IMG/VR virus record: IMGVR_UViG_3300043406_000030
Location: 1 to 51,736 of that record
From: a virus
Taxonomy: Duplodnaviria > Caudoviricetes
Length of the DNA stretch: 51,736 nt
Strand: one strand, 5' to 3'
This document shows, piece after piece, positions 1-51,736 of this stretch. The position numbers and the translations under genes were made by a program. The notes under the pieces are model-generated. The model was not told where the DNA came from, did no database searches, and worked only from the letters and a program-made list of their open reading frames with translations. Numbering within the stretch: position 1 is the first letter of the stretch; every line of letters begins with the position of its first letter.

Positions 1-227
1 ACACTCCTGGCACCACAGGCGTCACGATGTCTACGGACTTGCTGAACGTGCGCGGCGACATTGCTGCGACCGGCGCTGCAGCCCGATGCGTCGATCTTCG
101 CCTCAACGGCAAGAGCAACAGTTTCCTTGAGTTGACGATTTCAGATCACGTGTTCGGAATGGCAACATAATTTAAGGAGTTTTCAATGTCAAGCGGTCCT
201 TTTGATTCTGGTAGTTTTGGTGATCTT
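1..227. repeat. Terminal overlap, copy 1 (circular assembly)
   Basis: Identical to 51510-51736 except G100 vs A51609; falls inside genes, so it is an assembly overlap rather than a biological DTR. Confidence 0.95.
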
Positions 228-1106
228 CTCGACAAGAGAATCACCAAACTGTTTTATGACGAACTGAGCCAACTTCCTGAGCGTGTCAGCGAGTTCTACT
301 CTATGGAGAAATCGTCCGATTCGTTCGAGAAGTGGTCCGGCGTTGGCGAACTTGGAGATTTCTCTGAGTTCAATGGCTCTGTCAACTATAGCTCCCAATC
401 GCAGGGCTATGACGTAACCGCCGAACACAAGGTTTTCGTCAACGGCTTGCAGGTCACTCGTCAGATGTATGACGATGATCGGCACGGCATCTGGGAACGC
501 AAGGCTCCTGGTCTTGCGAATTCCTATTACAGGAAGCGCAACGAGCATGCCTCACGTGTCTTCAATTATGCGTTCAGCAATGACACGTATTTCTACAACA
601 ACAGCGAGGCCGTGCCGCTCTGCAGCGACAGCCACACGACAAACTCCGGCGCGTCTACAGCAGTCGGGTTTGACAACTTGACCACAGCCGGGTTTAGCGC
701 AACCGCGTTGTCCGCGCTGCGCACACAGATGCGGCAGTTCCGTGGCGACATCGCCAACAGGATTTCTGTCATGCCTGACAGGCTGATCTATCCGATTGAG
801 CTTGAGGACAGGGTTGAGGAAGTCTTGAAGTCTCAGAAAGATCCTGGCAGCGCCAACAACACCTATAACCCGCAGGGGAACGGTCGTTGGACAGGCACTG
901 CTTGGGAGTATCTGACTGACGCAAATAACTGGTTCATGACAGACTCCAAGAACATGAAGCAGTGGCTCATCTGGTTTGATAGGACTCCTCTGGAGTTCGG
1001 CAAGGCTGAAGAGTTTGACAGCTTCATTGCGAAGTGGCGTGCATACTGCCGCTACTCATACATGTGGGTCAACTGGCGCTGGATCGCTGGCGCTGAGGTA
1101 GCGTAG
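186..1106 (+). CDS. Major capsid protein (HK97 fold, Mu gpT-like family)
   Basis: 306 aa; AAGGAG RBS; pattern E..W.G.GE...F.E..G.V.Y...QGY...H..F..GL.VTR.MYDDD and P.RL..P..L; lies downstream of scaffold and decoration genes. Confidence 0.85.
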   Translation: MSSGPFDSGSFGDLLDKRITKLFYDELSQLPERVSEFYSMEKSSDSFEKWSGVGELGDFSEFNGSVNYSSQSQGYDVTAEHKVFVNGLQVTRQMYDDDRHGIWERKAPGLANSYYRKRNEHASRVFNYAFSNDTYFYNNSEAVPLCSDSHTTNSGASTAVGFDNLTTAGFSATALSALRTQMRQFRGDIANRISVMPDRLIYPIELEDRVEEVLKSQKDPGSANNTYNPQGNGRWTGTAWEYLTDANNWFMTDSKNMKQWLIWFDRTPLEFGKAEEFDSFIAKWRAYCRYSYMWVNWRWIAGAEVA

Positions 1107-1119
1107 TCTACACTCCGGG

Positions 1120-1196
1120 GCACTCGTAGCTCAGTTGGTAGAGCAGCGGTTTTGTAAACCGCAGGTCGCCGGTTCAATTCCTGGCCGGGTGCTCCA
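1120..1196 (+). tRNA. tRNA-Thr(UGU)
   Basis: Cloverleaf: GCACTCG/CGGGTGC acceptor, GCTC/GAGC D arm, GCGGT-TTTGTAA-ACCGC anticodon arm, GCCGG-TTCAATTC-CTGGC T arm (8-nt loop), encoded CCA. Confidence 0.92.
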
Positions 1197-1205
1197 AAGG
1201 AGTTT

Positions 1206-1352
1206 ATGCAAGACATTACACCAAGTCCGAAAAAGCCGCGCAAGCTAAAGCCAAGGGCGAAAGTCCCGCGCGTCAAAGCGCAGACTGGTGCGGCAACAGT
1301 CAAGAAAAACTGGACGAATTCAGACATAGACCAGTCGTACACCAAAGTCTGA
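1206..1352 (+). CDS. Small basic protein (48 aa; not in ORF track)
   Basis: AAGGAG RBS then ATG; MQDITPSPKKPRKLKPRAKVPRVK...; fills the gap in the late operon. Confidence 0.6.
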   Translation: MQDITPSPKKPRKLKPRAKVPRVKAQTGAATVKKNWTNSDIDQSYTKV

Positions 1353-1407
1353 CACGACACCAGGGGCGCGTGGTGAGTCGTGAACATAATCGTGCCACAA
1401 GGAGTAT

Positions 1408-2379
1408 ATGGCATTTTTAACTAAGTATGGTTCTGCATGGGGCGCGGTCCCGATGTCGTTTGGAAAAACGATTTGGGTCTCGCCTTCTGCTTCGTACACA
1501 ATTGACGGTCGCACATGCGAAGCGAGCAACGACAACGACGGGCTGCACCCCGAGCGTGCTGTGCGCACAATCGCACAGGCCGAAGCTCTTGCAACAGCCA
1601 GCGCGGGCGATGTAGTCTTCTTGCTTCCTGGTACGCACACGTCGGCAGCGGCGGCGTTGACCAAGGCGGGTGTGACCTGGATAGGGCTTCCGTATTTCCC
1701 TGCAGCCGTTGTCGGCGGGTATCATGGTTGGCAACCTGAAGTTACCGTAACAGGTTCGACCGACATCGCGATTGCACTGACTGCAGCGGACAATAAGTTT
1801 TACAACATTCGCTTCCTCCCTGTTACAGCAAAGACTGCTGTGACGATGACAACTGCGGCTGCGCGAACAAAGTTCGTGCATTGCATGGTTGATAATACAG
1901 GTGTTACTGGACACGCCAGCACTGCCGGCATTGTCGTGACAACTGCGAACTTGCCTCGCGGCGTACACTTCATGGGCTGCTTGTTCAAGGATGCCTCTGT
2001 CACTACGTCGAACGGCGCCGCGCTGAACCTCGCGGCTTCGGTAGATTTCTGGATCTACAAATGCACGGTCTACAAGGATGGTCAGATTGCGTCAGGCGTC
2101 GCCTGGACGACAGCGATTGTCCTTGAGGCTGGATGCACGGGCACTTTTGAAGAGATGAACTACATCGGCAGCGAAATATCTGTCGGCACAACGAAGGTTG
2201 TCACGGCAGCGGCTCTCACAGGTGCCGGTGTCGTGCACGCTATTCGTTGCACCATGACCGTCAACACTGGCGGGTTGCTGTTTGACGACTTCGCGGCTGC
2301 CGACATGGATCTCTGCTTGAACTATGTTGCCACCGTTGCAGGCGGCACCGGCGGAACGCTTATCACTGCATCTACATAA
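1408..2379 (+). CDS. Beta-helix (pectate-lyase-like) protein, putative head spike/fibre
   Basis: AAGGAG RBS; N.DG..PE.A..TI.QA.....AGDV..L.PG.H motif typical of right-handed beta-helix N-termini; Thr/Ala/Gly rich. Confidence 0.6.
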   Translation: MAFLTKYGSAWGAVPMSFGKTIWVSPSASYTIDGRTCEASNDNDGLHPERAVRTIAQAEALATASAGDVVFLLPGTHTSAAAALTKAGVTWIGLPYFPAAVVGGYHGWQPEVTVTGSTDIAIALTAADNKFYNIRFLPVTAKTAVTMTTAAARTKFVHCMVDNTGVTGHASTAGIVVTTANLPRGVHFMGCLFKDASVTTSNGAALNLAASVDFWIYKCTVYKDGQIASGVAWTTAIVLEAGCTGTFEEMNYIGSEISVGTTKVVTAAALTGAGVVHAIRCTMTVNTGGLLFDDFAAADMDLCLNYVATVAGGTGGTLITAST

Positions 2380-2414
2380 AACAGTCTAGTCGTGCTAATC
2401 GTTGGATTCAACGT

Positions 2415-2441
2415 AGGAGGGGGCTTCGGCCCCCTTCTTTA
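2415..2441 (+). terminator. Intrinsic terminator-like hairpin
   Basis: AGGAGGGGGC-TTCG-GCCCCCTTCT followed by TT. Confidence 0.7.
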
Positions 2442-2452
2442 ACCAGCTTCGG

Positions 2453-2481
2453 CTGCGGGATCGCTGGCCCTATCAGCGCAG
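2453..2481 (+). promoter_or_regulatory. Conserved leader motif, copy 1
   Basis: CTGC-GGGATC-GCTGG-CCCTA-TCAGC-GCAG; same architecture as 49664-49696. Confidence 0.5.
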
Positions 2482-2499
2482 GAGTTAAAGGCACCATAC

Positions 2500-3264
2500 A
2501 TGAAAGACCTCAAAGCGCCACTATTCAGGCACAGTCAACGAGAAGAAATCAAGAACAACATCCGCGAAGCAGAAGAAGGCTTGCAGTTTGCCAAGCAAGA
2601 AGAAAAAGGCACCATACGGGCCAACATCGCAAAGTCAAAGCGGAGTCTTGAGCAAGGATCTCCTGAGCCGTTGACGGGCAAAGAGAAGGACACTCTAGCT
2701 GCCCTCGAAAAGAAGCTGTTGAACCGCATCACCACGAATATGCCGACTGCAGAAGTGATGCGCAAGAACAATGCCGGCGCTGTCGATTGGCACACAAAAT
2801 GGGAGAAGCACAACAAGTCTCTCGTTCGCATGTGGAAGAACATCCGTATACAACTCAACCCGGACAACTCTGACCGCGACTTGACAAACCTCGAACGGTA
2901 TCGCCCTGCAGGTCAAATGGACCGCATGCGATCAGATGCGCAGATACCAGGCGTGATTTCTTTCGGCAGCGTGCCTGACGAGAACTGGCCGTTTGACGCC
3001 CCGCAGAATACCGCGCTCGCGCAGGCTCAGAAGAACTTTGACGCTCAGCAGGCCGAGACTGAGGTAAACGCCGCGTTAGACTCGTTCGATGAGCGAGATG
3101 TTGCGCAAGAGGTTGAGGAAGGCGAGAAAGTTCCGCTGACGCCCGAGCATCATGCCGAACTTGTGCAGCGATTATCGAAGGCGCGAGAAGTGTTGAAGCA
3201 AAAGCGCGAGTCCGAGCGTCAACTAGACGAAACAATGAAGGCCGCTCCGGTCCACGTGGACTAA
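2500..3264 (+). CDS. Hypothetical protein (helical, charged)
   Basis: 254-aa ORF in the late operon; no family recognised. Confidence 0.75.
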   Translation: MKDLKAPLFRHSQREEIKNNIREAEEGLQFAKQEEKGTIRANIAKSKRSLEQGSPEPLTGKEKDTLAALEKKLLNRITTNMPTAEVMRKNNAGAVDWHTKWEKHNKSLVRMWKNIRIQLNPDNSDRDLTNLERYRPAGQMDRMRSDAQIPGVISFGSVPDENWPFDAPQNTALAQAQKNFDAQQAETEVNAALDSFDERDVAQEVEEGEKVPLTPEHHAELVQRLSKAREVLKQKRESERQLDETMKAAPVHVD

Positions 3265-3286
3265 CCAGCAGCGGTAAAGGATTATA

Positions 3287-4321
3287 ATGGCTTTTCCGTT
3301 TCTATTTGAATCGAATTTTGAAGGCGGGACAAACGCAGAGTGGGACAGCGAAACAGACACCGAGGGTGTCCTAAACATTCGCCACTATTCGAGCCTCGCA
3401 AAAGAGGATGCGTCGAAAGTTGGCCCCATTGCCCCGTGGCGTGGCGCGTATTGCGCCGAGTGGTTTTTAACTGGCGATACCTCTGACCATACCCTGATTG
3501 AAGGCGACCTTGACATCGCAGACGATGTGACGCGCTATACCAGGTTTATGCTATTCCTCGGCAAAGACTTGACCGGCGTGACAGACATTTTTAACATCTT
3601 CGAGCTGCAGGGAACTGCTGACGCGGTCGAAGCTGCCATCGGACTCCGCATCACGACAGGCGCGTCCGTCGTCGAAATCGGCATCGGGCAGACGGCTCCA
3701 GCGACGTTTGCGACACAGCCGCTGCACAAAGGACGTTGGTACACCATTGAATTGAAAACGCTGTGTGACACTGCCGGTGCAGGCACTTCTGACTTGTATG
3801 TAGACGGAGCCTTGGTGCAATCTATTACGACCATCACGAATACTGCAATTCTTCGCGGCGTGCTTGGCACACAAAACACGCTTTCGACGACGACAGGACA
3901 CCTGTACATTGACGCCTTTGCGTTTGACGATGCTCGATTGTATCCTGCGCGCGATCGCTTTCCGGTGACGCAGATCCTGACGAAAACAGGGCATGTCTTT
4001 GTCGGGCCTGGGTGGATCGAACTTGTCGCCATTCAGTCGGCAGCCGGGTCGGTGATTTGTTACGACACCGACACAGCAAACACCGACGCGGCAGACCAGG
4101 TTGTAGATCTGGATCTTGCGCGAGGGTTTGCGACCTACGAGGGTGGTGCGTATTTTGCGCGAGGGTGTTACGCAGTGCTATCTGGATCCAACCCGCGCAT
4201 CGAAGTGAAGCTGCTGACCAGCAACGCTGACCGGCGCAAGTTTGGCCCACACGCCTATGGAAGCACAGGCGCTATTCGTCAATACGGGTACAAGAGAAAG
4301 GCGAGGCCCCAGAATGTGTAA
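3287..4321 (+). CDS. Putative structural protein: lectin/polysaccharide-lyase-like beta-sandwich plus C-terminal jelly-roll-like domain
   Basis: F.SNFE.G....W N-terminus, GRWY.IEL...LYVDG...YID.F pattern; C-terminus resembles those of 4314 and 41123. Confidence 0.55.
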   Translation: MAFPFLFESNFEGGTNAEWDSETDTEGVLNIRHYSSLAKEDASKVGPIAPWRGAYCAEWFLTGDTSDHTLIEGDLDIADDVTRYTRFMLFLGKDLTGVTDIFNIFELQGTADAVEAAIGLRITTGASVVEIGIGQTAPATFATQPLHKGRWYTIELKTLCDTAGAGTSDLYVDGALVQSITTITNTAILRGVLGTQNTLSTTTGHLYIDAFAFDDARLYPARDRFPVTQILTKTGHVFVGPGWIELVAIQSAAGSVICYDTDTANTDAADQVVDLDLARGFATYEGGAYFARGCYAVLSGSNPRIEVKLLTSNADRRKFGPHAYGSTGAIRQYGYKRKARPQNV

Positions 4322-4865
4322 ACGTCACGCAATAGGTCTGGGGGCGTTGCTGTTCCTTGTACTGATACTTGCATTGCCGGGGTTCTCTGAAGCGGGGTAC
4401 AGCGCAACTGGAACTGGCGGGTGTGTAGCGACCGCCGCTGCCCCTTCTATCACGGAGGGCGCGCCAGCTCAAGCGTCTTGCGACTTGAACGCCAACGGCA
4501 GAGTCACGCTCGGAACCTGTTTCGGCGGCGACTCGCATTGTGTGAGCACCGATCCTGACAGCTATCTGCGAGTCAGAACACACACGACCCCAAGCGCCAG
4601 AGTGACATCGGATACACAGATCAAGGCATCTGCCGGCTGGGTGAGTCACCTGACATGCATGCCGACTGACGCCGCAGCCACTGCTGGCACAATTATTGTC
4701 TACGACAGTCTCACCGAAACTGGCACGGTTTTGCAACAGTTTGACGTGCAAGCATTCGCGTATGTTTACCCTATCGTTCTCCCGATCATGGCTGTCGCGT
4801 CTACTGGAATTTATCTAGGATTTACGACGACTGCCGACATGGCTTGCACGGTGTTCTATAAATGA
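4314..4865 (+). CDS. Signal-peptide protein, spike/decoration-like
   Basis: Start reassigned to ATG 4314: MCKRHAIGLGALLFLVLILALPGFSEA; C-terminal QIKASAG...IIVYDS...GIYL domain. Confidence 0.65.
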   Translation: MCKRHAIGLGALLFLVLILALPGFSEAGYSATGTGGCVATAAAPSITEGAPAQASCDLNANGRVTLGTCFGGDSHCVSTDPDSYLRVRTHTTPSARVTSDTQIKASAGWVSHLTCMPTDAAATAGTIIVYDSLTETGTVLQQFDVQAFAYVYPIVLPIMAVASTGIYLGFTTTADMACTVFYK

Positions 4866-5683
4866 TTCGCGTATGGCTGATCGCCTTGTTGATCGTATTA
4901 GTCGCCTGTCCTTCGTGGGCTGCTATCGTGTTTGTTGGGTCACAGACCGGCTCGTTTCTCGGCACCAACTCTAACCAGACCATAAACTTTGCGCTCACAG
5001 GTGGGACTGATGCAGCTCCGCTTGCTGATGATTTTGTCATTATCACTTATTGCTATGGGGGCATCGCAGATGGCGCATTAATCGTGGACGCGCCCGACAA
5101 CACAGACTACACGCTGTTTGGGACAGAGCAATACCGCGACGATACCTCTGATGTGAACATGCGTACAGCCTATCGTGTCATGCCTGGCACGCCTGAGACG
5201 CAATTCATTCTAGGTGAGACTGGCGCGGGCGGCTCAGCAAGCACCAACAACGGCGCTGCCTATACGGTGTTTGTGTTTCGTGGTGTTCATGCAACACCAT
5301 TGGAGCAAGCCGTACAACAGGGCGTGGGCTTTGACACAATGCTAGTCAATCCTGGTGGCATCACCCCAACTACAGCGGGTACTTACATCTATGTGGCGGG
5401 GTGTGGTGCATTGTCCGGCACAGGTGGTACCTATACACAAGGTGATTTGACTGGGTTCATTACATCGACAGCTGCTGATACAGTAGACGCCAATATCGGC
5501 GCGGGCTATCTGGCCTGGACCGCTGGTGCCTATAACCCTGCAACATTTGGCGGTGGTGGGACAGATACTATTCAAGCGTCCTACGCCTGGATGATTGTGG
5601 CACTGGCCCCAGCAGCAGACGTTGCCGGGCCTGGCGTGAGCGGAAACACTGGCGCATTGATGTTATTGGGGGTGGAGCGATGA
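4862..5683 (+). CDS. Signal-peptide beta-rich protein
   Basis: MIRVWLIALLIVLVACPSWA|AIVF; ends GALMLLGVER; ATGA-coupled to next gene. Confidence 0.75.
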   Translation: MIRVWLIALLIVLVACPSWAAIVFVGSQTGSFLGTNSNQTINFALTGGTDAAPLADDFVIITYCYGGIADGALIVDAPDNTDYTLFGTEQYRDDTSDVNMRTAYRVMPGTPETQFILGETGAGGSASTNNGAAYTVFVFRGVHATPLEQAVQQGVGFDTMLVNPGGITPTTAGTYIYVAGCGALSGTGGTYTQGDLTGFITSTAADTVDANIGAGYLAWTAGAYNPATFGGGGTDTIQASYAWMIVALAPAADVAGPGVSGNTGALMLLGVER

Positions 5684-6597
5684 TACGTATACTTGGGCTC
5701 ATCGTGGGGATGCTGTGTTATGCGCCGTTCGCTCAGGCCGCAGTCTTCTGGGACGACGAGATGGAAGGCACCACCTCAGGCGAGTTTTACTTTCAGACCT
5801 ATTACGATCAAGGCACCTACCTCATCGACACGTCGGTGAAGTTCAGCGGCACGGCATCAAAGCGTGTACGGTTTTTCCGCCCTGGCGGCGCAGTCGAAAC
5901 CTGCGATGTCACGCAGGCTGAGTTTAACGCTGGGCAACAATGCGGTGGTGAAGTGGGGCGGAGTTTCACGGCAAGCGCGGACGTGTACACGCGCAGTTAT
6001 TTCATGATGAGCGGGTCGAGTACGCCGCTGACTGCCCCTGCTGCGAACTGCCTGACGGGGGCACCGACAGATGCTCTGGGCAACTGTCTTTTTAAAAGTT
6101 CGACGCTCAGTTCAACGAAAATGCAGAAACGCCAATCCGCCGTAAACAGCGCGTTCACTGAGCAAAACATTCGCGGTTGGTGGCAGATAGGGAAGACTGG
6201 CGGAACAAACTTCATGATGTCAACTGAGCATGTGCCGACCTATAACTCGACGACCGATGTTCCGTTTGCGAATATTCAGTTACAAAGTAACCGCTGGTAT
6301 TGCATCGAGACACACGAAAAAGTCAACACGGGTGGGCTTGCAAACGGTATCGCGCAAGCCTGGGTGGACGGCGTGGAGGTACTGAACCGTACCACGGTAA
6401 CATGGCAACGTGCTCCAAGTTCCGCGACGCCTGGTAACTATTTATGGAATCAACTCGCACTCATGCGACAAAACGGGTTGGGTTATTTTTGGTGGGATCG
6501 CGTCGCAGCAGGAGACGCGAGAATCGGCTGTCTTGGTACGCCTTCGCCAACAGACATCACAAATCCAAACCCCCCAACTAATTTTCAGGCACAATGA
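5680..6597 (+). CDS. Signal-peptide polysaccharide-lyase/lectin-fold protein
   Basis: ...PFAQA|AVFWDDEME; NRWYCIE...AWVDG...WWD pattern; ends with FN3-like stub DITNPNPPTNFQAQ. Confidence 0.7.
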   Translation: MIRILGLIVGMLCYAPFAQAAVFWDDEMEGTTSGEFYFQTYYDQGTYLIDTSVKFSGTASKRVRFFRPGGAVETCDVTQAEFNAGQQCGGEVGRSFTASADVYTRSYFMMSGSSTPLTAPAANCLTGAPTDALGNCLFKSSTLSSTKMQKRQSAVNSAFTEQNIRGWWQIGKTGGTNFMMSTEHVPTYNSTTDVPFANIQLQSNRWYCIETHEKVNTGGLANGIAQAWVDGVEVLNRTTVTWQRAPSSATPGNYLWNQLALMRQNGLGYFWWDRVAAGDARIGCLGTPSPTDITNPNPPTNFQAQ

Positions 6598-8912
6598 TAC
6601 TGATTAAAACTCTCCTGGTCCTATGCATGCTGGTTGTCCCGGTCTCAAGCTGGGCCGCTATCGCGTTTGTGTCGCAGACCGATGCAACGGCTGCTGAGAA
6701 TGTGGCGAGCGTCACCTATAGCCAGGTCGTGTCGGCTGGATCTGATCGAGCCTTGTACGAGTGCATTACCTATCGGCAAAACGGTGGCACAAATAAAACT
6801 GTTTCATCGGTAGTATTTAATAGCAACGAGTCGTATACGCACATACGTACTGATACACAATTATCTGGCACGAACATCTGGTTTAACACATCGTTGTGGC
6901 GGCTGGTTGCTCCCACTGTTACGACCGCCAACGTAGTCACAACCTTTAGTGGAACAGTGAGCCGAAATATAGGCGTGAGCGGATCGCTGCTTACCGGGGT
7001 CAGCCAATCAAGTCCAGGTGATTCTAACGCGGGAAGTGGAGGCGTCGGCACAACGGCATCGGCAATTATCACGACGGTAGCAGATAATGCCGCAATCATT
7101 GGGTGTTTTCTTGGGCGTGGAAATGCCGGGCTGACTGTTGGCTCTGGCGAAACGGTACGAACAGACCGTATTATCGGCAACGATATTGATGGAGTGCTCG
7201 TGTCTACGTTGATACCAAAGACCCCAGCGGGAGCGCATACCGTAGACGCAACGCAGAGTTCAGCAGAGGAGTGGGTAGTCAGCGCGGCGTCTATAACCCC
7301 GAGTGGCGGCAGTGACCCTGCACCAGCAGAGAATGGACTTGTTAGTCTCAGTTGGACCAACGGCACGGACCCTGGCAACCCATCAAGCGGAATCGCAAGC
7401 ACATCAATTCGGCGCTGTGCCGGTGCGAGTTGTACGCCGCTGAATGTGCTCGCAACAATTACCTACCCCGTTGCGGCCTATCAAGATACCACTGTTTCCA
7501 TTAACACAACGTACGGCTATAACGCGTACCATACGGACAACGTAGGACTTCCAAGCAGCAGCACCGCGACCGCCTACGTCACCACATCGGCCACGCCGCC
7601 GACAGAGGCTCCACAGATTCTCAGCGCGGTAGCTGATGCGACGGGCGCAGATCTCGGCTATGGCTCAACGCCGCCAACAGAAGTAGAAGTCACCACGTTT
7701 ACCACCACGCAGGTTGTATCGGACCAGAAATATCCCATTGCCTCATTTCCAGGTGGCCGCTTTACGCAAACGTGGCTAGACGGACTGCAAGGGGCGTGCT
7801 TCTTTGCCGTAGGGTCAACCGGCGTCACGAACACCGACCCGCTCTATTACCGTTGCGTGAATCTTACGACAATCGTTGGGTCACTTGACGAATCCCCGCC
7901 CATCATCTCAAATTGTCAACCTACGACCAATCTGGCTGCTGGCACCACATCGTTTGATTTCTCGTGCCAAGTCAACAAGCCGTCGCTTGCTCGATTCAGC
8001 ACGACAGACGGCACGTATGCGTCGATGTCAAGCCAGATGACGCTGAACGGTTTGACGTTAACAGGTACGCAAACAGGGTTGACGAATGGCAGCACGACGA
8101 TTGTCTATGTGCGCGGGGCCTACTGCGACACGTTTGACACTGACTGCTCAGCCCTCCACGAAGTCGCGAGCAGCACAGCCGTCACGCTCACGGTAAATTC
8201 TGGCGGAGATACCACGCCGCCTGGGAATGTCGCGAACCTGGCCTGTACGGCAATTGGCAACGCTGTTGAATGTACCCACGACAGCGCGACTGACGCTGTG
8301 GTGTATCGGGTCTTTTTGTCAACCGGAGCCTGCTCGACGTATACAGCAGCGGGCGACAATGTTGCTACCAGCTTTACGTTGAACAATTTGGCCTTCAGCA
8401 CGGTGCATTGCATCAAGGTCAAAGCCCTCGATGTTGCAAACAATCTCTCCGCCGCATTCAGCAACACTGAAACGGAAACGACATCAGGGCAACCCAGCAG
8501 CGGCATTGTGCCAGATATGCTTGATTTTGCGGTCACTGTTGGTGGATCGGCAAGTTTGATTACCTCATGGCAAGCACAAGGCAGCGCGAGTGGGGGTTTG
8601 CTGTTTGCGAACATTGAGCGATGTCAAGTCGCAGCAGGGCAGCAAGATTGTGCAAATTTCCAAGTCATCGTCACAAACTATGCTGGCAACTCACTGCAAG
8701 CAAGTCTGACGCCAGATACGCGGTATTGCCTACGAGGGAAACATTCAGACGGCATCGTGGGTGTATCCGTCAACTATACCGCCAGCGTGTGCGCGACGAC
8801 GCAAGACACTGGGCTTGATGCCCCTAGCCCTGCGCTGCCATTCTCCGCAAGTCGTCCAGTTCCGTCAGCGCCACGACCTGTTCCTTCAGTCGCGCGACCC
8901 AAAAGACCGTAA
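6594..8912 (+). CDS. Signal-peptide multi-domain FN3/Ig-like protein
   Basis: ...VSSWA|AIAF; FN3 signatures (VSLSW...YQDT.V....YGY; DTTPPGNVANL...Y.VF...VKALD.A.N.S); paired Cys; RPVPS tandem repeat at the C-terminus. Confidence 0.75.
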   Translation: MILIKTLLVLCMLVVPVSSWAAIAFVSQTDATAAENVASVTYSQVVSAGSDRALYECITYRQNGGTNKTVSSVVFNSNESYTHIRTDTQLSGTNIWFNTSLWRLVAPTVTTANVVTTFSGTVSRNIGVSGSLLTGVSQSSPGDSNAGSGGVGTTASAIITTVADNAAIIGCFLGRGNAGLTVGSGETVRTDRIIGNDIDGVLVSTLIPKTPAGAHTVDATQSSAEEWVVSAASITPSGGSDPAPAENGLVSLSWTNGTDPGNPSSGIASTSIRRCAGASCTPLNVLATITYPVAAYQDTTVSINTTYGYNAYHTDNVGLPSSSTATAYVTTSATPPTEAPQILSAVADATGADLGYGSTPPTEVEVTTFTTTQVVSDQKYPIASFPGGRFTQTWLDGLQGACFFAVGSTGVTNTDPLYYRCVNLTTIVGSLDESPPIISNCQPTTNLAAGTTSFDFSCQVNKPSLARFSTTDGTYASMSSQMTLNGLTLTGTQTGLTNGSTTIVYVRGAYCDTFDTDCSALHEVASSTAVTLTVNSGGDTTPPGNVANLACTAIGNAVECTHDSATDAVVYRVFLSTGACSTYTAAGDNVATSFTLNNLAFSTVHCIKVKALDVANNLSAAFSNTETETTSGQPSSGIVPDMLDFAVTVGGSASLITSWQAQGSASGGLLFANIERCQVAAGQQDCANFQVIVTNYAGNSLQASLTPDTRYCLRGKHSDGIVGVSVNYTASVCATTQDTGLDAPSPALPFSASRPVPSAPRPVPSVARPKRP

Positions 8913-8930
8913 GACAACCAAAGGACAAAC

Positions 8931-9944
8931 ATGTCTTCGACGACAGAAGTTCGTACCTTCAGCGATATCTATACAGAGATCCTGAACAAGATGCGCCAAC
9001 CAACAAACATCACGTCGATTATCGAACAGGCAAAGCGTTACGCAAACACGGGCCTGCATGACATGGTGTTTGGATTTGAGTATCAACTGCCGTGGCTTGA
9101 GCGTGACGCTGTTCTTCTTACAAGGGCAGCGTACACGACAGGCACCGTTTCGATAGACCGAGGTAGCACAACGCTGACTGGGGCGAGCACGTTATGGACC
9201 ACGACGGACGACTTTTCTATTGCCAATGCCAGGGCATCAGGCAAGATCAGCTTCGGCGACGGAAACGTGTACGGCATCGACGAGGTCGCGTCGGCAACGT
9301 CCATCACGTTGCTAACGCGCTACGTCGAAGACGATGACCTGGCAGCAGGAGCGTCGTATACGTATTTTGAAGACGAATACGCGCTGGCATCAGACTTCCT
9401 GAAGCCGATTGATTATCGCAGGTTTACTGCCGCGTACAACATCCCGCTTATTGGTCGCAACGAGTTTCGTAGGATGTACCCGCGTCCGAACATGGGCGGC
9501 ACGCCGAGAGTCGCAACGCTGATTGACAAGACGTTCGGTGCGTCCACGACGCCTGTAACCCACGTGCAGTTTTACCCGTATCCTACTACGGTGATGCAGA
9601 TTCCGTACTCGTATATCACGAAGAATCTTGCCGTCTCGTCTGCAGGCGTGGAGCAAGTCTCCATGTCGGCAGACAGCGATGAGCCGATCCTGCCAAACCA
9701 GTATCGAAAAGCGATCGTGTCGTTTGCGATTTGGCAGTGGTATCGAGACAAGAAAGACGACACGCGAGCCGATGCGGCGCACGCGGATTATATCGACGAT
9801 GTCGCGCGCATTGTGAACGACAGGAACATCGGCGCGCCCACCACAGCGCGCCTGCAGCCTCGTGTCCAAGGGTTTCGCGTTTATAACGGTTCCGCAGGCA
9901 GGCGATTCTCCCACAACAACTCCTTTGATGAGTTTAGGTCGTAA
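8931..9944 (+). CDS. Head-tail adaptor / tail tubular protein A-like
   Basis: Helical N-terminus, EYAL..DFLK, FYPYP...I.YSY, D.P.LP..Y..AIV motif; precedes the nozzle-like gene. Confidence 0.65.
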   Translation: MSSTTEVRTFSDIYTEILNKMRQPTNITSIIEQAKRYANTGLHDMVFGFEYQLPWLERDAVLLTRAAYTTGTVSIDRGSTTLTGASTLWTTTDDFSIANARASGKISFGDGNVYGIDEVASATSITLLTRYVEDDDLAAGASYTYFEDEYALASDFLKPIDYRRFTAAYNIPLIGRNEFRRMYPRPNMGGTPRVATLIDKTFGASTTPVTHVQFYPYPTTVMQIPYSYITKNLAVSSAGVEQVSMSADSDEPILPNQYRKAIVSFAIWQWYRDKKDDTRADAAHADYIDDVARIVNDRNIGAPTTARLQPRVQGFRVYNGSAGRRFSHNNSFDEFRS

Positions 9945-11522
9945 ATGTTACAAGCAAGCAAATGGTTGACACACAGATTTGGTGGAGGATGGGCGACGGA
10001 CTTTGGCCCGACGGCGTACACTTCGCCCGATCAAAACGGGCAATTCCAAGTCCCGTTTCTGCGTCAAGCCCGCAATCTTGTGTACGAGTTTGACGGAGGC
10101 ATTCACAAGGCGCCTGGGACCGCAAAGCTCAACGCTTCTGCGTTAGAGTCTGGCGCAACGGTACGTGGCCTGACTGACTACTGGCGGCAAGGCACGTCCG
10201 ACTCGCCGACGCAGCGGCGCGTGATCCATGTGGGCACAAAGGTCAAGTATGACCAAGCCGACGGAACGTTTATTGACATGCTCACCGGCATGAGCAGCAC
10301 GTCGATTCCAAACTACGAAACCTTTGATGACTTGTTGCTCATCTCGTCGTCTGATCCGTCAGACTTGCCGAGGTCATGGGACGGGACCACTGCGCAAAAT
10401 CTTGCAGGGTCGCCGCCAAACTTCTCATTCTGCGTCACGCACGAAAACCACGTGTTTGCCGCAGGCGTGTTTACGAATCCGTCGCGCCTGTACTACTGTG
10501 TACCGTTAAACCCAGAAGACTGGACCAACACCGGCAGCGGGTCGATCGACGTAGACCCGAACGACGGCGACATGATTACCGGCGTCATCAGTCACAAGGG
10601 CAACCTGTGGGTATTCAAAGGACCGAATAAGGGCAGCATTCATCGTATCTCAGGCACGTCCGCAGCGACGTGGACGAAAACTCGTTTCATAAAGGGGCTG
10701 CCTTGTCCGTGGATTAACTCGATTTTCGCGTTCGGTGACGACATCGGGTTTATCTCGACAAACGGATCAGTCCATAGCCTTAAAGCCACTGACGCCTATG
10801 GCGACTACAATCAAGCGTGGCTCTCGTACCCGATTAACAAATACTTGCAAGAGAATCTGAACAACAGCAGAGCACGTTACTTTTGCGCAGCTACAGACCC
10901 GAATCGCGGCTACGTGTGGATTGGCATTACTCCGTCAGGCCAAACCACAAACACACGTTTCCTGATTATGGACTACAGGTTTCTGTCGCAACAAGAAACC
11001 TACCCGAGGTGGTCATATTGGGACAGCAGGGCCTTTGCGTGTATTTCGCTTGTTCGAGACACGCAGCGCCCAAGGCTGATGGCTGGCGGGTATGACGGCT
11101 TTGTCTACAAGCTCGATCAAACCTCGCGTACCGACTCTGGTACCGCAATCAACATGGTCGCAGAAACTCCGTCGCTGACCTACGGCGACGAGTGGATGCT
11201 GAAGAATCTTGCCGATGCCGGCGTGTCTATCAACGCGCTAAACAACAACACGTTTACGCTGACGTGGACACTGGACGGCGTCAATAGTTACAGCATTACA
11301 CAGACGCAAGGAGCGACAGGAGCCGTGTTTGATGTCGGAGTGTTTGATACCGCTGTGTTTGGCGGCCAAGCATTCGTGCCAAGGTTCTTTGGCATCGAAA
11401 ACGGTGGCGACTTTCGCGCGATCTCGTATCAGTTTTCAGAAACAGCAGACGACAGCGATTTAGAAATTCACAGTTTCATGGCAAAGATCACCCCGTCTGG
11501 TGAGAGCACGGAGAATTCTTAG
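9945..11522 (+). CDS. Tail nozzle / stabilization protein (P22 gp10 / tubular protein B-like)
   Basis: 525 aa with beta-propeller-like repeats (H.NHVFAAG...SRLYY, DGD.ITG....GNLWVFK); position after the adaptor. Confidence 0.65.
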   Translation: MLQASKWLTHRFGGGWATDFGPTAYTSPDQNGQFQVPFLRQARNLVYEFDGGIHKAPGTAKLNASALESGATVRGLTDYWRQGTSDSPTQRRVIHVGTKVKYDQADGTFIDMLTGMSSTSIPNYETFDDLLLISSSDPSDLPRSWDGTTAQNLAGSPPNFSFCVTHENHVFAAGVFTNPSRLYYCVPLNPEDWTNTGSGSIDVDPNDGDMITGVISHKGNLWVFKGPNKGSIHRISGTSAATWTKTRFIKGLPCPWINSIFAFGDDIGFISTNGSVHSLKATDAYGDYNQAWLSYPINKYLQENLNNSRARYFCAATDPNRGYVWIGITPSGQTTNTRFLIMDYRFLSQQETYPRWSYWDSRAFACISLVRDTQRPRLMAGGYDGFVYKLDQTSRTDSGTAINMVAETPSLTYGDEWMLKNLADAGVSINALNNNTFTLTWTLDGVNSYSITQTQGATGAVFDVGVFDTAVFGGQAFVPRFFGIENGGDFRAISYQFSETADDSDLEIHSFMAKITPSGESTENS

Positions 11523-12791
11523 ATGGCTATCTCGCAAGTATACACTGCCGTACCGCTCGACGTGATCTCTGCGGCTCGATGGAACAACGAGTTCGGCAAC
11601 GTGTACAACAACGGAACTGCGCTGGCGTTTCCGTTGACGCAGAGCGTGTCGTTCGCGGGCTACTCCGTCAGACTCGACGCGGCAGGCGCAACGTCCATTG
11701 CGTCCACATCGTCCGCAAGCGTCGTGCTAGCTCCTGGTGCCAAGACAGGCACCCCGAACGTTGGCGGGTCGGTGCTTACGGTGCAACAGCAGACGTTTAC
11801 CGACACAGCCACGTCAGCATCAGGCACCGCTTCGGCATACGCGAGCGTCGGGCTTGACATCCCGTCCGTTGCGGCATCAAACGCGAATGTCACAGTAACC
11901 GACGCGGCCACGCTGTATATTGCCAACGCGCCCGCTGCCAGCACGAACGTTACGCTGACAAATGCCTACGCGTTGTGGATTGACGAAGGCACGATACGGA
12001 CAGACGGCAAGGTGTACGGCACACTTGTGCATGCCGGACACATCGAAGGTCTGCTGTTTTCAAACAACGGCAGCGACGCAACAAATGACATCGACATCGC
12101 GGTAGGGTTAGCGGCAAGCACGCACGCGACGCCTGCAAGCAGAAGATTGCTGACACTGGCAAGCGCGGTCACGAAGCGGCTTGACGCGTCGTGGGTCACT
12201 GGCACAAATCAAGGAGGGCTGTCGTCTTCGCTGTCCATATCAAACACCGATTACTTTATCCATCTAATACAGGTTGCCGGAGTTGTAGACGTTGGCTTTG
12301 ATACAAGCCGGACTGCGGCAAACCTGATCGCCGATCACGGAGCGACAGCGTACCGGCGCATCGGATGGATACGTCGAGCCTCCAACACCATTGTTCCGTT
12401 TACTACCACAGGCCAGGCAGGTGGAGGAATCCTATACTTATGGACCACGCCCCCGCTTGATGTAGACTTAGCGGCCACACTCACCACGTCTCGACGCTCT
12501 GACGTGATTTCTGTTCCACTTAGCGAGAAAGTGTTGGCGCATATTACTGTCAGCATGCTTGACGCGGCGATCTTTACCGCACGAGTGTGTAGCCCATCTG
12601 AAACGGACGCAGCCCCTTCGTCTACGGCTTCGCCGCTGCAGAATATCAAAGGCCCTGTTGCGGGCCAGTACGAAGGCACGCAGCTTACTGTTCTGACAGA
12701 CACGAGTGGGCAAATATCAGCACGCTGCACCGTGGCGACGATGGATCAATACAAAGTGATGACGGACGGGTTTGAATGGAGCCGGCAATGA
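11523..12791 (+). CDS. Tail fibre protein 1
   Basis: AARWNNEFGN virion-anchor N-terminus; GL...NN..DATNDIDIA.G and YRRIG motifs common in fibres. Confidence 0.7.
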   Translation: MAISQVYTAVPLDVISAARWNNEFGNVYNNGTALAFPLTQSVSFAGYSVRLDAAGATSIASTSSASVVLAPGAKTGTPNVGGSVLTVQQQTFTDTATSASGTASAYASVGLDIPSVAASNANVTVTDAATLYIANAPAASTNVTLTNAYALWIDEGTIRTDGKVYGTLVHAGHIEGLLFSNNGSDATNDIDIAVGLAASTHATPASRRLLTLASAVTKRLDASWVTGTNQGGLSSSLSISNTDYFIHLIQVAGVVDVGFDTSRTAANLIADHGATAYRRIGWIRRASNTIVPFTTTGQAGGGILYLWTTPPLDVDLAATLTTSRRSDVISVPLSEKVLAHITVSMLDAAIFTARVCSPSETDAAPSSTASPLQNIKGPVAGQYEGTQLTVLTDTSGQISARCTVATMDQYKVMTDGFEWSRQ

Positions 12792-13033
12792 TCTATGTAG
12801 GAAGACGCTTCGACGGATCAATTTACGGCATCTGGCGAAACAAACAGCCGGAGGATGCTTCGCACCCAAACATTTCGCAACTAGATGAGAACGACCCAGA
12901 GGTGCGGGCGTTTACCTCGCGACCGGCAGACGTGGTTGTCGATCCTCGTGATACGAAACTATCTGCGCTTGAAGCACGCCTCGTCGCGGTTGAAGAGAAG
13001 CTTGTCGCACCGAAAGAAGGAGCCGCACTATGA
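12788..13033 (+). CDS. Putative tail-fibre assembly chaperone
   Basis: Small ORF coupled to fibre 1 (ATG 12788); DPEVRAF motif and C-terminal coiled coil. Confidence 0.5.
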   Translation: MIYVGRRFDGSIYGIWRNKQPEDASHPNISQLDENDPEVRAFTSRPADVVVDPRDTKLSALEARLVAVEEKLVAPKEGAAL

Positions 13034-13125
13034 AGAACGCCCCTCCGTTCCCGTTAAAGGCGCTTGTCATCTGCGCGGTTGTGAGCGCCGCGCTCGGCGT
13101 CTTGCTCGCCCTTGTGTCAGGATAA
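13030..13125 (+). CDS. Small membrane peptide (31 aa; not in ORF track)
   Basis: ATGA coupling with AAGGAG RBS; MKNAPPFPLKALVICAVVSAALGVLLALVSG. Confidence 0.45.
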   Translation: MKNAPPFPLKALVICAVVSAALGVLLALVSG

Positions 13126-13128
13126 ACA

Positions 13129-14370
13129 ATGTCTTTATCACAGATCTATACAGCCGTCACTGGACACACGATTACCGCGGCCCGGTGGAACAACGAGTTT
13201 GGAAACATTTACACAAACGGAACAGATGTCGCGTTCCCGTTGACGAAAGCCGTGTCGCTGGCTGGGTACACACTAACCGTTGACTCTGCCGGCGTGTCTA
13301 CGATTACGTCTCCGTCGAATACTGGGTTTTTGCTCACCGTCGGCAACAAGTCTGGCGCACCCGGCGCGAACGGAAACCTGGCGACATTGACTGCCAGCAC
13401 GTTTACCGATACAGACACGGCGGCTGCCGGCACGGCTGCCTTGTGGACAGGGTTGTCAGTTCGCACGCCTACACTTGCCGCATCCGCCGCCAACGTCGTT
13501 ACCACGCTTGCTGCTACGGTATATGTCGAAGGCCCTCCGACTGCAAGCACAAATGAGACACTGACGACGCCGTGCGCGATCTATGCAGCAGGACACGTGG
13601 TCAGCGCAAAAGGGTCTGACATTGCGTCGGCCTCGTCAATCGCTGTCACCCACGGATTTCATGATGTCACCGGCACGACAACTATAACAGCTGTCACCAA
13701 GGCGGCGGCTGCCGGCACGACGTTTCGACTGCGGTTTACCGGGGCAGGGTTAAACATTACGTATAATGCTACGTCGATGATTACTCCCTGGGCAAAAGAC
13801 TATCGCACAGTGCCGAATGAAATCTTGGAATTCTTTTCGCTTGGCAGTGGAAACTACCAATTCGTCTCCCTGAACGGTCCTCCCGAGCGCGTCGGCACGA
13901 CGATTGAAGCCAACAGCACCACGACACCTGCGGGATATTTGCCAGAAGACGGGGCGGCAGTGTCGCGCACGACGTACGCCGGCTTGTTTGCAGAAGTCAG
14001 TACCACGTACGGCGTTGGCGACGGCACAACGACCTTTAACGTGCCCCTGTCTCTCGGCCTTGTTGCGATTAACCGAGATCCAGCAAACTCCGTCATTACG
14101 TCCGCATCGACAAACGGAGCCAATGCGGCCACGCTAGGAGGTAAAGGAGGCGCGCAGACACATACGCTGACGACTGCAGAACTTGCGTCCCATACGCACA
14201 CACAGCGAGGTAACAGTAACGCAGGCGATGCAGGCGGCACGTCTGGTCTGAGCTTTAGAGGCGCCACGGCGAACGACGGAAACGCCGGCGCAACCGCATC
14301 TGCTGGCAGTGACACCGCGCACAACAACACGCAGCCCTGGATTGCGAAAGCCAAGTACATTCGGTTCTGA
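13129..14370 (+). CDS. Tail fibre protein 2 with tail-collar domain
   Basis: N-terminus paralogous to 11523; PAGYL..DG.AVSRTTYA.LF...STTYG.GDG.TTFNVP collar motif; H.N.QP...YI C-terminus. Confidence 0.85.
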   Translation: MSLSQIYTAVTGHTITAARWNNEFGNIYTNGTDVAFPLTKAVSLAGYTLTVDSAGVSTITSPSNTGFLLTVGNKSGAPGANGNLATLTASTFTDTDTAAAGTAALWTGLSVRTPTLAASAANVVTTLAATVYVEGPPTASTNETLTTPCAIYAAGHVVSAKGSDIASASSIAVTHGFHDVTGTTTITAVTKAAAAGTTFRLRFTGAGLNITYNATSMITPWAKDYRTVPNEILEFFSLGSGNYQFVSLNGPPERVGTTIEANSTTTPAGYLPEDGAAVSRTTYAGLFAEVSTTYGVGDGTTTFNVPLSLGLVAINRDPANSVITSASTNGANAATLGGKGGAQTHTLTTAELASHTHTQRGNSNAGDAGGTSGLSFRGATANDGNAGATASAGSDTAHNNTQPWIAKAKYIRF

Positions 14371-14377
14371 GGAGACT

Positions 14378-15217
14378 ATGGGATTTTTTGATTCAAAACA
14401 AAAGCAGAACATCAACGAGACCTATGACAACAAGGATCTGCGGCAGTACACCGCCGCGTACCGCGGGGCGGCTCCTTGGGGCTTCTCGACGCTCGATCCG
14501 ACTGCGACCCTCGCCGCGATGGGGCAAGGCACAAAGATTGGCGGGACTGACTTAGGGTTAGACTTTAAGGAATATCTGAAAGGTCTCAGCAAAGAAGAGC
14601 AGGCCATGACCAAGAGCACCAATGATGCTCTTGAGCGGATCAAGACTCGCCAGGAGTCTGGGCAGTTTCTCACACCAGAAGAGACCAACTTCATCAACAC
14701 GAGCCTCGATAAGGCGTTCGAGTACGCACACCGAACAGGCTATCAAGATTGGGAGAAGGGCACGCAGATGCTTGCGGGCAGCCGTGGCTTGCGTACGTCC
14801 GACACCCCTGTCGCGCAGCCTGCGCTCCAAGAGCTTCGCAACTTTGAAGTTGGCCTGGGCAGCAAACGAGCAGAACTCGGGCTTGACGCGACCATGCAGT
14901 TATCGGCGCAGCAACAGCAGTTTGACCAATCGTTTGCACAGTTTAACCAAGCCTTACAACAACAGCAGTGGTCTACTCGCCAAGGCTTCCTGTTTGGTGG
15001 CGGATTACAGGCCGCAGGCAACCTGGGGTATACCAGGAACACCAAAGGCACAGTGACGAATCAGATGAGCGGGTACGGACAAGTTATGTCCGGGCTTAAC
15101 ATGGCGCAAGGGTTTGTGGACTTTGGTAAGCAGTTCGGCGGGCCTATGATGGCGCTAGGATCACAGGGCAGCGGCTCTGGCGGCGGGTTTAAAGGACAAG
15201 CAAGCGGTTACTCATAA
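14378..15217 (+). CDS. Putative ejection/DNA-transfer protein
   Basis: Start reassigned to ATG 14378 (GGAG RBS, MGFFDS); Gln/Gly rich; follows the fibres as in podoviruses. Confidence 0.6.
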   Translation: MGFFDSKQKQNINETYDNKDLRQYTAAYRGAAPWGFSTLDPTATLAAMGQGTKIGGTDLGLDFKEYLKGLSKEEQAMTKSTNDALERIKTRQESGQFLTPEETNFINTSLDKAFEYAHRTGYQDWEKGTQMLAGSRGLRTSDTPVAQPALQELRNFEVGLGSKRAELGLDATMQLSAQQQQFDQSFAQFNQALQQQQWSTRQGFLFGGGLQAAGNLGYTRNTKGTVTNQMSGYGQVMSGLNMAQGFVDFGKQFGGPMMALGSQGSGSGGGFKGQASGYS

Positions 15218-15224
15218 CGGAGAC

Positions 15225-17309
15225 ATGATGCCTACAATTGAGCCGTATTCGCTAGAAGAACGGGTCACAGCAGACCCGATGCGCCTTGCCGATCATAACC
15301 CGCAGCCTACGCCTCCTGCGCCAAACGCTTCACCTGCGTTTGACATGTCGGCGTTTCCCACCCTGGCCGGTAACAGCCAAAGCGCGCTCCCCGCGCCTCC
15401 TCCTGGCTACCAACCAGGTATCTTGGCCCCGGTCAAGCGCGATTACGAAGACAGCACGCTGTACAAAATCGGCAGCGTCCTCGCGTCGTTCGGCGAGTCT
15501 GTGCCAGTGAATCTCAAGATCCGCATGGCACAACAGCAGGCAGACCTTGAACTGTCTAAGGATAAACTTGCGTGGGACAATTACTACAAGAATAACGAAC
15601 TTGCCCGCGAGTTGTCGCAGAAGCAGAACAGAGAAGCCAGCGAACAATTCGTTTCGTTGCTGCCAAAGATGAAGGCCGAGCTGTCGTCGATGTATGGTGC
15701 TCCTGCTGAAGACCAGGAGAAATACTTAGGGCATCTCGCACGCATCGCTGATAGTCTGCAGCCTGGCGGCGGCGACTTGCTGCGTTTCTTTCACAAGAAC
15801 CAATCTACCGTTCTCGCGGGCGACGCGATCCTTTCGCACCCCGACGAGTCCATATCCGGCAAAGCACGCGAAAGCGTTGCCCGAATGGGGTACGCGAATT
15901 GGTTGCAAACAAAAGAGCACGAGCAGCTTGCTAATCAAGCAAACAACGACTGGGTCACAACCGCGACCTACACGTTGCCGAAGCCCATTCAAGACAAACT
16001 GGTTGCGCAGTCAATGCCTGAATCTGACTATCGGCAAGCCTTAAAAATTGCAGGCATGCAAAAAGGCATGCGCCCTGTTGAGATTGGCTCCATGATGGCA
16101 CATCTTGATACGCCGCTCGGTCAAGCACAGATGACAGGGCTCGGCGTCGATGTTGACGCCATTAAGGTGGCGCAGCAAAAGAAGCATCGCGAGCTGTCCG
16201 CGATCGACCGAGGCAAGAACGAAGATTACCAGAAGCAGCAAGACATCCTCGCTGACGCCGCGCTGCCTGAGAACAAAAACAAGTATACCGAGTCGTATCT
16301 AAGTGCTGTTCGCGATAAGGTTGCGCAATACAACGGCACCATGGCCCGCGAAACAAATCCAGGCCAGAATCCCAACACGCCGTTTAACCGCGCGCTTGAT
16401 ATCGAAACAAACGGCAGGGTCAAGTCAATGGACGATATCGCCTTGTTGCCGAAGACCGAACAAGAGAAGTTTTATGCCGTTGCGAAAAAGGTACAAGCGG
16501 ACACGCGGTCAGCATCTGCTGATGCGCAAGCGGCTGCGCAGATGAACAAGCCGCATGACCTGATGAAAGACCCCGTCTACACTCTCAAAGACGGCAAGGT
16601 TGTGCTAACCGACACTCCGATGTCAGAAGGGGCATACAGGCAACGCCCAAAGGGCATGTTCACGATGACGCCGGAGCAGAAAACCAGAATGGGTGATCTG
16701 GAATATGCGGAGCAAGCCGGACTTGATTTGTTTGACAAAGCAGACAAGGCGTACAAAAAGGTGCCACCAAACCAACGTGTAGCTGCCGAAGCTATCCTGG
16801 GAAGCGACAGCAAGATTGTAGACTTGCTGCTAACCAACAGAGTCAAGAAAGCATATCCTGATATGGCGGACTACGTTGCACAACGAACGTCCGCTTCCGG
16901 TCGATATGCCAAGGCACTTGGCGGCCAGGTCGGCGTACTCACGGACCAAGACGTGATTCGTGTTGAACGCATGTTCGCAGTCGCAAGCGATACTGACTTT
17001 GTGCGGAAGCTGAAACGCAAAAGTTATGAACGGTTACTCGCGCTCAACAAGAAGGCGCTGACTGCCGCGCTTGCAGGCAACGAAGGCACCCTCAATGCTG
17101 GGCAAGTCACGCCTGAACAGTTGCGCGCATTAAAAGACCAGTACAAGAACGAGGTAAATGGAATTTTAGGGTCAGTCGAAGGCGAAGTTGCGAAAGCAGG
17201 GAAGACTGGCAGCAGCGCAAATCCTGCATTAGAAAAGTCAACGCAAGAAGCGGTAGACAAGCGGGAACGAGGCGAGTCATTGCTTGAAAAGATGCGTAAG
17301 GGTAAATAA
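15225..17309 (+). CDS. Putative internal virion/ejection protein
   Basis: 694-aa helical protein; GQVGVLTDQD motif; position in the ejection cluster. Confidence 0.55.
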   Translation: MMPTIEPYSLEERVTADPMRLADHNPQPTPPAPNASPAFDMSAFPTLAGNSQSALPAPPPGYQPGILAPVKRDYEDSTLYKIGSVLASFGESVPVNLKIRMAQQQADLELSKDKLAWDNYYKNNELARELSQKQNREASEQFVSLLPKMKAELSSMYGAPAEDQEKYLGHLARIADSLQPGGGDLLRFFHKNQSTVLAGDAILSHPDESISGKARESVARMGYANWLQTKEHEQLANQANNDWVTTATYTLPKPIQDKLVAQSMPESDYRQALKIAGMQKGMRPVEIGSMMAHLDTPLGQAQMTGLGVDVDAIKVAQQKKHRELSAIDRGKNEDYQKQQDILADAALPENKNKYTESYLSAVRDKVAQYNGTMARETNPGQNPNTPFNRALDIETNGRVKSMDDIALLPKTEQEKFYAVAKKVQADTRSASADAQAAAQMNKPHDLMKDPVYTLKDGKVVLTDTPMSEGAYRQRPKGMFTMTPEQKTRMGDLEYAEQAGLDLFDKADKAYKKVPPNQRVAAEAILGSDSKIVDLLLTNRVKKAYPDMADYVAQRTSASGRYAKALGGQVGVLTDQDVIRVERMFAVASDTDFVRKLKRKSYERLLALNKKALTAALAGNEGTLNAGQVTPEQLRALKDQYKNEVNGILGSVEGEVAKAGKTGSSANPALEKSTQEAVDKRERGESLLEKMRKGK

Positions 17310-17311
17310 GT

Positions 17312-18799
17312 ATGGACTACACACCAGACGAAATAGACGCGCGCATTCAAGCCGACCCTGAGATGCAGCAGCTTGCGCAAGATGATGAGACAGAGTTTCT
17401 GTCTCGCCATGCTGAGATTTACAAAGAATTTGGCTACAAGCCAGACGGCACGCCGATTCGAACAGCGCAGAAAATGGTCAGCAAAGCTTCCAAAGCACTT
17501 GGCATTCCAGAGGACATTGGGCATGCAGCAGCCGCACTTCCTCTTCCTATGGCGGCAACCTTTGCCGGCACAATCGCTGGCTCGCCCGGTGGACCTGCAG
17601 GAGCACTTGTGGGGGCGTCTGGAGGCAGCGTGCTCGGTGAGGCGGCCAATTCCTTACTGGGCATTACTGACCCCATGACCAAGACTGATATGGGTATTGC
17701 TGCAGCCGCTCCGCTTGCAGGTCTTGCGGTAGGACGAGCCGGTGCCGGTGCAGCAGGCTTGGCAAAACGGCTCCTGCCAGGTTCAGGCGCAGGACTCAAC
17801 GAGTATGCAGCAGAGCAGTTCGCCAAGAAACTCAGCAGCATGCGGGTAACTGCGGCGGATGTTGACGCGGCACGAGCAGGAATGTCGCTTGCCAAAGACT
17901 TCAAAGTGCCCGTGCCCAATCTACAGAAACTGTTTGCAGACGAGTCTGCGAGCATTGCGCAACAAGCATCAAAGGGCATACCAGGCACAGATAGCTACTT
18001 AAAAGACCTTAACAAAATCATCGCTGAGAATCCAGAACTCAACAGCTTGTTAACGCAATCAAGCATGAACTTCAAGGATCTCATGACACTTGAGAAAGGC
18101 TTTAACAGCCTCAAAGGCGAGCGGCCTGGCGAGGTGTGGGCGGCGGCATCAGGCAAGATCATTGACGAGATCGAGGCAATGGCGTCAAACACAAAACTGC
18201 ATCCGGCCACGAAGGCCAAGGCTGCAGAAGGACTTGACGCGTTCAAGAAATTCATTGCGGTCAATAACAAGTTCAAGGCCGACGAAACGCTTGTGGACAT
18301 GTTCAAGCCAGGCGGCAAGGTTGTCAAGACAGTAGCGGGCGACACCAACTTGGTACTGTTTGACCAGAAAGCGTTTAAAGATCAGCTTGCCAATAACAAG
18401 ATCCTGAAGAAAGCATTTAGTCCAGCCGAAATACAAGAGATGCGCGAGTCAGTGACAGACATTGGATACATCTCTCGTCCGCCGAGCAACAGCGCAGACG
18501 CCATGAACCTAGCAAAGCGGTACGGCGCCGGCGGTATGGCGGGCTGGATGATTGCCGGGCCGACTGGAGCGTTTGCTGGCGCGGGCCTCGAAGAGTTGAT
18601 CCGCAAAGCTGTGACATCTGAGCCGGGGCGAAAGGCTATGAAGTACTTGGCAGTCAAAGGAAGAGGCAAAATAGACGGGTTAGAGTTGCAGACGATGTTA
18701 GGCAAGATTGTCGCAGGAGCGAGCGCAGGGGTCGTTCCTGGCGTCACTGGGCGCGGATCTGATCCGCTTTCGACTCAACCCTTTGCAAACGAAGAGTAA
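17312..18799 (+). CDS. Putative ejection protein with glycine-zipper segments
   Basis: GGPAGALVGASGG and GPTGAFAGAG hydrophobic Gly zippers. Confidence 0.55.
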   Translation: MDYTPDEIDARIQADPEMQQLAQDDETEFLSRHAEIYKEFGYKPDGTPIRTAQKMVSKASKALGIPEDIGHAAAALPLPMAATFAGTIAGSPGGPAGALVGASGGSVLGEAANSLLGITDPMTKTDMGIAAAAPLAGLAVGRAGAGAAGLAKRLLPGSGAGLNEYAAEQFAKKLSSMRVTAADVDAARAGMSLAKDFKVPVPNLQKLFADESASIAQQASKGIPGTDSYLKDLNKIIAENPELNSLLTQSSMNFKDLMTLEKGFNSLKGERPGEVWAAASGKIIDEIEAMASNTKLHPATKAKAAEGLDAFKKFIAVNNKFKADETLVDMFKPGGKVVKTVAGDTNLVLFDQKAFKDQLANNKILKKAFSPAEIQEMRESVTDIGYISRPPSNSADAMNLAKRYGAGGMAGWMIAGPTGAFAGAGLEELIRKAVTSEPGRKAMKYLAVKGRGKIDGLELQTMLGKIVAGASAGVVPGVTGRGSDPLSTQPFANEE

Positions 18800-18803
18800 G
18801 TTT

Positions 18804-19076
18804 ATGAAAAAAGTCAGGCAGTCCACGCTACTGAACAGGCAAGGTGGGCAGTTTACCATGCCTGGTGGGTTTAAAGTCCGTGTCGAAATCCTCGACAAAG
18901 ACGAAGCAAATGCAGAGATGGGCAACGAGGTGCTTGCCCAATACTACCACGAGGATCATTTGATCCAGTTGCGCCGGTCACGAACCCCGAAGCAACGCAA
19001 GGCAGACTTTGAACACGAGTTGCAACATTGCTGCATCGACTGGGTTGACTACTTCGTGAGGAAAGCAAGACATTAA
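18804..19076 (+). CDS. Small HExxH metallopeptidase-like protein
   Basis: HELQH preceded by AQYYHEDHLIQL strand (minimal zincin); start reassigned to ATG 18804. Confidence 0.55.
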   Translation: MKKVRQSTLLNRQGGQFTMPGGFKVRVEILDKDEANAEMGNEVLAQYYHEDHLIQLRRSRTPKQRKADFEHELQHCCIDWVDYFVRKARH

Positions 19077-19115
19077 AAAAGGGGTGTACCTCGTGTGAGA
19101 TACACCCCCTTGTTT
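19076..19115. terminator. Bidirectional terminator between converging arms
   Basis: A-tract, GGGGTGTA...TACACCCC hairpin, then CTTGTTT. Confidence 0.75.
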
Positions 19116-19424
19116 CTACTTGAACGTGTGAATCGGGCTACAGTTGAAGTACGTCTTGTCTTGCACGCCGTTGCCGTGCATATCCTCAATATGGACATCT
19201 TTACAGAGACTGACAAATTCAACCGACCCATTCCAGAAGTCGTGTAGCGTCGTCGTCAAGACATAGTAATCAACCTTTGCAAACGGCGTGGTTCCAACGC
19301 CAGTTTGCCCGTTACGGGTTTCGACTTCATGTGTAATGCTAGTACACGCAGACAGCGCCGCCAAGCTACAGAAAACTAACGCTAACATTGACATCTTCAG
19401 TGACAGCGAAAGTGTACCGCCCAT
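19116..19424 (-). CDS. Putative lipoprotein
   Basis: AAGGAG RBS; hydrophobic stretch ending LSAC (lipobox-like). Confidence 0.55.
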   Translation of the reverse strand: MGGTLSLSLKMSMLALVFCSLAALSACTSITHEVETRNGQTGVGTTPFAKVDYYVLTTTLHDFWNGSVEFVSLCKDVHIEDMHGNGVQDKTYFNCSPIHTFK

Positions 19425-19569
19425 CTATGTTCTCCTTTACTTGAAATTGTGGACAAGGCACGAATCCGGGCGCTGCATCAATAGTATGCAGCAACCGCCA
19501 TACCAGCGCGAACAGTGCTATAGCCGACAACGATAATCCGATCAACATTTCTTTTTGCATAGGATTTCC

Positions 19570-19866
19570 ATGGCAATACGTAAACGCGGCAGTAGAAAAC
19601 GCACCGACTATGCCCAACCAAAGTCAGGCGACCCGCGCGCCGCCACGCTGTCAGATCGGTCGTTCCAACTCTTGATGGTTCGGTTCGACGCCGTCGATAA
19701 AGACAACCAAGACATCAAGGACACGCTCAAGGCTCACGTCGAAAAAGACGAACGGGTCTACGCGACCGTCAATAAGCACTCAACCTATTGGAGTCTGCTC
19801 CTGGGCCTTGGGACCCCCAGTATATTTGCCGTAATCGCCTGGTTCAACGGGCTGTTCAGCCGGTAA
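19570..19866 (+). CDS. Coiled-coil plus C-terminal TM protein (XhlA/holin-like), inverted orientation
   Basis: AGGA RBS; RFDAVDKDNQDIKDTL coiled coil then YWSLLLGLG...AVIAWF TM segment. Confidence 0.5.
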   Translation: MAIRKRGSRKRTDYAQPKSGDPRAATLSDRSFQLLMVRFDAVDKDNQDIKDTLKAHVEKDERVYATVNKHSTYWSLLLGLGTPSIFAVIAWFNGLFSR

Positions 19867-20049
19867 CGCGTTTGGCGTTGGAGCACCGGCGCTCGATAAT
19901 TCAAGCGCTTTCATAAACCCGTTCTGGTAAGCTTGCTGCAGCAGCGCATTCGCTTGTGCGATAATGTTTGCATTGTGTAGCCGCATCTTCTCGTTGGCGG
20001 CGGCATGCTTGGATTGGTTGCGCTGTATCACTCGTTTAAATCCAGACAT
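19780..20049 (-). CDS. Hypothetical protein
   Basis: AAGGAGG RBS; 89 aa. Confidence 0.55.
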   Translation of the reverse strand: MSGFKRVIQRNQSKHAAANEKMRLHNANIIAQANALLQQAYQNGFMKALELSSAGAPTPNALPAEQPVEPGDYGKYTGGPKAQEQTPIG

Positions 20050-20228
20050 CAGACTTCCTCCTTGATCGTAAGCACTTTTTCACACGAGTACACTTGCCTG
20101 CGATCGTACAGTGCAACCTCTGTTGGTCCGTCGTCTTCCTCCAGATTCTTGACTTCTTCCTCTACTGTAAAGTACACATGTGAGCCATCCGTATCTCGCC
20201 GGGCGTAGAGTATAGCAGGAAAATTCAC
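20049..20228 (-). CDS. Hypothetical protein (59 aa; not in ORF track)
   Basis: GTG start with AAGGAGG RBS, coupled to neighbours. Confidence 0.5.
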   Translation of the reverse strand: MNFPAILYARRDTDGSHVYFTVEEEVKNLEEDDGPTEVALYDRRQVYSCEKVLTIKEEV

Positions 20229-20485
20229 GTGCCCTCCTTGCGTGTTAGCATCTTTAATGTCACGCCGGGAAAGTACAGCAGAGTGCCTTCAAATTGGTCA
20301 CTTACCCGAGGATAGCCGGCTGCTCCGCCGGATACAATCGTGGCCGAAACTTCAGCCGCAATCGCCTCCCAGTGGTCACTGTTCAAGTCTCCGACACACA
20401 GCCGGGTGTCCGACTCTTCAAGAAGCGCCCGAATCGAGTGGTCTTCGTGTAGTCGCAGCATAGTCCCTCTGTGGCATTTTGCCAC
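20225..20485 (-). CDS. Hypothetical protein
   Basis: Coupled ORF in the - arm; start uncertain. Confidence 0.5.
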   Translation of the reverse strand: MAKCHRGTMLRLHEDHSIRALLEESDTRLCVGDLNSDHWEAIAAEVSATIVSGGAAGYPRVSDQFEGTLLYFPGVTLKMLTRKEGT

Positions 20486-20697
20486 ACTTTATGGTGAATC
20501 TGTCAAGTACTTGCCACAAGCGAGTTAACTTAGGGGCTAGAGGGGGGTAAACTTGCCCTCAGGAGGGTCATCAAACGAAAGCCGAGGATTGAATCGTCTG
20601 CGCAAGAAGATGCGTTTGAGGAGCCAATGCGCGCCAAATCCGACAAACCATGCGTTCATCCAGCACCACACCCAATACAGGACGGTTACTGCGTCCA

Positions 20698-21036
20698 TCA
20701 TGCATCCTTTCTGGTTGTCGGGTCTGCCCGGTCAACCCACAACGCGCCCTTGCATTCAATGACCTCTGGCTGACCGCCTTCGTCGCCTGCTGCGCACATG
20801 CCGCCAGCCTTATGCGCAAGTTTGGCGTCTTCGTCCAGAACAGGATACGCGGAAATCGACGCGTGCATCCTGTGCAGGTCTTGGTATAACTCGTCTGGTG
20901 TATTCCCTGCCGGTCCTACCCCCTGCGCCGTCCATGCCGCAAGATGATCGTAATACTCCACGATGTCGTACACAAAGGTTTTCGTGCCCGCCAGCGGGTC
21001 TTTCACACGCTTGCGTATTCGATAATACCAGCCCAC
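20698..21036 (-). CDS. Hypothetical phage protein
   Basis: AGGAGG RBS; W.YRI...Y.I.E.Y pattern common in small phage proteins. Confidence 0.6.
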   Translation of the reverse strand: MGWYYRIRKRVKDPLAGTKTFVYDIVEYYDHLAAWTAQGVGPAGNTPDELYQDLHRMHASISAYPVLDEDAKLAHKAGGMCAAGDEGGQPEVIECKGALWVDRADPTTRKDA

Positions 21037-21054
21037 GGGTTGCCTGCCTCCTGT

Positions 21055-21531
21055 TTAGATTATACTGCCGTAAGGCGATGGCTCGCGCTGTTCGACTCCC
21101 GAAAAGCGCGGCTTTAACGCTTCAATGTGTGCGACAAGCCCGTTGAGATGTTGACACACATGCGTTGCAAACTTGACCATCACGTCCCACCGCTCCGGTT
21201 CTTCTGGCATGTAGATAATGCCCGGCTTCCCCTGCCCGAGCATGTATCCCAATTCGAGATGCGCGGAGCGTCCTGCGGGTGCCACAAGAACTCCCACGTC
21301 GGCTTGCTGCAAATGATGCAGGTCATATTCGAAGGTATGCTTCGCAGCGTGCCCGTCCAGTGCCTGCCAGTATGTCCTGCCTCGCTCCTTCTCGTACTTC
21401 ATCCACTCTTCGTCGCCCTTCTCGCCAGCAGCGTGCCAGTCGTCAAACACTTCGACGTGTCTGTAACGCAAGACCTTTGCGACTGTCCGCACGTGCGCGT
21501 CACGCAACGAACCAATCAAGTAGACAATCAT
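21055..21531 (-). CDS. Nucleoside 2-deoxyribosyltransferase-like protein
   Basis: VYLIG at N-terminus; D...L..AD..VLV.P.GRSAHLELGY motif. Confidence 0.75.
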   Translation of the reverse strand: MIVYLIGSLRDAHVRTVAKVLRYRHVEVFDDWHAAGEKGDEEWMKYEKERGRTYWQALDGHAAKHTFEYDLHHLQQADVGVLVAPAGRSAHLELGYMLGQGKPGIIYMPEEPERWDVMVKFATHVCQHLNGLVAHIEALKPRFSGVEQREPSPYGSII

Positions 21532-22130
21532 AAGTGACTGTCCTTATCAACAGCAATATCCGCAGCAGACGCCGCTGGGGCGCTGCTCTTAGTCCATGCC
21601 CACTTGTCCACGGGGTCTGTTGCGGGCGCTTTCTCAAGCGCAAGCTTCATCGACACTTTCTCGGGGCTGTAGTCTCTCGCAAAGGGCGTCTTCGCTAGGG
21701 TTGCTGCTTTCGTCTTCACATACTCGGCCCCGTTGATGTTAAACAGGACGGCTGCCGCGTGGTCTTCATCAGCCTCGCCATAAAACCACTGCATAAAATG
21801 TCTGAATGCCGACTGTTTAAAACGCAGGTATTCAGGATCGCCTGATGCCTTGGTCCAGTTCGCGGACCCGTCTGTGTTATCAGGGTATTTGACCGCGCCT
21901 TTTGTCAAATGCTCGGCCCACCGCTTGAGCATCGGTCCTTCAGAGACCCTGTGATACTGCACCTTGCCTTCAGATGTGTCACGTACCATGCCTGAGCCAA
22001 ACTCTTCACGTTTCCCGCTGTCTTTCACGACAAAATGTCCTTGTATATCTCGGAAGAAGGCGTCAGTATGCCCATACAAGGCATGGGCATTAGGAGCGCC
22101 GTCCCGCGTGATTGGCTCGCCCTGCGACAT
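21528..22130 (-). CDS. dATP/dGTP diphosphohydrolase domain protein (DUF5664-like)
   Basis: KDSG.R..F.SG.VRD..EGK..Y; L..GA.KY...NW.K; SA.RH..W..GE.DEDH.AAV.FN. Confidence 0.8.
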   Translation of the reverse strand: MSQGEPITRDGAPNAHALYGHTDAFFRDIQGHFVVKDSGKREEFGSGMVRDTSEGKVQYHRVSEGPMLKRWAEHLTKGAVKYPDNTDGSANWTKASGDPEYLRFKQSAFRHFMQWFYGEADEDHAAAVLFNINGAEYVKTKAATLAKTPFARDYSPEKVSMKLALEKAPATDPVDKWAWTKSSAPAASAADIAVDKDSHL

Positions 22131-22486
22131 TATTCCTGCTCCTTCCTCGTCACGATCAGCTTTCTTGCACCTGGCGTGACTTGAATCTTGGTATACTTCT
22201 TGGTCAACGCTTTGATTTCTTCCATCACTGCAAGATAGTGGGCATGATTCTTCGGGTCTTTCTTCTGAAACTTCTCTTCGTCGAAGACGTCGGTTTCTTT
22301 GTCTTTGTCAAATTTGTACGTACAGACATACTCGGACGTATCGACGCTGTCAAGCTTCTCCGCTTCAAGCCGCGCCTTAATGGTGCCGGCCAGTTCCTCT
22401 TTCTTCCGGTCAGACTCTTTCGCCAAGGCGCGAACCCGATCGTATTCCACAAACAACTTATCCAGTGACTTCGCGAGTTTATTCAT
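22130..22486 (-). CDS. Hypothetical coiled-coil protein
   Basis: 118 aa; F...KF.K..P..Y pattern; coupled ORF. Confidence 0.65.
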   Translation of the reverse strand: MNKLAKSLDKLFVEYDRVRALAKESDRKKEELAGTIKARLEAEKLDSVDTSEYVCTYKFDKDKETDVFDEEKFQKKDPKNHAHYLAVMEEIKALTKKYTKIQVTPGARKLIVTRKEQE

Positions 22487-22806
22487 CTGGTCCTTTCATG
22501 TGTTGTTGCACAATCCATGCGAGCAACATGCACGCCCCCGCTGCCGCCACAAGCACAAAGACATCCCACCCCAGCACGACCGCGAGCGTGACGATATGCT
22601 CAAATTCGGCGGCTGATAAATTCATAAATACAAATCCCACAGATTTTCACGCAATACCCGGTCAAATTCCGGATCTAGCTACTCTCCGACTGCTGGTGGC
22701 TTCAGCTCCTGCTGGTTATACCAGCGGTGCATACTCCACACAAGTCTTCCCCCCAGCCACTTGAATACGCGATACCCTGGCCCACGGTAGACGCCTCTAT
22801 AACGTG

Positions 22807-23139
22807 TCATGATGGCGGCCTTTCGGTGGGGGTGAGGGTAGACAAGTAAAGATCCCTAAACCGTGCCGCTGCGTCTTGCCATTCAGGCGTTTGCGTCGTC
22901 CAGTCGCTACCTGAGACATTGGCGACTGCAATCCACAACATTTCTGCTGCCTCCTCCAACTGCTTGCATCGGGCCTGTGAGTCTGTGAGCAACCCCATAA
23001 CCACCGGCTCCATAATGTGCATCAGCTCATCGCAATCACCGGGCTCTAACGGTTCAGGAAGATAGTCGCTGAATTCGTGCGCCGCACACAGGAGTGCTGT
23101 GCGCAATGCTGTCTGCGTGTTTGCCATCTTCACCATCAT
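22807..23139 (-). CDS. Hypothetical protein
   Basis: 110-aa ORF coupled to the phosphoesterase gene. Confidence 0.55.
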   Translation of the reverse strand: MMVKMANTQTALRTALLCAAHEFSDYLPEPLEPGDCDELMHIMEPVVMGLLTDSQARCKQLEEAAEMLWIAVANVSGSDWTTQTPEWQDAAARFRDLYLSTLTPTERPPS

Positions 23140-24011
23140 TTTTGAAACTTTCGTTTCAGATAAGACATGCTAACCGCCATCTCGTCAAACGACCCGTCTT
23201 TTACTTCGTGCAGCATGTACATGCCGCGCCAATGCCCATTGGTAAATGGCGACAAATATGTTTCTTCGTGTTGGTAGAAACTCCCACTGATAATCGCCGT
23301 CATATCTTGCCCGTCTGCCCGGCGCGAATACGCGATGTCTCGGCCTTGCAAGTGTCCTGCGAAGGCAGACATGTGCAGCTTGTTCAGCAGTGTCTTCGCT
23401 GCGCCGATCGGTTGACCTTTGACGCCGCTTGGAAAGTAATGGCAAAAGGCGACGCCGCCAACCGTGATCGGTTGCAGAAACGGAAACACTTTCCAGCCAT
23501 GCTCCTTAAACTCAATGTCGTCAATGCTCAACATGCCTTCTAGTCGTGGGTCACTGTTCACAGCCCTGGGTATCCTGTCCTCGTGATTGCCGAGCGTTTC
23601 AAGCAGTTCCGGCGTATACCCGTTCGCCTTTGCGAGCTCGTTTCCAAACAGGTCTAACACTTTGTTGACCGCGTCGAGGTCTTTTTTGTAACGCAAGCCT
23701 TCTCGCTTGAGACTTCCCAAAGCCTCGTGAGTACCTAGAGAGGGCATGTCAGAAATGTCGCCTATCTGCAGGATGACATGAGGACGTTGTCGAGCAAGGT
23801 ACTTGCCTACCCACGTCCAGTGGTCCACAGGTACGCCTGGTCGGATTTGCCCATCTGTTAGCACAGCAACACGTAGGCCCTCTGCTGGTCCTTTAACCTG
23901 AATCTGGATCATCTTGCGCAGAAAAGGGGCATCCCCGCCGCGTGCCTCTTTGCACTGCTCGTAATACCGCTTGTCGTTCCTGCGCTTATCGTCCCAGTTT
24001 TTGTACGGCAT
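23136..24011 (-). CDS. Calcineurin-like metallophosphoesterase
   Basis: D.Q, GD..D, LGNHEDR, H, GH motifs. Confidence 0.85.
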   Translation of the reverse strand: MPYKNWDDKRRNDKRYYEQCKEARGGDAPFLRKMIQIQVKGPAEGLRVAVLTDGQIRPGVPVDHWTWVGKYLARQRPHVILQIGDISDMPSLGTHEALGSLKREGLRYKKDLDAVNKVLDLFGNELAKANGYTPELLETLGNHEDRIPRAVNSDPRLEGMLSIDDIEFKEHGWKVFPFLQPITVGGVAFCHYFPSGVKGQPIGAAKTLLNKLHMSAFAGHLQGRDIAYSRRADGQDMTAIISGSFYQHEETYLSPFTNGHWRGMYMLHEVKDGSFDEMAVSMSYLKRKFQK

Positions 24012-24199
24012 TACAGCCCAACCTTCAACGCGCGAATCAGTTTCCGCAACCTACACATGACGTGTATCGCATCAAGCTGCCCGGTTAGCTCGAACCCTAT
24101 CTGCTGATCCAAGTCTTCAAGCTCCTCTTTGAGAAACTGAATCTTCTGACCCTGGCTTTGTTGGGGCTGCTTCGCTGGCTTCTTCGCGGCCTTGTTCAT
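24011..24199 (-). CDS. Hypothetical protein
   Basis: 62-aa coupled ORF with GGAGG RBS. Confidence 0.5.
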   Translation of the reverse strand: MNKAAKKPAKQPQQSQGQKIQFLKEELEDLDQQIGFELTGQLDAIHVMCRLRKLIRALKVGL

Positions 24200-24525
24200 G
24201 CCTTCCTCCAGTCTGTGTCTGATCGCAAGTAGGCTGCCGTCCTGTCAAACATGTCGGCGTGCTCTTTCCGCCGACGACCTACCATAAACTTGTTACAGAA
24301 GTAGCACAATAACCCACGGACTTGTCCGCCACTGCCCGGCGTATTCTTGCGTGGATGCTCGTGATCGACATTCAGATTCTTGCCGGGCTTCGGCTTGCGC
24401 AGGCAGATCCAGCAGGCCCCGTTGCCGTGTACCAACATCAAGTTATAGATGCGACAATCAATGCCGTACTTCTTTAACAAATACTTATCTCTCGCAGACG
24501 GCTTAGCCTGCTCCGTCATGCTCAA
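24196..24525 (-). CDS. Recombination endonuclease VII family nuclease
   Basis: KYGI...Y; C.IC; L.VDH.H; VRGLLC..CN motifs. Confidence 0.88.
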   Translation of the reverse strand: MSMTEQAKPSARDKYLLKKYGIDCRIYNLMLVHGNGACWICLRKPKPGKNLNVDHEHPRKNTPGSGGQVRGLLCYFCNKFMVGRRRKEHADMFDRTAAYLRSDTDWRKA

Positions 24526-25673
24526 TTCACCTCTCGCATTTTTCGTTCACTCGCCTTGTCTTTAAACCAGTACGAATTTTCACGAGTCAGCGTGGTCAAG
24601 TGTCCGTGAAACTTGTAGTGACGGTTCTTGACGACATGTACGTCCACAACAGAGGAGTCGTTCTCGTTTGGCAGCATCAAGTCAAGCGCAGCATCTGCAG
24701 CATATTCAATCTCTCCAGTCTCCTTGTACCCCGACATCGTCGGCTCGCCGTATGACGCGCGATTCTTTTCAGACACAAGCAAGAGATGGTGCCCAAATTC
24801 TTTCAAGCCTTCGAGCTTATGCACCCACGATTCAAGACTTTCACGCCGAAACGAGAGCCCCTTGGCAACCTTTTGAATCGAATCGACGACTACAAGACAC
24901 GGCTCGTTCACCATCTCTAAATCTCGTTCTAGCATCGACAAACTGTGCCGCACATACAATCTGCGCGTAGCTTGCTTAATCTTTTTACCATCGCCCTTCA
25001 ACGCCTGGTGAACATGCCACCGAAGCACCGACTTGCCCTGTTCAAAATCGTAGTACAACACAGGCCGATGGAGCGCAGAACACAGCATCGAGATCATGAG
25101 TGCCAGCGTAGACTTCCCGGCAGCAGGCATACCGGATACTACCCACATGCCGAACAACCCGCCAAGGTGCTTGTTGATCGCATCAAGCCCCGGAAGACGC
25201 ATGCCTTCAGGAGGGGCAGCGTCTGCCATCTCGTCTGACAACGGCGTCAATGTGTTGCGCTCATGCCCGTGTTGCGACAACAGACTCTTCAAGGCTAGTA
25301 AAGAATACTGTCCTCCAGAAACTTGAGCTGCTGCCTCATTAACCAAATCAGTGAGGATTGCTTTTCTCGCCAAGAGATCAAGGATTTTTCCGACTTGGGG
25401 AACTTCTGCTTTCTCGACTGTTTTAAGATACGCTTTAAATGCTTCTGGGTCTGCCCCCAGTGCTTCTGTTGCGTGGAAATAGATACTTTTGTACGAGTAG
25501 TCTGTGTCCGCATCAAATTCCTTTATCGCCTTGTAGACGTACTGCCCAAGCTGCGACAACTCGTCGAGATGCACTTTATCAAGCGGCACATCCTTGGCAA
25601 CGATCGCGCACAGTGCGGCTTTCTCTAGCTCAATGTTGAGCGGCAATCGAGGAGCTGGTTGAAACTTTTTCAT
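24522..25673 (-). CDS. RecA/DnaB-superfamily replicative helicase
   Basis: Walker A GMPAAGKST, YYDFE, Walker B VVVDS, G.IEY.AD, VVKNR. Confidence 0.85.
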   Translation of the reverse strand: MKKFQPAPRLPLNIELEKAALCAIVAKDVPLDKVHLDELSQLGQYVYKAIKEFDADTDYSYKSIYFHATEALGADPEAFKAYLKTVEKAEVPQVGKILDLLARKAILTDLVNEAAAQVSGGQYSLLALKSLLSQHGHERNTLTPLSDEMADAAPPEGMRLPGLDAINKHLGGLFGMWVVSGMPAAGKSTLALMISMLCSALHRPVLYYDFEQGKSVLRWHVHQALKGDGKKIKQATRRLYVRHSLSMLERDLEMVNEPCLVVVDSIQKVAKGLSFRRESLESWVHKLEGLKEFGHHLLLVSEKNRASYGEPTMSGYKETGEIEYAADAALDLMLPNENDSSVVDVHVVKNRHYKFHGHLTTLTRENSYWFKDKASERKMREVN

Positions 25674-25682
25674 AGCCCCTTT

Positions 25683-26453
25683 CTACTTGGCCCATTTTCC
25701 TGTTCCGCCGTAGCGGCCTTCTGGCTTGCACATGGACCAGTGGCCGCAGTTCCCTTTTCCGCACTTCCAATCTCTACAAAGTTCAAGCATCTTAATGTCT
25801 TTCGGCTTCTTGCTCGTCAATGCTTTTTGCAGCAAGGCTGCCGTCGCTTTGATCTGTTTGCGATATGCTGCAATATCCTTGGCTGTCCATCGGATCTCAT
25901 ACGCGCGGTACTGTGGGTACGTGCCGTACCCCTTTGCAGCATCCTTCGCCATCAAACGCAAGACGACAAGGCGCCCTTCCAAAGACTTTTTGGCCGCCAT
26001 GTAAATGCACAACTGCTCCAGATAGCTCGACAGGTCACTGATAGACTGCTCGTTCACTGTGCGCGAAGTCTTCAGCTCATACGGAATGCCGTTCGGACTT
26101 GCTGTCGTCTTGCTGGGTTTCTCCCAGTCATTCGAGAAAGAAATTCCTAGTTCTTTGTCCCATGTGCCGCCGACATCCGTATCCTTGAGGCTCAACCCTT
26201 TGCCGTCGTTCATCGTGGTGCTGAAGAAGGCGTGGAGGACTTTGCCGACAAAGAAGTTGCCCACCATGCGTGGCGTCATCGCTTCTTTGTGTTGACGGTT
26301 CCAGTATGCCTTGCGCGGATCTAACAAGTCACTGGCATGAATCCTCGGGTCACGCGCCGTGCCTTCGGCTTCCAGCCACTGCTTCGTCTTTTCGACAAGG
26401 GCGTCTTCGGCATCTTTGTTTCGCTCAATACTCAGTTTTGGAAGTGTCAGCAT
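25683..26453 (-). CDS. PD-(D/E)xK (Cas4/RecB-like) exonuclease
   Basis: IHASDL..PRK.Y, G..LH, ELKT, QL.IY, C-terminal C...C...C...C cluster. Confidence 0.75.
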   Translation of the reverse strand: MLTLPKLSIERNKDAEDALVEKTKQWLEAEGTARDPRIHASDLLDPRKAYWNRQHKEAMTPRMVGNFFVGKVLHAFFSTTMNDGKGLSLKDTDVGGTWDKELGISFSNDWEKPSKTTASPNGIPYELKTSRTVNEQSISDLSSYLEQLCIYMAAKKSLEGRLVVLRLMAKDAAKGYGTYPQYRAYEIRWTAKDIAAYRKQIKATAALLQKALTSKKPKDIKMLELCRDWKCGKGNCGHWSMCKPEGRYGGTGKWAK

Positions 26454-26474
26454 GTGTCCTTTAACAAAAGTTTA

Positions 26475-26546
26475 GGCGGCGTCCTGTCGCTCTTAGACGA
26501 ACTCAGGTTCTACCCTTGTGCGGGAGACCAAACCCGCATTTCCGCC
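26475..26546 (-). ncRNA. Structured element C (multi-branch hairpin)
   Basis: GGCGG/CCGCC closing stem enclosing TGCGGG/CCCGCA and CCTG..TCG/CGA.CAGG hairpins. Confidence 0.35.
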
Positions 26547-26553
26547 AGACAAC

Positions 26554-26641
26554 TGGGGGCGAGGGAGCGTTTATTTCACGCTTACCCTGCTTGTCCACAG
26601 GGCTAGTGAAGGCTTGGACAACCGCCACACCACCCCTCGCC
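26554..26641 (-). ncRNA. tRNA-mimic element B with kissing loops and CCA end
   Basis: 8-bp GGCGAGGG/CCCTCGCC stem then C-CCA; AGCGT/ACGCT arm; two hairpins with complementary loops TTGTCCA/TGGACAA; G-U pairs favour the - strand. Confidence 0.6.
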
Positions 26642-26666
26642 GGGTTTTCTTCGTGTATTCTTTATA

Positions 26667-26765
26667 GGTGAGGGGGCCGGATTCGAACCGGCTAGCAGTT
26701 TACGAGACCCAGGCTTGCTTACGGCCCGTGTATCAAGTCGTGTACCCACCACGCCGCCCCTCACC
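26667..26765 (-). ncRNA. tRNA-like element A with non-canonical anticodon region
   Basis: GGTGAGGGG/CCCCTCACC stem, CGTG/CACG D-like arm, perfect GCCGG-TTCGAAT-CCGGC T arm; 46-nt irregular centre. Confidence 0.7.
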
Positions 26766-26920
26766 TTTATTGTTCCATCATCTCTTTGATCTGCACACCC
26801 TTGTTGCGAAGCACGCTGTTGCTCCACTCCGCAGGAGTCAGCGCTTTATGACTCATCAAGGTATCTTCTACGTAGTGGATATACTGCAAGACATGCGCGT
26901 AAAAGTCCCGTCGAGAGATG

Positions 26921-27367
26921 TTACCAGTCTGACTTTCTGGTTGACTTCTTGACGACTTTCTTCTTGGGGGCTTCATCCTCTTCCTCTTCTTCAGCTTCTT
27001 CGGCTTCCTCTTCTTCGTCCTCTACGACTTTCTTTTTCTTGCGAGGCGCGTCCTCCTCGTCCTCTTCCTCGGCCTCTTCTTCCTCTTCGCGAGCAGGCTT
27101 GCGCTTTTTGAACCGGGGCTGTTCCTCAGAATCTCCAACAAAGCATTGCAAACTAAAGTCAGGGTCTTTGCGAGACTCCTTCTCATCGTTCTTCCATAAC
27201 GAGAACACGATTGGGGCGCCGTTCTCTTGCGCCTCGTTTAGCTTTTCCATCAAGTCGGCAACGCCGTCTTCCTTCAACCTTCCGGTAAACAGCGCCCTGT
27301 TTGACTTGCTCGGCCAGAGGCCGGTTAACCGCAAATACTTGCTCTCTTTCTTGCCGTACTTCTTCAT
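26921..27367 (-). CDS. Putative ssDNA-binding protein with acidic tail
   Basis: GAGGAG RBS; LTGLW..K...F.G...SLW.N..K...PDF.L pattern; long Glu/Asp tail ending in W. Confidence 0.6.
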   Translation of the reverse strand: MKKYGKKESKYLRLTGLWPSKSNRALFTGRLKEDGVADLMEKLNEAQENGAPIVFSLWKNDEKESRKDPDFSLQCFVGDSEEQPRFKKRKPAREEEEEAEEEDEEDAPRKKKKVVEDEEEEAEEAEEEEEDEAPKKKVVKKSTRKSDW

Positions 27368-27549
27368 GTATTCTCCTCGTGTAATAGGCATGTTGACGGT
27401 CTGCGTACTTCAAAAACGTGCGCCTCGGACGTTGTGCCCGCCGTAGTCACAATGTTGTCATACAGCTTGTCCGTTACATAATCAACTTTGCCGTAGACAG
27501 GCAAACTTAATTGCTGAAAACAAATCCAATCGCCTGGCCTAATGTCCAC
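27364..27549 (-). CDS. Hypothetical protein
   Basis: AAGGAG RBS; IRPGDWI (KOW/SH3-like start). Confidence 0.5.
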   Translation of the reverse strand: MDIRPGDWICFQQLSLPVYGKVDYVTDKLYDNIVTTAGTTSEAHVFEVRRPSTCLLHEENT

Positions 27550-27567
27550 GGTTACTCCTTGTTAAAG

Positions 27568-27756
27568 TTAGCGAACGAGTAGCCCTGCTCCGTCTGGATG
27601 ATCCACATCAGTTTTGACGACGAACCGCAACATCGTGTTGGTCTCAGTTATTAGTCTATTTCTCGCGATCTTTGCTTCGGTCCTCGACACAATGCCGCTC
27701 ACAACGGGCAACCCTGTTTCGAGATCAATCACACAGTATTTGCGATTGAGTGCCAT
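27568..27756 (-). CDS. Hypothetical protein
   Basis: 62-aa ORF abutting the polymerase stop. Confidence 0.5.
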   Translation of the reverse strand: MALNRKYCVIDLETGLPVVSGIVSRTEAKIARNRLITETNTMLRFVVKTDVDHPDGAGLLVR

Positions 27757-30288
27757 TTATTTCACCCCCCACGTCGGGCCGACATTTGTGTCGATGCTCA
27801 ACGGCACGTCGAACTCGGGAAGCAACTTGCGCAGCGTCGGTACCGAACTCATGATGTCATGCGTGACCTCCTTCGTTTTCTTTTCCATTCCGCGAGGAAT
27901 ATCTTGCACGATATCATCATGCACTTCGATGCACAGCAGGGGCATGTGCGGCCATTTCTTTTGCATCAAGGCGGTGTGGTAATCGACGTAACTCCATTTG
28001 AACTGACTCAGCAACGCTTCTTCTAAGTCTATCATCGCTGACCCGGTCACGTATGACGCGAGTGACTGTATCGGATAGTTAATGGCCTGGTTAATGACGT
28101 GGGATTTGAATCGCATGTATATACGATACGCAAATTTGTCAGATCGCTCGGGCTCAGGAGGCAAAGGCAAGCGGCGGATTTGCCCCAGAGCGTTGCTGAC
28201 ACAACCTTGCTGGAGAACGGTAGCTTCCTGTCTCTGATGATATTTTTTAACACCCGGAAACAGTGTGGACAAAAACCGATCAAGTAACTTACCCGATTCT
28301 TCCACATGCTTTTCATAATTTGAATCCAGTTTCACACCTTGCGTCACCCACAAGTCATCAGCCAGCGACCACTTTTTCTTGTTGTAAATAATCGCCAGCA
28401 CTAAGCTTTTGATTGCCGTGTATTCTTTCGTGCTTTTTTCAACAGTCTTCTTGAAGAAGTCTTCGCCAATTTTGATGTACCCATTGGGATACTTTGTAAA
28501 ATATTCAGTAAGGCGATGTTCGCCAGTGACCCATCCTCCCGCGATGGGTTCAAGTTTTGAGTAATCGTTATCAGCAATGTTCCCGCCTTTAAACCTGCTG
28601 ACAACAATCTTACGAACCCGGACTGGCCAGTTTTGGAAATTAGGGCTTGCACTCGATCGCCTCCCTGTCTTTGCGGCCAACGCGTTGATCTGTACTGGTA
28701 TCCAGAACCTGCCGTCCGGCATGCGTTGCATCTTCTTTTCAAGACCATCACAATACGTGGTCTTCAGCTTATCCGCCTTAGAGTATGATAGAAGGGCCTG
28801 AATCTCCGGGTAGTCGTTTTGGTATTCTTTCAACACTTTGGCTGAAGAAGAGGCTAACCCGCCTGCAGTGTACGACTCGATTTTCAGGCCCAACTTATCA
28901 TAGACAAGCTCTCGAACGTCGTTATCTTTGGACGCTTCGAAGTCGCTCATCCCGTGCTTCTTGGCAAACTTCAACAACACCTTCTTCGTCTTGGCTTCTT
29001 CTGCGTACACCTCTTGCTTCATCTTCTGAAACAAAGGCATCGAGATATACACGCCGGCATGCTTCATCCTGTGAAGCGTCATCGCTATTTTGTGCGTGAT
29101 GTGCTGCGGGCCTTCGGCGTCTGGCTCGAAGGCTTCAAAAACTTTGAATGTCGCCCACGCATCAAGGCGGCAGCGTTCATCGCGCAACGGCAACGGCCAC
29201 AGTGTAGGATCTGGTCCAAGAGCTTCTGTAGGTGCCTTGTAGTCCTTGGCATTGTGCCGTGCAAGGAGCAAAGATTCAAGTGTATAGCCGCCGACTCCCC
29301 TGTTTTCGTCAGCAAGCTTAGCGATAAGTAAGGTGTCACGCTGTTTGTTTCCTCTCAGCCATTGTTCCAGGGCAACCGTGATACCTGTAACTTTTGCTTT
29401 AATCAATGCGTCAATGTCAACAGGCAGATTATGTCCTATAAGGATCGCTTTAGACAACACGCCGGAGATGCGAGACAAACTCTTTGCTTCCACGGTCACG
29501 GCTTGCTTGCCGTCTGAAACGGCGCCACACAACACTTCTTGTGGCGTGTACTCCGTGTCAAACGAAAGGTACTTACTCTTGGTCGGCAACACGTTGCCTG
29601 ACGGATATTCCAACAGGGGCATGCCTTGCCGCTTGATGTCTTCGAGAAACCGGGCCGCCTCATTGGGCGAGGTTGCCAATTGTGCAAGCGAGCTTGTGAC
29701 CGTGTATACAAACTTGCGAACGCCTAGCTTGCTCGCATACTCGGTTGTTTTCGTTCTGCCCCTCGATTTCGCCAGCGTGCCGGCTGACCCGCTGTTTGCC
29801 AACGATCGGTACGCACTTCTCCCAAGCGCAACGATGTAACGTGGAGCTATCTGTGCAATCGTTCTATACACAAACGGGGCACACGCGCGGATCTGACTCA
29901 TTTTGGGCGTCTTCGACGGCTTGCACCGCAGGATAGGAACAAAGGCCACTTGGTTGCGTTTAATTCCTGCTTGGATCAACAGCCGCTTAAACTCTTGCCC
30001 GCTTAACCCTGCATACAAGTCTCCTGTGCGCTCGTACTCGACGGACGTTTCGCCGACAAACAAAAAGTCGCCACTCCAGTCGTCTGGCACGAAAGGGCGT
30101 ATAAAGGGCTCTCGGCACGATTTGTGCAATGCGCACTTTAGGCATGCTTCGCGCGCGACTCCTGCACTGGACATCGCCTCAGTCTGAATCAGCGCAATCG
30201 CTTTCGCTGCGCGTGGCTTCTTCTTTAGCGTTTGAATAACGTTTTGAACATCCTTGATAGCATTTTGCTTCGTTGCTCTGGGTCGCAT
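27757..30288 (-). CDS. polA: Family A DNA polymerase with N-terminal family-4 UDG-like domain
   Basis: UDG4-like C..C...FVGE...G.SG...RC.P...AC...IVALG; exo FDTEY/GHNLPVD; TGRRSS..PNFQN; motif A DYSKLE; INYPIQS; motif C VHDD. Confidence 0.92.
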   Translation of the reverse strand: MRPRATKQNAIKDVQNVIQTLKKKPRAAKAIALIQTEAMSSAGVAREACLKCALHKSCREPFIRPFVPDDWSGDFLFVGETSVEYERTGDLYAGLSGQEFKRLLIQAGIKRNQVAFVPILRCKPSKTPKMSQIRACAPFVYRTIAQIAPRYIVALGRSAYRSLANSGSAGTLAKSRGRTKTTEYASKLGVRKFVYTVTSSLAQLATSPNEAARFLEDIKRQGMPLLEYPSGNVLPTKSKYLSFDTEYTPQEVLCGAVSDGKQAVTVEAKSLSRISGVLSKAILIGHNLPVDIDALIKAKVTGITVALEQWLRGNKQRDTLLIAKLADENRGVGGYTLESLLLARHNAKDYKAPTEALGPDPTLWPLPLRDERCRLDAWATFKVFEAFEPDAEGPQHITHKIAMTLHRMKHAGVYISMPLFQKMKQEVYAEEAKTKKVLLKFAKKHGMSDFEASKDNDVRELVYDKLGLKIESYTAGGLASSSAKVLKEYQNDYPEIQALLSYSKADKLKTTYCDGLEKKMQRMPDGRFWIPVQINALAAKTGRRSSASPNFQNWPVRVRKIVVSRFKGGNIADNDYSKLEPIAGGWVTGEHRLTEYFTKYPNGYIKIGEDFFKKTVEKSTKEYTAIKSLVLAIIYNKKKWSLADDLWVTQGVKLDSNYEKHVEESGKLLDRFLSTLFPGVKKYHQRQEATVLQQGCVSNALGQIRRLPLPPEPERSDKFAYRIYMRFKSHVINQAINYPIQSLASYVTGSAMIDLEEALLSQFKWSYVDYHTALMQKKWPHMPLLCIEVHDDIVQDIPRGMEKKTKEVTHDIMSSVPTLRKLLPEFDVPLSIDTNVGPTWGVK

Positions 30289-30887
30289 TCGGCTAAATCC
30301 TTTTCAGGTCCTGGCATGGTTGCCAAACGCACATTAAACGAGTTAGACGCAAGAAACGCCACAATCGGGATACCATACGCCCCGCTATCACGGTCCAGCA
30401 ACACCAGAGTCTTATCTGCCTCAAGCAGCAACGCCAGGTGATACAGTGTCGCTTTGCTTGGCTGCATGCCCATTAACGCGTAGCCCGTCCACCCTTCGCC
30501 TGCTGCTGCAAGCGCGTCCATCGGACCTTCGACGACAACGTTACCTCGTCTATACCCCCGTGCAGGCCGCACAACAACGATTGCTTCGTGCCGTGGCCCT
30601 TTGGGAGACGTGTAGCGTAATCTTGCTTTAGCGTCTATCGCCCTCGCTTGCCAGTACACGTGTCCAGACTTGTGTGTCCTTGCTGGGATTACGATTCTGC
30701 GCTCATTGTCTCCCGCGTCCTTAGACTCGTACCAGCCATTTTCCTTCGCCAGTTGTGGGTTTAAACTTCTTTCGCTCAAGTACACATACATAGCCCCTGA
30801 TGCTTCAGCGCAATACGCAGGCCGCTCCGTACACATCGGATGCTTGTTCGGCTTTCGCTCCTCGGCTTCATGCTGATAAAACATCAC
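30225..30887 (-). CDS. TOPRIM (DnaG-like) primase
   Basis: RIVIP...YWQAR...RY; VVEGPMDAL; LLDRD; KD motif. Confidence 0.85.
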   Translation of the reverse strand: MMFYQHEAEERKPNKHPMCTERPAYCAEASGAMYVYLSERSLNPQLAKENGWYESKDAGDNERRIVIPARTHKSGHVYWQARAIDAKARLRYTSPKGPRHEAIVVVRPARGYRRGNVVVEGPMDALAAAGEGWTGYALMGMQPSKATLYHLALLLEADKTLVLLDRDSGAYGIPIVAFLASNSFNVRLATMPGPEKDLAECDPEQRSKMLSRMFKTLFKR

Positions 30888-31123
30888 GCCTTCCTCGGCA
30901 ACTCTGGTGGCGGAAACTCATCAGGCCGCGTCATCAGCGTTACCGTCAACGACTCTTCCGCAGGCTCATACACAAACCGGGATCGCTCATACGTTTTAGA
31001 AATATCTTCCAAGTCCTTGAGGGAGAACTTAACTTGCCCGCCAAGTTTCATCAAAAACAGATTCATGGTCATGATAAGTAATTCGTGAGACACAAAGTCT
31101 GCCCGCACATGTGGAGCGTCCAT
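30884..31123 (-). CDS. Hypothetical protein
   Basis: Start reassigned to ATG 31123 with GGAGG RBS. Confidence 0.55.
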   Translation of the reverse strand: MDAPHVRADFVSHELLIMTMNLFLMKLGGQVKFSLKDLEDISKTYERSRFVYEPAEESLTVTLMTRPDEFPPPELPRKA

Positions 31124-31136
31124 TGTATTCCTCCAT

Positions 31137-31286
31137 CTACGAGTAAATGCCAAAATCTCCATAAAACTCAGACGCGGCCCACTCTTCGCCGGAGTGTATA
31201 TCGGCGTATGCGAGCTGATCCTCGTCGGTCTTGTTGTGAAGCCGAACAAATGCGTCAAACTGTTTTTTGAATTCGCCAATCGTCAT
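31137..31286 (-). CDS. Hypothetical protein (49 aa; not in ORF track)
   Basis: GGAGG RBS; MTIGEFKKQFDAF...; first gene after the repeated element at 31301. Confidence 0.55.
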   Translation of the reverse strand: MTIGEFKKQFDAFVRLHNKTDEDQLAYADIHSGEEWAASEFYGDFGIYS

Positions 31287-31300
31287 AATGTCCTCCGTTG

Positions 31301-31340
31301 CTCATACTCTATAGCGTATTGAAACACGTTTTTATAACAA
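31301..31340 (-). promoter_or_regulatory. Putative phage-specific promoter, copy 1
   Basis: TTGTTATAAAAACGTGTTTCAATACGCTATAGAGTA matches 37149-37184 at 34/36 positions; faces the replication genes. Confidence 0.65.
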
Positions 31341-31412
31341 AGCCATGTAACTGCGCATTAAATAACAGCAATCTTAATTGACTCGCATACGTAGTTTGCT
31401 GTAGACTCGGAC

Positions 31413-32084
31413 TTAACACGCATAGTCTAACAGCGATTCTTGTAACTTTCTTTTAGCCTTGACGTACGTTCGCCACAGCGACTGTCTTGCAGCCTGATTG
31501 CCTTCGCCGGCCAAATCGTCTAGCGTTTCATTGCCGTACACGGCATGCTTAATTACGTTTTGTTCAATCGGAGTTAACTTCGCAAACGCTTGTTCGATGT
31601 CTGCTGTCAACGAAATGTCCGGGCATGAAAGCAAGTCCGCTTCTGTCAAGTGAATCTGCTCTCTGTGTGTCACTCCTCTCCCTACGATCGTGTGGCACAA
31701 CGCGCACGCCTGGTAGATGTTGAGTTCAGCCTTGTGACAAAACGGGCATTCGTGCTCAAGGTTGACAACTACTCTGTCCACGCTTGCTGTAGGCTCCACG
31801 CTTGACGCCTCTAGCTCGATTGAACACACTCGGCTTTCCTCGACAAGGGCTTTTCGCGCGTTCGTGGCGTGCTGGTGTTTCGCGGCCTGTTTCAGGTACG
31901 TATAAATACGCCCATCAATGGCGTCATGCGTAAAACGGCAATAGGCTTTCGACGCAAGTTGGGCAACAATCATTTCTTGCACCGCTTCAATCGCGTATTC
32001 TCGACTGCGTATTTTCTTTGCAAGCCACGCAGTCACAGCGGCGCTGTATGTGTCAATGGCTTTCATAAAGTTTTGCCGTTTCAT
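31413..32084 (-). CDS. Sigma70/ECF-like sigma factor with Zn-ribbon insertion
   Basis: AGGAGG RBS; region-2-like A.EAVQE...IYTYL..AA; region-4-like I..AF.KLTP.E..VI....Y....L...A...A.RKL; CPFC..CALC between them. Confidence 0.65.
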   Translation of the reverse strand: MKRQNFMKAIDTYSAAVTAWLAKKIRSREYAIEAVQEMIVAQLASKAYCRFTHDAIDGRIYTYLKQAAKHQHATNARKALVEESRVCSIELEASSVEPTASVDRVVVNLEHECPFCHKAELNIYQACALCHTIVGRGVTHREQIHLTEADLLSCPDISLTADIEQAFAKLTPIEQNVIKHAVYGNETLDDLAGEGNQAARQSLWRTYVKAKRKLQESLLDYAC

Positions 32085-32470
32085 TGCCTGATCCTCCTGT
32101 GTTGTTTCTCGCGAATCCTTCGACACGCTTTACAGACACGGCGCGTTTTGTTCCAATAGATGTTATCACCTGCCATCTCGTGACCCCTGGCGCAATGTGT
32201 ACGAAAAGGCGGAGGGTGCAAGTTATCGCTTGACGATTTCTCCCCGTTATGGTTCGCTTCAACACACTTCTGCTCGACACGCTCGTGCTCCCATATTTTA
32301 AAGATGGCCCACTTCGTTTTTTTCTTCAGCAAGCCAATCAAGTTATTGGGCTCGAATTTCTGCTTTAGCAACGATGCGACCGCGTTGTGATACCCGTCCT
32401 CGCCGTTGTCCGGGTCAAGGCGCCGGGCATACTTGCGCAAGGTCGCGTCTGTTTCGCTGTCAAGTATCAT
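32081..32470 (-). CDS. Sigma-region-2-like domain fused to HC..GH..C..C zinc finger
   Basis: LRKYARRL....GED.YH.AV..LL; C-terminal THCARGHE...N.Y....R.C.AC.R. Confidence 0.5.
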   Translation of the reverse strand: MILDSETDATLRKYARRLDPDNGEDGYHNAVASLLKQKFEPNNLIGLLKKKTKWAIFKIWEHERVEQKCVEANHNGEKSSSDNLHPPPFRTHCARGHEMAGDNIYWNKTRRVCKACRRIREKQHRRIRQ

Positions 32471-32642
32471 TGTGTTTATTCCTCTTTTCGCCCTGCACAT
32501 AAGAAGGCGTCTCACATAAACAAGCGTCAAATTCGGGCATGGTTTCATCTATCGCCATGCCGTCCCAGTCATGACAATAATGCTTGTGTTGCCCTGTTAA
32601 TTTATCAAAACACTCTTGCTCAAAGTCTCGCTTTGGTTTCAT
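32460..32642 (-). CDS. Small Cys/His protein
   Basis: HYC.DWD...IDE..PEF..C.C; coupled ORF. Confidence 0.5.
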   Translation of the reverse strand: MKPKRDFEQECFDKLTGQHKHYCHDWDGMAIDETMPEFDACLCETPSYVQGEKRNKHNDT

Positions 32643-32983
32643 GCCGTTGCTCTTTCTTTCGCGTGCTGATAGATAAATTGACCAGCATCTGTTTTCTGTC
32701 CTGCTTTCAATGTCTCCCAATAGTCAGCCCAATTAGGGCTCCCTGGGTTACAGTCATCATGTCGAAACTTGCTTGGTCCGACCATTTGCAAATCCCTCGA
32801 TGTCCGTTGGCACACATAGCACGTTCGGACAGGGCAACGTTCGTCAAGTATTTCTTTGCGCACAGAAGGCAAGGTTTCAGCATGACGCAGCACGTTTGCA
32901 ATTGCCTGGTCTGCTGTTATTCTTGCTTTAGCAAGCTTCTTTGCCCGTCCTTTTGTTTTTGCTAGTTTCTTTTTTTGTGGCAT
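32639..32983 (-). CDS. Hypothetical basic protein with Zn-binding motif
   Basis: AAGGAG RBS; CYVC...H..C. Confidence 0.55.
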   Translation of the reverse strand: MPQKKKLAKTKGRAKKLAKARITADQAIANVLRHAETLPSVRKEILDERCPVRTCYVCQRTSRDLQMVGPSKFRHDDCNPGSPNWADYWETLKAGQKTDAGQFIYQHAKERATA

Positions 32984-33191
32984 GTGACTCCTTTGCTAAC
33001 AGTTTGGTGATATGTCTTGCAAGATGTCGCAACGCTCTATGCCTGTCAGTTACCTTTTGTTTCTTTGCGCGTGTCCTGCGCATGGCTGTGCGATTGTATT
33101 TCTTCAAGTGTGCTCTGTTGTTGCTTCTCCACTCTGCGTCAAGTTGCGCAAATTTATGCTCGTTGCGTATTTTTAATGCGACCCAATTCAT
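32928..33191 (-). CDS. Hypothetical basic protein
   Basis: AGGAG RBS; Arg/Lys rich. Confidence 0.45.
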   Translation of the reverse strand: MNWVALKIRNEHKFAQLDAEWRSNNRAHLKKYNRTAMRRTRAKKQKVTDRHRALRHLARHITKLLAKESHATKKETSKNKRTGKEAC

Positions 33192-33357
33192 GCACACTCC
33201 TGTTTATTTCTAGCCAGTCATCGAAACAGTGTAAGCATGTACAATCAAACTCGTGTTCGTGCTTTTCGCAATACCTCGCTTCACAGTTTGGCGGATCTAG
33301 CATTTTATCATAGTCCATCATGTTATACCTCAAAATTTCTGTGTACAGTTATACTAG

Positions 33358-33380
33358 TTCCTAGTCTTACAGACTAGGAA
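33358..33380. other. Perfect 10-bp inverted repeat
   Basis: TTCCTAGTCT-TAC-AGACTAGGAA in an intergenic region. Confidence 0.6.
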
Positions 33381-33415
33381 GTCTTGCAAGATGTCTTGCA
33401 TTACTTGATTGTCGC

Positions 33416-33649
33416 TTACCACCCGAATTCCTGCTGCCTATTAAACCCATCAACTAAGGCTGCGGTTAGACGTTCAGCTTCAATTCGCGCTTCGACACGG
33501 TTGGTGTCGGTTGGTTGAACAAAGTCATTTATGTTTACACGCGCAACGGGACTGCCTTGTTCGTTTAGAATGACAAACTCTCCCCAAAGATAATTCTTCA
33601 GATTATCATACCCAACATGTTGAAACTCATATTGTAAAGTCATTGGCAA
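33416..33649 (-). CDS. Hypothetical early protein
   Basis: 77-aa ORF in the early cluster. Confidence 0.55.
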   Translation of the reverse strand: MPMTLQYEFQHVGYDNLKNYLWGEFVILNEQGSPVARVNINDFVQPTDTNRVEARIEAERLTAALVDGFNRQQEFGW

Positions 33650-33658
33650 ACCTTTCTG

Positions 33659-33850
33659 TTACTGTATCACGGTGGTAATGCAGTTACCCCCCGATGAACA
33701 GCATGTCATGGTCGTGAGTACTGAGCCGTTCGATAGAATCACGGTGTTGTACGTACATGCCGCGTGCGCGTTTCCGCTTGCCAACAAGATGAGCAATGCG
33801 ACAATTGCGCACAGTGCCACAAAGCCCGCTATGAGTTGTAAGTAATACAT
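33659..33850 (-). CDS. Small secreted Cys-rich peptide
   Basis: AAGGAG RBS; signal peptide ending AHA|A; 33-aa mature part with 4 Cys. Confidence 0.55.
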   Translation of the reverse strand: MYYLQLIAGFVALCAIVALLILLASGNAHAACTYNTVILSNGSVLTTMTCCSSGGNCITTVIQ

Positions 33851-33862
33851 TTTACTTCTCCT

Positions 33863-34036
33863 TTACATGGTTACAGTAAATGTACCTATTATATTGCCGT
33901 TGATGTCATATATGTTCTCTTTTGTGGCGCCCTCATCTTCGACGCGTGCCGCAATTTCTCGCAGGATACGCCCGCATTCGGTTGCTGGATACTGGTCAAA
34001 CGCTGCGTTATTGGTTGTAAACGACAATTTAAACAT
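33863..34036 (-). CDS. Small early protein (57 aa; not in ORF track)
   Basis: AGGAGG RBS; MFKL.F.T.NAAF...E..RILR.IA...D.NGN.IG pattern. Confidence 0.6.
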   Translation of the reverse strand: MFKLSFTTNNAAFDQYPATECGRILREIAARVEDEGATKENIYDINGNIIGTFTVTM

Positions 34037-34680
34037 CGCATCCTCCTAGATTACACGTTTATAGGTTGCCACAAACTCTTTGCCCTTATCGTTCACGGCG
34101 CACAGTCTAAAATACTTTTGGTATCCTTTATACTTTAGATAGTTGACGAAATTCTGTTCCTTTTTCCCACCTGTGACTGTGATATACAGACTCATGTAAT
34201 GCCTCCTTTATTAAACTGTTATGTGGCTGTCAAGGATGGCGATTTGTATGTCTTTTAGTTCGCCGATCCATTCTGGATCATTGGACACTGCTGGACTTGT
34301 CAACTTGTGCTCTAGGGCATAGTATATTTCTGCCCACTGCTTGTCAGTAAATTTAGGCTGTGTTTGCATCTTGGTAGATCCTTTCTTGAGTGGTTAGTAC
34401 GGCCGACGTTTGCCGAATAACACGAAACCGACCAGCGCCAGCGTTGTCAGGACAAGGAACACAGGAACACTGATGATTGCGATAACAAGATATTCTAAGA
34501 ACGTCATATTTCCCCCTTTCCCCAGTATGCCGGAGTGACAACCCATTCTCCTATTTCGTACCACTTCTGATTTCTGTTGAGCTCGACGGCGCATATTTGC
34601 GCTTGTACGATGTTGCGAAACTCTCTTGCTATTGCTCGCCCTGATAAGCTGTGACGGATTGTATACATGGTCATTTCTCC

Positions 34681-35316
34681 TTAAAATACAAGGTTTAATG
34701 TCCGCAATGCCTCTTGAAACTCTTTCATAATGGCTGGGAGTCTTTCACGCAACCGTGCTTCTAATCCTGGCGCGGTCAAATCGTCGTCGGTTGCATCAGG
34801 CCACACTGCACACGATCGCGCATAATCTAAGTTTCTTGTCTTTGATGATTTTTCGTCCCACTGGACAATGTAGCCTGGCTTCCCTTCTGCTTTTTCTGCA
34901 ACCGCGCGGTCTACATAGCCTATACACTCCTCTTTCGCATCGCGGATGCCAAGAGGGTCGGGCGCGTGTGTGTAGTATACCCATGCAGATTTGGGTCCGT
35001 GTTCGAGGACATGATGGCGCGTATTTTCGATGTAATACAGTGGGCCTTCGCTTGTCATGCCGTGGAACTTTAAGAACGGTTGTAGGTGTGGAAAGTGTTT
35101 CGCAATATCATCATGCACACAGCCGAATGCGTCCTCGACCCACCGGCTATTCTCTGATTTTCTGTATTGTTCACCTGTAATGGCGAATGAGTTGTGGCCG
35201 TTGCCGCACTCGTCGTCATACCTTACAGTGGCTGTGAGCTTGTATGTCACGCCGTCTTGCTTGTAGACTTTAGGACCGAATACCTTTGTTTGTTTTTTGG
35301 TTAGTATTGATTGCAT
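34681..35316 (-). CDS. Hypothetical early protein
   Basis: Start reassigned to ATG 35316 (AAAGGAG RBS); YDD.C.NGHN.F.ITG, GC.HD.I..HFP. Confidence 0.7.
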   Translation of the reverse strand: MQSILTKKQTKVFGPKVYKQDGVTYKLTATVRYDDECGNGHNSFAITGEQYRKSENSRWVEDAFGCVHDDIAKHFPHLQPFLKFHGMTSEGPLYYIENTRHHVLEHGPKSAWVYYTHAPDPLGIRDAKEECIGYVDRAVAEKAEGKPGYIVQWDEKSSKTRNLDYARSCAVWPDATDDDLTAPGLEARLRERLPAIMKEFQEALRTLNLVF

Positions 35317-35535
35317 GTTATCTCCTTTATCGCACATGTGAATTGTTTTGTGCTTGTTTCCATGCCTGGTAGGTTTCATTGACTCGCATGTCGGCTTTGT
35401 CGATGTCCTCGTAGCTCACGTGAATGTTTGCTAGGTGAAGTTTATGCCGCCGGTTGTATTCACGCACAAACGAGTTGTATGTGCGATAGATTCGCCAGAG
35501 TTTGATTAGGTTGAGTGTCATTGTCGCCCCCTTGG

Positions 35536-36030
35536 TTATTGGTTCTTCAATCTCCGACCTGTGAAGCAAGCCATGTCCCCTTTGTTTACGCCATACCATT
35601 TCTTTCCATCGGGGCCAGTAAACCATACCCAGTTGGTTTCGACTCTACAAAATCCGTACGAGTAGCCTGTGCGCACATAGCACCAGGCGGCTTTCCACTT
35701 GCCCGTCCATTGCGCTACACTGTGCTTTGTATAGTGCCATGTTCCTGCATTCATTTGTTTCCAACGGGGATTATCAGGCGAGCATTCAGGGCGAATGTAT
35801 GAAAGGTAGAATGTCCCTTTTCCGCGTGCAATTGTGGCTTGCAATTCTGCATTGGCAAGTATAGCATTGTGTGTCGTGATTTCTTCATCGGCAGGTCCCT
35901 GTGAGGTTTCGACTTTGCCGATCGGCTGGTAGGCCCCATGCCCGGCGAAGTTAAATATATACCCTGCGCACTCGTTGGTGCCTGGTTTCACTAGCAAGCC
36001 ACCTTGATTCTCGTACTGTGTCTGCATCAT
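35536..36030 (-). CDS. Hypothetical early protein
   Basis: AAGGGG RBS; WF.GPDG..WYG motif. Confidence 0.65.
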   Translation of the reverse strand: MMQTQYENQGGLLVKPGTNECAGYIFNFAGHGAYQPIGKVETSQGPADEEITTHNAILANAELQATIARGKGTFYLSYIRPECSPDNPRWKQMNAGTWHYTKHSVAQWTGKWKAAWCYVRTGYSYGFCRVETNWVWFTGPDGKKWYGVNKGDMACFTGRRLKNQ

Positions 36031-36041
36031 ATCCCCCTTTG

Positions 36042-36425
36042 TTATTTTACAAAGAACGGTCTATTCTCTTTTGTTTCTAGTGTATCAGCCCAATAATGCC
36101 CGTGTGTGATTTCGTCGGTGTTGTGTTCGCGTAGATATGTTTTTAACTCTTCGGGATACTCTTCCCATTCTGTGTAGATAGTACCTTGCCATTCGTATCC
36201 GTGCGTCAGAGCTGTGTGATAGAGGGAGTCTACAAGGGCAGCAAAGTAGCCTCTGACATATTCTCGCACATGAAAGGGAAGGCCTTTGGGGTAACGGTCA
36301 AACAGTTTGCAGTAGCTTTCCACTAGCGAAGCATGTGTACCGTGAAACATTTTATGACTCGATACAAGGTCAGCAACATTGCGCTGCAAGATGTTTTGGA
36401 TGTCTATTGCTCGTCCTAGTTTCAT
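36042..36425 (-). CDS. Hypothetical early protein
   Basis: AAGGGGG RBS; 127 aa. Confidence 0.65.
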   Translation of the reverse strand: MKLGRAIDIQNILQRNVADLVSSHKMFHGTHASLVESYCKLFDRYPKGLPFHVREYVRGYFAALVDSLYHTALTHGYEWQGTIYTEWEEYPEELKTYLREHNTDEITHGHYWADTLETKENRPFFVK

Positions 36426-36453
36426 GTTATCCCCCTTGGTTCAGTGTTTGCTG

Positions 36454-36693
36454 TTAGCTGAAGTCACTTCCATAATTACAGTGTCGGCAATATCCGCCTG
36501 GATTCGGTTCATACTTGTGATTGCTTGGATGGTCAACTGTTCGATAGGATGGTTGGTATCCGCGAACTACAGTGTTGATTCGGCCCCAAGCAGGACGGGC
36601 CGGTTGACCGGCCATTAATTCTTGGCAGCGGGGACATTCGGCATCGTATCGGTTGAAGACTCTCTGACATTGATTGTTATGTTTTGTGTTCAT
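36454..36693 (-). CDS. Small Zn-binding early protein
   Basis: H...C...F.R....CPRC.EL..G..AR..W; directly behind promoter P2. Confidence 0.65.
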   Translation of the reverse strand: MNTKHNNQCQRVFNRYDAECPRCQELMAGQPARPAWGRINTVVRGYQPSYRTVDHPSNHKYEPNPGGYCRHCNYGSDFS

Positions 36694-36730
36694 GATGTTC
36701 CCCCTTGTCCGTGCTACATCCTATGGCTTA

Positions 36731-36759
36731 ACTATAACTCTTCCATTCTGTCTTGTCAA
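36731..36759 (-). promoter_or_regulatory. Sigma70 early promoter P2
   Basis: TTGACA-17 nt-TATAGT with A/T-rich upstream element. Confidence 0.85.
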
Positions 36760-36762
36760 GCA

Positions 36763-37032
36763 TTATTTTGTGTATCGCTTGCGTATGTCAAGATTGTATC
36801 CAATGCGTGTGAGTTCTTCTGCTAGTGGGTTGTATTCTTGTGGGGTTGCAGGGCGTGTTCTTGCGATACATCCGTGATAATTGGCTCCGCCATGTTGCCC
36901 GACATGTTCATAGCTTTGACATGTGGTTTTGTCGCAGGTGAAGTCTATCTCAGGGAATAACGCGAGGACTCCGCCGCTTTTGCCTTTCCAGACTCGAAAG
37001 AGAACTTTTGTTGCGTGTGTGTCGTGTTCCAT
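36763..37032 (-). CDS. Hypothetical early protein
   Basis: V.FR...ALFP...SY.H.GQHG.A...PAT..EY..L..EL..IGY.L motif; behind promoter P1. Confidence 0.7.
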   Translation of the reverse strand: MEHDTHATKVLFRVWKGKSGGVLALFPEIDFTCDKTTCQSYEHVGQHGGANYHGCIARTRPATPQEYNPLAEELTRIGYNLDIRKRYTK

Positions 37033-37069
37033 CTTATTCCCCTTTGTTCGTGATTCATCCTATGGCTTA

Positions 37070-37098
37070 ACTGTACCTCTTCCATTTGCTTCTGTCAA
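37070..37098 (-). promoter_or_regulatory. Sigma70 early promoter P1
   Basis: TTGACA-17 nt-TACAGT; part of an ~80-bp duplicated promoter/RBS cassette. Confidence 0.8.
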
Positions 37099-37128
37099 GC
37101 ATTATTTTGTGTTTTTCTTTGCCTGTAT

Positions 37129-37141
37129 AATCAACATGTTA
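37129..37141 (+). promoter_or_regulatory. IHF consensus site
   Basis: AATCAACATGTTA matches WATCAANNNNTTR exactly. Confidence 0.45.
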
Positions 37142-37148
37142 GACCCAC

Positions 37149-37189
37149 TTGTTATAAAACCCTGTTTCAATACGCTATAGAGTAATGAG
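37149..37189 (+). promoter_or_regulatory. Putative phage-specific promoter, copy 2
   Basis: TTGTTATAAAACCCTGTTTCAATACGCTATAGAGTA; near-identical to 31301-31340 (-); faces the late arm. Confidence 0.65.
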
Positions 37190-37504
37190 GGATAAGTATT
37201 CAGCCTTAATGTATTCAGCCAAGATCTTGCAAGACATCAAGTAATACATTTACAGGATATTACTTATTGCAAGATCGAGCGAAATGCAATGAAGCGAGAA
37301 CAGTAGATATGGCGATTGTTCACTAGATAGAAGTCATGCATGATTAGACATTACACAGTAAACATTCAGCATGATACAGATTGGGCATTATTCTTAGAGT
37401 ATTATTCAGTGTCATTCGTCTCACCCTCAAGCAAGTCCGTCACAAACATTGCGTAACAATATCTTGCTAGTGTCATGCATGTACGGTCAGCCATGTACAG
37501 ATTG

Positions 37505-37540
37505 CGCAGTACTCGACACGCAGTAGTTGTCACGCAGTAC
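37505..37540. repeat. Three CGCAGTA units at 14-bp period
   Basis: Units start at 37505, 37519 and 37533. Confidence 0.6.
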
Positions 37541-37640
37541 GTGACAGTACTGATGGGTCATACAACTAGGGGCAACCACTCTACGTAGTTTTCATTGGGG
37601 CAATGTGTGGTCAGGTGTTGTGCGGTACATCATTCACCTG

Positions 37641-37710
37641 TACGTATATTTGCCATACGTAGATTTGATGTACGTAGTTTGCTTGTACGTAGTTGTGCTG
37701 TACGTAGTAA
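37641..37710. repeat. Five TACGTA palindromes at exact 15-bp period
   Basis: TACGTA at 37641, 37656, 37671, 37686 and 37701. Confidence 0.85.
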
Positions 37711-37837
37711 CGAGTAGGTAGGCCGGCACCAGGCACACCCCCCGGTGGGTCATGCGGCGTAGGCATGTCACTCTCTCACGGAATTTACAAAAGGGAATAA
37801 TCATGCAAGACCAGTCGGCCATAAACTGAGGACTGCC

Positions 37838-38023
37838 ATGTGGATACTGTTGTTGATTATTTTCGGCGTGGATGGCGATACCTCGGCGGTAGTCGAGAAG
37901 TACGTGACGCAAAAAGAATGTGAAGACACGCGTGACTACGTCAGCGCGGAGATGCGCAAAGCCTACGCAGAAGACACCCAGCGGTTTGAATTACACTGTC
38001 GATTCTATGGAGCAAAAATATGA
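37838..38023 (+). CDS. Small protein with hydrophobic N-terminus
   Basis: GAGG RBS; MWILLLIIF...T.KEC...C. Confidence 0.6.
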   Translation: MWILLLIIFGVDGDTSAVVEKYVTQKECEDTRDYVSAEMRKAYAEDTQRFELHCRFYGAKI

Positions 38024-38376
38024 AGGCATTTGTTGTGCTATTGTGCATCGGCGTGTGGCTGTGCGCGGCGAGTCTCACCAGCGCCGCGACGCTTGAATGG
38101 GACCGCAACACAGAACCCGACATGAAAGATTATCAGGTCTGGGCCTGCTTTACGGCAAACTGCATCGTCATCAAGTCTGCGGCGAACTTGCAACCAGGTC
38201 CCGTAAATCAACCCGCCGCTGGCGTCAATCCTTCCTTCGTCATGGACCTGACGAACAAAGAGGGCGCGGTTGCGGTAAGCGCCCGCGACCAGGCCTTGAA
38301 CGAATCAGGGCTTAGTGTGCCAGTCCCTTTCGACAAACGGGCACCGGCGGTGCCTGCGAACCCGACTCTTCGGTGA
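38020..38376 (+). CDS. Signal-peptide single FN3-like domain protein
   Basis: ...LTSA|ATLEWD.NTEPD..DY.VW...AVSA.D...NES..S; ends APAVPANPTLR. Confidence 0.8.
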   Translation: MKAFVVLLCIGVWLCAASLTSAATLEWDRNTEPDMKDYQVWACFTANCIVIKSAANLQPGPVNQPAAGVNPSFVMDLTNKEGAVAVSARDQALNESGLSVPVPFDKRAPAVPANPTLR

Positions 38377-38431
38377 GTCACAGGGATTTGATGGTGTGCT
38401 TGCGCGACCTCTTGATGCTGTTACAGGCCAA

Positions 38432-39853
38432 ATGATGCGGAACATGATCGCGGCCTTGTCCGTGGCGGTCTGCCTCACAAGTTTGTGGGCGGTCCCGGCA
38501 CAGGCCACACAGCGAGAAGTGGGGAGCGGGCAAACCTACACGACGATTCAAGCCTGCATCAACGCAATGGCGGCCGGCGATGTGTGCAATGTTCATGCGG
38601 GCACCTACACCGAACAGTTGACGCTCAGCAGCGGCACGTCTGGAAATCTCAAGACGATCCAACGAAACGGGAGCGATAGCGTCATTGTCACAAGCACCTC
38701 CTCGCCAGTTGTCTCCTCAAGCAATAATGACTACTGGAAACTTGACGGGCTGGACATCCGCTATACCGGATCAGGAGCAAACCCGTCTGTCATCTTGGAT
38801 ACCTACGACGGCAGCAGCAGCGCGGTCAACGGGTGGACGATCACGAATTGTATTCTTACGCTTGGCGGTACGCCGTCTGGCGACGGGTTTATTGTCTATA
38901 TTGCCGATGCGGGTAACGCGACATTCTCCAACAACGTCACGTCCGTGACGGCAACATCTGGCACGCATGACGGATGGGAATTTCTTGATGCGACAAATCT
39001 AACCATCTCTGGAAATACCCTATCAGGCATCGCGTCAACATCCGGCACACTGGAAGACGGCCTTGTCACAAGCGGGGCGAACCTGACGATTACGAACAAC
39101 ACGCTCAGTGACGGGTGGAGCTACGACAATCACCCCGACGCGATTGTTGTGCAAGGTACGGACTATGGCTCATCAACAAATGGCGTCGTCATCAGCAACA
39201 ACACGATTAAGAACTTCACGCAGGGCATCTACATTGACTGCTTTAGCGCTGATTGCTTAAACATCTCGATCTACAACAACGTCGTGTATGAACAAGACCC
39301 GTTTCAATACGGCGGTTCAACGACAACAATGAACTGCTTGGTGATTGACAGCGAGAACGTCGGCACGATCACGGCAGTGGTTTACAATAACACCTTTGAC
39401 TGTCAGCAACTGAGCGTGTACTACCTGCGCGCCAAAGCCGCGAACACCCTTACGATTAAAAACAACATCATTACGCTGTCCATCTCAAGCCTGGAAAGCA
39501 CAGGGACTGTGACAATGGACTACAACTATTATGTCTACGCCGCATGTGGAAGCAAGATACTGGATTACGGCGGGGCTAATTATTCATTTACTGGCTTCCA
39601 GGGAATAGGGAAAGAAGCCAACGGGTTGTGTACGACAAGCGCCACTCTCTCAATGCCCTCGACCTACATTCCAGACTCTGATGCAAATTCAATCGGGCGC
39701 GGGACTGACCTGTCAGGCGTGTTTACGACAGATCGAGCCGGAACAACGCGAGCAGCGCCGTGGGATATTGGGGCATACGAGTACGTCTCTGGCGCAGCGG
39801 TGGCAAGCCCGCCGCCGACGACAGGTGCCCTTACAATCTTATTACTAAGGTGA
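38432..39853 (+). CDS. Signal-peptide right-handed beta-helix protein
   Basis: Start ATG 38432; ...PAQA|; Y.TIQ......AGD...VH.GTY.E, parallel beta-helix I.NN repeats, WDIGAYEY. Confidence 0.8.
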   Translation: MMRNMIAALSVAVCLTSLWAVPAQATQREVGSGQTYTTIQACINAMAAGDVCNVHAGTYTEQLTLSSGTSGNLKTIQRNGSDSVIVTSTSSPVVSSSNNDYWKLDGLDIRYTGSGANPSVILDTYDGSSSAVNGWTITNCILTLGGTPSGDGFIVYIADAGNATFSNNVTSVTATSGTHDGWEFLDATNLTISGNTLSGIASTSGTLEDGLVTSGANLTITNNTLSDGWSYDNHPDAIVVQGTDYGSSTNGVVISNNTIKNFTQGIYIDCFSADCLNISIYNNVVYEQDPFQYGGSTTTMNCLVIDSENVGTITAVVYNNTFDCQQLSVYYLRAKAANTLTIKNNIITLSISSLESTGTVTMDYNYYVYAACGSKILDYGGANYSFTGFQGIGKEANGLCTTSATLSMPSTYIPDSDANSIGRGTDLSGVFTTDRAGTTRAAPWDIGAYEYVSGAAVASPPPTTGALTILLLR

Positions 39854-39917
39854 GCTATGACGCTAGAAAAAGCAATCAAACAGGCGTTTAAACGTTTAGC
39901 AAAAAAGGGGAAGTAAT

Positions 39918-40286
39918 ATGGCGCTGCGCACGATAGACATTCCCACGCGAAACTACACTCAAGGGTCGTCGAGCATTGCTGCGTCGTCCATCGTTGCAGG
40001 CGCCAAAACGCTGGAAATCAGTCTTGATGTCACGAACTGGACGAACAAGTTAACCGTTATAGATATCGCCATGGAGTTTTCGCTTGACAATCAAGCCACG
40101 TGGCAACCAGGTGGGCGAGCTCCGTTGCAAAGTCGCGCTGATGGGACATTTCGAGATTATCGCGGCAATATTTTGACGGTTGTGAAAGCCAAATTCAGTT
40201 GGCCTGAAGGCGTCACGCACGCACGAGGAAACGTCAGCATCAACGGCTCGAACGTGCGCACAGGCGGCACGGTGGAGATCTCGTAA
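39918..40286 (+). CDS. Putative structural beta-sandwich protein
   Basis: GGGG RBS; EFSLDN..TW motif. Confidence 0.6.
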   Translation: MALRTIDIPTRNYTQGSSSIAASSIVAGAKTLEISLDVTNWTNKLTVIDIAMEFSLDNQATWQPGGRAPLQSRADGTFRDYRGNILTVVKAKFSWPEGVTHARGNVSINGSNVRTGGTVEIS

Positions 40287-40984
40287 TGGCGCTGACACTC
40301 GGAGTACACGCTATCGCGTCAACCTCTAGCGGGACAACCGCAACCACGGCGGCAATTACGACGCAAGCATCTGGGTCGGGGCTAGAAGTTGTCATTAACT
40401 ATGACAGCACGACCCAAACATTCACGTCCGTCACGGACTCGAAAAGCAATACCTGGACGCAGATTGGGTCTGAGATAAAAGATTCAGGCACCGTCGTGGC
40501 GATGCGGCGGTACAGATGTGCCAACGCGACTGGAGGGGCAAGTCATACGTTTACCTTGACGTGCAGCGGTTCAAGCGCGTGCGGCATTGCCGTGATCGAG
40601 ATAAAGACAACCAACGGGGTCGGTGTCACGCTAGATCAAGAAGGCGCGCAGCAAGACGATAGCTCACCGTTTACGTCAACGTCTGAAACCACCACCGTTG
40701 CCGACGAATTCATGATCGGCGCATTTACATGCACTGGGGATTCTGGCACCTACACGCACACCTGGGGCAACAGCTTTACGCTATCAAACGAGGAGACGAG
40801 CGATATCTATTTTGCGTTAAGTACGTGTTATCGAATTGTCACGGCTACGGGAACGTACAACACAACCGTCACCGTTACACCAACTGGCGTAAAGAGCGTG
40901 AACTCACTCGACACATTCAGTGAAGCGGCGGCAGGAGGCGGGGGAATCGTTCAGCGCATGATGATGATGGGAATGGGGAGATAA
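40286..40984 (+). CDS. Thr/Ser-rich beta protein
   Basis: SVTDS..NTW motif; ends QRMMMMGMGR. Confidence 0.7.
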   Translation: MALTLGVHAIASTSSGTTATTAAITTQASGSGLEVVINYDSTTQTFTSVTDSKSNTWTQIGSEIKDSGTVVAMRRYRCANATGGASHTFTLTCSGSSACGIAVIEIKTTNGVGVTLDQEGAQQDDSSPFTSTSETTTVADEFMIGAFTCTGDSGTYTHTWGNSFTLSNEETSDIYFALSTCYRIVTATGTYNTTVTVTPTGVKSVNSLDTFSEAAAGGGGIVQRMMMMGMGR

Positions 40985-41130
40985 TGCTTACTTTTCTTGT
41001 GCCAGGAGTCGGGATGGGAGCGAGCAACAGTGACGCCGCACACAGCGCGCCACTGCGCCTCATGATGATGGGAATTGGGCGCGTCTGGTGGATTCCGTTT
41101 CTTTTATTAACAGGGGCATGGCATGGCTGA
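40984..41130 (+). CDS. Micropeptide (48 aa; not in ORF track)
   Basis: TAATG coupling; MLTFLVPGVGMGAS...LRLMMMGIGRVWWIPFLLLTGAWHG. Confidence 0.55.
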   Translation: MLTFLVPGVGMGASNSDAAHSAPLRLMMMGIGRVWWIPFLLLTGAWHG

Positions 41131-42514
41131 TAATGTAACCTTAGATCCTGGTGTAGGTGGCGCAACGATCGCCACAGACGACGACGGAACCGCGCAACAT
41201 CAATATGTCAAGGTGGAGTTTGGTGCGGACAATACACAAACCAAAGTTACCAGCTCAGTTGGCTTGCCGACTGACCCGCTCGATAGGGCTGCTCGCGATT
41301 GCGGAAAAGTCGATATCGCAATGGGGCAGGTCGCGCACGATGCCGCCGCCGCAGCGATCGACCCAATTTTGGCGGGGGGATACGCAAGCGCCGCAGCCCC
41401 GACGAGCGTGTCGGCTGACGGCGACGCGGTGCAGGCGTGGTACCTACGCAACGGCGCTGCCGCAACAGTCGTAACCGCTGCCGGCGCGTTAATTGGCGGT
41501 GACGCGGCAAACGGGCTGGATGTCGATGTGACGCGCGTAGGCGGAACGGTCGCAGTGACCCAGTCCGGCACGTGGGATGAAGTCGGCATCAACGATAGCG
41601 GCAACTCTATTACCGTCGATAACGGCGGCACGTTTGTTGTCCAAGAAAACGGCGCGGCGCTGACCGCGTTACAAGTGATCGACAACCCCGTTGTGGTAGA
41701 TGATGCTGCATTTACCCCCGCAACGACTTCGGTAATGATGGCGGGCTTTGAGTTTGACGACTCGACCCCCGACAGCGTCAACGAAGGCGACGCAGGCGCC
41801 GCGCGCATGAGCGCCAACCGCAACATTTACACCACGATTCGAGACGCAGCAGGAAACGAGCGCGGGTTGAACGTCGCGGCTGATGGCTCGATTGCCATTA
41901 CGGTTGCGTCGGTGCCTTCCCATGCCGTGACGAATGCCGGCACATTCGCGGTGCAAGTCGATGGCGCAGCGTTGACCGCCGTGCAAAAGATTGACGACCC
42001 CGTGCTGGTTGACGATGCCGCATTCACGCCTGCAACATCTAGCGTGATGATGGCAGGGTTCGAAGCCGACGAAGGCTCGACTGACAGCGTGGATGAAGGC
42101 GACGCTGGCGCGGCCCGCATGACACTTGACCGCAAGCAGATCGTCACCACGCAACCGCATACCACTGGCGGGCTGGAGACGTTCAGGAGCATTGACCTTG
42201 ACGAGACTGAAGAGGACATCAAGACAAGCGCCGGTCAGATATACGGCATGTGGGTGACGAACACCACGACGGCGACCGTCTGGTTGAAGTTTTACAATCT
42301 AACCGCAGCTAATACGACCGTAGGATCTTCTACCCCGAAGATTACCGTCGGCATCCCAGGCAACACGAGCGACGATGTCGCGGGTCTGTTTGCTTCTGGA
42401 AACGGGATTAAGTTTGACACAGCCATCTGTGCCGCTGCAACGACAGGCGTGGCCGACGCCGACACCGGCGCTCCGTCTGCGAACGCGCTCATCATTAACG
42501 TCTTCTATATGTAA
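41123..42514 (+). CDS. Fibre/spike-like protein with internal ~65-aa duplication
   Basis: MADN..L..G.GG..IATDD...HQ.VK N-terminus; DDAAFTPAT.SVMMAGFE...EGDAGAARM occurs twice; IKTSAG..YG...LKFYN C-terminal domain. Confidence 0.75.
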   Translation: MADNVTLDPGVGGATIATDDDGTAQHQYVKVEFGADNTQTKVTSSVGLPTDPLDRAARDCGKVDIAMGQVAHDAAAAAIDPILAGGYASAAAPTSVSADGDAVQAWYLRNGAAATVVTAAGALIGGDAANGLDVDVTRVGGTVAVTQSGTWDEVGINDSGNSITVDNGGTFVVQENGAALTALQVIDNPVVVDDAAFTPATTSVMMAGFEFDDSTPDSVNEGDAGAARMSANRNIYTTIRDAAGNERGLNVAADGSIAITVASVPSHAVTNAGTFAVQVDGAALTAVQKIDDPVLVDDAAFTPATSSVMMAGFEADEGSTDSVDEGDAGAARMTLDRKQIVTTQPHTTGGLETFRSIDLDETEEDIKTSAGQIYGMWVTNTTTATVWLKFYNLTAANTTVGSSTPKITVGIPGNTSDDVAGLFASGNGIKFDTAICAAATTGVADADTGAPSANALIINVFYM

Positions 42515-42521
42515 GGTGAGC

Positions 42522-42887
42522 ATGCAAAAAACACCCCCGCTGAAGACGAACATCTACCCGAACCAAAAGAACGCGACGCTCTGGGACAGGCTGAAGGTCG
42601 CGTATAGAGTGATCGTTCACAAAGAGTTTTTCCCTGCTCCCTATGACTGGTACGAGAAGCTGTACCCCGTCGTGAGTAGCCAGTACTCGCACTTTGCCTC
42701 GCAAGCCGTGGACAAGGCAGAGCGAGAATTTGTGCACCAGCCTGGCACGCAAGATCTTCGCAAGAAGGAAGCCGTGCAGTGGTTGCGGCATTACGCAGAC
42801 GCCGCAGGCAAGAGTGCAGATATTCCGGCGTGGCAAGCAAACTTCCTGGTTGAATGGTGGGTCTTGCGTAGAAAAGGGCTGCTGTAA
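42522..42887 (+). CDS. Hypothetical protein
   Basis: AAGGTG RBS; start reassigned to ATG 42522. Confidence 0.55.
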   Translation: MQKTPPLKTNIYPNQKNATLWDRLKVAYRVIVHKEFFPAPYDWYEKLYPVVSSQYSHFASQAVDKAEREFVHQPGTQDLRKKEAVQWLRHYADAAGKSADIPAWQANFLVEWWVLRRKGLL

Positions 42888-43006
42888 TGTTGCTGTGGAT
42901 TGGCGGACTCGGGATGGGCGGGAGTAGTACCGCAGAATCGGATGCTGACTCCATTTACATTCATCGCAAAACCTACCGCATTATGACACGTGACTTGGTG
43001 GTGTAG
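42887..43006 (+). CDS. Micropeptide (39 aa; not in ORF track)
   Basis: TAATG coupling; MLLWIGGLGMGGS resembles the N-terminus of the 40984 peptide. Confidence 0.5.
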   Translation: MLLWIGGLGMGGSSTAESDADSIYIHRKTYRIMTRDLVV

Positions 43007-43014
43007 AGGGTATA

Positions 43015-43347
43015 ATGGAATTGCCTGAACTAATTTCGCAAGGGTTACAGCGGTTACAGCAAGGACAGATGCAGCAAGGCGCGTTCGATGTCGAAGCGCA
43101 TCATAGGAACATGCTGGAGACTGGTCCGTTTGCCGAAGCAAAGAAGCGACACGCGGTATGGACGCAAGGCTCATTGCGTGACGAGCAGGCTGCCGTCGCA
43201 CAAGCAGCAGTAGAAGCTGACTCGGAGTTTCCTATTGTGCGTGCGTTAGCCTGGTCAGATCTTAAATACGGTATGGAAAAATCGAGGGGCAACTTTGACG
43301 CGGCAATGCGCCACGCTGGACTAGGCCAGCCTAAAAAGAGGCAGTAA
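43015..43347 (+). CDS. Hypothetical protein
   Basis: GAGGG RBS; 110 aa. Confidence 0.6.
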   Translation: MELPELISQGLQRLQQGQMQQGAFDVEAHHRNMLETGPFAEAKKRHAVWTQGSLRDEQAAVAQAAVEADSEFPIVRALAWSDLKYGMEKSRGNFDAAMRHAGLGQPKKRQ

Positions 43348-43353
43348 GCGATA

Positions 43354-43515
43354 ATGCCTAGATACGATTTTAAGTGCCCCGTGTGCCTGTACGTGTTTGA
43401 AGCCATCGTGCCTGTCGTTGTCACGCAGCGGCAATGCCCGGCGTGTGAAGTTAACGAAGAATTTATGCTGGCTGACAGACAGCTTCCGAAGCCGTCAGTT
43501 ATTCAAGTGCATTAA
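43354..43515 (+). CDS. FmdB-like zinc-ribbon protein (not in ORF track)
   Basis: MPRYDFKCPVC...FE...CPAC. Confidence 0.75.
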   Translation: MPRYDFKCPVCLYVFEAIVPVVVTQRQCPACEVNEEFMLADRQLPKPSVIQVH

Positions 43516-43523
43516 GGAGAGCT

Positions 43524-43805
43524 ATGTCAGAACAAGAGCAGTCAAAGTCGTTCATTGTGAACCTTGCGGCTATTGCGTTTATTTTGCTATTTGCCGGCGT
43601 CATCGCTGCGTTGTTTCTGACCGACGTGCCGACCGGCAACGACGGCACGCTAAAAGAGATGCTTGTGACGTTGCGTGACTCTATCATCTTCATTGTTGGA
43701 TTTCTCTTTGGGTCTAGCATGGGTGGACGCATTAAAGACGCCTTCAAAGGTGAGTCTGAAAAAGTTGTTGCCGACAAAACTATTTCAGTGGAGGAGAAGA
43801 AATGA
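43524..43805 (+). CDS. Holin-like two-TM protein
   Basis: AAGGAG RBS; two TM helices; FLFGSS.G...K motif. Confidence 0.6.
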   Translation: MSEQEQSKSFIVNLAAIAFILLFAGVIAALFLTDVPTGNDGTLKEMLVTLRDSIIFIVGFLFGSSMGGRIKDAFKGESEKVVADKTISVEEKK

Positions 43806-44026
43806 CAAAACTTACATATGCGTTTGTTGCGTTGTGGGCCTTGACAATTACAGGGTGTTCGGCGATGGGATTCGCGCAAGCTCGTGCGGAGATTAAAGCT
43901 GCATTGTCCGCACAAGCCGCCGGCACGTACAACGTCGAGATTCGTAAAGACGGAAACGTGTTGGTCACAGAAACGTGGGTGTGTGCAAAAGGCATTGACG
44001 ACAAGCTTGATTGTAAAAAGGGGTAA
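43802..44026 (+). CDS. Lipoprotein (possible spanin component)
   Basis: GGAGG RBS; lipobox-like ITG|C; coupled to the holin-like gene. Confidence 0.6.
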   Translation: MTKLTYAFVALWALTITGCSAMGFAQARAEIKAALSAQAAGTYNVEIRKDGNVLVTETWVCAKGIDDKLDCKKG

Positions 44027-44027
44027 C

Positions 44028-44396
44028 ATGTTTAAACCTGGCGACGTGGTGTACATAGAAGACAGCGCCGGCGAAGACGTGGCCGGTCATGCGTGGCCGC
44101 ACATAGAAACGTGGCGCGAAGCTGTTGTGCGTGGTATTGCCCCGTTTTCGTATGGTCGCGAAGCCCTGCCCGAAAGCGAGGTTGTGTACGCGCTGGAATG
44201 GCCCGAAGAATTTTCTGGAGGGCATACCTGCCAAAACATGTGTGAGGGCAGGCGTGGGCACTTTGTGTCAGGCAAGCATCTCACGTTGCAGTTTGAAAAA
44301 AGCAGGCAAGTCAGCACGGTGCCAAACATCGTCAACGCTCCATATCACAAGCTTATATATGAAGAAGGTACGTTACAAAACCAAATCAAACGCTAA
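44028..44396 (+). CDS. Hypothetical protein (SH3/KOW-like start)
   Basis: AGGGG RBS; MFKPGDVV; GH.C...C motif. Confidence 0.6.
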   Translation: MFKPGDVVYIEDSAGEDVAGHAWPHIETWREAVVRGIAPFSYGREALPESEVVYALEWPEEFSGGHTCQNMCEGRRGHFVSGKHLTLQFEKSRQVSTVPNIVNAPYHKLIYEEGTLQNQIKR

Positions 44397-44958
44397 GACC
44401 GCTCCTGCGGTGCCTTCTCCGGGGCCGGCATCCCTCCAAGACCCGGCCCCCTTATCTCCTCTCGCTAAACGCGGGAGGGGCCGCCCGCGTAAAGTTGACC
44501 CCTTCAAGCCTCTTGATGGATCTAAAGACCCAGAAACAGAGGCAAAGGCGTTAACGGTCTTTAGGCGCATGGCGGCTGACGCGGAGAAACTTGGCATGAC
44601 CCAGCCCGAGTTCGATGGCGGCGGCACCAAACAGGATGCCCACACCATCACGAAGGAAGGCTTGGAACGCCGAGTAGCGCGTCGTCTGAACGTCCTCGAC
44701 CGATTCCTCACCGACGACAAGCTGATCGAACTGCTGTCGTTCTCCTCGTTGAAGGAGATCGGGATATATGAGGGTATTATGTTAGACAAGTCCCTGGTTC
44801 TCAAGGGTCAGCCTAACGTAATCATCGGCAACGAGGACCGCCAGGCGATCGACAACGCTCTGCCTAGACTCATGGATGAACTCAAACGCCGAGGACTGGT
44901 TGCGCACGCACGCGAACGCTCGGTAGAAATACGCACGGTGGATTCGCCAGATAAATAA
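44359..44958 (+). CDS. Putative terminase small subunit with AT-hook
   Basis: Directly upstream of TerL; KRGRGRPRK; GI..DK...L.GQP..I motif. Confidence 0.55.
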   Translation: MKKVRYKTKSNAKTAPAVPSPGPASLQDPAPLSPLAKRGRGRPRKVDPFKPLDGSKDPETEAKALTVFRRMAADAEKLGMTQPEFDGGGTKQDAHTITKEGLERRVARRLNVLDRFLTDDKLIELLSFSSLKEIGIYEGIMLDKSLVLKGQPNVIIGNEDRQAIDNALPRLMDELKRRGLVAHARERSVEIRTVDSPDK

Positions 44959-44965
44959 GAGGTGT

Positions 44966-46663
44966 ATGGATATCAACCCGACGCAAGATTTTTCGCTGCT
45001 GACTGACGACGAGCTGCTTGCGTACACCAGCAATGTCCTTAACCTACAAGACAAGGACCGTAAAGAATTTGCACTACGATACTACAGCCCAACAAATCCT
45101 ACCGTGGGGAGAATCCACGATCTATGTTGCGGGACAATTGGAATCTTTGGCGGTAACGGTTCAGGAAAGACCGAGCACGCCCTTGTTGAAGGGATTATCC
45201 GATGTACCGGAATTGTCCCAGAGTCGCTGAAAGAAACGTATCCACGTACGAAGTTGCGCGGCCCTATCCAGATGCGCGTGGTCTGCGAATCGTTAACGAC
45301 TGTGTTGGAACCTATTATTTTACCGAAGCTCCAATACTGGCGATGGTCCGGGCTGCTGCCGCAAGGCGGAAGTCAAGGGCATTGGGGCTGGATTCCAAAA
45401 CACTGCCTCATCAACGGCGACTGGAAAAAGAGTTATAGTTCGAAGTTGCGCATTCTGACGGTGTTGTTTTACGACGAGGCAGGCAAGGTTGCCGGGCAAT
45501 CGACTATCCAGTTTATGTCGTATGACCAGGACGCCTCAGACTTTGCGTCAGGTGACTTGCAGTATTGTTTGCACGACGAACCGCCTAAGTACGACATCTG
45601 GAAAGAGAACCGGGCACGCATCATGCGAGGCGGACAGGGCTCGACAATGGTGTTGTCGATGACGTGGCCCGATAATCCTGCAACGCCTGTTGACTGGATT
45701 TTTGACGAAGTGTTTGACAAGGCTATCCCTGGCAAGCATCGTGACCCTGATGTTGAAGTGATTAACATCTTCAGCACGATGAACAAGCACCTTGACCAAG
45801 AGGAGATCACAAAGCGTGCCGCGCAGATGACGCTGACGGAACGCAATTCTCGCATATTCGGTATGCCGGTTCGATTTAGCAACCGTATTCATCCCGACTT
45901 TACCGATCAGGAAAAGTCGTGGTGTTACGAATGCGGTAAGATTGTGCTGCTCGACGTGGCCGGCAAGTGTGGAGATTGTCACAGCGAGTATGTGTCGCAA
46001 TACACGAACGTCGAACATTGCGAAGTCAATTCGCGCTATCCGGTTATCAACCTGCTTGACCCGCACCCTCGCAAACCGCATTTCTTAGCATGGGTGCAAG
46101 TCACGCCGAACGAAGACTATGAAGTCGTGGCAACTCGACAGGTTGAAGGTGGAGCAGAGGACGTGCGAGACGTTGTGAGAGAAGTTGAAGCCGACCTGCG
46201 GTGCGTGCAGGTTGTACGCATCATGGACCCAAACATGGGAGCCTCGCCTAGCGGCGCGAAGCGAGAGCTTACGTGGCAGCGCGAGTTCGACAACGTCGGC
46301 TTGCACTATGACCTTGGCGACGACAGCGGAGTCGGGCGGGCACGTTTGAATACGTTTATTAAACCTGACTCGCAGTTTATGCGGGCACGGTTTCGCATAG
46401 ACCCGTCGTGCGAAGACGCAATCTTTCAGATGAAGCGGTACGTGTGGAGCGACCACAAGAATGCTGAGAACAAAGATGTCGCGCAAACACCGCTGCAGAA
46501 GCATGACGACTTCCCGACGTTGTTTAAGTACTTAATGAATTACCTTCCCACGAGCGGGAACATGGCTCCGCCGACTGTCAAGAGACAACGAGTAGACAGC
46601 TCCTATAGGACGCACGAAAGGGCAACGCATGCTGGACGATATGCCGCACGAGCAGGACGCTGA
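44966..46663 (+). CDS. terL: Terminase large subunit
   Basis: Walker A GGNGSGKT, Walker B CLHDEPP, coupling SMTW, nuclease LDPH, C-terminal DD. Confidence 0.92.
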   Translation: MDINPTQDFSLLTDDELLAYTSNVLNLQDKDRKEFALRYYSPTNPTVGRIHDLCCGTIGIFGGNGSGKTEHALVEGIIRCTGIVPESLKETYPRTKLRGPIQMRVVCESLTTVLEPIILPKLQYWRWSGLLPQGGSQGHWGWIPKHCLINGDWKKSYSSKLRILTVLFYDEAGKVAGQSTIQFMSYDQDASDFASGDLQYCLHDEPPKYDIWKENRARIMRGGQGSTMVLSMTWPDNPATPVDWIFDEVFDKAIPGKHRDPDVEVINIFSTMNKHLDQEEITKRAAQMTLTERNSRIFGMPVRFSNRIHPDFTDQEKSWCYECGKIVLLDVAGKCGDCHSEYVSQYTNVEHCEVNSRYPVINLLDPHPRKPHFLAWVQVTPNEDYEVVATRQVEGGAEDVRDVVREVEADLRCVQVVRIMDPNMGASPSGAKRELTWQREFDNVGLHYDLGDDSGVGRARLNTFIKPDSQFMRARFRIDPSCEDAIFQMKRYVWSDHKNAENKDVAQTPLQKHDDFPTLFKYLMNYLPTSGNMAPPTVKRQRVDSSYRTHERATHAGRYAARAGR

Positions 46664-49115
46664 GTTACAGGCCCCTCAAGGGGCCGAAGACCTTGGCCCT
46701 CCTGTGTTTGAAGACGAGAAGCCAATCGGCGCGTCCATCAAGCCGCCACAACGACGCAAGACGCTTGTGAAAGCGGAAAACAAGCCCAAACTTGTCGGCG
46801 ATCTGCTGAAGCGGTATAACGACGACATTCAAGACAGAACCGAGTGGGCCGCAAATCGCATTCAGCGTGTTGCAAAGTACCGAGGCTGGCGCGAGATCAA
46901 GACGTACCCGTGGGACAACGCCAGCAACGCGCACTTGCCGATTATCATGACCGACGTACAGCGCACCGAAGACACGATGCACAACGCTGTCTTGTCTACG
47001 CGCCCTGTCATGAACTCGAAAGCGACCGACCGCAGTTTTGAAGAGAAGGAAAAGACGGTTGACAGCTTGCTGGATCATCAAGTCTTTGTTGAAAATGACG
47101 GCGAGAACCGCATCGGTAACTTGATATCTGCGTTTACGCAAGATGGTCAGTTCATCGCATACATCCCGTACATCAAAGAGAAGCAGAAGACAACCCGCGT
47201 CCACACGCTGCAGTTCCCTCCCGCGAAGGTGTCCTGGGACGAGTGGATTCTAAAAAAGATTCAAGAAATGTACCCGAAGGCGAGTATCTTGCCGGGCAAG
47301 AAAGCGCCGTGGGACTGGATCTTGCGTACAGAGAACGCGTTGACTGGCGAGATTGAGAAAAAGACTCTAACGGTCTACCAGGACAGCGACGACGACGATG
47401 TGCAGCTCGTGTGTCATGCGTCAGAAACAATCTTTGACGGACCGTCGTTGATACCGAAAGAACTTGAAGACATTGTGGTCCCGAGTCGCTGCGAGAACTT
47501 GCAGCCGCGCACGATGTCGAATCCGACTGGAGCGCCCCATGTCTTCATGGTTGATTATCCGACACGCGACGAGATACTTAAACTTATTGATTCAAAGTTT
47601 TATGACGAAGTTTCGGACGACGAGTTAGAAAAGATCAAAGGCGCCAGGCTGCCTCACGGCGACCCGCTCGACCCGCAGGCGCAAAAGATTCTGCAAGATG
47701 ACCTGACAGGAGTAGTCAACAACGACCGCTCCGACAGTGACGTAGACGTGTTCACGCGCCTGACCTTCTTCGGCTCTGCCGATCTGGACGGAGACGGCTT
47801 TGAAGAAGAAGTCGTGTACTGGCTGCTCGAAGAAGCGCAGGTGCTGCTTCGAGTGCGTTATCTGACTGAAGTATACCCGACCGCGACCATCAGGCGACCG
47901 TTTGCGATGGCGAAGTACATACCCGTCAACGGGCAGTTCTATGCAATAGGACTGATCGAGCTGATGGAGTCCGGGTACGACATCATCAAGAAGACGTTTG
48001 ACCAGATGGTTGACAGCGGAGACTTGACGAATACTCCGTGGGGGTTCTACCGCCCCATGTCTGGCATCAAGCCAGAGATCTTGCGCCCTGGTCCTGGCGA
48101 CTTGTTTCCAACGAATTCGCCAAAAGATGACGTGCATTATCCAACCATGCCGCAAGGGATGGCGAGCTTTGGGCACAACCTGATTGCGGTCGTGTCACAA
48201 ATTCTCGATCAAGCGACCCTCGTAGGACAGCTACAGCTTGGAGGGGTACCGCAGGGGAAATCCTCTGCGCTTCGAACGACCAGCAACATGCAATCGTTGC
48301 TTCAGCAAGGCGATGCTCGGCCAGAGCGTGTCCTGCGGCGTTTCTTCAACGGGCTTGTAGAAATATGGCAACAGTTCCACGAACTGAATCAGGTCTTCCT
48401 TCCAAAGGAAAAGCAGTTTCGCATAAGTACTGGAGCCTCGCCAGAAAAAGACCCGTATGTAAAAATACCGAACCGCGAGTACATCAGCGGACGGTTCATG
48501 TTCCAGTTTGGCGCGAGTATTCTGAACACCAACCGGGCACTTGCAACGGCGACGCTACAAGACTTGCTCGGCATCTTGGTCAATCCTCTGTTGTTCCAGA
48601 TGGGGATTGTGACGCCTGTGCATGTACACACGCTGTTGTCTGACACCATCAAGGCGCGCGGGCAAGACCCACTGAAGTACATTCAGTCGCCTACGATGGA
48701 CCCATTTGCGAATGGGCCGAAGATCTCAGTCGAAGACGCGATACACTCGATTATGAACGGCATGTATCCAGTCGGCTCGCCGATGGAGCCATTGCCAGAA
48801 CACTTGCAAAAACTGCAGGCGTTTGTGCTAGCACCCTCAAATCTCGATGTCTTCACGCCGCAACAAATACAGATGCTGGCGCAGTACGCGGCACAGCGAG
48901 TGCAGGAAATGCAGCAGATGCAAGAGCAGCAGATGATGCTGCAGAACGCGGCCGCGATGCAGCAGCAAGTTGGAGGCGGTCCAGGGCAACAAGCCGGGCA
49001 GCAAGTCGCGACAGGCACGCCTCCTAATCTTGGAGTTGGCGGTAACGCAAAAGTTGAAGGCAAGGAAATGATAGACGAAAGCCTGCCTGGTGCAGGAGGT
49101 GGAGCAAACCCGTGA
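46629..49115 (+). CDS. Portal protein (P22-like, long)
   Basis: 828 aa after TerL; PW..ASN..LP, PF.....P..GQFY..GL; Gln-rich C-terminal tail. Confidence 0.85.
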   Translation: MLDDMPHEQDAELQAPQGAEDLGPPVFEDEKPIGASIKPPQRRKTLVKAENKPKLVGDLLKRYNDDIQDRTEWAANRIQRVAKYRGWREIKTYPWDNASNAHLPIIMTDVQRTEDTMHNAVLSTRPVMNSKATDRSFEEKEKTVDSLLDHQVFVENDGENRIGNLISAFTQDGQFIAYIPYIKEKQKTTRVHTLQFPPAKVSWDEWILKKIQEMYPKASILPGKKAPWDWILRTENALTGEIEKKTLTVYQDSDDDDVQLVCHASETIFDGPSLIPKELEDIVVPSRCENLQPRTMSNPTGAPHVFMVDYPTRDEILKLIDSKFYDEVSDDELEKIKGARLPHGDPLDPQAQKILQDDLTGVVNNDRSDSDVDVFTRLTFFGSADLDGDGFEEEVVYWLLEEAQVLLRVRYLTEVYPTATIRRPFAMAKYIPVNGQFYAIGLIELMESGYDIIKKTFDQMVDSGDLTNTPWGFYRPMSGIKPEILRPGPGDLFPTNSPKDDVHYPTMPQGMASFGHNLIAVVSQILDQATLVGQLQLGGVPQGKSSALRTTSNMQSLLQQGDARPERVLRRFFNGLVEIWQQFHELNQVFLPKEKQFRISTGASPEKDPYVKIPNREYISGRFMFQFGASILNTNRALATATLQDLLGILVNPLLFQMGIVTPVHVHTLLSDTIKARGQDPLKYIQSPTMDPFANGPKISVEDAIHSIMNGMYPVGSPMEPLPEHLQKLQAFVLAPSNLDVFTPQQIQMLAQYAAQRVQEMQQMQEQQMMLQNAAAMQQQVGGGPGQQAGQQVATGTPPNLGVGGNAKVEGKEMIDESLPGAGGGANP

Positions 49116-49300
49116 CGAGACTCCCTGACAACATTGTCTGCAACGCCTGCGTGTCGATCATCGGCACCGTGACAGAGGTTGAAGACAAGAAGCGTGCCGG
49201 GTTCTTTACCAACGTCTGCAAGCCTAATCCGATGCCGGCAAAGTGTCCCACGTGCAAAGGCCCGCTTGTGCGCCTCAACATCAAACAGGAGGGTGCGTGA
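49112..49300 (+). CDS. Small zinc-ribbon protein
   Basis: CNAC...CPTC; coupled to the portal gene. Confidence 0.55.
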   Translation: MTRLPDNIVCNACVSIIGTVTEVEDKKRAGFFTNVCKPNPMPAKCPTCKGPLVRLNIKQEGA

Positions 49301-49650
49301 TTACGGAAAAGGATCATCAGCGATGGGCAGAAGCGATGGAAGCTGCCAAGAAGCGCCGCGAGGAAAAATCCAAGGAGCATTCGCCACTCCTTGAACAGAA
49401 AGAAAGCGCAAGCGCAACAACGGGTGACGAGAAATTCGACAAGTTGATACGCGCCTTAGAAGTTCGCAAAGAAGGGCTATCTGCCAAGCTTACGCAGGAA
49501 GCAGTTGCCGGCATGGACTGTATCCAAGACGAGGGCATCAGACTTCATCAAGCTATCTACTTTTACACGAAAGGACGACTGGACGAGAACAAAGAAATCG
49601 CAGAACTTCCAGCGCGCATTCTTGCAGAAGCCAAAAGCCAGTTAGTGTAA
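49297..49650 (+). CDS. Hypothetical helical protein
   Basis: GTG start coupled, GGAGG RBS; lies between portal and scaffold. Confidence 0.6.
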   Translation: MITEKDHQRWAEAMEAAKKRREEKSKEHSPLLEQKESASATTGDEKFDKLIRALEVRKEGLSAKLTQEAVAGMDCIQDEGIRLHQAIYFYTKGRLDENKEIAELPARILAEAKSQLV

Positions 49651-49663
49651 TCAGGGGCAATCC

Positions 49664-49696
49664 CTGCGGGTATCGTTCACACCCTAAGTGACGCAG
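49664..49696 (+). promoter_or_regulatory. Conserved leader motif, copy 2
   Basis: CTGC-GGGTATC-GTTCAC-ACCCTAA-GTGAC-GCAG abutting the scaffold RBS. Confidence 0.5.
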
Positions 49697-49698
49697 AG

Positions 49699-50559
49699 GT
49701 GTTTGTGGAAACCGAAACTCAACCAGAAGACGTGACTGTTCCCGACCCCGAGCTTGACGCGCCAAACACAGAGCTCGACGCCGCGCCGACTCTTGAACTT
49801 GAACCGCCAGCACCCGCGAAGCCGCCTCATCCGCTGCATCCCGGCGGGGTTCGATTTGAACAGATTTACGCACAGAGCAAGCAATACAAGCGAGACCTGG
49901 AGCACGAACGAGAATTGCGTGTTGCCGCAGAAGCGAAACTTTCGCAGACCGCGACGGCACAGACAAGCCCTGCCAATGCGCCTGCAGAATACACGTGGGA
50001 GCAGCTTGAAGGGTTCATTAAAGAAGGCCGCATTTCTCTGGCAGACGCCAACGCTCATCGAGAGCAGGTGCTGCTTCGCTCCTTAACAGCGAAAGTCAAA
50101 GACGAGTACCAAGCCGAGATCAAAACAACCACGCGTGTGCAGACGTTGACGAGTCAACTCAACGAGTATGTCGGCGCAATCCCTGCTATCCTGCAGGAGG
50201 ATTCGCCCGAGCGAGCGAGGTTGGATGCAGAGTTTGATTGGCTGGTATCTGTGCAAGACAGAAACCCGTCGAAAATGTCTGACGCTGAACGAAAGGCTCT
50301 CCAATTGACTGCTCTACGCAACGTCTATGGTCCCATCGACTCTGTCGCAAAGCAGAAGACTTCGCTTCGCACTGAAACGCAGCAAGAGCTTGTAGGCGGC
50401 TCGCCACCGCCGCGCAAGGTTCACCCTGACCAGGAACTGCTGAACAAGCTGACCCGACCGCAGATCGTACATTACGAAAAGATGTTTCGTGCAGGCCGGT
50501 ATCCTGGGAAGTGGAAAGATGTTGTGGAGGAGTTGAAGTTTACGCCGAAAGCGAGGTAG
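49699..50559 (+). CDS. Putative capsid scaffolding protein
   Basis: Acidic Pro-rich N-terminus, RF.QIY plus coiled coil; position between portal and capsid. Confidence 0.65.
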   Translation: MFVETETQPEDVTVPDPELDAPNTELDAAPTLELEPPAPAKPPHPLHPGGVRFEQIYAQSKQYKRDLEHERELRVAAEAKLSQTATAQTSPANAPAEYTWEQLEGFIKEGRISLADANAHREQVLLRSLTAKVKDEYQAEIKTTTRVQTLTSQLNEYVGAIPAILQEDSPERARLDAEFDWLVSVQDRNPSKMSDAERKALQLTALRNVYGPIDSVAKQKTSLRTETQQELVGGSPPPRKVHPDQELLNKLTRPQIVHYEKMFRAGRYPGKWKDVVEELKFTPKAR

Positions 50560-50562
50560 CCG

Positions 50563-50931
50563 ATGGCTGTCACCATCCTTGCAAAACGAGAATACACCAA
50601 GGCAGAAATCTCTTCCGCAATGGAAGCGCCAGGAAAGACGGTCGGCAGAACTGCAGGCTCGTGGGTGCATGACTTGTGCGCATTACGCAAGGTCATTACC
50701 CTGTGCCCGTTCTGCACGCACAAGTTTAACCCTGGACGCCTTGGGTATGTGAAAGAGAAAGAGTTTCCGGTTGTGCAAGCGAAGTGCGACGGGTGCAGCA
50801 CGTTTGATGTGAAATGTACCGCCTATTTCTTTGAAGAGACGTACAAGAGCGTCAGATCGACTGCGCACGAACGTGCCGCTGAGCGCACCGCGAATCGAAA
50901 CCGTGTGTTAAAACTACGACGGGATCATTGA
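50563..50931 (+). CDS. Zinc-binding protein
   Basis: GAGG RBS; CPFC...CDGC. Confidence 0.6.
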   Translation: MAVTILAKREYTKAEISSAMEAPGKTVGRTAGSWVHDLCALRKVITLCPFCTHKFNPGRLGYVKEKEFPVVQAKCDGCSTFDVKCTAYFFEETYKSVRSTAHERAAERTANRNRVLKLRRDH

Positions 50932-50977
50932 TCCACGGATACAAAGACGATCCGTCGATGCGTCTATAGGAGACATT

Positions 50978-51679
50978 ATGCAGTTAGCGTATCTTCTCGG
51001 TGGTGGAACTCCGACAATTAAGAAATACAAGATGGCAGCGGGCCACGCTGCCGGCATCGTAGTGCTCGTTCCTGCGGCTGGCGCCACGGGTCTTAGCACG
51101 TCAACGACAACCTCTTGGGCCGACGCGGTCGGTATGACATTGGACGCGATCCTGAGTTCAGGCGCGCCGGTGGCCTACAGCACAACCCAGGGTGCGGTTG
51201 AGCACATTCAATCAGTTATCATCAATCCTGACCTGGTCATGAAAGCCTTGCTTGTTGGGTCTGCTGCAAACGCGACCATTGAAGAGAGGACAGTCGGTAC
51301 TGCCTCTTCAAACGGTCTGACCGTGGTAGGCACGACTGGCGACTCTGATCCTTCTAGCCCTGATTTGGATGAAGGAACTGTTTGGTACGCTTCGGGCGCG
51401 AACGGCGGAGCCTCGCGGAAGATCACTTCTACCACGACAACTCTGACGATTACGGTTGTGATGCCTTTTGCGGCTAACCGTGTCGGCGACAAGTACCATG
51501 CGATCGACTACACTCCTGGCACCACAGGCGTCACGATGTCTACGGACTTGCTGAACGTGCGCGGCGACATTGCTGCGACCGGCGCTGCAGCCCGATGCGT
51601 CGATCTTCACCTCAACGGCAAGAGCAACAGTTTCCTTGAGTTGACGATTTCAGATCACGTGTTCGGAATGGCAACATAA
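50978..51679 (+). CDS. Putative capsid decoration/minor capsid protein
   Basis: AGGAG RBS; Thr/Gly/Ala rich; immediately upstream of the MCP. Confidence 0.6.
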   Translation: MQLAYLLGGGTPTIKKYKMAAGHAAGIVVLVPAAGATGLSTSTTTSWADAVGMTLDAILSSGAPVAYSTTQGAVEHIQSVIINPDLVMKALLVGSAANATIEERTVGTASSNGLTVVGTTGDSDPSSPDLDEGTVWYASGANGGASRKITSTTTTLTITVVMPFAANRVGDKYHAIDYTPGTTGVTMSTDLLNVRGDIAATGAAARCVDLHLNGKSNSFLELTISDHVFGMAT

Positions 51680-51736
51680 TTTAAGGAGTTTTCAATGTCA
51701 AGCGGTCCTTTTGATTCTGGTAGTTTTGGTGATCTT
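51510..51736. repeat. Terminal overlap, copy 2
   Basis: Matches 1-227 with one mismatch. Confidence 0.95.

Follow-up and report, generated by a model that had tools for sequence, protein, structure and literature searches.

A recurring cassette of leader-bearing genes in the late operon of an SU10-like phage

The usual view of tailed phages is that all of their parts are built in the cytoplasm and that their glycan-binding and glycan-cutting proteins ride on the particle. Why, then, do four genes in the morphogenesis operon of one such phage begin with what look like Sec-type export signals? The window analyzed here, a stretch of 51,736 nucleotides, is a complete 51.7-kb SU10-like podophage that is uncultured according to its virus record. 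The four genes (g4314, g4862, g5680 and g6594), here called the cassette, are consecutive, overlapping late genes situated between capsid-side genes (families PF25209/PF10124) and the adaptor gene (Table 1). An earlier note on this DNA suggested that they represent an undescribed system whose adhesin-like products fold oxidatively in the periplasm and either attach to virions at lysis or build a structure on the infected cell. Our search of the published literature found no description of such a cassette, in agreement with the first part of this suggestion.

Table 1. Features of the window discussed in the text
Feature	Coordinates	Strand	Length (aa)	Predicted leader	Description
Capsid gene	186-1106				PF25209, E 2.3e-10
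g3287	3287..4321	+	344	none	Outside the predicted exported set
g4314	4314..4865	+	183	~1-27	First cassette gene
g4862	4862..5683	+	273	1-20	Predicted tandem jelly rolls ~21-252; short C-terminal tail
g5680	5680..6597	+	305	1-20	Predicted Cip1/PL14-like beta-jelly roll
g6594	6594..8912	+	772	1-21	Head domain 24-234
Adaptor	8931-9944				Matches PHROG tail families and, below the Pfam cut-off, PF24175 (E 2.4e-5)
g38020	38020..38376	+	118	1-22	Small two-Cys domain
g38432	38432..39853	+	473	1-25	Probable right-handed beta-helix

The cassette is translationally coupled to structural genes. The ATG of g4314 lies inside an ORF at 4242-4865 and the gene overlaps the end of g3287 by 8 nt, while each of the three junctions within the cassette is a 4-nt ATGA overlap. 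SD-like sites occur upstream of the ATGs of g4314, g5680 and g38020. The phage appears to be lytic; no integrase was found, and no recognizable endolysin or holin is present in the whole window. Matches to Nitrospirota, which were not set against a control phylum, do not identify the host.

We judged leaders by our own rules for the n-, h- and c-regions (a basic n-region, an uncharged, hydrophobic h-region of roughly 10-16 residues and small residues at positions -3 and -1) and by homologs. The pattern can be read directly at all six N-termini for which the earlier note had reported it, namely those of the four cassette proteins, g38020 and g38432. With a slash marking the predicted cut, g4314 has MCKRH, 16 hydrophobic residues and PGFSEA/G; g4862 has MIR, 12 hydrophobic residues and CPSWA/A; g5680 has MIR, 12 hydrophobic residues and PFAQA/A; and g6594 has MILIK, 10 hydrophobic residues and PVSSWA/A. 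The leaders of g38020 and g38432 end in SLTSA/A and VPAQA/T, respectively.

The run of leaders in the cassette exceeds chance. When a strict leader rule was applied to 56 capsid-related loci, 21 of their 804 ORFs with 100 aa or more were flagged, 16 of them in a single phage that has a series of leader genes of its own. In the window, 4 of 49 ORFs were flagged: three cassette genes and the minus-strand ORF 19116-19424. The strict rule missed g4314, g38020 and g38432, because the crude choice of ORFs took other frames or starts.

The leaders also look genuine and conserved. Homologs with 43-76% identity keep the pattern, including the small residues at -3 and -1, and directly behind the leader the start of the mature protein is conserved as well. 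All 20 g6594 homologs carry a leader, as do 58/69 for g5680 and 64 of the best 150 for g4314; the g4862 family is mixed (22/40). Leaderless relatives begin with Met at the predicted cut or at most two residues from it, and 8 of the 11 g5680 homologs without a leader start inside the leader region. One could suppose that the hydrophobic N-termini are uncleaved membrane anchors, or that translation starts downstream of them. In g4862 (codon 23) and g6594 (codon 26), an in-frame GTG indeed follows the predicted cut by 3-5 codons, and g4862 also fits a lipobox (LVAC). However, no SD-like motif precedes either GTG and the lipobox Cys is not conserved. The retention of the leader pattern in diverged homologs and the position of Met in leaderless relatives likewise argue against this explanation, which we consider very improbable. 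The mature leader proteins are also richer in Cys, with 0.8-3.9% compared to 0-0.95% in the capsid, portal, adaptor, nozzle and fibers. Judging from these leaders, the four cassette proteins most likely leave the cytoplasm instead of being incorporated into the virion.

Structure models, profiles and Foldseek agree with the earlier description of the mature parts as beta-rich; they are lectin-like or lyase-like, with FN3 regions in addition. The mature part of g4314 consists of a region with 6 Cys followed by a conserved C-terminal domain of ~90 aa without an assigned fold. Its family has 421 representatives at E<=1e-3, and the Atlas clusters nearest to its homolog P0130 are 87-100% viral. Three of the four cassette proteins belong to mostly viral families, by the same range of cluster composition.

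The structure model of g4862 (pLDDT 90.2) matches 100 viral proteins in BFVD at E<=1e-3 using Foldseek. Many of these are called minor tail proteins and belong to Mycobacterium and Gordonia phages. Matches to the PDB reach a Z of 5.6 at most, to TNF/C1q/receptor-binding-head-like folds. The modeled fold is a common phage tail module. Leaderless homologs of g4862 head long, repeat-rich fiber-like proteins or lie within other large phage proteins. One heads a 625-aa protein of Microcystis phage Mae-JY28, where the match begins with the second codon of the CDS. Another is gp22 of the cultured Octadecabacter Antarctic BD virus 1, which is located between tail genes and a lysozyme, and the match starts 13 codons after the CDS start. 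Both lack a leader, unlike g4862 and its 22 leader-bearing close homologs.

The best tree of the g4862 family requires at least four gains or losses of the leader, of which supported branches force two. One leader-bearing protein is the sister of a leaderless one (SH-aLRT 96). A C-terminal Cys..Cys tail is present in 16/22 leader-bearing members versus 0/12 of the leaderless members examined. Since the tail occurs only with a leader, it fits folding in an oxidizing compartment. Proteins sorted by PEP-CTERM or IPTL-CTERM end in a motif, a transmembrane helix and a basic tail. The g4862-type tail (Cys, five residues, LLGVG, Cys) lacks such a basic end and does not have the length of a helix, and neither Pfam nor NCBIfam gave a match, even at lax thresholds. 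One Atlas cluster of g4862-like structure carries IPTL-CTERM (score 0.80, TM 0.74), which we note only as a lead.

By its family profile, g5680 appears to be Cip1/PL14-lyase-like, with putative lyase activity. The profile matches Cip1 of Hypocrea jecorina (3ZYP) at E 5.8e-7 near full length (profile positions 30-256 of 277), both conserved Cys included, and a PL14-type alginate lyase (5GMT) at E 0.012. Cys208 and Cys284 are invariant in the family, as are R105, K147, E210 and D273. A precomputed match to PF21294, the family of PL14 lyases, is present in 21/69 homologs, and g5680 itself scores 17.2 bits (E 0.0044), below the cut-off of 27. Like Cip1/PL14 proteins, g5680 is predicted to be exported; it differs from them in this lower score and in its position in a phage late operon.

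The head domain of g6594 is related to g4862, as judged from an alignment of the g6594 and g4862 families (hhalign probability 96.7%, E 3.7e-10), which starts within the leaders. After the head, five beta-sandwich (FN3/Ig-like) domains at ~250-735 precede a disordered, Pro/Arg-rich tail (747-772). The structure model (pLDDT 78.6) contains the five domains, and its Foldseek matches are tandem FN3 and Ig proteins (best E 7.9e-15). The only Pfam match of g6594 itself is PF09294 (E 0.036), and its homologs P0125, P0126, P0128 and P0129 carry PF00041. The modeled structure is a tandem array of FN3 folds.

Cellular homologs of g5680 and g38432 are located in polysaccharide-synthesis loci, and those of g5680 adjoin genes for asparagine synthase, glycosyltransferases, a Polysacc_synt_3 flippase and Wzy_C. 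Bacterial enzymes of comparable context are known. VexL degrades the cell's own polysaccharide in the periplasm (PMC6003464), and WceF is an exported enzyme with a tailspike-like fold that acts on the cell's own polysaccharide (PMC7949094). Both are exported, act on glycans and are encoded in polysaccharide loci, the kind of locus in which the cellular homologs lie. They are single cellular enzymes, however, whereas the phage cassette combines lyase-like, lectin-like and FN3 proteins.

The distribution of the cassette bears on whether its products could be virion parts. Judged by capsid, the closest relatives lack the cassette. Using tblastn, g4314, g4862 and g6594 have no matches in the 56 capsid-related loci, many of which are short or end before the relevant spot. 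The spot is spanned in four distinct relatives (L002/L003, L005, L009 and L011). In L009 and L011, the adaptor directly follows the g3287 homolog, and in L002/L003 and L005 other, leaderless genes occupy the spot. Of 15 metagenome loci obtained, 7 were mapped. The same gene order with leaders occurs in L192 and L194, which have all four genes, and in three loci with three or four of them (L193, L199 and L200); the g4314 homolog is first in each of the five. The capsids of cassette-bearing loci belong to PF19821 (9.3e-58), PF20911 (7.6e-125) and, weakly, PF25209. By this distribution, the cassette is a mobile unit shared by phages with unrelated capsid families.

Because the cassette travels between capsid backbones, dedicated docking on one particle is not expected, and the attachment to virions put forward in the earlier note loses ground. 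According to this proposal, tail-type parts would be made outside the cytoplasm: they would fold with disulfides in the periplasm and then join finished particles released at lysis, or build a phage-directed structure on the dying cell. The tail-type fold of g4862, its leaderless homologs in fiber-like and other large phage proteins, and the ATGA coupling within a morphogenesis operon are consistent with it, and heads of P22 and T3 accept tails or spikes in vitro. However, aside from the distribution, which makes a conserved docking site unlikely, the adaptor, nozzle and fibers of the window have no leader, and the cassette proteins share no docking module with the fibers in an all-versus-all BLASTP of 19 selected window proteins. 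We therefore regard this proposal as rather unlikely. A distant relative, L021, has leader-like N-termini on its adaptor (PF24175, 7.9e-18) and on a nozzle-like protein, which leaves room for a virion role of leader-bearing proteins in the wider group. If tail-type parts were made in this way, these two proteins would be exported too, and the head could be completed only when the compartments mix at lysis.

With moderate confidence, we instead interpret the cassette as a mobile accessory module of exported, disulfide-stabilized proteins that target host surface glycans, and not as integral components of the virion. The host Sec system would export the four proteins late in infection, and signal peptidase would remove their leaders. 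The proteins would fold in the periplasm with disulfides and, in the periplasm, on the cell surface or in the medium after lysis, would bind and perhaps cut polysaccharide of the host surface or matrix. In this arrangement, g5680 would be the lyase-like member, g4862 and the g6594 head would be lectin-like modules of the tail type, and the FN3 string of g6594 would be a stalk. The likely gain would be that progeny escape and spread where a polysaccharide matrix surrounds the cells, or that receptor glycans on infected cells are stripped or masked. In diderms, Sec reaches only the periplasm, and we found no route across the outer membrane for the cassette proteins. The g4862 fold, being that of a tail protein, suits a virion role too and so speaks against an export module, as do the viral nature of most of the families, the coupling to structural genes and the leader-like N-termini of L021.

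The masking of receptors could also be the main function. In that case, exported lectin-like modules, with an origin in receptor-binding parts, would cover or modify the infected cell's receptor glycan and thereby keep superinfecting phages, or the progeny, from adsorbing. The modules are of a receptor-binding type and carry leaders, and leader-bearing genes lie directly after tail-fiber-like genes in L200 and L073/L074, much as exclusion lipoproteins such as T5 Llp or Cor adjoin receptor-binding genes. On the other hand, the apparently lytic phage would have little time for exclusion after late expression, four large proteins exceed the needs of known exclusion factors, and a lyase-like member is more suggestive of cutting than of masking. 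We consider exclusion unlikely.

The genes that flank the cassette in other phages raise the idea that an exported complex assists lysis and release by weakening an outer layer (matrix, sheath or outer membrane glycans). An endolysin gene directly follows the g6594 homolog in 2/5 mapped cassette loci, at Pfam's cut-offs: Peptidase_M15_3 in L194 (1.9e-11) and Phage_lysozyme in L193 (1.4e-7). ORFs with a hydrophobic N-terminal stretch, which look holin- or spanin-like by eye, come next in L194 or one ORF further in L200, and a lysis accessory would be compatible with the window's lack of a recognizable endolysin or holin. However, the end of the late operon is also a usual place for fibers, as in the Octadecabacter virus, and the cassette is not adjacent to lysis genes in the window and L192. 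Moreover, the four proteins have no muralytic domain and match no lysis family in Pfam, PHROG or NCBIfam. A role in lysis seems improbable.

Some phage proteins are known to leave the cytoplasm. Spanins, SAR endolysins, Lom and Bor of lambda, and T5 Llp carry host export signals, and the T4 antiholin RI and Kayvirus Tgl are reportedly Sec-exported. Like the cassette, some of these known proteins are encoded in late or tail regions, but they are small proteins of lysis, exclusion or the outer membrane, and none is a run of large fiber- or depolymerase-like proteins. Free soluble depolymerases, which are released at lysis and degrade glycans off the particle, resemble the proposed action of the cassette but are made in the cytoplasm and are not known to carry leaders.

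The predicted export signals and the movement of a four-gene unit between unrelated phages suggest a second, off-particle route against host capsules and biofilm matrix, in which lysis would release proteins whose folding makes them stable outside the cell. If active, the proteins could supply stable lectins and enzymes directed at matrix, and they could mark phages whose hosts are embedded in matrix and hard to culture. If they were joined to particles after all, tailed-phage assembly would gain an extracytoplasmic branch.

We now note properties of other proteins in the window. The earlier note listed 3287, 40286 and 41123 as containing similar domains without leaders. This is upheld for g3287, which shares a jelly-roll segment with g5680 (BLASTP 1e-4). 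It is not upheld for 40286, which has an hhalign probability below 1% against the g4862 and g6594 families, the only ones compared, nor for 41123, which exhibits no domain likeness in BLASTP among the 19 selected window proteins. g3287 matches PF14099 below the cut-off (E 0.0096) and has homologs in L002, L003, L005, L008, L009, L011 and L012.

g38020 is the first gene of a plus-strand late block and has no Pfam match. Its leader is kept in homologs from L199 and from the records of three relatives (L189, L190 and L191), although L189 and L190 encode an identical protein. The mature part of g38432 is probably a right-handed beta-helix. Its match to the NCBIfam model choice_anch_Q is weak (E 0.0013, below the cut-off), and a leader-bearing L134 protein with a match to PF13229 (Beta_helix) at 3.4e-16 shares 29% identity with it over 292 aa. 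In L134, the gene for this beta-helix adjoins a g5680-like gene.

The earlier note had described four consecutive, overlapping genes between head and tail genes (g4314, g4862, g5680 and g6594, named by start coordinate in the window), each with a Sec-type leader. The four ORFs are as it stated: g4314 overlaps the end of the leaderless g3287 by 8 nt, and three ATGA junctions follow. Its claim of signal peptides also holds, since all four genes, as well as g38020 and g38432, have signal-peptide-like starts that are basic, then hydrophobic, with small residues at -3/-1. One to three basic residues precede 10-16 uncharged hydrophobic residues and a short stretch up to the predicted cut site, whose ends in the four leaders are SEA, SWA, AQA and SWA. 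Leaders were scored by our own rules, not by SignalP. Under the strict rule, 21 of 804 ORFs (≥100 aa) across 56 capsid-related loci qualified, and 16 of these 21 come from one phage; leader-like N-termini are thus rare in such DNA and clustered where present. SD-like sites lie upstream of three of the six leader-gene ATGs, and the in-frame GTGs downstream of the start in g4862 and g6594 are without SD-like motifs. The predicted export of the cassette proteins is well supported by sequence. The mature proteins contain 0.8-3.9% Cys, compared with 0-0.95% in the capsid, portal, adaptor, nozzle and fibre proteins; the leaderless g1408 and g40286 are likewise Cys-rich.

The 51,736-base record is a whole IMG/VR virus entry, estimated to be complete, and its virion genes include an SU10-type portal and adaptor (see table). 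The first 152 residues of the two fibres are 50% identical and the proteins then diverge, so a common anchor is likely; the second fibre has a tail-collar domain (PF07484). DNA polymerase, primase and helicase are encoded on the opposite strand. We saw no integrase in the window, and neither Pfam nor PHROGs revealed a recognisable endolysin, holin or spanin in it. No close cultured relative of the phage was found.

Coordinates and family assignments of virion genes in the window and of the leader-like gene run in a related phage
Feature	Coordinates	Family match or remark
Capsid protein	186-1106	PF25209, E 2.3e-10
Adaptor, SU10-type	8931-9944	PF24175, E 2.4e-5, below Pfam cut-off
Nozzle-like protein	9945-11522	
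Two fibre genes	11523-12791 and 13129-14370	
Portal, SU10-type	46629-49115	PF23899, E 1e-20
Five leader-like genes (related phage)	L021:11468-17381	Same in L018, L020, L022, L176-L179

Accessory genes have a hotspot in the stretch 3′ of the capsid gene. A tRNA-Thr gene (anticodon TGT; 1120-1196, plus strand) immediately follows the capsid gene and has 91% identity over 56 nt with the tRNA-Thr of Acinetobacter phage Acj9. The closest relatives carry an extra ORF of ~270-330 aa between their g1408 and g2500 homologues (L002:12293-13276 and L005:12252-13067), which the window is without and which, judged by eye, appears glycosyltransferase-like.

The nearest capsid relatives (79% identity) retain g1408, g2500, g3287, the adaptor and the nozzle, and different, leaderless ORFs occupy the space before the adaptor. 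L005, whose capsid is also 79% identical, retains g1408, g2500 and g3287, followed by different leaderless ORFs; neither an adaptor nor a nozzle was matched within this locus. In two other relatives (L011 and L009), the adaptor comes directly after g3287. With the g6594 family as query, a search of metagenomes found 15 loci, of which seven were mapped. Two of these (L192 and L194) have the four cassette genes in the same order, all with leaders, and three others (L193, L199 and L200) have three or four each. The mapped carriers include other capsid families (PF19821 and PF20911). Upstream of the cassette are capsid-side genes in L192, L194 and L199, and tail and fibre genes in L193 and L200; the gene 3′ of it encodes an M15 peptidase (L194) or a lysozyme (L193). 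Given this recurrence and these flanking genes, the cassette is a mobile unit whose sites are the borders between late-operon modules. The window contains no homologue of the lysis genes found in L193, L194, L199 and L200.

Homologues of g5680 also occur in cellular DNA, namely in MAGs titled Nitrospiraceae, Nitrospira and Thermodesulfovibrionales and in L128 (“uncultured bacterium”), where they adjoin asparagine synthase and glycosyltransferases. At one such locus (L134), a Polysacc_synt_3 flippase and Wzy_C lie nearby as well, and a leader-bearing right-handed beta-helix protein related to g38432 adjoins the homologue. The g5680 leader is present in 58 of 69 family members, and 8 of the other 11 are gene calls that start inside it. 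VFWDDEME, with which the mature protein begins, is nearly invariant. Over almost its full length, the family profile aligns with Cip1 (3ZYP), a secreted fungal protein (E 5.8e-7), and two invariant Cys align with two Cys of Cip1; a match to PL14-type alginate lyases is weak. Among viral contigs, the single protein as query found no close relatives and the profile found only four weak loci. A lone homologue lies in a lambda-like phage contig (PF05876, PF05136 and PF05065).

The cassette's mobility between unrelated particles, its absence in the nearest relatives and the cellular homologues in polysaccharide loci argue for an accessory module directed at host glycans, rather than for built-in parts of the virion. 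After export, the proteins might act in the periplasm. Alternatively, they could remain on the envelope, or could work as free, stable proteins once lysis occurs. VexL (PMC6003464) and WceF (PMC7949094) are bacterial precedents for an exported enzyme that cuts the cell's own polymer. Our literature search found no description of tailed phages with cassettes of leader-bearing fibres or depolymerases. Reported examples of exported phage proteins are T4 RI and Kayvirus Tgl.

The idea that the cassette proteins are particle components is kept alive by one distantly related phage (L018, L020, L021 and L022; capsid 37% identical) in which five consecutive leader-like genes follow the capsid gene. 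One of the five is an SU10 adaptor (PF24175, E 7.9e-18, domain from residue 22), and another encodes a 790-aa protein resembling the window's nozzle (BLASTP 8.7e-5). A jackhmmer search over the local loci gave eight distinct adaptor-like proteins, and only those of the L021 lineage have a leader-like end. We found no cultured relatives of this adaptor or nozzle, only near-identical contigs.

Within the putative exported module, the g6594 family keeps the leader in 20 of 20 proteins, with AIAFVSQT directly after. Homologues are 32-76% identical to the window protein (43-76% for the 13 full-length relatives), and many are located on contigs of 31-66 kb. The structural model (pLDDT 79) predicts a head domain and five beta-sandwich domains, with a disordered tail of Pro/Arg type, and resembles tandem FN3 arrays. 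The head domain terminates ORFs of 1,312-3,398 aa in Nitrospirota genomes (best E 1.1e-59). Matches at ≤1e-10 occur in 39 of 401 such genomes, mostly via the generic FN3 part, and the matches listed include no full-length g6594 and no prophage. Nitrospirota, the one phylum searched, is a lead only as to the host.

The g6594 and g4862 families are related (hhalign: 96.7% probability, E 3.7e-10), over a stretch corresponding to g4862 residues 1-178 that begins in both leaders, which raises the score. As a further relative of either family, g40286 was rejected (hhalign probability <1% to both). The g4862 model (pLDDT 90) predicts two jelly rolls in tandem and has 100 matches among viral models at E≤1e-3, many of them annotated as actinophage minor tail proteins. 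VIA matches to solved structures do not exceed Z 5.6; they involve TNF/C1q-like lectins, CBMs and the receptor-binding heads of phage fibres, and may stem from a shared arrangement only. A sequence-profile search of the PDB gave no match, and all that Foldseek found were double-jelly-roll or bicupin matches of low TM, so g4862 has no firm solved relative. A complex model of g4862 (21-273) with g5680 (21-305) scored 0.00, which is uninformative either way.

The g4862 leader is labile and accompanied by cysteines. It is present in 22 of 40 family members, and among IMG/VR loci with the domain in only 4 of 64 (two distinct genes), the others being leaderless. Leaderless domains stand directly after Met, with fibre-like repeats making up the rest of a protein of 250-1,024 aa, or are internal to larger phage proteins. 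A tree of the mature domain (33 rows) requires at least four leader changes, two of them forced by supported branches; leader-bearing P0082 and leaderless P0091 are sisters (SH-aLRT 96). The tree left out 7 of the 40 proteins: P0102 and P0109, and five with no start-motif match (P0073, P0084, P0098, P0101 and P0107). Of the members with a leader, 16 of 22 have a C-terminal tail that contains two Cys, versus 0 of 12 leaderless ones; the window's g4862 is without these two Cys.

The g4314 family is also mixed, with a leader in 64 of the best 150 homologues. Its conserved C-terminal domain of ~90 aa was assigned no known fold, the Atlas clusters closest to g4314 are 87-100% viral, and across loci L001-L179 a search for the domain found the window's own copy only. 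Homologues of g38020 in the records of three relatives (two distinct proteins) keep the leader.

A viral contig (L122:5904-10807) has a variant cassette. It encodes a leader-bearing 187-aa protein whose start resembles the g4314 family by eye, without a match in the local profile search, and leader-bearing proteins of 293 and 761 aa. The C-terminal part of the latter is g38432-like (tblastn 28% over 229 aa), and a g5680-like domain and then an FN3-like stretch follow it. Directly upstream of a cellular g5680 homologue in a record titled Nitrospira sp. NFB02 (L132:6291-9149), a 952-aa protein has eight “viral BACON” (PF19190) repeats and an FN3 domain. Two small minus-strand proteins of the window, both without a family match, also have export-type starts: one of 102 aa with the lipobox LSAC (19116-19424) and one of 63 aa with a leader ending in AHA (33659-33850).
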